Shown: piece after piece, positions 1 to 49,834 of the stretch
Position numbering within the stretch: the stretch's first letter is position 1
Layout: every line of letters begins with the position of its first letter
DNA from: a virus
Taxonomy: Duplodnaviria; Caudoviricetes
Virus record (IMG/VR): IMGVR_UViG_3300012953_000046
Span: 1-49,834 of that record
Length of the DNA stretch: 49,834 bases
Reading direction: 5' to 3' (one strand)
Translations under genes and position numbers: made by a program
Notes under the pieces: generated by a model
Seen by the model: only the letters and a program-made list of their open reading frames with translations
Database searches by the model: none
What the model was told of the DNA's origin: nothing

Positions 1-12
1 GAAATCAGACCT

Positions 13-300
13 ATGCAACTAACATCCAAAGACGGAAATATGGTCGTTGATTTCTATCCTGTTAAGGATTGGGACGGCACAGTATCAACTGACCACAAAC
101 TCAAAGTATTAACATTCATGGGTAATACGATGAGAAAAATGATACTTACCATCGATCAATTTGTTGAGCAAAGTGGTAACTATCGCACAAAACATGATTA
201 TCAAGTAACAGATAACCTTGATAATCTTCCTCAATTTCATAACTTTATGAAATCATCGGGTTGTTATTACAAACCCTACCGCACACTAAACAACTATTAA
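13..300 (+). CDS. hypothetical phage protein (95 aa)
   Basis: ATG ORF, co-oriented and closely packed with the next genes; no motif recognised. Confidence 0.7.
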   Translation: MQLTSKDGNMVVDFYPVKDWDGTVSTDHKLKVLTFMGNTMRKMILTIDQFVEQSGNYRTKHDYQVTDNLDNLPQFHNFMKSSGCYYKPYRTLNNY

Positions 301-313
301 GGAGGACAATTTC

Positions 314-541
314 ATGTATTCAAGTGATGCTTTTGGAAGAATCTTCTGGGTTGATGATAACAATGATTTCAAATCATGCCCACTAAATGTTGATAATACA
401 GGAGATTTTGATGCTGCTGATTATGTATCAGAGTGGACAGATTGGGAGGGAGTTAATTATGATTTGCTCTTTAATATTCATCAATCATGTATATTCAACA
501 AACTCAATTATGCTGGATCACTTAACATCAAAGGTGCTTAA
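314..541 (+). CDS. hypothetical acidic phage protein (75 aa)
   Basis: Strong RBS (AAGGAGG at ~299-305) upstream of the ATG. Confidence 0.8.
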   Translation: MYSSDAFGRIFWVDDNNDFKSCPLNVDNTGDFDAADYVSEWTDWEGVNYDLLFNIHQSCIFNKLNYAGSLNIKGA

Positions 542-589
542 TTCATATCACTAATTAACATTAACTCATTCTTCACTAATTAACAACAA

Positions 590-919
590 ATGCCCCAATT
601 ATCAACCCTAGTTAACAACATTAACGATGCACAAACTGTAGAGGAAAATGTATACAAACTACGTGAATCTCTCATTAAAAACTATAATCGTAGAGGTTAC
701 AATTCTGAATTAGAAGTAACAATTAACAAGGGAAGAAAGTATTGGAAAGTTATTACTAACAATTCAGTACATTGCTTTGTAGATGTAAAGAATGGAGACG
801 TATATAAGGCAGCAAGTTGGAATAAACCTGCTGCAATCGTCCGATACAATTTATTAACTAACCCAGAGATTGTATTTGAAAGATGTGATTGGGCGGGAGG
901 ATACTTATACATTAGATAA
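590..919 (+). CDS. conserved hypothetical cyanophage protein (109 aa)
   Basis: GRKYWKV...SVHCFVD...GDVYKAASW.KPA..VRYNL...DWAGGYLY pattern, which I recognise from small T4-like marine phage proteins. Confidence 0.8.
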   Translation: MPQLSTLVNNINDAQTVEENVYKLRESLIKNYNRRGYNSELEVTINKGRKYWKVITNNSVHCFVDVKNGDVYKAASWNKPAAIVRYNLLTNPEIVFERCDWAGGYLYIR

Positions 920-933
920 TAACACTTAATACA

Positions 934-940
934 CTAAATA
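934..940 (+). promoter_or_regulatory. possible T4-type late promoter (CTAAATA)
   Basis: Matches the late-promoter core seen elsewhere in the window, but sits in AT-rich DNA with no gene directly downstream. Confidence 0.3.
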
Positions 941-982
941 CTCCAACCTAATTAACAACAATGCAAACACGATTAACAAGTA

Positions 983-1017
983 GTTTTCCACATTTAACAG
1001 ACATACTTGTGGAAAAC
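983..1017. repeat. 10-bp inverted repeat made of two cyanobacterial-type DnaA boxes (TTTTCCACA / TGTGGAAAA)
   Basis: GTTTTCCACA 983-992 and TGTGGAAAAC 1008-1017 with a 15-bp spacer, followed by an AT-rich tract. Confidence 0.75.
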
Positions 1018-1100
1018 AGTGTATTAATTAAATGTATTAATAAACATAGGTACGTGTTATTTACTTCGTGTAATATGGACTCTAGTTAGTGTTATCTTAG

Positions 1101-1129
1101 AGCGTAACATAGCGAGATTTTTTTGTCAA
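1101..1129 (-). promoter_or_regulatory. putative leftward sigma70-type promoter (TTGACA-17 bp-TACGCT with extended TGn)
   Basis: The minus strand reads TTGACA AAAAAAATCTCGCTATGT-like spacer then TACGCT; -35 at 1124-1129, -10 at 1101-1106. Confidence 0.5.
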
Positions 1130-1165
1130 CAATTGCTAAGGATTATGTCAATCTCAGTATAACCC

Positions 1166-1194
1166 TTGACATTGCAATCGTTTTCGGTTATTAT
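1166..1194 (+). promoter_or_regulatory. sigma70-type early promoter (TTGACA-17 bp-TATTAT)
   Basis: Perfect -35 at 1166-1171, 17-bp spacer, -10 TATTAT at 1189-1194, ATG at 1217. Confidence 0.8.
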
Positions 1195-1216
1195 TAACAA
1201 TGTAAGCACAATCCCC

Positions 1217-1387
1217 ATGGGTAGGACACACAAACGTAATGACCTCTATTCATCAAATAGACCCAAATCTTTGAGAGAAAAGAGACAACAATCACGGACA
1301 AAGTACAAGCGAGAAAATGTTAATGATTCCACAAGTACTGTGGAAAAGTATAACAAACCCCGCACTGATTTGCCCCCTTCCGCCTAA
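1217..1387 (+). CDS. small basic hypothetical protein (56 aa, MGRTHKRND...)
   Basis: The ORF-track TTG start at 1166 is the -35 box; the ATG at 1217 lies just after the promoter; K/R-rich. Confidence 0.6.
   Translation: MGRTHKRNDLYSSNRPKSLREKRQQSRTKYKRENVNDSTSTVEKYNKPRTDLPPSA
1325..1347. repeat. second inverted DnaA-box-like pair (GATTCCACA / TGTGGAAAA)
   Basis: Perfect reverse box at 1339-1347 and a 2-mismatch forward box at 1325-1333, 5-bp spacer. Confidence 0.55.
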
Positions 1388-1409
1388 CACTTTTTTGCCC
1401 CTTATTGCC

Positions 1410-1577
1410 ATGCCTAAAGTAACAACAATTAGCACTAATCCCCCTGTAGATGTTAAACTATGGGAAAAGGGTAGGAGATACTTTTGGGCGTATAATTACC
1501 CCAATTGTAGTAAGTATGGACCGTTTAAATCTGAGAAGTTAGCATTACTCGACGCAACCAATTACTCATCCAATTAA
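1410..1577 (+). CDS. hypothetical protein (55 aa, MPKVTTISTNPP...YGPFKSE)
   Basis: In-frame ATG at 1410 avoids overlap with the upstream gene; the stop overlaps the next start (TAATG). Confidence 0.65.
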   Translation: MPKVTTISTNPPVDVKLWEKGRRYFWAYNYPNCSKYGPFKSEKLALLDATNYSSN

Positions 1578-1774
1578 TGACAACAATCCCAACCAAATTG
1601 CAACTCTTATGTGATGCTTACGACGCAGGAGTATTACCCCCTGATAAACAAATAGAGATGGCACAGTTCTTAATAGATTGTGACCTACACAATGAGTTGC
1701 TACAGTATCAACAACTATGTGATTATTACATCGCTGAGGGTATATGTTATGAGGTAGTATTAGGGGATAGATAG
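1577..1774 (+). CDS. hypothetical protein (65 aa)
   Basis: Translationally coupled TAATG start; plausible protein composition. Confidence 0.7.
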   Translation: MTTIPTKLQLLCDAYDAGVLPPDKQIEMAQFLIDCDLHNELLQYQQLCDYYIAEGICYEVVLGDR

Positions 1775-1784
1775 TATTACATAG

Positions 1785-1817
1785 TACGTGCACAGTTATT
1801 AACACTTAGTGCACGTA
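1785..1817. repeat. 9-bp inverted repeat TACGTGCAC / GTGCACGTA (hairpin, terminator or binding site)
   Basis: Arms at 1785-1793 and 1809-1817, 15-bp spacer, followed by TTT; lies directly after a gene block. Confidence 0.55.
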
Positions 1818-1905
1818 TTTAAAAACATCCCTATCACTAACCTACAACAGTATCCTAGTGTGTGAAAAAAATTTCAGGGTATAAAAATTCCTCCAGTAGG
1901 GTCGC

Positions 1906-2388
1906 ATGTTAAACGAGAGACAACTTAAGAAGAAAGCATTAGAAGAAGAATTCGCAGACCTCGTTGGTCGCCCATGGCCTGGTAGAAGGTATCCTGGGTG
2001 CTACGAGGTCATTCAACTGTACGCAAAGCGTGAGTTGGGGAGGGAGTTAAAAAGTTTCAGAGGATTATATACAAGTTTCAAAGATGAGGCAGTGGCAGAG
2101 GAGAATGGGTTGTGGATAACCAAACCAGTATGGGGAGAGGATCTAGACTTTAATCTAATACAGAAGAATGATCTCCTTCTTTATAAGATTTACACAACCG
2201 AGTTGGGAGGTGGTTACTCAGCGAAGATGGAGGATCGTGCTCCCAACCACGGTGCAGTTTATCTTGGTGATGGGTTTATACTTCATCAGGTCTGGCAGCA
2301 ACCATCGAATATAGTAGACTTGCTTAATAAGAATGCATACCTATATCAGCACAGTTGTGTAGGTGTAGTTAGGGAAAACACTACATAA
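1906..2388 (+). CDS. NlpC/P60-family (lambda tail K-like) cysteine peptidase
   Basis: Catalytic Cys motif PGCYEVIQLY, His motif NHGAVYLGDG and third residue ILHQ, in the NlpC/P60 order. Confidence 0.75.
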   Translation: MLNERQLKKKALEEEFADLVGRPWPGRRYPGCYEVIQLYAKRELGRELKSFRGLYTSFKDEAVAEENGLWITKPVWGEDLDFNLIQKNDLLLYKIYTTELGGGYSAKMEDRAPNHGAVYLGDGFILHQVWQQPSNIVDLLNKNAYLYQHSCVGVVRENTT

Positions 2389-2412
2389 GTCAGATACCAA
2401 TTAGTATATGAC

Positions 2413-2580
2413 ATGAGTAAGAGATATACCTTACAGATCGAGGAGGATTATGAGGGAGATGCCTTCATAAAGATCCCTCAAGACCTATTAGATGAATTAG
2501 GTTGGTTGAGAGATGATATGCTAGAATATGAAGAAGAGACCGATGGGTCTGTAATCCTTTGGAAGATTCTTGAAGAATGA
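2413..2580 (+). CDS. AbrB/MazE/SpoVT-like small DNA-binding protein (55 aa; not in ORF track)
   Basis: Manual translation MSKRYTLQIEEDYEGDAFIKIPQDLLDELGWLRDDMLEYEEETDGSVILWKILEE; IP..LL..LGW..D.L is the AbrB-fold signature. Confidence 0.75.
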   Translation: MSKRYTLQIEEDYEGDAFIKIPQDLLDELGWLRDDMLEYEEETDGSVILWKILEE

Positions 2581-2645
2581 GATACAATCAGATAATGTTA
2601 ACCATATTGGTTATTATTAATATTATCAACATGATAAAAAATTAG
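2577..2645 (+). CDS. putative 22-aa hydrophobic micropeptide MRYNQIMLTILVIINIINMIKN
   Basis: ATGA overlap with the upstream stop; fills the gap to the next gene; single hydrophobic stretch. Confidence 0.4.
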   Translation: MRYNQIMLTILVIINIINMIKN

Positions 2646-2655
2646 CGTTGAAAAA

Positions 2656-3048
2656 ATGGCGAATCAATTTGTACATGGTTTAAGTGAAACTGTAACCCCT
2701 CAAGTACCAAAGTTTGAGAGTGATGGAGAATTTCTGGCGTGGGCATTCAAAAATCTATCTGAGGCAATCAAAAACCTCAATGACAGATGTAATAAGATAG
2801 AAGAAGCATTACAAAAAATACCGCCCCCAGGTCCTGACATGATCAAGTATAAGATCCCTGGGCAATCGGATTACTCTAATCTATTGGTATTATTCGATAA
2901 TTTGTTTGACCGTCTAGATCATTTGGAAGATCGGTTAGAGACATCAGTATCCCTGAGAGAGCAGCTAAATACTTTAACGGAGCGTATCGATAAATTAGAT
3001 GGCAGCGTACATACAGGAGACAGGGAGGAGCTTCCCCAATCCGATTAA
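2656..3048 (+). CDS. hypothetical coiled-coil protein (130 aa)
   Basis: Heptad-rich segments (LSEAIKNLNDRCNKIEEAL; LFDRLDHLEDRLE; LNTLTERIDKL); overlaps the next gene by 50 nt. Confidence 0.75.
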   Translation: MANQFVHGLSETVTPQVPKFESDGEFLAWAFKNLSEAIKNLNDRCNKIEEALQKIPPPGPDMIKYKIPGQSDYSNLLVLFDNLFDRLDHLEDRLETSVSLREQLNTLTERIDKLDGSVHTGDREELPQSD

Positions 3049-6000
3049 AGGTGGAGATTTTAATAGAGTATTTAAACGCCCCCAGAGTGGCGAGTATGAC
3101 ACCTGTTCGGATTATCCTGGCGTAGGTAGTGGACAAGACTATACTATTACCTTTGAAGGTGGTGGTCCTGGTACAATGCCTATGGGTAAGGATCTTGTAC
3201 ACTATATCGGTGATGATGATCCTACTAATGTAACTAATGGAGGAAACGAGAGACAACCGATCTACCGTTTCTATAGAGGAGCAAAAGACGACCACAAATA
3301 TACTCGCACAGAAAGATTACAGAAGAAAGATCTAGGATGTGAGAATGAATCCTGGTCTAAGGCAGCAAGGGCATATAACCCTGAGCCTAGATCAGGTAAA
3401 CCTGTGTTCTACGTTATGACAGCACAGGCACCTAATACAGTACCACTTAAGGCATATTATTCCTATTGGCCCGACGATACCCAGCTTTGTTCAGGGACAA
3501 ATGTTCCTACTGGATTAAATGGAGTAGGTTGTGGAAGAAACAAGTATGCATTAGTGGATACACTTGGGTACGTTTATACTACAGAAGCAGACGCACAGGC
3601 GATGTGCACAGGCACAGAGACCCCTGTAGCAATCTATGAGTATCTTCACCCAGATCCAGATCATTTCTATACTACAGATCCAGCTAGTGAAGTTAACTTA
3701 GCTGATAATAGTCCTATTGCTCCAGCAGATAGTGGACAGAAAGAATACAGTTACCTTGGAATCATAGGGTGGGCATTCAAGACACGTGCTCTAGACTGTC
3801 CTACAGACCTTATAGTAGACATTGGTAAGATAGGTCCAACTGGTCAATGTATTAATAAGTCTGGTTGGTATGACTATTCAGATGATGCTCAACAGGATTA
3901 TGATGAATCTGAGACAGGTTGGTCTGAGTTCATGTATCGTCAGGGTAGAGATTCTAGCGGTGCTAATACAGAAGGACCACCATCTGTTAATGGTTGGGGT
4001 AACCCAGACAATGTAGAAGCATTATCTAATGATGCCTTCTTCGAGTGGAGTTACGGTCTGAGTGGTGCCGTAAAGGGTGCTGTACCACGTTTCCTTGGGT
4101 TTGAGGATTCATATGAGTCTCAGTTCTATTTTTACCTTTATGATACTACCTATCCTTGGAATGGTCCTATATTCTCTTCACAGTATATCATTAGTAATGC
4201 TAAGTGCTGTCCTAATACTACTGACCCTGAAGGATGTCCTCAATGTGCTCCTGTATGGACATATCATTCTCATTTCTATGAGATACAACAAGACTCATGG
4301 GAGACTACTAAGACTAAACTATCCCTACATGACCAGAGCTCAGTTGGTGTTAATGAATCATTCTGGTGTGTAGATACTGAGGCAACTACTATACTATTCC
4401 GCTATCAGACACGAGGTGGTGACTTTAATAGGGGAGATAAGATTAATGGATGGGACATAGTTTCTGTATACTACTTTGGTGATGAGCTTAAGTGCGGTAT
4501 AATGGAGCTTACATGGGATAACACCAATGATAATAAGTGGTACGTTAACCCTGCTTGTATGGCATGGCGCATTACTAGCACAGGTGGTACAGAGGTAACT
4601 AACTCAAATGCACAGAAAGGGTCATGGGTTGAGATAGGTAACCCTACTAATCAGTCAGTGCCGTGGTCAGCACACATGAAGTCATACGGAATATACCCTC
4701 AGAAACCTGCTGATGACGTAGTAGATCCTCTTATTGGTGTATGGCAAGTGCATACTGCGTCATTCACTATACCTACTGCGGGTGATTATGAGTTAAGAAT
4801 AGAGTCTGATAACTATGGGTACATGAAGATTACGGATTCTGGTAGCACAGTGCTCGTAGATAGGGAGATAACGTACGTTAGTGGTATGGGACAAGAGACA
4901 TTCCCTATGACATTAGGACCAGGTACTTACACTTTAGAGACTAGAGTTAAGAATATTAATAGGACTGTGGATCCTACTCCGTTTACTTACCAGGAGTTGC
5001 ACGAATCCAGTGACGGTGGAGTAGCAGAGATACTATCAGGATACGGTATACCTAATAAAGCAGCATTCTGTGGTGTATATGAATTCCCTAAAAAGATATC
5101 TTATTGGAAAGTGCAGGTTAACCCTAAAGCATTGATACCACATCGCACACTAGATGAGGCAGAGTTAGAGGCAGTAGTAGATGATCTAGGACAAGTTGTG
5201 CAGGTAGTAGTTATTAATGGGGGAAGAGGTTACTCTGATCCTCAGATACATGTTATGAATCCTCGTGAGATGGATAACTATTCCGCTACTGACACTGCTA
5301 AAGCAATGGAGGATAGTATTAATAACTCCGATGATTGGTCTGAGTCTTTGGGTACACCCGTTAGTTCTAGTATGACCCGTAAGGATCTTAGGACTGCGGT
5401 TAAAGCGTTTGGTACACACAGTGGTATCATAGAACAACCGCAAGATAAGAATAAAGAGAAATTTGAATTACGTCAGGCAAAGGTAGAGATAGCAGAGTTA
5501 GATCCCTATGGTGTGATTAAGGTTATCCGTGTCATAGATGGTGGTGCAGGATATAACCAAGCAAACGTACCAGTAGTTAAGATTGTAGAGCCTGAGCATA
5601 TTGAGTACAACTCTCCTGATGCTAATGGAGCTAGTATCAATGAGACTTCCAAGATGTTAGGAGAAGCGTGGAATCATGAGTTTGAAGATTCTGATATACA
5701 GACTATCTCCTCAAATTTTGATCCAGAGACAATGGGATACATTGAATCATCTATGGGTCTTCCGTCAAAGGGGGTTAACTCTCCGCAAAATGTGTACGTA
5801 GAGGTACCTGATAGTTACATCCGTGCAGCGAATGACGGTATAGATGATGACGTAACTAAGTTGTGCTTTAACCTACCAGCAAACTGTATTGATATTGACG
5901 CTAAAGGATTCATTAGTGATGCTATACCAGATGAAGAAGCATTCTCTTTGGTTGGATCTTTATCACCTGGTATAGCAGCGTTTGAAAAGGAGGTTATGCC

Positions 6001-7072
6001 GTATGCTTATGATGGTGCTAGTCGGACAGATGACTATGGTGATAACATGTCACACTTATATGGTCCGTTTGGTAAGGACAAGTGTATCGAGGTAGCGCAA
6101 CCTAGACTATACAATATACAACGTTGGTTTGATATGCCGTGTGCATACCTAGATGTAGGTAATGTTAAGGAGGACTTTAAAGAAGATGCTGAGGATCAGA
6201 AGGCATTTGGGTGGTTACCATTTAAGTATTGTGCGTCACAGCAGAAAGAAGCAACCTTTAGAGTATCACTAGAAGTAGAAGGAAAGACTATTGGTAGTCA
6301 GGGTCAGGCATTTATGGACTACCTAGAGAATATGCCAGTACCTTTCCTACAGGCAAAGAGAGATCCTCCTGGTAATGCTGGTAAGAGGACATGGAATTGC
6401 CGACGTGGATCTATTCAAGGTAGATGTTACCGTGACCCTGGTAACAGTGCAGACATTGTATTTGTACCAGTGGGGTTAGATGAGAATACCTATGACTACA
6501 ATAGATCTAGTTACACAGAATTGGAACAATTACAAATGTGGGCTGGTCAGAATATTACCAGTAGTGCAGCAGTGCAGACATGGTTGGGTCACCCTACAGA
6601 AGGGGATCCAGCAGGTACACCGCACTCTGTTGACTATACTGCTCTAACAGTTGCTAGTTGTACCAATGGAGTACCCCCGAATGAGTGTTGGGACACCTAC
6701 GTGCGTGGTGTGACGGCAAGTGATGGACCTTTGCAAGTCTATTGCGGCTATGATAATGCGGGGAATCCTCTATCAGGTAACACTTATTGTAATACACCAG
6801 AGCTATATGACTCTTGTGCAGCACTTGATAAGTGTATGGATGCCTCTATTGCTATAAATCCTAAGAGGATGCGTGTTACAAAGGATGGTAAAGTGATGCA
6901 CTTAGGTGCATATAACGGTGTTATGACTGTTAGAAACTATTTGACAGGTGGTATTATGGCTCTAGATAGAGCAATCAGCAATTATGGTAACCCATATTTC
7001 GATGAATGTAGTCAGGATCAGTCATGGACTGCTGGAACTGAAGTAAATGAGAAGGAGAGAGGTATACAATAA
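2999..7072 (+). CDS. large Cys-rich virion structural protein (DUF5648-like repeats, PA14-like segment, GxGY repeats)
   Basis: PIYRFY...DHKYT and AIYEY...DHFYTTD...YLGIIGWAF repeats; FTIPTAGDYELRIESDN PA14-like motif; V..GGRGYSDP motifs shared with baseplate proteins; next to PAAR and gp25. Confidence 0.7.
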   Translation: MAAYIQETGRSFPNPIKGGDFNRVFKRPQSGEYDTCSDYPGVGSGQDYTITFEGGGPGTMPMGKDLVHYIGDDDPTNVTNGGNERQPIYRFYRGAKDDHKYTRTERLQKKDLGCENESWSKAARAYNPEPRSGKPVFYVMTAQAPNTVPLKAYYSYWPDDTQLCSGTNVPTGLNGVGCGRNKYALVDTLGYVYTTEADAQAMCTGTETPVAIYEYLHPDPDHFYTTDPASEVNLADNSPIAPADSGQKEYSYLGIIGWAFKTRALDCPTDLIVDIGKIGPTGQCINKSGWYDYSDDAQQDYDESETGWSEFMYRQGRDSSGANTEGPPSVNGWGNPDNVEALSNDAFFEWSYGLSGAVKGAVPRFLGFEDSYESQFYFYLYDTTYPWNGPIFSSQYIISNAKCCPNTTDPEGCPQCAPVWTYHSHFYEIQQDSWETTKTKLSLHDQSSVGVNESFWCVDTEATTILFRYQTRGGDFNRGDKINGWDIVSVYYFGDELKCGIMELTWDNTNDNKWYVNPACMAWRITSTGGTEVTNSNAQKGSWVEIGNPTNQSVPWSAHMKSYGIYPQKPADDVVDPLIGVWQVHTASFTIPTAGDYELRIESDNYGYMKITDSGSTVLVDREITYVSGMGQETFPMTLGPGTYTLETRVKNINRTVDPTPFTYQELHESSDGGVAEILSGYGIPNKAAFCGVYEFPKKISYWKVQVNPKALIPHRTLDEAELEAVVDDLGQVVQVVVINGGRGYSDPQIHVMNPREMDNYSATDTAKAMEDSINNSDDWSESLGTPVSSSMTRKDLRTAVKAFGTHSGIIEQPQDKNKEKFELRQAKVEIAELDPYGVIKVIRVIDGGAGYNQANVPVVKIVEPEHIEYNSPDANGASINETSKMLGEAWNHEFEDSDIQTISSNFDPETMGYIESSMGLPSKGVNSPQNVYVEVPDSYIRAANDGIDDDVTKLCFNLPANCIDIDAKGFISDAIPDEEAFSLVGSLSPGIAAFEKEVMPYAYDGASRTDDYGDNMSHLYGPFGKDKCIEVAQPRLYNIQRWFDMPCAYLDVGNVKEDFKEDAEDQKAFGWLPFKYCASQQKEATFRVSLEVEGKTIGSQGQAFMDYLENMPVPFLQAKRDPPGNAGKRTWNCRRGSIQGRCYRDPGNSADIVFVPVGLDENTYDYNRSSYTELEQLQMWAGQNITSSAAVQTWLGHPTEGDPAGTPHSVDYTALTVASCTNGVPPNECWDTYVRGVTASDGPLQVYCGYDNAGNPLSGNTYCNTPELYDSCAALDKCMDASIAINPKRMRVTKDGKVMHLGAYNGVMTVRNYLTGGIMALDRAISNYGNPYFDECSQDQSWTAGTEVNEKERGIQ

Positions 7073-7605
7073 TGGCATTTGGGTTTCTAAAACCAGTTGC
7101 ATCATTGAATGGACTACCTTGTAGTGGTCATGGACTATGTTTACCGTCTACAATTCACTCTGTACAGTCTTGTGGTAGTCCACCGATACCATATTCTATT
7201 GTAATTAAGGAGTTTACCTGTTGGTGGCCTCCTACACCGATGATACCTATCTTCCCAGTTACCCCTTTAAGGGCAACTGTGCTGGTAAATCGTATCCCCA
7301 TCATGCTTTTGGGAGATACCTTCACACCACATATAGCAGCATGTACTAATATAATTGTTTACATGTGTCCTTGTGGTAAGGCGATGTGTCCAACGCCCAC
7401 TCCAATCCCTTGTAGCACCCTTACAATTGAGGATTCAGGAGGTATCGGACATATAAGAATTGTTATGGCAACGACTTTAACCGTATATGCTTTGAAATTA
7501 CCTATTGCACGTATCCTAGACCCTCTAGGAGTCGGAATGCCAGGGTTTAGTTACCCTTGTTCATCTGTGGTTGCATGGGGGCATGCAACTGTGCTATCAT
7601 CATAG
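7072..7605 (+). CDS. PAAR-like baseplate spike tip protein (T4 gp5.4-like) with Cys-rich insertions
   Basis: SGHG...TVLVNRIP...GDTFTPH...GH...TVY...PIARILDPL...CSSVVAWG..TV pattern; upstream of gp25. Confidence 0.75.
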   Translation: MAFGFLKPVASLNGLPCSGHGLCLPSTIHSVQSCGSPPIPYSIVIKEFTCWWPPTPMIPIFPVTPLRATVLVNRIPIMLLGDTFTPHIAACTNIIVYMCPCGKAMCPTPTPIPCSTLTIEDSGGIGHIRIVMATTLTVYALKLPIARILDPLGVGMPGFSYPCSSVVAWGHATVLSS

Positions 7606-7622
7606 TAGTTTATCCAATAAAA

Positions 7623-7760
7623 ATGGCATTATACACCACCAACGGTGACTATCAATCTCCTCCAGCGAAGAAAACGAGGCAAGGAAACTCAAAAAACACT
7701 AAATTGAGTGCTACTTCTCGTAATTCAAGAAGGAAAAGATACAGGGGTCAAGGAAAATAG
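7623..7760 (+). CDS. small basic conserved cyanophage protein (45 aa, ...KKTRQGNSKNTKLSATSRN...KRYRGQGK)
   Basis: ATG at 7623 is in frame with ORF 7557-7760; this motif typically occurs next to gp25 in cyanomyoviruses. Confidence 0.75.
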   Translation: MALYTTNGDYQSPPAKKTRQGNSKNTKLSATSRNSRRKRYRGQGK

Positions 7761-7771
7761 TCGGGAAACCC

Positions 7772-7779
7772 TATAAATA
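7772..7779 (+). promoter_or_regulatory. T4-type late promoter TATAAATA
   Basis: Exact gp55 consensus in the intergenic region upstream of gp25; a second ATAAATA at 7802-7808. Confidence 0.85.
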
Positions 7780-7826
7780 AAAGATAATAGGGTTTATTGA
7801 GATAAATATCTCAAATTAGGACAAGA

Positions 7827-8240
7827 ATGGCAAGCTACAGATTCAGATCTGAGAAGTACGTCAGTAGAGGATTCAAGGATTTGGCGATTTCGCTTAACTC
7901 CAATCCCTCTACTGGCGATTTTGGCGTGGTTAGAAATGAAAATGCGATTAAACAGTCTGTACGTAACCTAATTTGCACCATGTATGGTGAGAGACCTTTT
8001 CAAGATGAGATAGGATCTCGTGTTAGAGAGCTATTATTTGAACCATGGGATCCATTTAGTGTTGATTCCATGAAAGGTGAAATTTATAACTGTCTTCAAA
8101 GACTTGAACCTCGTATTGAGGTAACTTCAATAGATTTAAGAGATGATTCGGACATTAATTCTATCCAAGTTGCCATAGAGTATACCATAGTAGGACAGGA
8201 AGTCCAACAGTCAGTAGATTTTCTCCTAGAGAGAGCATAA
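7827..8240 (+). CDS. gp25: baseplate wedge subunit gp25
   Basis: FKDL...P..GD....NENAIKQSVRNL..T..GERPF...IGS....LLFE...EPRI motifs. Confidence 0.95.
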   Translation: MASYRFRSEKYVSRGFKDLAISLNSNPSTGDFGVVRNENAIKQSVRNLICTMYGERPFQDEIGSRVRELLFEPWDPFSVDSMKGEIYNCLQRLEPRIEVTSIDLRDDSDINSIQVAIEYTIVGQEVQQSVDFLLERA

Positions 8241-8241
8241 A

Positions 8242-10341
8242 ATGTCAGCAATTCCTTCACAATTAACGTCGTTAGACTTCTTTGAGATCAAAGAATCTAT
8301 CAAATCGTACCTTCGTACTCGAAAAGAGTTCACGGACTATGATTTTGAGGGATCTACATCATCATATTTGATTGACGTACTTGCTTATAACACATATTAT
8401 ACTGCATTCAACGCTAACATGGCGTTAAATGAGGCGTTTCTTGAGACAGCGACTGTTAGAGACAACATTGTAAGGATAGCAAAGCAGTTAAATTACACTC
8501 CAAGGTCTATTAAAGCATCTAGGGCGTGTCTAGCAATCGCTGCACAGACTACAATTGGTCTAAATGGTACCACTTATCCAGAATTTGCTACTTTAAGGAA
8601 GGGTGATGTCTTTGTTGCTAACAATGATAACGATAATTTCACCTTTACACTGACTCAAGACATCCAAGTTGCTGTTGATAGTGCTACTGGTATAGCAAAT
8701 TTCGATAATGTGCTTGTATATCAAGGTAATTTACTAAGATACAACTATACAGTTGACTATACTACACGTCAAGACTTCGTTATACCTGGTGAAAACGTAG
8801 ATACGAGTCTTTTGGTGGTAGATATCTCTCCAAATGCTCAATCTTCTGAAACTGACACCTATAATCTTGCTGCAAACGTCACTGCTGCTGATGCTAACAC
8901 CAGAATTTACTATTTGGAAGAGACAGATGACCTTAGATATCGTCTAGTCTTCGGTGATGGGTCAATTGGACGTAAATTAGTCGATGGTGAATACCTTACT
9001 ATCACTTATGTAAGCACAAATGGTGTTGAAGCTAACGGATGTAAGAATTTTGACTACATTGGTAACATAGTTGACTCTGATGGAAGGGTAATACCACCTG
9101 CTGCGTTACAAGTTACTACAAAAGACGCTGCTCAAGACGGTGAAGACCGTGAAACAGGTCTTTCAGTCAAGTTTAGAGCACCTAGAGCGTATGCAACCCA
9201 AAACAGGGCAGTCACAGAGACAGATTATGAGCATATTGTCTCAGAGATCTATCCACAGGCAGCATCTGTGACTGCATATGGTGGTGAAAAGTTAAATCCA
9301 CCTGTTTATGGAAAAGTCTATGTTGCAATTAGACCAAAAACAGGAAATAAGTTAAATGCGACTACAAAACAGAAGATCAAAAACGATTTAAAGAAATATT
9401 CGGTTGCTTCTGTTGAACCAGTCATCATTGACCCAACAAGTTTCTACATTATTCCAAAATCTTACGTTTACTACAACGGAAACGATACTGCACTTACTGG
9501 AGCACAACTTGGTACTAAGATTTTACAAGCAATTGACCAATTTAACAAAAATGGTCAAAACAATAGATTCGGTGGTCGTTTGGACGGATCTAAATTTGGA
9601 TCGATGGTCGATAACAGTGATACTGCCATATCTGGTAACGTAACACAGATGACCTTGGGTAAAAACCTTGATAAATTCACATTTGGGAACGTATTCACCC
9701 AGTGTCTTGATTTTGGTAACCCACTTTACGACCCTAGTAAGTATTCTGGCAATCCAGATGGAGGTACTGGTGATAATACAGGCGTTTCCTGTAAACCATC
9801 CTTCTCAGTTGCCAAATCTGGTACATTCTATGCTACTGGTTACACAGAAGACCTAGTTAACCTCACTCTAAGTGATGGATCGACTGATGCTGGTGTAACA
9901 TCTAGTGGTATATCAACAAATGTGCTAAATGAGGTCTTAGTACCAGTAAACATCCGAGATGATGGTACAGGAAACCTAATTCTAGTCACTACAAGAGATG
10001 AAACTGAATTAGTCCTCAATCCTTCTGTAGGAAGTGTAAATTATGCGACTGGACAAGTTTGTGTTGGACCAATTGCGATCCAAGGCACTCCAGACAACAC
10101 TGAAAGACTTCCAATCCAAGTATTACCTGCTGGTGGATCTATCTTGATCCCACCTGGCGATGATCCTACGGTCTTTAGCCCAACAGTTAATCCAATTGAC
10201 TATACAATCAATGATACCGCAATCCCAGCCTTTGATCCTAACAATTTCAATGGTTATAATTTCGGTGATCTTGGTGGGCTAAATATCATTGACTATCCAA
10301 CTGATACATTCACGTATCCTGTTAGCGAATCCTGTTTCTAA
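8242..10341 (+). CDS. gp6: baseplate wedge subunit gp6
   Basis: LDF.EIK.S...YLR...EFTDYDFEGS...LIDVLAYNTYY...NM..NE.FL.TA; APRAYATQNRAVT..DY; PPVYGKVY. Confidence 0.95.
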   Translation: MSAIPSQLTSLDFFEIKESIKSYLRTRKEFTDYDFEGSTSSYLIDVLAYNTYYTAFNANMALNEAFLETATVRDNIVRIAKQLNYTPRSIKASRACLAIAAQTTIGLNGTTYPEFATLRKGDVFVANNDNDNFTFTLTQDIQVAVDSATGIANFDNVLVYQGNLLRYNYTVDYTTRQDFVIPGENVDTSLLVVDISPNAQSSETDTYNLAANVTAADANTRIYYLEETDDLRYRLVFGDGSIGRKLVDGEYLTITYVSTNGVEANGCKNFDYIGNIVDSDGRVIPPAALQVTTKDAAQDGEDRETGLSVKFRAPRAYATQNRAVTETDYEHIVSEIYPQAASVTAYGGEKLNPPVYGKVYVAIRPKTGNKLNATTKQKIKNDLKKYSVASVEPVIIDPTSFYIIPKSYVYYNGNDTALTGAQLGTKILQAIDQFNKNGQNNRFGGRLDGSKFGSMVDNSDTAISGNVTQMTLGKNLDKFTFGNVFTQCLDFGNPLYDPSKYSGNPDGGTGDNTGVSCKPSFSVAKSGTFYATGYTEDLVNLTLSDGSTDAGVTSSGISTNVLNEVLVPVNIRDDGTGNLILVTTRDETELVLNPSVGSVNYATGQVCVGPIAIQGTPDNTERLPIQVLPAGGSILIPPGDDPTVFSPTVNPIDYTINDTAIPAFDPNNFNGYNFGDLGGLNIIDYPTDTFTYPVSESCF

Positions 10342-10344
10342 ATA
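10338..10344 (+). promoter_or_regulatory. late promoter-like CTAAATA overlapping the gp6 stop codon
   Basis: Same motif and context recur at 40111 and 41712. Confidence 0.5.
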
Positions 10345-10345
10345 G

Positions 10346-13300
10346 ATGTCACCGATAACAAAGAATATCAACGTCTCTGATAGAGTCGAGAGTCAGTTAC
10401 CTGATTTTATTCGGCAAGAAGACAGACAACTTGTCAACTTCCTGTTTGAGTATTATAAATCTCAGGAGAAAACTGGTAGACCTTATGATATCCTTAACAA
10501 TCTGTTAAGGTACCTAGATCTTGACAACTATACGTCGGAAGAGTTATCTAGTTCAACAAGTTTACTTAAGGATATTGGTGTAAGCGATCCTAAGATCGAA
10601 ATTGAGTCTATTGATGGATTCCAGGCTCAAAATGGATCTATAATGATCGATAATGAAGTCATCTACTACGAGGATGTAACTCGTGGTCCTGATGTCATCA
10701 TTACTCCAGGTATTTCGTTTCCACAGTTTAATAAGAAGAAGCAACAGTTAGAAAACCCATTTCCACTGTTCGATGGTGTTGAAACTGTCTTCCCAATGAG
10801 TTTCTTGGGTACTCCTGTAGCACCTCCTAGTGCAGAGCACCTTGTTATCATTACGTACAACACTATGTTAGTGCCTGGCACTGATTATAGTATTAATGGT
10901 CTAAATCTTGTCTTTAACGAACCACCTCGTGACAGAACTGGTGGAGATGATTCAGAATTTACTAGAGTTACATATTTGGTTGGTTATGCTGATCAAGAGA
11001 TCAAAGTTGCAGATACTATACCTTGGCAAGAGTGGCAGAATACAAAAATATACCCATTAAGAATTGATGGAGTTTCATATACTCCAACTTCTGAGATAGG
11101 ATTAATAATTAACAAAAATGGCAAGTTACAAGTACCATATGAGGACTTTACAGTCTTCCAAGACAAGGTTGTCTTTAAGAATGCCATCGGAGCTGCAGAT
11201 CTTATTCATATTAGGTCTGTTGAATATGTTGCTCCTTCATATGGGTCTGGAGCCAAGGCTATTGCTCAGGTTGACGACCTAGGTCAGATACAAGCACTTA
11301 TTCCTAAAGTTGGTGGTAGTAAGTATCGTTTAGACTTTAACCCAAAGGTTACTATTAGTCATAAGGAAGGTATTAACGCTACTGCTAAGTCATTAATTGG
11401 TGGTATTAAGGATGTTAACCTTCTTGACGGTGGTCAGGGTTATTCTTCATACAACCCACCTATTCCTGTAGTCGTTGTTCCTAATGATAGTAATGGTACT
11501 ATTGCAGAACTGGCACTAACAGTCAATGATGAGACTGGAATGGTCGAAACTCTTTCTATCACTAATAGTGGTAGTGGATATAACTTCATTCCTGCAATAT
11601 CCTTTAAAAACCCTGCTGGTGCGACTAATGGTGCTCCTACTATTGATGGAGAGGGTCGTGTTAACCTAGGAAGTATTGAAGTACTTACAATGGGTAGTGG
11701 ATATAGCAATCCACCTATTGTATACATGGATCCTGCACCTGAAGGTGGCATTAATGCACAGGCAGTAACAAAGATCAACCAAGATGGTCAAGTATACGAA
11801 GTACAAGTAGTTAATAGAGGTAGGGGTTATGTAACTCCACCTAGAGTAAAGATAATTGACCCAATTGGTGCTCAAGTCCTTGATGTAACTGTTGCATCTG
11901 GATCTGTTACCAATATTGAGATGTTAACAGGTGGTAGTGGTTATACTGATGCTCCATCTGTCTATATTGTTGATGATAGGAAGGATGGATACGGAGAACT
12001 AATAGGCGGTACTGGTGCTACTGCTGCTGCCACCATTTTCAACGGTGAAATCACTGATATCAACATTACCAACTTTGGTACTGGATATTCTGCTGAATTC
12101 CCACCTAAAATCTACATTGCTGATCCAAGATCTGCTAGAGCATCTGTAGATGTTGGTTTTGACCAAGTTACTGGTTTTGATATCATTGAGAAGGGATCAG
12201 GTTACTCTCCTAGTGCCTTCCTAGGGTGCTCCAGAGGCGTTTCTGGTCCTGTAGAGTATGATAACCTCCATAATGAGATATATGCTGGAGAAGCAGCTTT
12301 AAGGCAATCAAATCACCTTGCTGGTGGCACAGTTATCAATTTAGACACCCTTTTCATCAAGGAAGTCTTTGATAAGTTTAGAAGGCAGTATTTGCCTACT
12401 ATTGACATTGATTTTAGCGAAGTTAACCCTGTACAGGTCATTAAAAACATTAGTGACTTCTATGTTTCAAAAGGTACTAAATTAGCGACTCAATATCTCT
12501 TCAAAATCTTATTTGGACAAGATGTTGACCTTTATTATCCAAAAGATGAGATTATTAGTCCATCTTATGCTACTTGGGTTGTAGACACCATTCTTAGAGC
12601 AGAATTGATAGAAGGTGACCCTGTAAACCTATTAGACGCACAAATTAACCAATATGCCGACGCTGTTGACACTAGCGTAACGGATGCATCAGCTTTAATC
12701 GAAAATGTCATCACAATCATCGAAGGTACCGATACAATCTATGAATTGGCTATCTCGGAAGAAACATTGGTTGGGAATTTCATTATTCCTTACAAAACAC
12801 GTCTTGTTGAGCCTCTTACGACTACGGGTCAGATAATCACGGTTGACTCGACTATAGGATGGCCCGAAAGGAATGGTACCATTAGAATCAATGATCAAGA
12901 GCAAGTTCAGTATAAAGAGAAGTCCCTAAACCAGTTCATCGAGTGTACTAGGTCTAAAAACGGAGTTGTTGAAGATTGGGATCCTGGTACCATAATTCAG
13001 TCCGATATCTACATCTATACTAACTTTGGTACTGCAAATGAGTGTAAACTGAGAGTTCTTGGTATTGCAGAAGCAGGAACGACTGTTCTTAACAATACAG
13101 GTAGTTACTACCTCGGTGGAGACAAATTGAAGGTTGCAAACCTTGGATCCACTGCTGAAGAGCTAAGATTGCAATCTTGGTTGTATAATGTTAAAAAACT
13201 CATCCAAGTAACCAGTATTACTCCTGGTGGTGTTAATAACCAGACTGCGACTGTAGTTTGCGGTAACCCACATGGATTATTGGTTTCTGACCAAGTTACG

Positions 13301-16300
13301 ATCTACGGTGCAAACCCAGTTGTCTATAACGGCACATTTACCGTTACATCACGTATTAACGAGTTTGAATTCTCATATAGGATCAATACACCAACTGAGA
13401 TCATTCCAGCAGGTAATATCCTATTATCGGTTGACCTTAACAGAGGTAAGTCAGATGTAACCTCTATTAACAAGGTTATTAGTGAATTTACGACTAATAT
13501 CCAAAACTCTTTCTTTAATGACCAATATGTCTATGTTGCTGCATCTGGATTACCAAACTACAAGATAGGTCCATTTACAGGGTCAGCATTGATCCCAGGC
13601 AACCAAAGGAAGCTATTAAGATTCCCTAGGACAGTCCAAACTATATCAGAGCGTCAAACTATCAATCCAGGTACTCCAATCGGATCTTGGGTTAATGGTG
13701 TTTCTATCTGGTCTTACAAGTCAAGAGATTACGTACAGTATGGTCCTTTAACCAATATCAGTGTAACTAACAATGGTGAAGGTTATGATGCTGGTGCAAA
13801 ACCTAATGTAGAGATAGAAGGTGGTGGAGGAGCAAATGCAGCAGCAGAAGTTGTTGTAAATGGTAGTCTTGATAGTTTTAATGTTACAACTGAAGGTACT
13901 GGATATACTGAGTCACCTCTAGTATCAATCGTAGGTGGCGGTGGTATTGGTGCTACTGCACAAGCAGTTATCACTGGTGGTCGAGTTACTCGTATTCTAG
14001 TTGAGCAACCAGGTACAGGATATACATCACAACCTAGTGTTTCTATAACAGGTGGTGGAGGAGTAGGAGCAGAAGCAACTGCTAGTGTCCGTGGTCCAAT
14101 TCAAAGTGTTAATGTTACTAACTTCGGTAGTGGTTATACTTCACTTCCAGAAATTAAAGTTAACTCTGGTGAGAATGCTCTAGCACAACCAATCGTATTG
14201 AATGGTAGAATCGTTTCTATCGCTATTATTAACTCTGGTAATTCCTATACTACTGCACCTAACGTAATCATCAATGGTGATGGATTTGGTGCTATTGCAC
14301 AAGCAACTATCGGAACTATTGGAGAAGACAAAGGACGTGTTTTAGGTGTAACTATTACCAACAAGGGTATTGGGTATACACAGGGAATGACCACCGTTAG
14401 ACTCGAAGCAGTGGGTCAATTAGCGTCATTTGCACCTACAGTCTATCAGTGGAATAGAAACTTAGAATATGAATTAGGAGTAGAGAGTAACAAATATGAC
14501 TTCGCAAGAGGTTATGTATTCACTGGATATAACAACCAGTTTGGTGGTGAATATGCTCACCTATCAGATCCTAAAGAATTAAGATATGTTGTTGGTGATA
14601 ACGTATTCTTAAACCCTGTCACTCAGCAATTCCAAGAATTAGCATCTAACTTCGAGCACTCACCTGTTATTGGTTGGGCGTTTGATGGTAACCCAATTTA
14701 TGGTCCTTATGGATATATTGATCCTACTGATCAGAATAGTGGTATCAGAAGGATGCGTACGTCATACAAACAAAAAGAAAACGTTGTATATGATGAAGTA
14801 ACCAACCCTGATCCTTCAAGAATAGATGGTCCTCCTATTTCAACGTACCCTGCTGGTACATTTGTAGATGATTATTTCTATGACTTCCAGTCTGGTGACT
14901 TAGACCAGTATAATGGTCGTTTCTGTAAGACACCTGAGTATCCTGGTGGTACATATGCATACTTCATTACTATTGATGCTAGTGATGCAGGTCTTGCACA
15001 ATTCCCTTATATTCTAGGACCACAGTTTAACTCACTTCCTGATGCTTGGAACTTTACTCAGGCAGCAACACAAGAGAATATCCCTGATGGTGTTGTCCGT
15101 TATAGAGATCCATATACTGATGTTGATATTGATATTGATCGTCAACCAAACCAGACTGCTGATATATTCACTACTGAGATAGAAGGATATCCTATTATCT
15201 TTGAAATTCAGGATAGTAACAATGACGGTCTGATTGATGCTAATGAGCAACAAGAATTACTAGAGATGTCTGAAGAGGCAACTCTACAGATCTATGATTA
15301 CTTCCCAAGAGTATCTGCTGAGTCTAGAGTTGATATTGAAGTAGAAACAACTACTCAGTTTGAGAATGCACAGATTGATGGATTCGTTATTGAGAACCCA
15401 GGTGAATCATATCAGGTAGATGACACTATATTCTTCGATAATGAAGGTACTGGTGGATTCGGTGCATCTGCTATTATTGAATCTGTTAAAGGACAGAATA
15501 TTATTGGTTACCAGAAGGAAATCATTGGTGACCGTCCTTATGGTGTTATTACTACAGATATAGGACATGAATTAAGACAACAAGATGAGATAATTATAAA
15601 CTCACGTCCTGTTATCGATAATACCCAGAAGACCTTTAAGGTTAAGGTGGTAACAGGTGTTGAGAGTATTTCAGTTACTCAAGCAGGTACTGGATATAAC
15701 AATGATATCCCACCAACATTTGAATTAATAACACCTGCTGGTCAGGATGCTTCACTTCAGTTGGTACTTGAGAATACTGGACAGATTAATAAAGTTAATA
15801 TCATTAACTCTGGTAATGGATACGATTCTAATGATCCTCCTCAGATAAGGGTATCACATCCTCAGCAATACAAGAAGACTCGCTATTGGATTACAGAGTA
15901 TCTTGAGGCATCTGGTATCATTACCATACATGACATGGTAACGACTATAGAGCGTTACACTTATATTTGTGGTAGCATCCTTGAGACAGACGGTGACCAA
16001 GCAGGAATTATCGTCAAATTTGATGACCTAGGCCAGAAAGTTTGGGAGAGAAACTTACTACCTCTTAACTCAGGTACTAAGAAGGCAGAATTTATTAAGA
16101 TGCATATCGATGCTTCAGCAGAGAATGACATCATCTATATCGTTGGTCAAACATACGATCCTAATAATCCTAACTACAACCCTGACATTTGGTTAGGTAA
16201 GTATGAATCTGGATTCAATAATGCTAATGCTCCTGATGGTATCTTACTATGGCAGAAAGCAATTGCTGGTATCAGTGGTAGCACAAGAAGAGATTGGATC

Positions 16301-19300
16301 ACTTCTCTAGCACTAGACCAGGAAGGTCGTATCTATCTTGCAGGTTATACAGACAGTAATTCACCTGATCCTAATGATATGTGGATCATCCAGTGTAATC
16401 TGGACGGTGACCTTGTAGAGAAGAGAAAGATTGCATCTGCTGATGATTCAGAGATGATTAATCAGATTCAGTGGATATCTGATGACAGATTCTTCTTTGT
16501 TGGTGTTAACGATGATAATGATGATTGTATTTTCGGTGTATTCTGGTATGACGGTGCAAACCTTGAAATTGAATACATTAGACAGATTCCAACTCTAGGT
16601 GGATATGTAAGAAATCCTAAATTCACTGTTGATGAATATGGTGATTGCATCTTAGTTTGGGATGTTTATAATAGTGTCCTTTCTAAGTATGATAGGGTAC
16701 AAATAAGCAAATTCCCAATTGCAACTGCTAATACTCAGTGGGAATGGCAGAAGACAGTTACCGTTAGTGGTGCAATTGATTCAATCAATCATGCTGGTAT
16801 TAATGTAGATGTATTTGGTAACTATTCACTTGTTACTGATGTAATAGAAGCACAAAACCAAAGATACTCAGTTATTCATTATCTGAAGTATGACGGCACA
16901 GTAATTAAAGAGACTAAGATTGATGATACTGTAAATATCGGTTTTAAAGCTAAGACACATACAGTAGACAACTCTGGTGACCCGATCCTAGTACTTGATA
17001 GACAACAGTCTGATCAAATAGCAGCATATCGTTTCAATGATACTAACGATCTAGATTACGACTTTACTAAGCAGAATTTAGCAACAATGACGTTCTCGTC
17101 AGTACCTGATTCTACTTTTGATGATGCAGTTTATAAGTTTGGTAATGGATCACTTAAGTTAAGTGCTCCTTCTCCTGTTAAACTTGCTTCTTACGGAATG
17201 ACCGATAAGGAGTGGAGTTTCAGAGTATGGATGGCAATGAATACCACTGCTCATGCTACAAACCATAAACCACTTCTATTTGATGTTATTCCTGTTGCTG
17301 GTGATAGTATACAGGTTGAAATGGATGGTGATCAGAATAGTGCAAACTATGAGAAAGCAGTCCTTTATGTAAACTCAGTACAAGTAGCAACATCTGCTAC
17401 TGCTGTTAACTGGACTACATTCGGTAGTGCTCAGTGGGTACATGTTACCTTCCAGAAGAGAGAAGAGTCACTAGGTCTTTATCAATATGAGTTATTCTTG
17501 AATGGTAACTTAGTTGCTAACTTCCAGAGTACGTCAGATATTAGTGTTAATAACGTAGGTGTTGCTGGTAAGTATACTGGATCATCATCTGCTAACTGTT
17601 TCATTGGTAATATTGATGATCTTGTAATAGACAATATTGCTCCTTATAATACTGCATACTCTGCACCTGGTGAAGAGATTCCTGTTACTACAAATAATTC
17701 AGATTCTGTACTAATTAAGTTTGATAGACTTCATTCTAAGAGAGATAGTTACACTTTAACTGATACTACCAAGTATACAGATATATCATTTACAGATATT
17801 GAAACTGCAACTACATGGGCTGATTTAGGTCTCTCTGCACTATCTGCATGGACTCCTGGTGCTGGTGGTTTGCAGATTCTGGATATGTCCCAGGTCATTG
17901 CTACATTAAACCCAAGTAGCTATACATTTACCACTAATAAAGCTGAGTATGCTACTAAGACTTCTACTATTCCATCACCATTAGGTAAGAAACTTACTAT
18001 CTCTGCTGATGTTATTAGTAAGTTCTATATGCGTGATGCTCTCTATCAGAAGATAGACAACGTAATGGAGTTTACCTTCAGTCAAGATCTTAAGTTGACT
18101 AAGGGCACTATCTTACAACAGTTTAATGATGCTGGTGTTACTCAAGCATATGGTACTATTGTAAACGTCCCAGAAGGCACATTACTTCAACCTGGATATG
18201 GTAATAAGTATCAGGTTGGTAAGATATATGGTACATTCAATAATACAGATCGTTATAGGACTGTTGCTGGAGATGTAAACCAAATTGAAGGAACATACTT
18301 CGATACTATTGAAGAAGAGAATCCATGGGCATCAGGTACTGCATATGCTCTAGGAGATACCGTTTATAATGGTAAGAGAATTTATCAAGCACAAGGTGCT
18401 GGTACTTCAGGTACAATTGCACCAGTACACACAGCTGGTGTAGCGAGTGATGGCGTAATAAACTGGGCATTCCTTGATACATCAGGTAAGTTTACTATTG
18501 ATCTAACTCAACATCCATATCCTAGACCTCAGTGGACTGGAATGGATATGCCTGAGTGGTTACCAGATCGTCTCTACGTCGTTGGACAGAGAGTTTGGTA
18601 TAGGTTAAACATCTATGAAGTTGCAGCAGGTGGAGGCGGTGTTAGTGGTAATACAGCACCTATTCATAGTACTGGTGATGATACTGACGGTGGTGTAACT
18701 TGGACTCATATTTCTACTGAAGAAGCAATTAGTGTATACACTAGATTGATGGGTTATGACCAAGGTAACAACTACATGGTTCAAATCATGGAAGTTCAAC
18801 CAGGGTCTGTATACATTCCTGGAGACGTTGTTTCTATCAACTCTGGTAATATAGTTCTTGCTGAAGATGAGAAGAGCACTGAAATTGTCGGATTTGAATC
18901 AGTTAAAAAGATTCGTGTTACTGCACGTTTAGAGAAGGATATAATTAGATCATCTACTGTCAGAACTAACTACGTTTATTGCACATCAAATAGTGCTCAT
19001 AACTTCGGTGCTGGTAACATTATCTTCACTGAGGGATTCACTACGGCCCAGTTTAACGGATCATTCTTTATTGATCAGATTATGGGATCAAGAGAATACA
19101 CATTTGCTATTAGAGCAGTTGCTGATTCAGATCCTGCATTTACTAATAATGCTATTGCTGGTGTTAACATCTATGCAAAACACCCAACTTTAGATTTCAC
19201 TAGAAATCATCAGTACGTATTTGATCTATCTGATACTTCTAACTTTGGATATTACCTATCATTCTCTCAGGACAACCAGTATAAACTGGAATACTCCTTT

Positions 19301-22300
19301 AATAACATCGAGAGATCTGGTACTCCAGGTATTCCAACATCCCCAGCTCCATTCGTTAAGTTCTCAGTATTAGGAGATGTGACGAATATTTCCTATTACT
19401 TCGACCCATCACGTACTGGGGCGGACTCACCAGTAGGCGATAATAGCTTTATCGATGTAATCAAAACACCGTTTGATGGTACATTCAGAATATCAGAAGT
19501 ACCAACAGATACCTCTTTCAAATTCCAACTTGATAAAGAGCCTGAAAGGATGAATGCAGAGGTTGGAAATGACGAATTTGATCAACCATATTCATACTAT
19601 TCAACTACCTCTCTAAGAGCAGTTGGACCTATCAATACTATTCAACTGGTTTCTCCAGGTGGATTCTATCAGAAACTACCTATCATTAATGATATTGCAT
19701 CCTTCAGACAGATTGAGAAGGTTGTAGTTAATGATGGAGGTACTGAATATGCTCCAGGTGTCTACTATGATATCCCTATCTTAGGAGATGGTGAAGGTGG
19801 TAAGGCAACTATTACTGTAGAAGTTGATGACACTATTGGATCAGGTACTATTACTGCTGTTGCTGTAACTGACCCAGGTAAAGGTTATACAACTGCATCT
19901 ATTGACATAGACGCTATAACTGGAATATTAGGAGCAACTCTTGCTGGATCTGGTGGATCTGTAACTGTTGTTATTCCTTCAGAAGGATCTGGTGCATCTG
20001 TATTCTTAACAGGTACTAACATTGGTAAGATTAAGAGACTAAAGAATAATGAATTTGGTTTCGGTTATTCACATGACTATACCTTAAAACCAGAGATTAC
20101 ATTCCCTGTTAACCTACAACTCTTTAATACTTCAATACTAAGTCAGATCAAGATAACTGACCCAGGTTCTGGATATACTTCTACTCCTGCTGTTGTAATT
20201 GAAGGTGGTGGTGGATCTGGTGCTGAGGCATTAGCAATTATCAAGAATAACAGACTTTCTGAGATTACTATTAAGAATCCAGGTTCAGGTTACTCATCCG
20301 AACCAACTGTTACTCTTAAATCAGAATTTAACTACGTTGTTAACTTAGACCTTAACTATCTACAGTTTAACTTCCCACATGGTATAACCACTGGTGCAGA
20401 AGTCCAATTTAGATCTGATGATGTTGGATCAACAGTTGGTGAGTTACCAAAACCAAGTACCGCAGGTTTAACCAGTTTGGTTGCTGGACAGACATATTAT
20501 GCAATTGCTGGTGAAGCATCTGGTCTTGAGCCTGATCAATTAAGATTCGGTCTTACAAAAGCATCTGCACAAGGTGGATCGTACGTTACCTTCTTAACTC
20601 AGGGATCTGGTAGACAGACACTTTTAACTGAGGTATTTGGTGGTAAAGCAACTGCTGTTGTTGAAACATCTCGTTTCTTAGAAGGAGAGACAGTATATCA
20701 AGGATCTTCAATAGAAACACAAACTGCTATCGGTAAGGTATCTACTAACACTGGTTGGCAACTTGGTCCTAAGATTCTTAAGATCGTTGATTACACTGGT
20801 GACTGGGCAGAAGGTGAGAGAGTACAGGGTGAGATATCCAAGGCATCTGGTATTATCGATAACTTCTCTATTGCTCGTGGTGTGCTGAATATCGGCTCCC
20901 TAACGAAGACACCAGGCCGATTTATTGATGACGTTGGTAAGCCTTCTGAGATTGTCCAGAAGATACAGGATAGTTTCTTCTATCAGAACTTCTCATATGT
21001 TGTTAAGTCTGAGATTCCTATCACAGAATGGAAAGCACAAGTATTAGAAAATAACCACCCTGCTGGTTTCAATATGTTTGGTCAGTTACAACTGACTGGT
21101 GGTAAGGACGTATCTGGTCGTAAGATTGGTACAGAATTTACGAAGAAAGTTAATATACAAAACTATAGTAATGTAAACCAGATTACATCATTCGGTGCTG
21201 CACAACCAATATACACCGATTATAACAATACTGAGGTTCTCTTCCGTAAGAAGCGTTTGACTTCTTCTGAGGAAATCTTAACTTCTATTGTTAAGAAACT
21301 AGATGATATCTCAGGTCAGTTTAATGGTATTGATAAGCAATTCCCAGTTACTGTTGAGAATGAGCAAGTCATCGTTAAGCAAGATCAGTTGATGATTACA
21401 CTTAACGGTGTTATCCAGTCTCCTGGTGAATCCTTCACAATCGTTGGTGGTAACATAGTATTTGCTGAGCCACCTAAACCACCTTCTAAAGTTAACTATA
21501 GAATCTTAGGAGTTACTCCTACACCTATCTACAGAATTGCACTTTACCAATCTGGTGGTACTGCAAACTATGGTATTTTCCCATCAATAGGACAACAGAT
21601 ACAAGGTGAGAGTTCAGATGTTGTTGCTACAGTTATTGATTCAGGTACTAATCATCTAGATGTCATCAATCTAGTTGGTGGTACGTTTGATCTTAATGAG
21701 CAAATTGTAAGAGGAGAAATCTTCGCTGCATTAGTAGAATCTGTTACCCTAGTTAACTCAGAGACTATATTTGAATTCGGTGAAGCAGTTACTAACCTAG
21801 AAGGTGACACTGCTTATATTGAAGAGACTAATATCACTACTGAAGGTGTTATTACTGACCGTCTTGTTGTAAGTAAGACTTCAGGTACTCCTAGATTTGA
21901 AACTGGAATATTTGACCTTAGACTTAATGAGTACATCTATTCTGCCTCATCTAAGATTGCAGGCCAGATTACATACATCGCACCTTATACAGATCCTGTA
22001 ACTGGTGACCCTGTTGATGAATTAATCATTAACAAAGGATCTACCTTCTTTGGATTACTATTTGAGCGTTTAGTTTCTCTAACTAACCCTAATGTCATCC
22101 TAGACGACATTTCACAATCTTCCATTACTCCTACTGAGCTTAATAACTCTGCTGAAAGAATTAATGCTGATTTCCTCGATTTTGAAGAAGTTAGGACTAC
22201 TGAGATTACATATTCTCAACTTACTGGTGGTGTGCTTGAAGAAGGCGAAGTTATCAGAAATAAGAAGGTTATTTACGGAAATCCAGTTTCTGCCTTCCAT

Positions 22301-25300
22301 GGAATCGCTGCAAACAGATTCTTAGATGGAAAACGCAATATTGCTAATAATAAGCAAGTAATCATCGATTTCGCTGAAGCAAGCATTGCTGTTGAGTTTG
22401 AAGACTACTATTTCCCATCTGACATTATTACTAACTCTTGGAGTCGTTATAAGGACGCTTACAGGTTTATTCAGAAGAATAGAGCACTTATCATCGGAAT
22501 GGCTTTCGATGACATGAAAACTCAGTATCCTGGGTCTACTATTCCTTCAGATGACAAATGTAAGAGAGATATTGGATTATTTGTTGATGCTATCTCTATT
22601 GACGCATATTCAGGTGGAAACCGCTATTCTCGTAAGTTTATTCAACAATTCTTCGATACTAACGGTAATCTAACTTATGTTAATGCACAAGCTGCTGAAA
22701 CACGCTTTGCATACGAAAAGGCTAAAGATCGTTGCTTAGTTGCTATTACTAACGGTTATTCAGGTACAATCAACGCTGTTAACTCTGGAGACTCTTGGGT
22801 TGCTTATCAAGACCTTACAATCACTGCTGACCCTTCACCTAACGATGCTTACGGTACTGCTGGATCTAATACCTCCAATACTGATTCTGAGAACTGCTCA
22901 GACGTACAGTCTGCACTTTCAACACTTTGGGAGTTTATAGACGAAGCATTAAATATTTCTTCTCTAACTGAGCTTCCTGATGAAGCAGTGGGTGAATATT
23001 CACCTCATCAAGAGAAGTGCCGTCGTGACCTTGGATACATGATTGATTCTATTGCAGAAGATCTTGGATCTGGTGGTAACTATAATACCGTTGAATTTAC
23101 CAAAAAATTCTTCGATGCTGCTGGTGTACCTCTAACTAACGGTATTGTTGGAGAAGAGACAGAAGCAGTCTTTGCATTCAACTCTGCGAAGACATTAATG
23201 TATCAGGCGATTAATAACTTGATGTATTGGAAGGAACTCAATACTGCTGGTTATAACCTTAATGATCCTACAACTTACTCTGGTGGTGTTGCTCCTGCTC
23301 AAACTTACGATGCAAACTATGCATCTGGTAATAATCAGGATATTAACAACTGTGCTAACGTTAAATCTTATGTTGACACTTTAGCTGGTCTTGCAACAAC
23401 TGCAATGACTGCTGGTAACTTAACCAACATTAATAACCTTGCACTTGTTTCTGACGGCACATTTGTTGCTAATGAAACTGTAAGGACTACAAAACTTGCA
23501 TTCAAGGATAAGTCAACTGGATTATTCATTACTAACGATCAAATTAAGGGTATTACCTCTGGTGCTGTATTCAGTGCAATTGGAGTTAATTCTGGTCTTA
23601 AGTGGTTATTTGCTGGACCAATTACTGGTACATTCCAAAATGGCGAATATCTAACTAATTCCACTCTTACAAACACAAATTGCTCTCAAAGTGTAATAAT
23701 CAAGAAAGCTGAGTTACAGGGAACTAAATCGATCTTAATTCCAAGTAACGGTCAAATAGTCTTTAATGAGAGTAAAGATTTTGAATTTGGCACTGGAGAC
23801 TTCACAATTGAAGGATGGATCCGTCCTGGTGTCAATGTTGGCACACAGGTAATTGTGGACTTCAGAAGACTATCTGCTGCTAATGGATTGAATATCCTAA
23901 TGGATGGTCAGAAATTGAAGGTATATAACGGCACGACCAATACTATCCTTAGTACAGATGTATTTGCGACTACTGGTACTTGGTATCATATTTCAGTCTG
24001 TAGATCAAGTGGTGTTACACAGGCATTCGTAAATGGATCACAAGTTGGATCCAACTACGTTGATACTAATGATTACCTATATGGTGGACTAAAAGTTGGA
24101 GCAGACTTTAACCTAGCAAATGGTTGGAATGGTCATATTGATAACTTTGTTGTTAAGAAAGGAGTAGGTGATCGTCAAGCAAACTTCACTTCACCTAATA
24201 CAATTGATTATACTCTTGACACTATTGTTGCTGGTCTAGATGGTGAAGCACCATTTGTTTGCTCTACTACTGACTGTTATGCTACATTCTGTGGTCAGAA
24301 TTCTTCATCTGCAACTGCTAAGTCTGTTGATTATGCAGATAGAGATATCATTGTAGAAGACGTTGATACTGGTAGAGCAGAGCAGAAGAGATGTGCTGAT
24401 ATAATTGACCTTAATGGTGCTTGGATTGCAGAAGAAGCAGTCGGTAGAATGAAGGTTGCATTCCCAGACTTTACTATTCGTGGTGATGATCCTGGTAATA
24501 ACATATATGGTGGTACTAACCTTTGTGTAAGAGATACTAAGGATTACATTCTTGGTGCTCTAATTAAAGACCTTAGAGAAGGTGGAGATTTCCATACAAT
24601 CTATACTGCAAGGACTTATCTAACTGCTAGTGGTAAATTAGATCACATCGCTGCTGAGATTCTACAGTCTCTTTATACTTGGAATGAAGTATTTAAGATT
24701 GTTAATGTAGTCATTACCACAACAAGTACTGATCTAAGTGGTGAGTATAGCACTAGATTGAGAATACCTAATAACTTCTCATCTCCTGCTTCAAGTGCTA
24801 CAACCGATGAGATTGCCACTTTAGGAGATAACCTACTTAAGGTTGTTGCTCCTATGGATCAGAGATTCAGAGAAGGTGGTTATCAACTTTGGAAGAATAG
24901 AGATTATATTGCAGAAGAGGTTGCTGGTTATATTCAAGACAAATATGAGAAGGATATCGATGGTATCACATTTGACTTCCTTGAGATGCCTGGATATGGA
25001 CAACCATATTGTGAAAGAGATATTAAAGACTTCATACTTCCTGCTGTAATTGCTGACCTTGCTACAGGTGGCACATATCAGACTGAAGCAGTTATTGATA
25101 AGTATCTTGATAATCAGAATAATGTCATCCATGTTGAAGCTGAGCTTAATCCAATGCTTGATGCATTTGATTATACTAAGATGCTCTGCTTAAAGGCAAT
25201 TAACAACTTGTTAATGTCTCCAGGAGAAGCGTCTTCTGAGTTAGGAGCTGGTGCACCAACATATACTCAAGAAGAGTATTATTCACCTCAGTGGACTGCT

Positions 25301-28300
25301 AGATCTTCTTACAGAGATGAAACTATAGTACTTGACACTGAGGCATATCCTCAAGGTCCAACTGGTAGAAACTCTAATGACAGATATCTTGATGCTGCTG
25401 ACGTAATCTGGAATAACAGAAAGATTATTTCTAAGGAATGCGTAGCAATAATGAATGACCTCTCTAAGTTTGAGAATCTACAGATTCCTGGTGGAGCAGT
25501 CAATTGTGAAGATGACGTACTTGATATGATTGAGGCAGCGGTACATGACCTTCGCTTCGATTGTAACGAGAAGACATATGATGCTGCTGCATTGTATATT
25601 GAGACAGAAAATAACTCACTTAAGCATATTGAAGGTGAGTGGGAAGCATCTATCACTGTAGTTAAGATATTGAGAGATATCATGACAATGACAATGCGTA
25701 ATGCATTTGGTAGAGATTATATTGAAGGCACTGATCTACAGACAACACCAGTACAATCATATGAGCAAAACCCACGTGAGGTAATGTATCAGAAATGTGG
25801 TGATGCTATTGATGGCAATATCAGATATATCGCAGAGCAAGCAGTTGCTGCTGGATTAGTCCAATTCCCTAACTTACTCATCCCAGGTGGTCCTGCTAAC
25901 TGTGTGCATGACGTTACTGATATCTTAAGATCATTAGCGTTTAACCTTAAGTATGGTGGTAACAACTGGATGCAGTATTCTGCTGAATTCTATACCACTT
26001 ATAATGGTGCTTTAGATCATGTTGCTGCTCAGTCTACTGAGACCATCTGGATCATGAATAAGGCAAAAGAATTTGCTCTTCGTGCAATGAAAGGCCAGGT
26101 TATTACAAATAACGCTGGACATAATATTGATCAAAGATTCTATGATGCTGTCCCAAGACCTAACAATTCACTATTCAATTCTGTTGCTGATACAGGTATT
26201 ATTACTGGACAACCTAATAGTCTTGTAACTAGATCATTCATTGCTGGTGAAGATAAGATTTCTACAACTGATAGTGGCACTGGAATTGTAACTTCTGAAG
26301 ATGCAGTATTCCGTTGTGTTACAAAACTACCTTCTTCACCAATAGACTGCTGTTTATTTGAAGCAGGTGATTCAACATCTGGTGTTTGGTTAGGTATTAG
26401 AGATAGTGGTACATATTTCAGACTAAGAGCTGGTGATGGCACTAACGCTTACACTGGTGGAGCAAACAATAATGATAATGGTCTTGCAATGCTTGACCTA
26501 CAAATCAGTGGTCTATCTTCATACTTTGATGATGGTGACCACGAGATAGTATGGGAGATCCGTATTGGTGGTAATATTACTACTGGTAGTGGTAGAGTAA
26601 AACTTTGGATTGACGGCACACCTATTGGTGAAGCATCAACTCCTGGTGCTAGCTACACTGGTTTAACAGGTGGTGGTGGAATATTTGCTTCTTCTAACTT
26701 CGCTGGATATGCGATTGGTGGTGGATCTTTAGTTAACGGTGAAAGTGCTTCAATTAATACTTTCACAATTAATGTTGGTCCTGCTCCTAAGATTGAATAC
26801 GACATAACACATGCTGCTTATGATAGTAGTAATGGTGATATGGTAATGACCGTGGGGTCACACAACCATACTGTTGGTACTTTCTTATCACTTGCAACTA
26901 ACTCTATAAACTTCACATGTGATCAAGATAACAATGCTTCAACTCATTCTTATCCTAGATCTGGTGACCCAGCTGGTAATGCTGCTGTAGAAGTTATAGC
27001 AGTTGGTGCTACTGCACATACTATAGACTCTGCATCATACAATCCTGAGAATGGTAGCATGTCAATTACTCTACCTAATCATGGTATGAGCGATTCTACA
27101 TTGCATACTATATCTGATGCTACTTACGATCCTGATACTGGATTATTAGTATGTCAGTCTACTGCACATGGATTCCAAACTGGTGATCAAGTACAAATTA
27201 AGAATGGATCTCTAATCTTTACTTGTGCACAAGATAATCATAATACTAAGCACGGTTATCCTAGAGCGAAGGATCCTGCTGGTGATGCTTGGATGTTGGT
27301 AGAGCAAGTAACTACAAATAGTTTCACTGTTAACGTTGGTCAAACACCTAAGATCGAGTATGATGTATCTGATGCAGATTACAATCAGATAGATGGTGAA
27401 TTAGAATTGGAAATTGGTCAGCATCGTTTCGTTGGTGCTACACATCATGTTGCATCTCATGCTGAATATACTGCTGATAAAGGACTTCTAAAATTAACTG
27501 TTAGTGGTCATAAGATTACTAAGGGTGAGCAGATTCAGATCTTTGATAACTCCATGACATTCACATGCTCCATGGACAACTATTATAGTGAGCATGTATA
27601 TCCTAGATCTTCTGATCCTGCATCTGACAAATGGTTAGATGTTGTAGAGTCTGATATTCCTGGTGGTACGTTTACTGTTAACGTTGGAGTATCTCCAACT
27701 GTAGGTTGGAATCCAACTGCTGCATCATTTAACTCTACTACTGGTCAATTAGAATTGACAGTTGGATCTGGTCATGGTCTGACTACAGGTACTAATATTA
27801 AGATTGCATCTCAGTCATTATCATTTACTTGTGACATGGATGATAACAAATCTATCCATTCATATCCTCGTCACGTTGACCCAATACACAATGAGCCAAC
27901 ACCTATTGTTGGAGTAACTAATACAACAATTATTGTTAACGTAGGTAAGACACCTGAGCAACAATATAATGTAAGTAATGCAACATTTACTCCTGCTGAT
28001 GGTAAGTTAGTATTAACAACAGATAGAAAAACAACTCTTCGTCAATCTTCAGAGCATAGTATAGCTGGTGCGACATTTGATGGTCAAACTGGATTAATGA
28101 GATTGAAGGTTACTAACCACGGATTCTCTGCTGGAGATTACGTTAAGGTTGCTGACGGTGGAGTAAGTTTCACCTGTGATATGGACCAAAATTCTTCAGT
28201 CCATGCATATCCAAGAGCCACAGATCCAATGAGTGATAAGTGGATGGATATTAGAAATGTATCTAAAGATGAGTTTGATGTATATGTTGGACGTACTCCA

Positions 28301-31300
28301 CAAATTCCATTCTTAGCAACTGCTGGTGAGTTTGCACCTCTAACAGGTCATTTAAAACTAACCATTGGTGATCATAATCTATCTTCTGGAAAGAATATTA
28401 TGTTAGCAAAAGAAGCAATAACATTTACTTGCTTCTTAGATGCTCATCAATCACCACATGCTTATCCTAGATCAACTGGATCAAATTATGTTGGTAATGG
28501 TGGTGCTGACCCATTCTATAACAAGCCATGCCCAATCATACATGATGGATCACCTTTAACTGCAACTACAGGTACTTCATATAATCCTACAACAGGTATT
28601 ATGACTGTTGCTTGTGATTCTGCTCATGGAATGAGCAATGGTGATCAAGTTAAGTTTAAAGAAAATGCAGTAACATTCACCTGCTTAGAAGATAACAATG
28701 GTACAAACCATGCATATCCTAGATCTGGTGACCCATATGCTAATAGATGGATCACAGTATCTAATGTAGGTCTCTATACATTTGATGTCCAAGTATTAAG
28801 TTACGCTCCTTCAACTAACACTACTACTCATACATTCGTGCAGGGTAGCAGTGGTGGAATCACTAAGAAGGATGGCACAATTACTCTTGATGTAGGTGCA
28901 TCTTCAGATACTACAGATCATATCTTTGTCCCACATCCAGGTTACACTCCAAGCACTATCGTTTATAACCCAACAACAGGTGTTATGAACCTAACCATTA
29001 ATGGTCATGGATTCGAGAATGGAGATAAGATTAAGATTGATGATAATGCATTGACATTTACATGTGCAATGGATAATCATGCAACTGATCATACTTACCC
29101 TAGAGCATCTGATCCATCATCAGGAAAATGGTTAACAGTATCTAACGTAACTGAGCAGAGTTTTGATGTCCAAGTATTAACAACAATTCCTCAGAGTAAC
29201 ACAACTCTACACACATTTAAGAGTGCTAATCCTAACTGTGTTAAGAGAGCATCATTCATCTCTGGTGGAATCTATAACCATACTTACTCAACATCTGTTA
29301 CTAATTGTGTTAGACATGCTGGTGATAGTGTAAGAATTAAGGATAACGGTTTAACATTCAAGTGTGCTGCTGATGGTAACTCAAGCAACCACTCATATCC
29401 TCGTTCTGCTGTTACTACTCATACACCAACTAGCGTTTCTTATGATCCTGTTATTGGACGTATTAACTTCTATATTAACAATCATGGATTCCTTCCATTC
29501 TCACATATTAAGATTGCTGATAATTCACTACTCTTCACATGTAAGAAAGATGCAGATTCTACTGGACACCAGTATCCAAGATCTACAGATCCTATAAGTG
29601 GAAAGTGGGTACCTATTGTAGATGTTACTGCTAACACATTCAGTGTTGAAGTACTTGATGTTATTCCATCTACAAATACTACTCAACATTCATTCGTATC
29701 TTGTGATAATAACTGCATAACTCATAAGAAGGATCACTTCTACGATACTAACATTCCTGTATGGGAAATTGGTGAAACAGATCATACACCTTCTACTATT
29801 TCATACAACCCAACTGAGGGTAGTATGCAGATTACGGTTGCTAATAGTTTCGCAGGACCTAATGAGCTTACACCTAGTAATGTTACATTCTATCCTACTA
29901 CAGGTATATTAAGGTTAACTCAGAATGGTCACACTGTGAAGAATGGTGACATGATGATGATCAGAGATAGCGTCTTTACATTTAGATGTGATAAAGACAG
30001 TCAAGCATCTGATCACCTATATCCAAGACCTTCTGATCCTGTTTCTGGTAAGTGGTTAAAGGCATTTAATATTGGTAGTAACACATATGATCTACAGGTT
30101 GGTAATCTTTATGGTGACTCACCTATCTCTAATACTACAACTCACGTTTGTACAGTCATTCAAACTGGTGCAATTTATCATGCAAATGACTTTGTAAGAT
30201 TTGATGAGAATGCAATTACATTTACTTGCAGTAAGGATAACAATCAAACAAACCATACTTATCCAAGAAGATCTGACCCAACATACAGACAGTGGTTACC
30301 AATCCGTAATGTAAGTGCTACTGGATTCTCTGTCCAAGTTGGTAAGTCTGCTATTAATGATGTATACGATCATCAATTCGTTTCTGTTGATCCTAATTCA
30401 TTACATAGACAAACTGGTACTGTTACACTTGATGTTGGTAATGGTCAAATTACTAACCCAACAACTCATGTATTCCAAAGTGCTGTAAGTGGTGCATTAG
30501 TTGCTGGTGGTCAGTATGCTCATACCTACATTCCTGGTACTGAGACTTATACTGTAACTGATGCTAACTATCTACCAGCTACAGGTATGATGACCTTGAC
30601 AATTCCTAATCATGGATTCCATGATGGGGAGAGCATCAAGATCAACAATAACTCTTTAACATTCAGATGTTTACAAGATAGTTTGGGTAGTGATCATTCT
30701 TATCCAAGAAGTAGCGATCCTGTAAGTGGTAAGTGGATAACAATTTCCAATTGCACAGATAACACATTCGATGTCCAAGTACTTGAGAATGTCCCATCTA
30801 CAAACACAACATTACATCAATTCCAGTCTGCAACTCCTAATGGTGTTACTAGAGCACAAGTTGTAACTGGTGGTAATTACAGTCATAAGTTTGTTGCTCC
30901 TTCACAACTAACACCAACCAACGTTGCTTATAATCCATCAACAGGTATTATGACCATAACTTCTACGAAGCATGGTCTTAAGAATGGTGGAAGGATTAAG
31001 GTACAAGATGGATTTGTTACTATGACCTGCACACAGGATAGTAATCAAACTAATCACTCTTATCCAAGAGCATCTGACCCATATAGTGATGAGTGGATGA
31101 AGGTAAGTAATGTCACAGAAGATACATTTGACGTACAAGTATTATTCAATATTCCTTCTTCTAACACTACTACTCACACATTCGTATCAGCAGTACCTAA
31201 GAGTATTACTGTTGCGACATTAATGAAGGGTAATGATAGTATTAAGATTGCTGCTAATTCTCTAACATTCACATGTGCTAAAGATGGCAACTCTACTAAC

Positions 31301-34300
31301 CACACATATCCAAGACTTACAGATCCAGCATACAACAATTCATTAAGAATTATTGATGACGGTGTAACAAGACATACTCCAACTGGAGCAACTTATACTC
31401 CTTCATCAGGTACGTTGGTGATGACAGTAAGTAAGCATGGATTCTCTAACGGTGACTTCATCAAGTTAGATGATTATGCTTTAGATATGACTTGCACAAT
31501 GGATGATAATTCATCTAACCATGCATATCCAAGAGGCACAGACCCTGTAAGTGGTAAGTGGGTACAGATTACTAACGTAACTACTGACACTCTCGAAGTG
31601 AACGTTGGGTCAACTTCTGCTGCTACATTCACACCTACTGATGCTGATTATGATGCTTATACAGGAATTCTTGACCTTAATATTGGTAATCATTCACTTA
31701 AGCAAGGACAGCATGTTAAACTTGCTGACGGTGCAGTCACATTTACATGTGATATGGATTCTAATGGATCTCAACATGCTTATCCAAGAACAACTATTGA
31801 TTCATTCACTCCTACAGGTGCAGACTTTAACGGTGAGACAGGTTACCTGACTCTTACCTTAGAGAATCATGGAATGGATAATGGATCTCTTATTAAGATT
31901 GCAGACAATGCATTGTCATTGAATTGCACAATGGATGGTAACACATCTACTAAGACATATCCTAGATCTTCTGATCCTATCAGTGGTAAGTGGAAGACAG
32001 TAGAGAATAAGACAGACAATACTATTGATATCTTTGTTGGTAAGTCTGAGTTTAGAAGTTTCGATCCTCAGAATGTATCATACAATCAGTCTAACGGTAA
32101 TATGGTAATTACTGTTGGTCCTGATCATGGTATAGAAGTTAACGATAGCATCTATATCAATGAGTACTCGATGACATTCACTTGTGCTCAAGATAATCAT
32201 TCATCTGATCATACATATCCAAGAGCAAATGGTGTTGGTGGTGCAACTGCTAATGACCCTGCATTCCGTGATGCTGTTAATGTTACTGCTGTTGATGATA
32301 GCACTATTACAATTAACGTTAACTCATCACCTAGTGGATCTTCTAATCACGCTCATATCTTCAAACCTGCTGTAGGTAGAACACCAAGTAATGTAACTTA
32401 TAGTGGTGCATCAGGTGTTATGACAATTACCATGGAAGACCATGGAATGCTAGATGGTGAGCAAGTGATGATTGAAGATAACGCTTTGATCTTTACATGC
32501 TCTAAAGATGATCATGCAACTGAGCATGCTTATCCTAGACATGGTGATCCAGCAAGTAATAAGTGGTTAACAATTTCTAACGTAACTCAGGATACATTTA
32601 GAGTTGTAGTATTAGATAAGATTCCTTCTACTAACACATCTACACATACATTTGTAACTGCTAAGGTTAACTCAATCCTAAGAGGTACAATTAGAAAGGG
32701 TGGATCATTCTCTCATACATTTGTTTCTGCTGTCGGTGGTGGTGTAACTCATAAGAGAGACAGAGCATATGATCATTCTATAGAAATTAAGGATGTAGGA
32801 CATGCAGAATACACAGCATCTGGTGCAGCATATAATGCTGAGACTGGTGTATTAACATTAACTGTTTTAAATAACCCATTCAGTAACGGTAATAGAATTA
32901 AGTTGAAGCCAAACTCAATCACAATGACTTGTGATATGGATGGCAATGCTACCAACCACTCATATCCTCGTGAAGGAATTGACCCATCATATGATAAGTG
33001 GTTAGAGGTATCTGGTGTTTCTGGTAATAACCTTAACGTCCAGATCGGTACTACAACTCGTGCTAACTATCTTGTTTCTGATTCAACATATGATCCTACT
33101 ACAGGTGATATGACACTTAAGATTGGACCTCATGGTTATCATGGTGGATCCTCTCATACTATCACTAATGCATCATATGATCCTATCTCAGGTGATATGG
33201 TATTGACCATACCTGCTCATGGATTTACTATCGGTGATAGAGTTAAGGTCGCTCCTGATTCACTTTCATTCACATGTGGAATGGATGGAAATACATCTAC
33301 TAAGACATATCCTAGGACAACAGATCCGAAGTATAATCAGTGGATGACCATCAGTGATATAACTCATGACACATTTAAGGTCAACGTAGGTACTTCACCT
33401 CAGTCGTCACATAACGTAACAAATGCTAACTACAACCCAACATCGGGTGACATGGAGTTAACAATTGGATCACATACTTTAGACGTTGGTGATAGTATAA
33501 GAATTAAACCTAATTCATTGACATTCACTTGTGATTTCAATGGAGATGGTAACACAACTAATAAGACATATCCAAGATCATCTGGTGCTTCTACTGCAAA
33601 TGGTAAGGACTATGCATATGACACTGCTCTACCAATCAGTGCTAAGACTGCTACAACAATCACAGTTAATGTTAATGGAAATCAGGGAGCAATCACTGAC
33701 GTAACGACACATAACTGGGCAGGTGGTACGTCTGCTGGTGCTGTATTCAGTGGTGGTGGATATGCACATACATTTATCAATGCTGGTATTAATGGACTTA
33801 AGGTTTCTCATGAAGCAATATGGATCGAAAATGAGTCATTAGTATTCAAGTGTGGTTTAGATTCATTCGCAACTGAGCACAAGTATCCTCGTGCAAACGG
33901 TCAAGGTGGTGCTTCTGCTGATGATCCATACTATGATACTTCTATTCCAATTCAAACAGTTACTGCTGATAGCATAACAGTTAACGTTGGTATTTCTTCT
34001 AATATTTCTGATCATACATTTGTAAGATCTGAGAATGCATTCACACCTACAGGTGCATCATTCACACCTGGTAGTGGAGCATTAGTATTAACAATTGCTG
34101 GTCACCCATTTGCTAATGGAGACAAGATTCAGATTAAGGATGAGTCTATCGTATTCAGATGTCAGCAAGATAGTTACGGAAGTAATCATGCATATCCTAG
34201 AAAACAGGATCCTGCGTCTAACAACGCATGGTTAACTGTTACCTATATTGATGCTAACTCTTTCTCAGTTAACGTTGGTACTTCTTCTAACACTACAACT

Positions 34301-37300
34301 CACCAATTCCAGTCTGCTGAGACAGGTGCAGTTATTAGAGGTGTTGTTAAGGGTGGTGGATCATATACCCACTCATTCGTAAGTGCACTAGCTGATGGTA
34401 TTCAGTGGGAGAATTCAACAATTAAACTTGATGTTGGTGAATCACATGCTACTGGATATGGAGTATCTGCTGCATCATTCGTACCTGGTACAGGTCTTCT
34501 TACAGCAACAATCGGTAATCATCAGCTTAAGGTTGGTAATTACGTTAAGATTGCTAACAAGTCAATGGTCTTCCGTTGTGATCAAGATGGTCAGGCTTCC
34601 GATCATTGGTATCCACGTCCTACAGGATTTGGCGGTGCTTCTGGTAATGACCCTGCATACAATAATAGAGTTGAGATTACTGCCGTAACAGGTAATACAA
34701 TTACAGTTGACGTTGGTACTTCCTCTAACACTACAACTCATGCATTCCAGAATGCTAACTCTACCTACAACACAAGGACTGCATCATACAATCCTGGTAG
34801 TGGAGTAATGACACTTAGTATTCCTAAGACTACTAAGACTGCTTCGGGTGCAGCATACAACCCAACATCTGGTACTTTAGAATTAACAATTGGATCTGGT
34901 CATGGTCTGACTACTGACGATACTATTAAGTTATTACCTAACTCATTAGTATTCACATGTGATTATGGTGGAGATGGCAACGTAACTCAGGAAACATATC
35001 CTCGTGCTGCTGGTGCTGCTACATCATCTGGTGCTGACTACGCATACGATGCTGAGTTGGATATCACTGCTACAAGTGCATCAACAATCACAGTTAACGT
35101 TAACGGTGGTCAAGGTGCTGTTACTGACACAACTGCTCATGTATTCCAGTCTGCTACTGCAAATGGAATCTTGGTTGGAAACGGATTCATCAACGGTGAG
35201 TACGTTAAGATCGCTGACGATTCATTAACATTCACATGTGGTAAAGATAACAATATTACTAACCACTCATATCCTAGATCTTCAGATCCTTCAAGTGGAA
35301 GATGGTTGAAGATCTCTAATTGTAATTGTGATACATTTGATGTCCAAGTATTAAAAGACATACCTTCTACTAACACAACAGTACATAACTTCGTTTCATC
35401 TACTGCTGCTAACGTAACAAGATCTGTTATTACTATCGGTGGTGAGTATAACCATACATTCCATTCTGCTGCATCTAACGGTGTAACAGTTGGAGGTAAC
35501 TATACACATACATTCGCAAGTGCGAAAAATAACAGTTTACATAGACAGTCTGGTAAGATTACAGTTGATGTTAACATCGCTCCTTCTTCTGCTGATCTAT
35601 ATGATCATACATTCGTAAGTGCTCTAGCTGGTGCTGTTATAGGTGGTGGTAGTTACAGACATACCTTTGTATCTGCTGAAACAAATGGTGTTATTAAGGC
35701 AAATGATTATGTCATGTTTGATGACTTCTCATTAGGATTCACATGTGATCTTGATAAGGATGTTACTCCTCATACATACCCAAGACCTACTGACTATGCA
35801 AGTAACCAATGGTTACCAGTACATAACGTAGCTACATCTACATTTGATGTTGGTGTATTAGGATTTGATATGATTCCTTCTACATTCCTAGGAACTCATA
35901 CATTCTCACATGCTAAGAAGAAGGGTCTTAAGAAGCAAGACGGCACTATTACTGTTAACGTAGGTAAATCTCCAGCTGGAAATACATATCAGCATACATT
36001 TGTAAGTGCTAATGCTGGTGCTCTAGTTCAGGGTGGTAATTACAGACATACATTTGTATCTGCTGCTGCTAACTGTATTACTGTTGCCAATGATGGTACA
36101 CAACTAACACCTACAGACGCATACTATGAGCCTACAAGCGGTCAGTTAACTCTAACTGTTGCTGGTCATAGTCTTGGAACTGATGATTCTGTCGTTATCG
36201 CAAGTAATTCATTAACCTTTACTTGTGCACAGGATAGTAATACTACCAACCACACATATCCACGTATTACAGACTTTGCTGATGGTATGAAACTACCAGT
36301 GCAGAATGTTAAGTCATGGGCATGGCCTACAAGATCTGATCTTGATTACTATAGATCACGTCTAGTTGATCCTGCATATACTGGCAATGAGTCTTCTGCT
36401 GTAGAAAATGAAATTGGTAATCTTGTTACCTTCGCAACAGATGCATTCAGTAGTCCTAATACTATTGCTGGAAGATCTTACACCCTACCAACTGTATGGC
36501 CTGTTAAGTATACTCCTGATGTAGTTGCTAGAGATTTAACAATCACATACGATACATCTGGTGGTGGTCAAGATGCTAATGGTAACTGGGTTGGTACATG
36601 TAATGAAACTGCTTCTGCAATTAGCACAATTGCTGACATATACATTCAAACTATATCTCAAGCACAAAATAATAATCAAAACTATCTTGTTAATAACGTA
36701 ACTAAGACATTCCCATCTGCTTATACTAATACAGTATACCAGTCAGGTACATGTTATAACGTCCAGTCTGCAATCGATACCTTATTCGATAGCATGACTA
36801 GCACTCTCGGTGCTGGCACATATAATAACAAGATTATTGCTAATATGATCCTCTTTAATCAGCAAGCAATTGCTGGAAGAGCATTCGCTGATACACAAGC
36901 AAGTTATCCAACTACTACCTTAACTATTGACTTCTGTAACGATGTCCTTAAGGCAGTACGTTATGACTTGATTACTGGTGGTAACGCTGGATCATTCTCC
37001 CTAACACAACTATGGTTTGACGGTGAGGGTAACTTTATTGCATTCCCAGATGTTGTTAGATCTCAGATTCTATTTGCTCTAACAAGATGTAGAGAATACA
37101 TTAAGAGCATCATGTATCTTGCTGTTGCTGATAGTGTATGGAGTCAGTATGATGTATGGCAACCAACTGATAGACTTGAGTGGAATCAAGAAGCAGTCGA
37201 GTTTATAATTGACTCTTCACTTAACCCTATTGAGTTTGCTCTAGAGAGATCACAATTCCCAACAGAAGCAAGAGTCACATTCGTTGCATCTACTGATGCT

Positions 37301-40114
37301 ATCAACCGTGTTACTAGGTATGAGGTAGGTTGGGACTATAACACTGACCCTGCATTGGTTACTCTAACTCCAGAAGTTGAAGTTGGATTTGACCGTGCTG
37401 AGTATAGGATTAGAATCAATCGTGCTAACAACTTCAGACGTGGTGACGTACTAAGTTACATCCCTGCATCTGATACATCATTATCTGGATTGACAAATCA
37501 ACCTTATTTCTACTGCTTAACTGCTACTGCACAGTGGTTTGAAATCGGTGCTTCTTATATTCACGATGGTAGATTTAGAGTCTTACAGGTAGACACCTCT
37601 AACTCTGGATCACAAATCATGGCAGTTGTACAGAGAAGTGGTATTACACGTAATGCTCCAGTCTATGCAATAGACCCATCTGATACTCCAATACAAGGTG
37701 GATTTAATCCTGCTGACGTTATCTACGGTAGTGTTTCTGCTGCTGAGTCTGAGATAGGAAGAATCCAAGATAACGAAGCAAGTATTGTTAAGTTAGCTAC
37801 ACATTATCCTATCACTGGAATGTCAACCACACAGGGTGGTGAATATGAGATCTTCGCAAATGGTGAAACATTACAAGTCCAAGGTGCTACTGCTAACACA
37901 GGTGTAGTATTACAGACAGCAAGATCTACTGATGGTACATCGATAGTTAAACTACAAAATATCGCTGGTACAATTAATCAAAATGATGTATTGGAAGGTG
38001 CAACAACTGGTGCAACAGGTACTGCTGGTATCCCAACTACTAGATTCTTACTTAATGTTTCCTTGGGAGCATTCGCTACAGGCGATTGGTTCTTCTCTAA
38101 GGCATCAAATACTGAAGGATTCATTGACAACTATAGCAATAAGTCTGGATCACTAACAGGTAATACTGGTGGTCGTATCACGATAGACGTTGAAACAATT
38201 GATGAGCAGTGGGTACCTGGTGATATTATCTACGGTAGTGTTACTGCATACATCCTTTCAGTTAAGGGTATATCTGGCACACAGATTCAACTCAACCAGT
38301 ACATACATGGTATTGCGGTATATGAATTAGATCTCGGAGTTGCAATTATTGATATCGGCACTAATGATACATTCCGTGTTGGTGATGAAGTATCACTCCT
38401 ACAAGGTACTGCTGAGAAGAATCCAGGATTCAAAGCAACTGTAACCAAGTATATCAATGGTTTAGAACTTGAGAATACAGATCCTAATTATGGCATACAC
38501 AAACTTTGGGTTGCTAACGTAATCCCAGTAGGCACAGGTGAAACAATAGATGCTGTAACTGCTGGCACAAATAACATTGGTAAGATTGATCTTGGATCTA
38601 ACTTCCCAAGCATATATGCTAACGTTACTAACGTAACTACAACCACTTATAGCTCTTACGCTAAGGTTGTATCAATCGAGCAAGTTGGTATTACTGCTGA
38701 GATCTGGGTAGAAGCAGCAGATGGCGTTTTCGTTGATAACATGTCCATCATTTCCGACTACGGATGGGGTGGTGCAGTTTCATCTGCTCGCACACTTGAG
38801 GGTAGAGTTGATCGTTACTTCAGAGGATTTGACGGCACACAGACACAGTTTGACCTCACCATTTCTAATGGTCAGGCATACTTCCCTGATCCTGCTGGTC
38901 ATATACTCGCATTCGTTAATGGTATCTTACAACCTCCAGGTGGTAACAATGCTTACGTTGCATTCTCTGACAAGATTCAGTTCTCTGAGCCTCCTGTAAT
39001 TGGATCACAATTCGTTGGTTACTACGTTGGTAAGTTACGTCAGTTAGACGATATCAGTTATGAGTTTGACTCATTGAGATCTTCATTCAACCTTAAGCGT
39101 AGTGGATTATTCTACTCCTTGACATTAACTGAAGGTGTTTCATCTAACGTTATCCGTCCTGAGAATAACATTCTCGTATCACTTAACGGTGTTATACAGG
39201 AACCTGGACTCGCATATGAGATCGTTGGTTCACGATTAATCTTCGCTGAAGTCCCACGTGCGGGATCAACCTTCGTTGGTTTCTCATACATTGGATCTGA
39301 CGCAGACGTTATCGCAGCAACCGTTGTCCCACCAATCGAAGCTGGCGACAGACTTGAAATAGACGGTGAAGAATTTGCTCGTGAGGTTGCTCTAATTGAG
39401 TCTTCTAACTCACTAATCACCTTCGAGTACACTGGATCTGTTAAAGGTAGAAATGCTGATGCTATCGCTGCTATCACCTCTGGACAAATCACGAATGCTA
39501 ACCTAACCAATTCTGGTGATGGTTACGTCTCACGTCCTAACGTTGACGTTATCTCCTCTTCTGGATTTGACGCTCGCATCAAGGCATTGATGGGTGTTAC
39601 TAGAATTGATGTTAAGACTTCTGGTATTGGTTATTCCTTACCAAACGTTGCTATCGACAATGAAGTACCTGACAGTTTCACAACTCCAGAAGGATCTCCT
39701 GTTAACGGTGGATTCGACGTACTCGCTGGTGAAGGTAGCGAATACACAGGTGGTGGTGGAGATATCGTTGCTGGTACAATTGCAATCACGCAAGACCCAG
39801 TTAACGTGACAGTTAACCAAGGTTTCTCTGCTGCATTTACAGTTGTTACTACCGTGACTAACGGTGAGACAATGAATTATCAGTGGCAGAAGAAGGAGTA
39901 TGGCACACAGACATGGAGCAACATTATTGGTGCTAACCAGTCAACATTCAATACTCCTGCAACTACACAGGCAGACGACAGCGATGAATATCGTGTTGCG
40001 ATCACTGCATCTGGTGCAACTCCAGTTTACTCACTATCTGCTGTATTGAGCGTCCAGACAGGTGCTACTATAATCAGCAACTTCACACCTAACCTCATCT
40101 TCGATGACATCTAA
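10346..40114 (+). CDS. gp7: giant (9922 aa) gp7-like baseplate wedge initiator / multidomain fibre protein
   Basis: Lies between gp6 and gp8; VESQLPDFI...FL.EYY N-terminus; IKNISDFYVSKGT...LFKILFG (~12440-12517) and IQDSFFYQNFSY...HPAGFNMFG (~20963-21082) gp7 core motifs; many accessory domains. Confidence 0.85.
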   Translation: MSPITKNINVSDRVESQLPDFIRQEDRQLVNFLFEYYKSQEKTGRPYDILNNLLRYLDLDNYTSEELSSSTSLLKDIGVSDPKIEIESIDGFQAQNGSIMIDNEVIYYEDVTRGPDVIITPGISFPQFNKKKQQLENPFPLFDGVETVFPMSFLGTPVAPPSAEHLVIITYNTMLVPGTDYSINGLNLVFNEPPRDRTGGDDSEFTRVTYLVGYADQEIKVADTIPWQEWQNTKIYPLRIDGVSYTPTSEIGLIINKNGKLQVPYEDFTVFQDKVVFKNAIGAADLIHIRSVEYVAPSYGSGAKAIAQVDDLGQIQALIPKVGGSKYRLDFNPKVTISHKEGINATAKSLIGGIKDVNLLDGGQGYSSYNPPIPVVVVPNDSNGTIAELALTVNDETGMVETLSITNSGSGYNFIPAISFKNPAGATNGAPTIDGEGRVNLGSIEVLTMGSGYSNPPIVYMDPAPEGGINAQAVTKINQDGQVYEVQVVNRGRGYVTPPRVKIIDPIGAQVLDVTVASGSVTNIEMLTGGSGYTDAPSVYIVDDRKDGYGELIGGTGATAAATIFNGEITDINITNFGTGYSAEFPPKIYIADPRSARASVDVGFDQVTGFDIIEKGSGYSPSAFLGCSRGVSGPVEYDNLHNEIYAGEAALRQSNHLAGGTVINLDTLFIKEVFDKFRRQYLPTIDIDFSEVNPVQVIKNISDFYVSKGTKLATQYLFKILFGQDVDLYYPKDEIISPSYATWVVDTILRAELIEGDPVNLLDAQINQYADAVDTSVTDASALIENVITIIEGTDTIYELAISEETLVGNFIIPYKTRLVEPLTTTGQIITVDSTIGWPERNGTIRINDQEQVQYKEKSLNQFIECTRSKNGVVEDWDPGTIIQSDIYIYTNFGTANECKLRVLGIAEAGTTVLNNTGSYYLGGDKLKVANLGSTAEELRLQSWLYNVKKLIQVTSITPGGVNNQTATVVCGNPHGLLVSDQVTIYGANPVVYNGTFTVTSRINEFEFSYRINTPTEIIPAGNILLSVDLNRGKSDVTSINKVISEFTTNIQNSFFNDQYVYVAASGLPNYKIGPFTGSALIPGNQRKLLRFPRTVQTISERQTINPGTPIGSWVNGVSIWSYKSRDYVQYGPLTNISVTNNGEGYDAGAKPNVEIEGGGGANAAAEVVVNGSLDSFNVTTEGTGYTESPLVSIVGGGGIGATAQAVITGGRVTRILVEQPGTGYTSQPSVSITGGGGVGAEATASVRGPIQSVNVTNFGSGYTSLPEIKVNSGENALAQPIVLNGRIVSIAIINSGNSYTTAPNVIINGDGFGAIAQATIGTIGEDKGRVLGVTITNKGIGYTQGMTTVRLEAVGQLASFAPTVYQWNRNLEYELGVESNKYDFARGYVFTGYNNQFGGEYAHLSDPKELRYVVGDNVFLNPVTQQFQELASNFEHSPVIGWAFDGNPIYGPYGYIDPTDQNSGIRRMRTSYKQKENVVYDEVTNPDPSRIDGPPISTYPAGTFVDDYFYDFQSGDLDQYNGRFCKTPEYPGGTYAYFITIDASDAGLAQFPYILGPQFNSLPDAWNFTQAATQENIPDGVVRYRDPYTDVDIDIDRQPNQTADIFTTEIEGYPIIFEIQDSNNDGLIDANEQQELLEMSEEATLQIYDYFPRVSAESRVDIEVETTTQFENAQIDGFVIENPGESYQVDDTIFFDNEGTGGFGASAIIESVKGQNIIGYQKEIIGDRPYGVITTDIGHELRQQDEIIINSRPVIDNTQKTFKVKVVTGVESISVTQAGTGYNNDIPPTFELITPAGQDASLQLVLENTGQINKVNIINSGNGYDSNDPPQIRVSHPQQYKKTRYWITEYLEASGIITIHDMVTTIERYTYICGSILETDGDQAGIIVKFDDLGQKVWERNLLPLNSGTKKAEFIKMHIDASAENDIIYIVGQTYDPNNPNYNPDIWLGKYESGFNNANAPDGILLWQKAIAGISGSTRRDWITSLALDQEGRIYLAGYTDSNSPDPNDMWIIQCNLDGDLVEKRKIASADDSEMINQIQWISDDRFFFVGVNDDNDDCIFGVFWYDGANLEIEYIRQIPTLGGYVRNPKFTVDEYGDCILVWDVYNSVLSKYDRVQISKFPIATANTQWEWQKTVTVSGAIDSINHAGINVDVFGNYSLVTDVIEAQNQRYSVIHYLKYDGTVIKETKIDDTVNIGFKAKTHTVDNSGDPILVLDRQQSDQIAAYRFNDTNDLDYDFTKQNLATMTFSSVPDSTFDDAVYKFGNGSLKLSAPSPVKLASYGMTDKEWSFRVWMAMNTTAHATNHKPLLFDVIPVAGDSIQVEMDGDQNSANYEKAVLYVNSVQVATSATAVNWTTFGSAQWVHVTFQKREESLGLYQYELFLNGNLVANFQSTSDISVNNVGVAGKYTGSSSANCFIGNIDDLVIDNIAPYNTAYSAPGEEIPVTTNNSDSVLIKFDRLHSKRDSYTLTDTTKYTDISFTDIETATTWADLGLSALSAWTPGAGGLQILDMSQVIATLNPSSYTFTTNKAEYATKTSTIPSPLGKKLTISADVISKFYMRDALYQKIDNVMEFTFSQDLKLTKGTILQQFNDAGVTQAYGTIVNVPEGTLLQPGYGNKYQVGKIYGTFNNTDRYRTVAGDVNQIEGTYFDTIEEENPWASGTAYALGDTVYNGKRIYQAQGAGTSGTIAPVHTAGVASDGVINWAFLDTSGKFTIDLTQHPYPRPQWTGMDMPEWLPDRLYVVGQRVWYRLNIYEVAAGGGGVSGNTAPIHSTGDDTDGGVTWTHISTEEAISVYTRLMGYDQGNNYMVQIMEVQPGSVYIPGDVVSINSGNIVLAEDEKSTEIVGFESVKKIRVTARLEKDIIRSSTVRTNYVYCTSNSAHNFGAGNIIFTEGFTTAQFNGSFFIDQIMGSREYTFAIRAVADSDPAFTNNAIAGVNIYAKHPTLDFTRNHQYVFDLSDTSNFGYYLSFSQDNQYKLEYSFNNIERSGTPGIPTSPAPFVKFSVLGDVTNISYYFDPSRTGADSPVGDNSFIDVIKTPFDGTFRISEVPTDTSFKFQLDKEPERMNAEVGNDEFDQPYSYYSTTSLRAVGPINTIQLVSPGGFYQKLPIINDIASFRQIEKVVVNDGGTEYAPGVYYDIPILGDGEGGKATITVEVDDTIGSGTITAVAVTDPGKGYTTASIDIDAITGILGATLAGSGGSVTVVIPSEGSGASVFLTGTNIGKIKRLKNNEFGFGYSHDYTLKPEITFPVNLQLFNTSILSQIKITDPGSGYTSTPAVVIEGGGGSGAEALAIIKNNRLSEITIKNPGSGYSSEPTVTLKSEFNYVVNLDLNYLQFNFPHGITTGAEVQFRSDDVGSTVGELPKPSTAGLTSLVAGQTYYAIAGEASGLEPDQLRFGLTKASAQGGSYVTFLTQGSGRQTLLTEVFGGKATAVVETSRFLEGETVYQGSSIETQTAIGKVSTNTGWQLGPKILKIVDYTGDWAEGERVQGEISKASGIIDNFSIARGVLNIGSLTKTPGRFIDDVGKPSEIVQKIQDSFFYQNFSYVVKSEIPITEWKAQVLENNHPAGFNMFGQLQLTGGKDVSGRKIGTEFTKKVNIQNYSNVNQITSFGAAQPIYTDYNNTEVLFRKKRLTSSEEILTSIVKKLDDISGQFNGIDKQFPVTVENEQVIVKQDQLMITLNGVIQSPGESFTIVGGNIVFAEPPKPPSKVNYRILGVTPTPIYRIALYQSGGTANYGIFPSIGQQIQGESSDVVATVIDSGTNHLDVINLVGGTFDLNEQIVRGEIFAALVESVTLVNSETIFEFGEAVTNLEGDTAYIEETNITTEGVITDRLVVSKTSGTPRFETGIFDLRLNEYIYSASSKIAGQITYIAPYTDPVTGDPVDELIINKGSTFFGLLFERLVSLTNPNVILDDISQSSITPTELNNSAERINADFLDFEEVRTTEITYSQLTGGVLEEGEVIRNKKVIYGNPVSAFHGIAANRFLDGKRNIANNKQVIIDFAEASIAVEFEDYYFPSDIITNSWSRYKDAYRFIQKNRALIIGMAFDDMKTQYPGSTIPSDDKCKRDIGLFVDAISIDAYSGGNRYSRKFIQQFFDTNGNLTYVNAQAAETRFAYEKAKDRCLVAITNGYSGTINAVNSGDSWVAYQDLTITADPSPNDAYGTAGSNTSNTDSENCSDVQSALSTLWEFIDEALNISSLTELPDEAVGEYSPHQEKCRRDLGYMIDSIAEDLGSGGNYNTVEFTKKFFDAAGVPLTNGIVGEETEAVFAFNSAKTLMYQAINNLMYWKELNTAGYNLNDPTTYSGGVAPAQTYDANYASGNNQDINNCANVKSYVDTLAGLATTAMTAGNLTNINNLALVSDGTFVANETVRTTKLAFKDKSTGLFITNDQIKGITSGAVFSAIGVNSGLKWLFAGPITGTFQNGEYLTNSTLTNTNCSQSVIIKKAELQGTKSILIPSNGQIVFNESKDFEFGTGDFTIEGWIRPGVNVGTQVIVDFRRLSAANGLNILMDGQKLKVYNGTTNTILSTDVFATTGTWYHISVCRSSGVTQAFVNGSQVGSNYVDTNDYLYGGLKVGADFNLANGWNGHIDNFVVKKGVGDRQANFTSPNTIDYTLDTIVAGLDGEAPFVCSTTDCYATFCGQNSSSATAKSVDYADRDIIVEDVDTGRAEQKRCADIIDLNGAWIAEEAVGRMKVAFPDFTIRGDDPGNNIYGGTNLCVRDTKDYILGALIKDLREGGDFHTIYTARTYLTASGKLDHIAAEILQSLYTWNEVFKIVNVVITTTSTDLSGEYSTRLRIPNNFSSPASSATTDEIATLGDNLLKVVAPMDQRFREGGYQLWKNRDYIAEEVAGYIQDKYEKDIDGITFDFLEMPGYGQPYCERDIKDFILPAVIADLATGGTYQTEAVIDKYLDNQNNVIHVEAELNPMLDAFDYTKMLCLKAINNLLMSPGEASSELGAGAPTYTQEEYYSPQWTARSSYRDETIVLDTEAYPQGPTGRNSNDRYLDAADVIWNNRKIISKECVAIMNDLSKFENLQIPGGAVNCEDDVLDMIEAAVHDLRFDCNEKTYDAAALYIETENNSLKHIEGEWEASITVVKILRDIMTMTMRNAFGRDYIEGTDLQTTPVQSYEQNPREVMYQKCGDAIDGNIRYIAEQAVAAGLVQFPNLLIPGGPANCVHDVTDILRSLAFNLKYGGNNWMQYSAEFYTTYNGALDHVAAQSTETIWIMNKAKEFALRAMKGQVITNNAGHNIDQRFYDAVPRPNNSLFNSVADTGIITGQPNSLVTRSFIAGEDKISTTDSGTGIVTSEDAVFRCVTKLPSSPIDCCLFEAGDSTSGVWLGIRDSGTYFRLRAGDGTNAYTGGANNNDNGLAMLDLQISGLSSYFDDGDHEIVWEIRIGGNITTGSGRVKLWIDGTPIGEASTPGASYTGLTGGGGIFASSNFAGYAIGGGSLVNGESASINTFTINVGPAPKIEYDITHAAYDSSNGDMVMTVGSHNHTVGTFLSLATNSINFTCDQDNNASTHSYPRSGDPAGNAAVEVIAVGATAHTIDSASYNPENGSMSITLPNHGMSDSTLHTISDATYDPDTGLLVCQSTAHGFQTGDQVQIKNGSLIFTCAQDNHNTKHGYPRAKDPAGDAWMLVEQVTTNSFTVNVGQTPKIEYDVSDADYNQIDGELELEIGQHRFVGATHHVASHAEYTADKGLLKLTVSGHKITKGEQIQIFDNSMTFTCSMDNYYSEHVYPRSSDPASDKWLDVVESDIPGGTFTVNVGVSPTVGWNPTAASFNSTTGQLELTVGSGHGLTTGTNIKIASQSLSFTCDMDDNKSIHSYPRHVDPIHNEPTPIVGVTNTTIIVNVGKTPEQQYNVSNATFTPADGKLVLTTDRKTTLRQSSEHSIAGATFDGQTGLMRLKVTNHGFSAGDYVKVADGGVSFTCDMDQNSSVHAYPRATDPMSDKWMDIRNVSKDEFDVYVGRTPQIPFLATAGEFAPLTGHLKLTIGDHNLSSGKNIMLAKEAITFTCFLDAHQSPHAYPRSTGSNYVGNGGADPFYNKPCPIIHDGSPLTATTGTSYNPTTGIMTVACDSAHGMSNGDQVKFKENAVTFTCLEDNNGTNHAYPRSGDPYANRWITVSNVGLYTFDVQVLSYAPSTNTTTHTFVQGSSGGITKKDGTITLDVGASSDTTDHIFVPHPGYTPSTIVYNPTTGVMNLTINGHGFENGDKIKIDDNALTFTCAMDNHATDHTYPRASDPSSGKWLTVSNVTEQSFDVQVLTTIPQSNTTLHTFKSANPNCVKRASFISGGIYNHTYSTSVTNCVRHAGDSVRIKDNGLTFKCAADGNSSNHSYPRSAVTTHTPTSVSYDPVIGRINFYINNHGFLPFSHIKIADNSLLFTCKKDADSTGHQYPRSTDPISGKWVPIVDVTANTFSVEVLDVIPSTNTTQHSFVSCDNNCITHKKDHFYDTNIPVWEIGETDHTPSTISYNPTEGSMQITVANSFAGPNELTPSNVTFYPTTGILRLTQNGHTVKNGDMMMIRDSVFTFRCDKDSQASDHLYPRPSDPVSGKWLKAFNIGSNTYDLQVGNLYGDSPISNTTTHVCTVIQTGAIYHANDFVRFDENAITFTCSKDNNQTNHTYPRRSDPTYRQWLPIRNVSATGFSVQVGKSAINDVYDHQFVSVDPNSLHRQTGTVTLDVGNGQITNPTTHVFQSAVSGALVAGGQYAHTYIPGTETYTVTDANYLPATGMMTLTIPNHGFHDGESIKINNNSLTFRCLQDSLGSDHSYPRSSDPVSGKWITISNCTDNTFDVQVLENVPSTNTTLHQFQSATPNGVTRAQVVTGGNYSHKFVAPSQLTPTNVAYNPSTGIMTITSTKHGLKNGGRIKVQDGFVTMTCTQDSNQTNHSYPRASDPYSDEWMKVSNVTEDTFDVQVLFNIPSSNTTTHTFVSAVPKSITVATLMKGNDSIKIAANSLTFTCAKDGNSTNHTYPRLTDPAYNNSLRIIDDGVTRHTPTGATYTPSSGTLVMTVSKHGFSNGDFIKLDDYALDMTCTMDDNSSNHAYPRGTDPVSGKWVQITNVTTDTLEVNVGSTSAATFTPTDADYDAYTGILDLNIGNHSLKQGQHVKLADGAVTFTCDMDSNGSQHAYPRTTIDSFTPTGADFNGETGYLTLTLENHGMDNGSLIKIADNALSLNCTMDGNTSTKTYPRSSDPISGKWKTVENKTDNTIDIFVGKSEFRSFDPQNVSYNQSNGNMVITVGPDHGIEVNDSIYINEYSMTFTCAQDNHSSDHTYPRANGVGGATANDPAFRDAVNVTAVDDSTITINVNSSPSGSSNHAHIFKPAVGRTPSNVTYSGASGVMTITMEDHGMLDGEQVMIEDNALIFTCSKDDHATEHAYPRHGDPASNKWLTISNVTQDTFRVVVLDKIPSTNTSTHTFVTAKVNSILRGTIRKGGSFSHTFVSAVGGGVTHKRDRAYDHSIEIKDVGHAEYTASGAAYNAETGVLTLTVLNNPFSNGNRIKLKPNSITMTCDMDGNATNHSYPREGIDPSYDKWLEVSGVSGNNLNVQIGTTTRANYLVSDSTYDPTTGDMTLKIGPHGYHGGSSHTITNASYDPISGDMVLTIPAHGFTIGDRVKVAPDSLSFTCGMDGNTSTKTYPRTTDPKYNQWMTISDITHDTFKVNVGTSPQSSHNVTNANYNPTSGDMELTIGSHTLDVGDSIRIKPNSLTFTCDFNGDGNTTNKTYPRSSGASTANGKDYAYDTALPISAKTATTITVNVNGNQGAITDVTTHNWAGGTSAGAVFSGGGYAHTFINAGINGLKVSHEAIWIENESLVFKCGLDSFATEHKYPRANGQGGASADDPYYDTSIPIQTVTADSITVNVGISSNISDHTFVRSENAFTPTGASFTPGSGALVLTIAGHPFANGDKIQIKDESIVFRCQQDSYGSNHAYPRKQDPASNNAWLTVTYIDANSFSVNVGTSSNTTTHQFQSAETGAVIRGVVKGGGSYTHSFVSALADGIQWENSTIKLDVGESHATGYGVSAASFVPGTGLLTATIGNHQLKVGNYVKIANKSMVFRCDQDGQASDHWYPRPTGFGGASGNDPAYNNRVEITAVTGNTITVDVGTSSNTTTHAFQNANSTYNTRTASYNPGSGVMTLSIPKTTKTASGAAYNPTSGTLELTIGSGHGLTTDDTIKLLPNSLVFTCDYGGDGNVTQETYPRAAGAATSSGADYAYDAELDITATSASTITVNVNGGQGAVTDTTAHVFQSATANGILVGNGFINGEYVKIADDSLTFTCGKDNNITNHSYPRSSDPSSGRWLKISNCNCDTFDVQVLKDIPSTNTTVHNFVSSTAANVTRSVITIGGEYNHTFHSAASNGVTVGGNYTHTFASAKNNSLHRQSGKITVDVNIAPSSADLYDHTFVSALAGAVIGGGSYRHTFVSAETNGVIKANDYVMFDDFSLGFTCDLDKDVTPHTYPRPTDYASNQWLPVHNVATSTFDVGVLGFDMIPSTFLGTHTFSHAKKKGLKKQDGTITVNVGKSPAGNTYQHTFVSANAGALVQGGNYRHTFVSAAANCITVANDGTQLTPTDAYYEPTSGQLTLTVAGHSLGTDDSVVIASNSLTFTCAQDSNTTNHTYPRITDFADGMKLPVQNVKSWAWPTRSDLDYYRSRLVDPAYTGNESSAVENEIGNLVTFATDAFSSPNTIAGRSYTLPTVWPVKYTPDVVARDLTITYDTSGGGQDANGNWVGTCNETASAISTIADIYIQTISQAQNNNQNYLVNNVTKTFPSAYTNTVYQSGTCYNVQSAIDTLFDSMTSTLGAGTYNNKIIANMILFNQQAIAGRAFADTQASYPTTTLTIDFCNDVLKAVRYDLITGGNAGSFSLTQLWFDGEGNFIAFPDVVRSQILFALTRCREYIKSIMYLAVADSVWSQYDVWQPTDRLEWNQEAVEFIIDSSLNPIEFALERSQFPTEARVTFVASTDAINRVTRYEVGWDYNTDPALVTLTPEVEVGFDRAEYRIRINRANNFRRGDVLSYIPASDTSLSGLTNQPYFYCLTATAQWFEIGASYIHDGRFRVLQVDTSNSGSQIMAVVQRSGITRNAPVYAIDPSDTPIQGGFNPADVIYGSVSAAESEIGRIQDNEASIVKLATHYPITGMSTTQGGEYEIFANGETLQVQGATANTGVVLQTARSTDGTSIVKLQNIAGTINQNDVLEGATTGATGTAGIPTTRFLLNVSLGAFATGDWFFSKASNTEGFIDNYSNKSGSLTGNTGGRITIDVETIDEQWVPGDIIYGSVTAYILSVKGISGTQIQLNQYIHGIAVYELDLGVAIIDIGTNDTFRVGDEVSLLQGTAEKNPGFKATVTKYINGLELENTDPNYGIHKLWVANVIPVGTGETIDAVTAGTNNIGKIDLGSNFPSIYANVTNVTTTTYSSYAKVVSIEQVGITAEIWVEAADGVFVDNMSIISDYGWGGAVSSARTLEGRVDRYFRGFDGTQTQFDLTISNGQAYFPDPAGHILAFVNGILQPPGGNNAYVAFSDKIQFSEPPVIGSQFVGYYVGKLRQLDDISYEFDSLRSSFNLKRSGLFYSLTLTEGVSSNVIRPENNILVSLNGVIQEPGLAYEIVGSRLIFAEVPRAGSTFVGFSYIGSDADVIAATVVPPIEAGDRLEIDGEEFAREVALIESSNSLITFEYTGSVKGRNADAIAAITSGQITNANLTNSGDGYVSRPNVDVISSSGFDARIKALMGVTRIDVKTSGIGYSLPNVAIDNEVPDSFTTPEGSPVNGGFDVLAGEGSEYTGGGGDIVAGTIAITQDPVNVTVNQGFSAAFTVVTTVTNGETMNYQWQKKEYGTQTWSNIIGANQSTFNTPATTQADDSDEYRVAITASGATPVYSLSAVLSVQTGATIISNFTPNLIFDDI
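15880..17000 (+). other. beta-propeller-like region within the giant protein
   Basis: Repeated K.D..G...W.R/K and LALDQEGRIYLAGYT / DVFGNYSLV blade motifs. Confidence 0.6.
17005..17660 (+). other. LamG/concanavalin-A-like domain 1 within the giant protein
   Basis: KFGNGSLKL...WSFRVW...QWVHVTF...LFLNG...FIGNIDDL. Confidence 0.75.
18326..18715 (+). other. two CBM5/12-like carbohydrate-binding modules within the giant protein
   Basis: WASGTAYALGDTVY...APVH...DGVINW and WLPDRLYVVGQRVW...APIH...DGGVTW. Confidence 0.6.
22307..26160 (+). other. phycobiliprotein/globin-like helical repeats (six with C-x-R/D/H-D motif), interrupted by a LamG domain
   Basis: KCKRDIG, KCRRDLG, LCVRDTK, YCERDIK, NCEDDVL, NCVHDVT, each followed by ...DL..GG; preceded by R..DA...I..N...I...A helices and P-x(3-4)-PGG-type loops. 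Confidence 0.6.
23720..24250 (+). other. LamG/concanavalin-A-like domain 2 within the giant protein
   Basis: FEFGTGDFTIEGWIRP...TWYHISVCRSSG...FVNG...WNGHIDNF. Confidence 0.85.
26790..36310 (+). repeat. about 30 copies of a ~90-110-aa repeat (Y.P..G.M.LT...HG...GD.IKI....L.FTC..D.....H.YPR..DP....WL......TF.V.V....H.F)
   Basis: 30 C-x2-D...YPR motifs counted by hand in the translation. Confidence 0.9.
39776..40055 (+). other. C-terminal Ig-like domain of the giant protein
   Basis: ITQDPVNVTV..G..A.FTV...YQWQK...W.NI.GA......D..EYRV...S.SAVLSV. Confidence 0.8.
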
Positions 40115-40117
40115 ATA
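40111..40117 (+). promoter_or_regulatory. late promoter-like CTAAATA overlapping the giant-gene stop codon
   Basis: CTAAATAATCC; the same 11-mer occurs at 41712. Confidence 0.6.
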
Positions 40118-40122
40118 ATCCC

Positions 40123-41715
40123 ATGAGCGCAACAGCAAGCTACGACCAATCAACCAAGATAATCACGATTGCATCGAATGGGTTACCAACGCCAGTGGCG
40201 CATGGTACGTTTCCTAACGATAACAATCCTAATGTACCTACTGAACAGGATTTCGATCATGATTTCCTTTACAGAGGTGGTACATTTGGTACTTCTAGGA
40301 CATTTGATACTAACGTATACACACACGATGGTTTCATCCGATCAATAACATTGTCAGTAAATGACCTTACCACCTTCACTGGTGGTAATATTGTTGCTGG
40401 TGACCATGTGATGTTTAAGTTTAGTGATGGACTACACTTAAGATACCTTTACAAAGGTACTGAGTTTACTTCTATTGCTGGTGAGTTCTGGTTAGCATCA
40501 GATGATAGGTTGGATCTGATAATGGATACCCAGGAGATCACTCCTATTAATGGCACATATGAGTATTGGGATAGTAGAAATGGTAGGACTGCCACTCCAC
40601 TAGGGGATATAGGTATTGCTGGTAATGGAGTTAGTATTTTTAACCCTTCTGCTGGTGCTGGACTCAATCCTCCAGCTGGATTTAGTTGGGTTGCTGCTGG
40701 AGATGTACCATTTGTAAATACTGGAGAAGATTCTTGTGGTGGTCACCCTGAACAATCAGGACAATATCACTATCATGACCCACATTTTTTAGATTGTTGG
40801 AAAACTAATTCAACAATGGCAAGTTATAACGATTATTATGGCACTACACAGTTTAATGGTAATAATATTCGTCATCCTGACGGTCATTCTAAGATAGTTG
40901 GTATAGCATTTGATGGATTTCCTATTTACGGACCTTTTGCATACAACTCACCATTTGATAATCTGAGTGGTACTAGGACAATGAGGTCTCAGTATGGTAT
41001 AAGAGACCAAGAAGCACCAGGAAGACCTGATTATGGCACAGATTCTGACAATCCTCCTGCTGGTGCACTCATGGAGGACTATGAATACGTCGAAGGTACT
41101 GGTGATTTAGACGTACATAACGGTAGATATTGCTTTACCCCAGAATATCCCACTGGAACCTACGCATATTTCTTATCAGTAGACCCAGATGACAATGATA
41201 TAACTAAGTTTCCTTATATTATTGGTAATACAACTAGAGAAACTATTGATACAACGTTTACTATATCACCTGTATCCAGTGGTGGAGATGGTGGAGATGG
41301 TGGAGACCCTCCAGTTGCTCCAATATTATCATTCCCACTTCAACCACAGAATGTTACAACCAATTCTGGTCAAACTGCTACCTTCAATATACAGAAGTTG
41401 GTGACACCAGAGGACGGACCTGTATCATATCAGTGGTATAGATCTACAGATGGTGGTTTCGCATTCGCTGTGATCACAGGTGCTACGACAGACACCTATT
41501 CTTTGACTGCATTACCCTATATGACAGGGTATCGCTTTAGATGTCGTATAACTGGTCCAACTGGTGCACCACTTCCTGCTTCTAACTCACCATTAGATTC
41601 ACAAGCAGCAATATTGACCGTTACTGGTACTGGTGGTAGCGGTAGTACGGACAATAGATTCGATAGTACAGCATCTACTATGGATTCTACCTTACAATCT
41701 TATGATGGTACCTAA
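40123..41715 (+). CDS. YHYH-domain virion protein with C-terminal Ig-like domain
   Basis: SNGLP, IGIAGNGVSIFNP, GGHP...GQYHYH, HSKIVGIAFDGFPIYGP, DLDVHNGR...TPEYP.GTYAYF; Ig motif YQWYRS...GYRFRC. Confidence 0.85.
   Translation: MSATASYDQSTKIITIASNGLPTPVAHGTFPNDNNPNVPTEQDFDHDFLYRGGTFGTSRTFDTNVYTHDGFIRSITLSVNDLTTFTGGNIVAGDHVMFKFSDGLHLRYLYKGTEFTSIAGEFWLASDDRLDLIMDTQEITPINGTYEYWDSRNGRTATPLGDIGIAGNGVSIFNPSAGAGLNPPAGFSWVAAGDVPFVNTGEDSCGGHPEQSGQYHYHDPHFLDCWKTNSTMASYNDYYGTTQFNGNNIRHPDGHSKIVGIAFDGFPIYGPFAYNSPFDNLSGTRTMRSQYGIRDQEAPGRPDYGTDSDNPPAGALMEDYEYVEGTGDLDVHNGRYCFTPEYPTGTYAYFLSVDPDDNDITKFPYIIGNTTRETIDTTFTISPVSSGGDGGDGGDPPVAPILSFPLQPQNVTTNSGQTATFNIQKLVTPEDGPVSYQWYRSTDGGFAFAVITGATTDTYSLTALPYMTGYRFRCRITGPTGAPLPASNSPLDSQAAILTVTGTGGSGSTDNRFDSTASTMDSTLQSYDGT
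41281..41307 (+). repeat. 3x 9-bp tandem repeat GGTGGAGAY (Gly-Gly-Asp linker)
   Basis: ggtggagat ggtggagat ggtggagac. Confidence 0.8.
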
Positions 41716-41718
41716 ATA
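41712..41718 (+). promoter_or_regulatory. late promoter-like CTAAATA overlapping a stop codon
   Basis: Upstream of the gp9-like gene. Confidence 0.65.
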
Positions 41719-41739
41719 ATCCTGTAATCAACTATTCAA

Positions 41740-43221
41740 ATGGCTAAACAATCACTAAGTATTGGTACTACCGCTAATGACGGCACAGGCGACAGTCTAA
41801 GAGATGGTGCTATCAAATTGAATCAAGTCATTGATGAGATTTACGCCAATCTAGGTAACGATACCAATCTACAAGTCAATGTAGGATCTCCTACAACTGG
41901 ACAAACCTTAGTATGGAATGGTGCTCAGTTCTCTGAGGGTCATTATAATGCATTTACTTCTGATGTAGATGTAGCAGGGTTTAAAATTGTGTCATCTTCA
42001 AATGGTGACGTAATTATACAACCTAATGGCAGTGGTGATATCAAATTCTGGGCTGCTAACACTGGATCAGCATTAACATACGTCGATGGTGCTGATGGAA
42101 AGTTGAAATGGTCTAATGACTTTGCAACTTCTGGTGACCTACCAGCATTTACAGACCATAAAGGTATGTTTGGTGTTGTAATTGATGAATCTGCTGCATA
42201 TTATGCAACTAATGCAGCATGGACAAAGATTATAGACACTACATGTAGTGTAGGAATGCTTGATGACGTAGATATGACAGTCGGTGGAGGTCCGAGCGAT
42301 GGTCAAGTTCTTAAATGGTCCGCTGCAAATACTAAATGGGAGCCTGCTAACGATCTCGAAGGATCTGGAGGAGGCGGTGGCACGACTCAAAACTTATTTG
42401 AAGGATTCACTGCTGACACTGGCAGTACTACTGCTAGTGCTGCTACTGATGTTCTTACAGTTGCGGGAGGCACTAATGTCTCGACTACAATCGTCGGAGA
42501 CACCCTCACAATAGACATGACAGGGGCACTTGGTGATGCAAACCAAAATGCCTATGGTGTTATTGGAAGTGATGTAGGATCAAAAACAGCAAGTAGCACA
42601 ACTGCTACTATCAATGTCATTGGTGGTACTGGTATAAGCACTGCTATATCAGGAGATAACCTAACAGTAACCAATGATTCTCCAAACGTATCACAGAATA
42701 TATTCCAGACAATCGCTGGTGATAGTGGTACCACTGCTGCTGGAAGTGCAACTACTACATTAACTGTAGCGGGCGGTAATGGAGTTACAACTGCTGCAAC
42801 AGCAGACACATTAACGGTAAATGCAGATCTTTACCTTGCATCAAGTGCATCTTCAAATGATAATATCGTATTCAACGGTACTGCATGGGAACCTGTAGAA
42901 AGTCCTACAGTTAGTTTCACAGTCACAGCACCTACCATGAGTGATTACCAGTTCTCAGGTGGTGGTATGGATACTTCAGCTAATAACCCAACAATCTATG
43001 TCCATAGAGGGTTTACATATAGATTTAATAACTCTTCTGGTGTGGCACACCCATTTGAATTGAGACAGTCAGCAGGTGGTTCTGCTGTAACTGTTGGTGT
43101 TAGTGGATCTAATACTGGAGTACAATATTATACAGTACCAATGGCTCTTGCTTCTGGTACAAATTACAAATATCAATGCACACTTCATCCAGCAATGGTT
43201 GGAGATATAATCGTAGTCTAA
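41740..43221 (+). CDS. gp9/gp10-like baseplate-fibre connector with internal repeats and a C-terminal cupredoxin-like domain
   Basis: MAKQ...IGT.ANDGTGDSLRDGA.K.N....EIY is the T4 gp9/10 N-terminal motif; three QN...D.G...A......VAGG repeats; AHPF...YQCTLHPAMVG C-terminus. Confidence 0.8.
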   Translation: MAKQSLSIGTTANDGTGDSLRDGAIKLNQVIDEIYANLGNDTNLQVNVGSPTTGQTLVWNGAQFSEGHYNAFTSDVDVAGFKIVSSSNGDVIIQPNGSGDIKFWAANTGSALTYVDGADGKLKWSNDFATSGDLPAFTDHKGMFGVVIDESAAYYATNAAWTKIIDTTCSVGMLDDVDMTVGGGPSDGQVLKWSAANTKWEPANDLEGSGGGGGTTQNLFEGFTADTGSTTASAATDVLTVAGGTNVSTTIVGDTLTIDMTGALGDANQNAYGVIGSDVGSKTASSTTATINVIGGTGISTAISGDNLTVTNDSPNVSQNIFQTIAGDSGTTAAGSATTTLTVAGGNGVTTAATADTLTVNADLYLASSASSNDNIVFNGTAWEPVESPTVSFTVTAPTMSDYQFSGGGMDTSANNPTIYVHRGFTYRFNNSSGVAHPFELRQSAGGSAVTVGVSGSNTGVQYYTVPMALASGTNYKYQCTLHPAMVGDIIVV

Positions 43222-43222
43222 T

Positions 43223-45118
43223 ATGACAAGAACCGTACCTGGATCTGGAGCACAAATCTTCCCTGTATTTAATAGTATATCAGGGGTGAGGGATGTCTAT
43301 GTGATTAATTCTGGTAGTGGATACGATCCTAATGATCCACCCAGACTTCGTATTGACAATTGTGGTACTCCAATTCGTGATGCTGTTCTAAGACCTGTTA
43401 TAGAAGGTGACGCTGGTGAGATTACTGCTGTAGAAGTATTAGATCCAGGTGAAGGATATAACCCTTTAAAGTTAGTAGTAGAAGATGATGGTTCTGATAA
43501 TCATGCAGATGGTATAGTATATCTGAAAGAAGACGGTAGCGTTGACTTTATTCAGATAACCACTCCTGGTGATGGTTATTATAATGCTACTGCTAAAATT
43601 GAAGGTGGTGGTGGATCTGGTGCTGAATTGATACCAGTAACAGGACTGATAACTGGTCTTGCTATTGAAGAGCAAGGTAGAAACTATACAGAAGAGGATG
43701 TTAACCTCATCATATCAGGTGGTGGTGGACAGGGTGCAACTGGTGTTGCTGCTGTTAATCCATTTGGTGAAGTTAGTTCAATAACCCTGACAAACCAAGG
43801 TGAGTTCTTTGAATCTCCTCCTTTAATACAGATAATTAAGGGTGGTGGATCAGGAGCAACTGCTGAAGCATATATTAGTCTAGGTCAAATTACAGAAATC
43901 AATCTCTTAGCAGGTGGCGGTGGATATAGTACGCCCCCAGAGATTATCTTTACTAGGGATACAAACCTTATTAGAGAAGCAAGAGTTAGACAGTCGTTAA
44001 ACGCAGTTACATACAACCTTACAGGTATTACAACTGATTTAACATCAAATCAAACAGAAATACCAGTTGAAACTACCACTCCTTTCCCAGGTTCAGGTAA
44101 AATTCTACTTGGTAGAGAGTTAATTAGATATACAGGTAGGACACAGAAGGGTATAGACGGTGCTACTTACGATGCTTTCACTGGATGTGATAGAGGTATT
44201 AACTTCCGTTTCGATCAGAAGGTAATACTTGATAATTTACAGGATGATCCAAATACAGGACTCACTGCTTATAATTTCAGTGTTACTGACAAGGTAAGAA
44301 GAGTACTTGAATCATCTAACAACCGAGTTGCTATCGTTTACGACTGGGATGTTGAACAAAGAGCACTATATCTAACCTTTGAGGTTGATGAGTTAGCATT
44401 CATCGATGGTGGTAGATCTAATGAGAAGGCAAAGAACATAGCATTCGTTGCTGGTACTTCTGGATCATCAGGTACAGGTATTGAACCTCATATCTTAGTT
44501 GAAAAGGAAGGAAGTGACATCGTTACTTTCACTGTACCTCTAGGACTCATCCTTAACAGGGCATTTGAAGATGATGATGAAGAGTATACTGATAGTGAGG
44601 GTATACAACGATTTGGTGATGGTATTATTGACTTAGTTAACACTGGGACTGACTTTGAAAACCAGATTAATTTAGATGGGGGCATCGCACCGTCTAAATA
44701 TGGTATAGAAGAAACTCTTGGTGGTACCAATACTACCCTATTACAAATTGGTGACCAAATATATGATGGTAGTCAAAATGCTTTAGTTGCAACAGTACAA
44801 TCTGCTGGTCAACTAGGGGATGGTGACACTCACGTTGCTACAGCAACTGCTATAATTGAATATACTACTTCCACACTCCACCGTGTAGCACCAGCAGAAG
44901 AAGTTGAAGGTATTACTACTGGAGTTAAAGCACAATCTGTCACTAGGACTCCTGGTCCTAAGAATGGACAATATACATTAACAGTCGAAAGTCTAGTTAA
45001 TAATGGTGATACTTACAAGTTTAATGTAGGTGAAGTACTCCGAGGTAACTCATCTGGAGCACTAGCCAACATCAAATCTGTTGAATATAATAAATTTGCC
45101 CGAAACGAGGGTGAATAA
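43223..45118 (+). CDS. virion structural (baseplate-associated) protein with GxGY repeats
   Basis: Repeated V.V...G.GY...P / GGGGSGA.A motifs as in the gp7-like protein; lies between baseplate genes. Confidence 0.75.
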   Translation: MTRTVPGSGAQIFPVFNSISGVRDVYVINSGSGYDPNDPPRLRIDNCGTPIRDAVLRPVIEGDAGEITAVEVLDPGEGYNPLKLVVEDDGSDNHADGIVYLKEDGSVDFIQITTPGDGYYNATAKIEGGGGSGAELIPVTGLITGLAIEEQGRNYTEEDVNLIISGGGGQGATGVAAVNPFGEVSSITLTNQGEFFESPPLIQIIKGGGSGATAEAYISLGQITEINLLAGGGGYSTPPEIIFTRDTNLIREARVRQSLNAVTYNLTGITTDLTSNQTEIPVETTTPFPGSGKILLGRELIRYTGRTQKGIDGATYDAFTGCDRGINFRFDQKVILDNLQDDPNTGLTAYNFSVTDKVRRVLESSNNRVAIVYDWDVEQRALYLTFEVDELAFIDGGRSNEKAKNIAFVAGTSGSSGTGIEPHILVEKEGSDIVTFTVPLGLILNRAFEDDDEEYTDSEGIQRFGDGIIDLVNTGTDFENQINLDGGIAPSKYGIEETLGGTNTTLLQIGDQIYDGSQNALVATVQSAGQLGDGDTHVATATAIIEYTTSTLHRVAPAEEVEGITTGVKAQSVTRTPGPKNGQYTLTVESLVNNGDTYKFNVGEVLRGNSSGALANIKSVEYNKFARNEGE

Positions 45119-45122
45119 CACA

Positions 45123-45130
45123 CATAAATA
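45123..45130 (+). promoter_or_regulatory. T4-type late promoter CATAAATA
   Basis: Intergenic, 22 nt upstream of the gp8 ATG. Confidence 0.8.
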
Positions 45131-45152
45131 AAAAGAAGGCAATTGTATAGTA

Positions 45153-46688
45153 ATGGCATTACTTACCGACCAATTTAGAATATTTACTGCCGAAAGGTTC
45201 AGGAAGGCACTTGAAGGGCCGAATCCTACTCAGTCTGACCTGGAAGCGGGTACTAGTCGGGATCGCCTTTACGTGTTTATTGGTAGACCACAACCGTGGG
45301 ATAACGAAAATGCACCTCCAGACCCAGTAGATTCATTCCAAGAATTCTCCGATGACTATTCGGACATGATCTCCCTGAAGAGAGTGTTAGCAAATGACAC
45401 CATTCAGGTTATTCGACGTACTGACTGGATTCCCCCTGAGCAAACCACTGGTGGCTTGGGTTATGTTTATGATATGTATCGTCATGATTACTCCTCGACT
45501 AAAACTGCATCATCGGGTGCGACTAAACTTTACGACGCAGATTTCTACGTTGTTAACTCGTCTTACCAAGTTTACAAGTGCATTTACAACGGCACCAGTC
45601 CTTCTGATCCTAATGGTAAACCTAGTACTGTTGAGCCTACTGGCACCTCCACTTCAATTATCACAACTGCTGATGGTTACCGTTGGAAGTATATGTTTAC
45701 GATCCCTGTTGGTCAGGTCTTAAAATTCTTCTCCAACGAATACATGCCTGTGTTGTTTGACACTGCTGTTGTTGCTGATGCTATTGGTGGAGAGATTGAT
45801 ACTATTGTTATTGGATCATCTGGTGCAGGTTATAACAACGGTACCTATGAAAACGTCCCTATTAAAGGAGACGGAGTTGGTGGTAGAGTTTCACTTGTTG
45901 TAGACGGTGGTCGTATTGCCTCTGCTACTGTTACATCTGGTGGATCTGGATACACCTTTGGTAAAGTAATCATCGATGAAGTCAACGGTATTGGTGCTGG
46001 AACAGGTACTGGTGGTAGCGTTGAAGTTGTTATACCTCCTACTGGTGGTCATGGAGCATCTCCTGCTACTGAGTTAGGTGGTTTCCGTGTGATGATCAAC
46101 ACCAAGTTCACCTACGATGAAGGATCAGGTGACTTCCCAACTGACAACGACTATCGTCGTATTGGTTTGGTAATTAATCCTAATAAGTTTGGCACAACAG
46201 AGTTAACATCAGATTTAACATTGAGTGCAACAAAAGCGGCTATCTTCGCACCTACGTTTACTGGTAACTTCCAGACTGACGAGATTATAACCCAGTCTCG
46301 TACCGTTGGAGGTCAACAGGTAACAGCAAGAGGACGTGTTATATCATGGAATAACACCACTAAGGTACTTAAGTATTATCAGAATAGAATTGATGGAGTA
46401 TTCCCAGAATTCACTGGTAACTTAATAGACTTTGAAGGTGGTAACCCAATTGTGGGTGCTACTTCAGGTGCATCTGCTGACCCAGACATTAACTTCCCTA
46501 TTGTTTCAGGATCCTCTACGAGGGTTATTAACAATGCTGAGTATGACTTAGGTATGGCATTTACTAATGGTTATGCAAAAGCAGAAGTTGATCCTAACTC
46601 AGGTGATGTTATCTACATAGATAACAGAGGAGCAATTACTCGTGCTGGAGACCAAATTGAAGACATCAAAATCGTAATCGAGTTCTAA
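45153..46688 (+). CDS. gp8: baseplate wedge subunit gp8
   Basis: LYVFIGRPQPW...PP.P.D; YQVYKC..N...STVEPT...DGYRWKYMFTI; YRRIGL..NP; SGDVIYIDNR..ITR..DQ.EDIKIVIEF. Confidence 0.95.
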   Translation: MALLTDQFRIFTAERFRKALEGPNPTQSDLEAGTSRDRLYVFIGRPQPWDNENAPPDPVDSFQEFSDDYSDMISLKRVLANDTIQVIRRTDWIPPEQTTGGLGYVYDMYRHDYSSTKTASSGATKLYDADFYVVNSSYQVYKCIYNGTSPSDPNGKPSTVEPTGTSTSIITTADGYRWKYMFTIPVGQVLKFFSNEYMPVLFDTAVVADAIGGEIDTIVIGSSGAGYNNGTYENVPIKGDGVGGRVSLVVDGGRIASATVTSGGSGYTFGKVIIDEVNGIGAGTGTGGSVEVVIPPTGGHGASPATELGGFRVMINTKFTYDEGSGDFPTDNDYRRIGLVINPNKFGTTELTSDLTLSATKAAIFAPTFTGNFQTDEIITQSRTVGGQQVTARGRVISWNNTTKVLKYYQNRIDGVFPEFTGNLIDFEGGNPIVGATSGASADPDINFPIVSGSSTRVINNAEYDLGMAFTNGYAKAEVDPNSGDVIYIDNRGAITRAGDQIEDIKIVIEF

Positions 46689-46691
46689 GAC

Positions 46692-49600
46692 ATGCCACAG
46701 AATACTAATTTAAACATTAGTCCTTACTTTGATGACTTTGATAAGGACAAGAATTTTTACAGAGTCTTATTTAGACCAGGATATCCTATCCAGGCAAGAG
46801 AACTCACGACTATGCAGTCGATCCTTCAGAACCAATTGGAGTCTGTTGGACAACACTTCTTTAAAGAAGGAAGCATGGTCATACCAGGTCAGGTGGGTTA
46901 TGACCTTCAAGTGCAAGCAATTGTCCTTCAACAATCATTCCTAGGGGTAGACGTTGAGACGTATCGTACCCAGTTAAATGGGCAGATTATTGAGGGTATT
47001 ACTACAGGTATTAAGGCAAAGGTACTATATTCTATCCCTTCTACAGAAAGTACTAAGGGGTATGTTACATTGTACGTTAAGTACGTTGAGTCAGGTGACA
47101 CTACCAGTGACACTACCCTTAAGACTTTTCAGCCCAACGAGCAACTATTGGCCGAAAATGAAATCACCTTCGGGACTACACTGATTGAAGTAGGATCACC
47201 ATTTGCTCAACTTTTACCAGTCAATGCAATTGCGGTAGCATCTACTGCATATATCAATGCTGGTGTTTACTTTATTAGAGGACATTTCGTTGATGTACCA
47301 AGCTCATATCTCATCCTTGATCAATACGATAACAACCCATCTTACAGAGTTGGACTTGAAGTTAGTGAGTCAATCGTTACGCCAGAAGATGATCCATCGC
47401 TTAATGATAATGCGGCTGGCACATCTAACTACAGTGCTCCAGGTGGTCACAGATTTAGAATTAAGACTACTCTCACTAAGAAGCCAATCACAGATGAGAC
47501 AGATAAGAACTTCATTGAATTATTGCGTATCAACCAGTCAAAGGTTGAGCAATTCGTTACTAGCACTGCATATTCAGAGCTTGAAAGATCTATGGCTCGT
47601 CGAACATACGAAGAGTCTGGAGACTATGTAATTGATACCTTTACTGTTAAGGCAAGAGAGTGTTTAGATGATGGTTTTAACAACGGTGTATACCGTGCAG
47701 GTGATACAACTGCTGATGGTGCACTAGCATCTGATGATCTAGTTGCATTTGAGGTATCTCCAGGACGTGCATATGTTAAAGGATACAGGACTGAGTTTCT
47801 TGTACCACAATATGTTGATGCTCCTAAACCAAGAGATTTCGATTCAGTACAAAACGCTATCCTAGCATTCAGATTAGGACAGTATGTAAAAGTTTACGAT
47901 GTGTATGGATGGCCCGACCTAACTGGTGAAGGTGTTACATCTGCATATCAAACCCTAGAGATATATGATGACTGGACACTGAATACTACCAACACTACCC
48001 AAGGTACGATGATTGGTAGGATGCGTACGGTTCAGATCCAAGAGACTAACCTAAATGGTGTCTGGGATTTATGGATATTTGATGCCCAAATGTTTACTGC
48101 AATCAACTTTGCAGCAGGTAATCAGACCGTACAGGTGGGTGATTTGATCCGAGGTAGGTCATCTCAAGCAACAGGTTTTGTTGCTGAAGCAGGTTCAGGT
48201 ACTAACTGTAGACTGGAGCAAGTATCAGGTGTCTTCCAAAATGGCGAGGTAATGGAGCGTGATGGCCGAGTTGTTGGAACACTGGAAGCAGCACATACAT
48301 TTAACTTAACTGATGGTAGACATGTAGTTGGTAGAAACGCAGGTAACGCTGTTATCTTCGGTGCTAACTTAATGTTGAATGATGTTAGGATTATTGAAGG
48401 TACAACTATCACTATTGACCAAGCAGGTAATAGTAGACTAGAAGGATTTAGGACAAAGTTTGCACAAGACTTACGTCCAGGCGATGTAGTTACATCTACT
48501 AACACATCTGAAGAGGGTGAGAATACTCTTAGAATTCAGACAGTTGATGTTACTGCAATCAACACAACTTATACAAACGCTGCTACAGGTCAGTCAGCAT
48601 ACATCTTTGACTACCTCAACCAGTATGCTGGATTAGAAGCAGGTGCTAAAAAAGGTACTGTTAATGATGGTGAGGTAGGTGCTCTAGCAAGGATGCGTCC
48701 ATTCGTATTCCAGAAGGACTACCAGAATGGTGAGTTATCTATTGACTGTCCTAGGACATCTATGAAGTCAATCTCTGACGAATCATTCTTTGTATTCAGG
48801 ACATTCACTAATAAGACTGTTGTATCTGGTGGTGTTACTGTTTCACTACCTGAATCAGAGCAGTTTGCAACACTTGATGATGAGAACTATATCCTAACTA
48901 TTATCTCAGAATCTGGATCTGCATGGTCTGTAGGAGATAACTTAGATATAGATGGTCTTGCTACCCTTGGTACTTTGACAGTTACCTTTGGTGCTGACAG
49001 ACAGTCAATCACTATTGATGGTCTTGCTAACGTATCTACTATCAAACTAACTGCACTGGTATCTAAGAATATCGTCAGTAAGAAGATTAAGACTGCTGCT
49101 AAGATGAGAGCGTTGAAAGTTATCCGCACTCGTATTAACAATGACCAACAGAAATATGGTTTAGCATATGGTAACCTATATGGCACACGTATTGAAGATG
49201 AAGAGATATCATTTGCGTTGAATGACGTATATAAGGTACATGCTGTATACGAGTCAGAGGATGATGGAGATGCATCACCTCCATATATTGTATTAACAGA
49301 GTCAACCTTCTTTGATAATGGAACAGTTATCATAGGTAAGACATCTGGTGCTCGTGGTAGAGTTATTCAATTTATTAACGCTACTCTAAGACTATACTAT
49401 GTCCAGTTAAATGAAATTCCATTTGCTGCTGGTGAGTCTGTAGAGGGTGTAGATGATGATGGAATTCCTTTATCAGCATTCGTTGATGACGCTGAGGGAT
49501 CAGTATTCAGAGGTAGTAAAGTTGTTACTACACAGTATGAGTTAGATCCAGGTCAGAAAGCACACTACTATGATGTCTGTAAGATTGCTAGACTTCCACA

Positions 49601-49834
49601 GTATACTCCACCTATTCGTAAACTATTAGTAGTCTTTGATTACTTCATTCATGAATCATCAGGAGATTACTTTGCTGCTCAATCATATACAGGTATATCA
49701 TATAAAGATATTCCAACCTATAAACTTGATGGATCTATTAACTGGTTAAGAGACCAAGTAGACTTCCGTCCAGGTGTAGGTGAGTTAGCGTCTGGATCAG
49801 GTACAGTTACTGCACCATTCTATGTAAACTGCGC
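46692..49834 (+). CDS. VrlC-like / DUF4815 large structural protein, 3' truncated by the window edge (not in ORF track)
   Basis: Manual translation MPQNTNLNISPYFDDFDKDKNFYRVLFRPGYPIQARELTTMQSILQNQ...APGGHRFRI...RRTYEESGDY...SPGRAYVKG; frame appears open to the end of the window. Confidence 0.9.
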   Translation, partial: MPQNTNLNISPYFDDFDKDKNFYRVLFRPGYPIQARELTTMQSILQNQLESVGQHFFKEGSMVIPGQVGYDLQVQAIVLQQSFLGVDVETYRTQLNGQIIEGITTGIKAKVLYSIPSTESTKGYVTLYVKYVESGDTTSDTTLKTFQPNEQLLAENEITFGTTLIEVGSPFAQLLPVNAIAVASTAYINAGVYFIRGHFVDVPSSYLILDQYDNNPSYRVGLEVSESIVTPEDDPSLNDNAAGTSNYSAPGGHRFRIKTTLTKKPITDETDKNFIELLRINQSKVEQFVTSTAYSELERSMARRTYEESGDYVIDTFTVKARECLDDGFNNGVYRAGDTTADGALASDDLVAFEVSPGRAYVKGYRTEFLVPQYVDAPKPRDFDSVQNAILAFRLGQYVKVYDVYGWPDLTGEGVTSAYQTLEIYDDWTLNTTNTTQGTMIGRMRTVQIQETNLNGVWDLWIFDAQMFTAINFAAGNQTVQVGDLIRGRSSQATGFVAEAGSGTNCRLEQVSGVFQNGEVMERDGRVVGTLEAAHTFNLTDGRHVVGRNAGNAVIFGANLMLNDVRIIEGTTITIDQAGNSRLEGFRTKFAQDLRPGDVVTSTNTSEEGENTLRIQTVDVTAINTTYTNAATGQSAYIFDYLNQYAGLEAGAKKGTVNDGEVGALARMRPFVFQKDYQNGELSIDCPRTSMKSISDESFFVFRTFTNKTVVSGGVTVSLPESEQFATLDDENYILTIISESGSAWSVGDNLDIDGLATLGTLTVTFGADRQSITIDGLANVSTIKLTALVSKNIVSKKIKTAAKMRALKVIRTRINNDQQKYGLAYGNLYGTRIEDEEISFALNDVYKVHAVYESEDDGDASPPYIVLTESTFFDNGTVIIGKTSGARGRVIQFINATLRLYYVQLNEIPFAAGESVEGVDDDGIPLSAFVDDAEGSVFRGSKVVTTQYELDPGQKAHYYDVCKIARLPQYTPPIRKLLVVFDYFIHESSGDYFAAQSYTGISYKDIPTYKLDGSINWLRDQVDFRPGVGELASGSGTVTAPFYVNC

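Follow-up and report, generated by a model that had tools for sequence, protein, structure and literature searches.

The window analyzed here is a 49,834-nt stretch of viral DNA, and all of the helical units and closing segments described below lie within a single open reading frame of 9,922 codons on its plus strand:

10346..40114, + strand: giant virion structural protein at the gp7 position, between gp6 and the YHYH, gp9 and gp8 genes (phrog_701)

The frame follows gp25 and gp6 and precedes gp9/10 and gp8, as expected for the position of T4 gp7, while for resemblance to T4 gp7 itself the searches gave only PF23786, below the cut-off (E 3e-4), and PHROG wedge families. Orthologues of 6,076–8,573 aa occupy the same position in S-WAM1, S-SZBM1, P-TIM40, P-RSM6, S-RIM2 and Syn9. 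With the gp7-position proteins of T4-like cyanophages (phrog_701; gp7 of P-SSM4, the "putative fiber" of Syn9) the window protein shares its synteny and 42–61% identity across the N-terminal 2,600–4,400 aa. It exceeds the annotated orthologues that were fetched by 1,350–3,850 aa, and their database records state only "structural protein" or "wedge initiator." The 9,922-aa product is a baseplate-region structural protein of a marine T4-like cyanophage.

Generic profiles were built for the opener (O), the core (E) and the closer (K) of the helical units and scanned over the window. The first group of units, and the domains that separate it from the second, are as follows:

22307..22441, + strand: opener of unit 1; Asp39-equivalent in 34/34; residues 1–30 of the AF2 model are helical
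22442..22990, + strand: unit 2, a phycobiliprotein-like domain that lies whole between the unit 1 opener and CxRD helix; model residues 43–216 are covered by alignments with globin chains
23015..23440, + strand: remainder of unit 1, from the CxRD helix to the closing helix; 4xxi_A aligns over model 1..369 (Z 14.3, rmsd 2.0 Å over 117 residues)
23777..24154, + strand: LamG/concanavalin-like domain between the two nests (Pfam PF13385, E 2.6e-14)
24371..24853, + strand: unit 3, uninterrupted; in the window protein it has neither an Asp39-equivalent nor a closer Cys

In units 1 and 2 the profiles occur in the order O O E K E K (O at 22313, O at 22442, E at 22556, K at 22886, E at 23015 and K at 23345), in agreement with an earlier proposal, made by a sequence-only reading of the window, that unit 2 sits whole in a loop of unit 1, which then resumes at its CxRD helix. 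An AlphaFold2 model of these two units (pLDDT 81.9, pTM 0.85) gave globin alignments over residues 1..369 and 43..216; such ranges on the models state the first and last residue only. The same reading had drawn one nested architecture over more than 14 kb. The nesting itself is real, but it consists of two separate nests, one of units 1–2, closed by 23410, and one of units 4–6.

After unit 3 the generic profiles found three O–E pairs without a closer (at 24863, 25379 and 25787), then closers at 36386 and 36743, and then unit 7. A middle closer (36533–36670) falls under the generic threshold in the window and scores 100 bits with a profile of its own orthologues; in S-WAM1 and S-SZBM1, which lack the large insert, all three closers were found consecutively. 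The second nest and the unit that follows it comprise:

24863..25375, + strand: unit 4, with opener, core and D.TIT.D-type strand; closed by closer 3, a unit 4-like segment being followed directly by a closer 3-like segment in 3/3 scored
25379..25750, + strand: unit 5, with opener and core; completed by closer 2 (4/4 for unit 5-like with closer 2); aligns with phycoerythrin beta
25751..26167, + strand: unit 6, with opener, core and strand; completed by closer 1, with which it is contiguous in 40/77 homologues; PF00502 E 0.02, below cut-off
36386..36520, + strand: closer 1, supplying helix H of unit 6; Cys-free in the window protein, Cys in 25/53 homologues
36533..36720, + strand: closer 2, with the D.TIT.D strand, Cys155-equivalent and helix H of unit 5; Cys in 53/53
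36743..36811, + strand: closer 3, with the Cys155-equivalent and helix H of unit 4; Cys in 53/53
36812..37240, + strand: unit 7, divergent; the profile finds no closer

The profile scan, together with the orthologue profile for the middle closer, upheld the earlier claim that units 4–6 each lack a local closer and that the closers stand about 10 kb downstream, at a distance of about 3,400 aa. The absence of a local D.TIT.D strand in unit 5 and its presence in closer 2, noted in the same reading, can be seen directly in the sequence.

Comparison with homologues showed how this arrangement varies. Seventy-seven distinct homologous stretches share the order unit 4–unit 5–unit 6–closer 1–closer 2 and differ in the gap between unit 6 and closer 1, which argues that the arrangement is not due to chance. 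This gap measured 12–35 aa in 40 stretches, 217–237 aa in 24, 739–1,517 aa in five and 2,967–3,404 aa in eight; the comparison with shorter homologues that the sequence-only reading had suggested thus places the closers at most 40 aa from unit 6 in 40/77. Host domains are broken by complete guests, and guest-free homologues exist. In un-nested homologues, unit 5-like segments were paired with closer 2 (4/4), unit 4-like segments with closer 3 (3/3 scored) and a unit 6-like segment with closer 1 (1/1), for a total of 8/8, at margins of 2–8 bits and with the unit 5 and unit 6 profiles scoring near each other. Sequence comparison demonstrates the nesting, the order of closure and a series of insert lengths from about 20 to 3,400 aa.

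For the fold of the second nest, a homologue (L040) with 42–51% identity per segment stood in for units 4–6 of the window. Its AlphaFold2 model from unit 4 to closer 3 reached a pLDDT of 85.1 and a pTM of 0.84, with the closers at 80–95, and globin alignments spanned 320..486 (unit 6 with closer 1, with further rows at 322–323..485), 169..555 (unit 5 with closer 2) and 3..600. Residues 29–177 of phycoerythrin beta aligned to 168..550 (unit 5 with closer 2) at an rmsd of 2.1 Å over 140 residues (Z 16.8). Split halves of the helical units therefore refold as one domain in the predicted models, weakly so for unit 4 with closer 3, for which a single alignment as one globin was obtained (Z 5.9) and several others spanned 3..550 at an rmsd of 6.6–7.1 Å. 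The last-opened, first-closed pairing proposed earlier (6 with the first closer, 5 with the second, 4 with the third) is favored both by the natural un-nested homologues and by these models of natural sequences; the pairing of unit 4 with the third closer is the weakest in the model, yet it is supported by the un-nested homologues.

The large insert lies within unit 6 and consists of a split domain that encloses a long series of beta domains:

26168..26752, + strand: N-terminal segment of the split LamG-like domain that interrupts unit 6; aligns to L029 3917–4127 (46%, E 8e-60)
26753..36325, + strand: 30 YPR beta domains in a branched nested tree; a circular permutant lies outermost and encloses the other 29, which reach depth 10
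36326..36385, + strand: C-terminal segment of the LamG-like split domain, which takes up the L029 alignment of the N-terminal segment at residue 4119

The LamG identity of the split domain is a lead only: LamG appeared in 10/30 Atlas matches (score 0.94), and a Pfam search with the domain gave no match. A PDB sequence search with the beta domain gave no convincing match. Parsing of the 3,190-aa beta insert yields a forked tree. The 134 automatic tokens of the insert reached the lower-bound cost of 11, equaled by 0/389 block shuffles, and the manual addition of 11 weak tokens brought the cost to 0, versus a minimum of 12 in 277 shuffles. The former test was a rerun after a false token and the outermost, permuted domain had been removed, an earlier test on unstripped tokens having given 1/380 as good. 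A tandem, non-nested arrangement was rejected, at a cost of 51 versus 15 for the nested one (unstripped tokens) and of 43–48 versus 11–15 in four homologues. The beta repeats of P-RSM6 and L137 gave no clean parse, with nested costs of 9 and 12. In all, the window protein is nested about 15 levels deep in helical units, LamG-like and beta domains. Recursive insertion with a chain that runs out and back, as first suggested from sequence, is supported by the series of unit 6–closer 1 gaps, the un-nested pairings and the predicted globin folds across split units. The single double-stranded stalk suggested with it is not, as the beta insert forks and the three helical units are predicted to pack into a single compact block (pTM 0.84).

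The helical units are predicted to be phycobiliprotein-beta-like globin domains, an identity that the sequence-only reading had missed. Among the matches listed for the unit profile against structures, 59/60 were phycobiliproteins or their derivatives (best E 2.3e-5), and all 50 among those listed by structural alignment were phycobiliproteins, nearly all of them beta chains. Foldseek with the 603-aa model returned nothing at E ≤ 0.001, its top rows nevertheless being phycobiliproteins; an Atlas search with unit 2 gave no usable match; and units missed the PF00502 gathering score in Pfam (16.6, 15.2 and 18.3 bits vs 22.2), most having no match. With the beta subunits (CpcB, CpeB, cryptophyte beta; PF00502) the units share the predicted globin-like fold, the CxxD of the Cys82/84 site and equivalents of Asp39 and Cys153/155. 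They differ in their 13–19% identity, under the Pfam cut-off, and in lacking the X/Y helices, as low-rmsd alignments begin at chain residue 25–34 and openers directly follow the previous unit. Unlike the beta subunits, they are also repeated and split within a 1-MDa phage protein and are known here from sequence and models, with the chromophore only predicted. On the models, each unit would be one globin domain minus its N-terminal X/Y helices. Guests would enter at two loops, one joining the opener to the CxRD helix (unit 2 in 1) and the other the G–H loop (5 in 4, 6 in 5 and the LamG-like domain in 6), and the last helix of the host domain would come back once the guest has folded.

Residues of the pigment sites were compared across the homologues. 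The CxRD of the units aligned to the same motif in solved chains, with the Cys84-equivalent in 53/53, 53/53 and 52/53 of units 4, 5 and 6 and the Asp87-equivalent in 53/53 of each; Arg86 is replaced by Asp in unit 5 (52/53) and by His in unit 6 (53/53). For the second site, the Asp39-equivalent was found in 50/53, 51/53 and 40/53 of units 4, 5 and 6, and the closer Cys in 53/53 for closers 2 and 3 and in 34/34 for units 1 and 2. Equivalents of Cys153/155 and Asp39 thus occur together in units 1, 2 and 5 and in most unit 4 sequences of the homologues. In the window protein the complete beta-155-like site is confined to units 1, 2 and 5; unit 4 has Glu, and units 3, 6 and 7 lack the site. In the alignment with 6jpr_B, Asp39 falls in the significant stretch and the Cys in a sub-threshold second stretch, backed by structural ranges that reach the chain end. 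Covariation of the unit 6 Asp with the closer 1 Cys was discarded as independent evidence, since it reflects a single change on the tree, confined to one clade. No counterpart is known in the units for the alpha-chain residues that hold ring D. Asp39 of the beta chain binds the Cys153 chromophore (PMC6614406) and T-type lyases act on Cys-beta155 (PMC2327270). An opener Asp and a closer Cys would rebuild the beta-155 bilin site, the target of T-type lyases in host phycocyanin, and we infer that the virion units bind bilin. Bilin biosynthesis-associated globins (BBAGs), as described in the accessible part of PMC10151467, are likewise distant phycobiliprotein homologues with a CXRD motif and bind bilins outside the antenna; they are stand-alone bacterial proteins, and that part mentions neither members from phages or virions nor a second site of the 155 type.

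The phycobiliprotein-like unit family is present in cyanophage tail proteins. Among 19 genomes, a related and non-random set searched apart from the window (a 49.8-kb fragment), units and phage cpeT were both present in 12 and both absent in six; one had units only and none had cpeT only (18/19 concordant). In S-WAM2, S-RIM44, Syn1 and S-PM2, cpeT is found a short distance upstream of tail genes that carry units. No cpeT was detected in S-SKS1, which carries a complete unit with two Cys; the gene at the usual cpeT position of this genome was excluded as a CpeT by Pfam and PHROGs. What cyanophage cpeT does is called unresolved in PMC3037559.

The reading we prefer, to which we give an even chance, is that of a baseplate-region protein whose phycobiliprotein-beta-like globin repeats are nested and closed in reverse, likely as a branched appendage that carries bilin through the phage CpeT. 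This lyase would attach bilin to the units. Insertion would let the outer part grow on a load-bearing path that stays short, and this outer part, a tree of beta and lectin-like domains, would contact the host surface. Candidate roles of the pigment are UV or oxidative shielding and light-dependent adsorption. A broader version is plausible, though we lean slightly against it: most marine T4-like cyanophages would bear such a self-nested, branched baseplate or tail appendage on captured phycobiliprotein beta domains, their own CpeT would load it with bilin from host or phage synthesis, the pigmented virions would shield themselves from light or sense it, and the beta-155 site would not form until an opener came together with its closer, thousands of residues further along the chain.

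The same nested architecture could also be built of phycobiliprotein-derived domains that are pigment-free spacers, their Cys kept for disulfides, metal binding or packing. This account is a real if doubtful competitor. The decayed sites of units 3, 6 and 7, the S-SKS1 unit without cpeT, the invariant Cys of the beta domains and the similar Cys content of the two repeat regions (1.5% vs 1.3%) all agree with it. However, the two Cys are conserved along with the two partner Asp positions, the two Cys sites of the host phycobiliprotein fold are too distant for an intra-domain disulfide, and the co-distribution and adjacency of cpeT would need another explanation. That the fold is nearest to beta subunits and that the family occurs in cyanophage tail proteins would equally suit units that mimic phycobiliproteins and bind something from the host, be it phycobilisome parts, lyases or free bilin, in assembly or lysis, the finished particle being pigment-free; with the X/Y helices for alpha/beta contacts missing and the units buried at the base of the nested tree, we regard this as improbable. 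Very improbable, finally, is that the closers complete the units of a neighboring chain or pair in another order through domain swapping in an oligomer, so that the monomer would not run out and back as parsed. T4 baseplate proteins are present in six or more copies, the models are of monomers only and some globin rows span unit 4 to closer 2, but linkers of just 12–35 aa in the short homologues, the natural un-nested pairings and the violation-free parse of the beta insert argue against swapping.

For the nested architecture, a close precedent is the Si3 insertion of cyanobacterial RNA polymerase RpoC2, a six-level recursive insertion of hybrid-motif domains in the available text of PMC13114784, where six levels are the maximum in a survey of 2.7 million domains. 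Domains of the same family are inserted recursively and closed in reverse in both. In contrast to Si3, the window protein is a branched virion protein with about 15 levels, over double that maximum, three folds and 3,900 aa, and the length of its insert varies 100-fold among relatives. A literature search covering mostly papers outside subscription found no account of nested or phycobiliprotein-like domains in cyanophage virion proteins.

The natural series of insert lengths shows the growth of nested proteins and prompts one to ask how such chains could fold while being translated. If true, the pigmented-virion reading would supply the missing substrate of phage cpeT. A virion protein with a T-lyase target site makes the role of cpeT directly testable on cultured phages such as S-PM2, Syn9, S-WAM1 and P-TIM40, for which P-SSM2 and S-SSM7 are natural negatives. 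As a separate observation, one relative (P0002) carries ten globin openers consecutively.

The window is the baseplate cluster of a T4-like cyanophage, with the following genes:

7827-8240, gp25
8242-10341, gp6
10346-40114, giant open reading frame of 9,922 aa

Downstream (3') of the giant frame lie YHYH, gp9/10-like, gp8 and DUF4815 genes, in that order, and the same genomic position is taken by orthologues of 6,076-8,573 aa. With the helical region as query, 357 phage records were found, all but one named Synechococcus phage, cyanophage or Prochlorococcus phage. YHYH domains occur both in the giant protein (window 14540-14980) and in the next gene (40123-41715). In the N-terminal half, G.GY..P.V repeats (window 11240-12230, 13740-14320 and 19690-20330) look interleaved rather than tandem.

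The helical units resemble phycobiliproteins. A profile of 28 complete units matched phycobiliproteins or their derivatives in 59 of the 60 matches listed (best E 2.3e-5), and all 50 VIA structure matches listed were phycobiliproteins, nearly all beta chains. The CxRD motif corresponds to the Cys82/84 site. Beta Asp39, to which the opener Asp aligns, is described in a passage of PMC6614406 as binding the Cys153 chromophore at its pyrrole nitrogens; a sub-threshold stretch of the profile alignment places the closer Cys at beta Cys153/155. Excerpts of PMC2327270 and PMC10452541 assign bilin attachment at Cys-beta155 to T-type lyases. In units 4, 5 and 6 the Cys84 equivalent is kept in 53/53, 53/53 and 52/53 sequences, respectively, and the Asp87 equivalent in 53/53 for each. 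The Cys of closers 2 and 3 (predicted partners of units 5 and 4) is likewise kept in 53/53, that of closer 1 (partner of unit 6) in 25/53, all of one clade, and closer Cys and opener Asp of units 1 and 2 are both present in 34/34. Compared to the phycobiliprotein family, however, the units miss the Pfam cut-off, lack the X/Y helices, have lost Arg86 in units 5 and 6, and have a complete second site in the window in units 1, 2 and 5 only. Phycobiliprotein ancestry is almost certain; the prospects that the units carry bilins are evenly balanced.

The sequence-only reading held that these units are nested like parentheses over more than 14 kb, and generic opener, core and closer profiles returned the same feature coordinates. 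Units 1-2 read opener, opener, core, closer, core, closer. Downstream come unit 3 and then three opener-core pairs without a closer, whose closers lie 3,400 aa further on; closer 2 is under the generic threshold, yet scores 100 bits with the orthologue profile. Units 1-2 and units 4-6 would form two separate nests and not the single one proposed; nesting as such is highly probable.

Natural deletions occur in homologues. For S-WAM1 and S-SZBM1, alignment with the window runs as far as residue 5265 and resumes at ~8650-8675, with almost nothing between. Among 142 parsed proteins, 77 distinct stretches carry units 4, 5 and 6 and closers 1 and 2 in order; unit 6 and closer 1 are separated by 12-35 aa (40 stretches), 217-237 aa (24), 739-1,517 aa (five) or 2,967-3,404 aa (eight). 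In un-nested distant homologues, u5-like units have their own closer scoring best as closer 2 (4/4), u4-like units as closer 3 (3/3 scored; three further lack a scored closer) and the u6-like unit as closer 1 (1/1), with margins of 2-8 bits and near-equal unit 5 and 6 profile scores; closers of u3-like units are also mostly best as closer 3.

An AF2 model of unit 4 to closer 3 of an insert-free homologue (L040), built from 53 sequences, reached pLDDT 85.1 and pTM 0.84. Globin-fold chains superpose on its residues 320-486 (unit 6 plus closer 1) and 169-555 (unit 5 plus closer 2), and phycoerythrin beta 29-177 fits 168..550 at 2.1 Å over 140 residues (Z 16.8). For unit 4 plus closer 3 there is a single globin row (3..600, Z 5.9). 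The range 3..550 recurs in several further rows, with rmsd values exceeding 6.5 Å; these would be X/Y helices superposed on the unit 4 opener, which residue ranges alone do not prove. The window's own units 1+2 folded with pLDDT 81.9 and pTM 0.85, with matching rows 1..369 and 43..216.

At the start of the insert between unit 6 and closer 1 is a domain that is split in the window but unbroken in homologue L029; an Atlas lead suggests that it is LamG-like. Within it are 30 YPR beta domains, each made of five elements in a set order. With scoring matrices that took ten complete domains as seeds, 138 tokens were detected inside the insert versus 1 in 6,716 residues outside. After removal of one false token and a circularly permuted outer domain, the remaining 134 can be read as a bracket nesting whose cost equals the lower bound (11 unseen tokens), a result that 0/389 block shuffles equalled. 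Manual addition of 11 weak tokens makes the parse exact, with depth 10 (minimum cost 12 among 277 shuffles). The parse also reaches or approaches the bound for four long homologues and for L096, but not for P-RSM6 and L137. The tree forks, e.g., at domains 4, 7 and 18, so the double-stranded stalk proposed earlier is, we infer, more aptly pictured as a branched tree that stands on a compact base of three globins. Total depth is 15 (three globins, LamG-like domain, permutant and 10). A third repeat type (G..I.G..SGA.A.V-like; window 21300-22300, 23440-24370 and 37240-39500) is apparently split, with its parts on either side of globin and LamG blocks; nesting may thus reach outward beyond 15 levels. 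Beta domains also occur at other loops, in P-TIM40 (L003, aa 5660-5990) and P-RSM6 (L004, aa 5745-6160), in the unit 6 opener loop and unit 5 core, revealing several reusable insertion sites.

Recursive insertion has been described before, RpoC2 Si3 having six levels in the portion of PMC13114784 available, and bilin-binding globins outside the antenna are likewise known (a section of PMC10151467). In the literature searched, neither nested nor phycobiliprotein-like domains were found described for cyanophage virion proteins, and the available parts of two candidate papers describe neither feature.

A search with the unit profile gave 940 cluster representatives. Of the 150 best-scoring, 12 proteins contain a run of at least four openers, and in many others the profiles detect cores only. 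In P0002, ten globin openers follow one another before core-closer repeats begin, and openers and closers balance exactly in P0007, P0015 and P0016. Another representative, P0005, shows seven openers and then core-closer repeats. P0013, P0014, P0018, P0023 and P0028 (3,700-6,400 aa; 20-30 core-like matches, few openers or closers) may represent a divergent repeat family, perhaps from outside phages. In S-WAM2 (L035:7759-22038) and S-RIM44 (L039:9393-21446), paralogous tail proteins encoded shortly downstream from cpeT hold deeper pure-globin nests, with runs of four and three openers, respectively, before core-closer pairs.

The role of cpeT in cyanophages is called unresolved in a passage of PMC3037559. 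Of 19 genomes, 12 carry both units and cpeT and six carry neither (P-SSM2, S-SSM7, S-SM2, S-CRM01, S-CAM9 and P-TIM68); S-SKS1 alone has units without cpeT. Fisher p was 0.002 (14 genomes) and 0.0003 (all 19), and this association is only a lead because the genomes are related and hand-picked (seven known beforehand to carry units, four from the no-cpeT list). Syn1, tabulated without cpeT in the part of PMC3037559 available, has a clear one (W07:C1:19950-20462, E 1.5e-35) ~1 kb upstream of its unit-bearing tail gene; the same arrangement, cpeT upstream, occurs in S-PM2, S-WAM2 and S-RIM44. A complete relative (G001), with units 77-87% identical to those of the 49.8-kb fragment, has cpeT. In S-SKS1, a phrog_3318 hypothetical gene (L155:5266-5766) precedes the unit-bearing tail fibre gene on the upstream side, at a position like that of cpeT.
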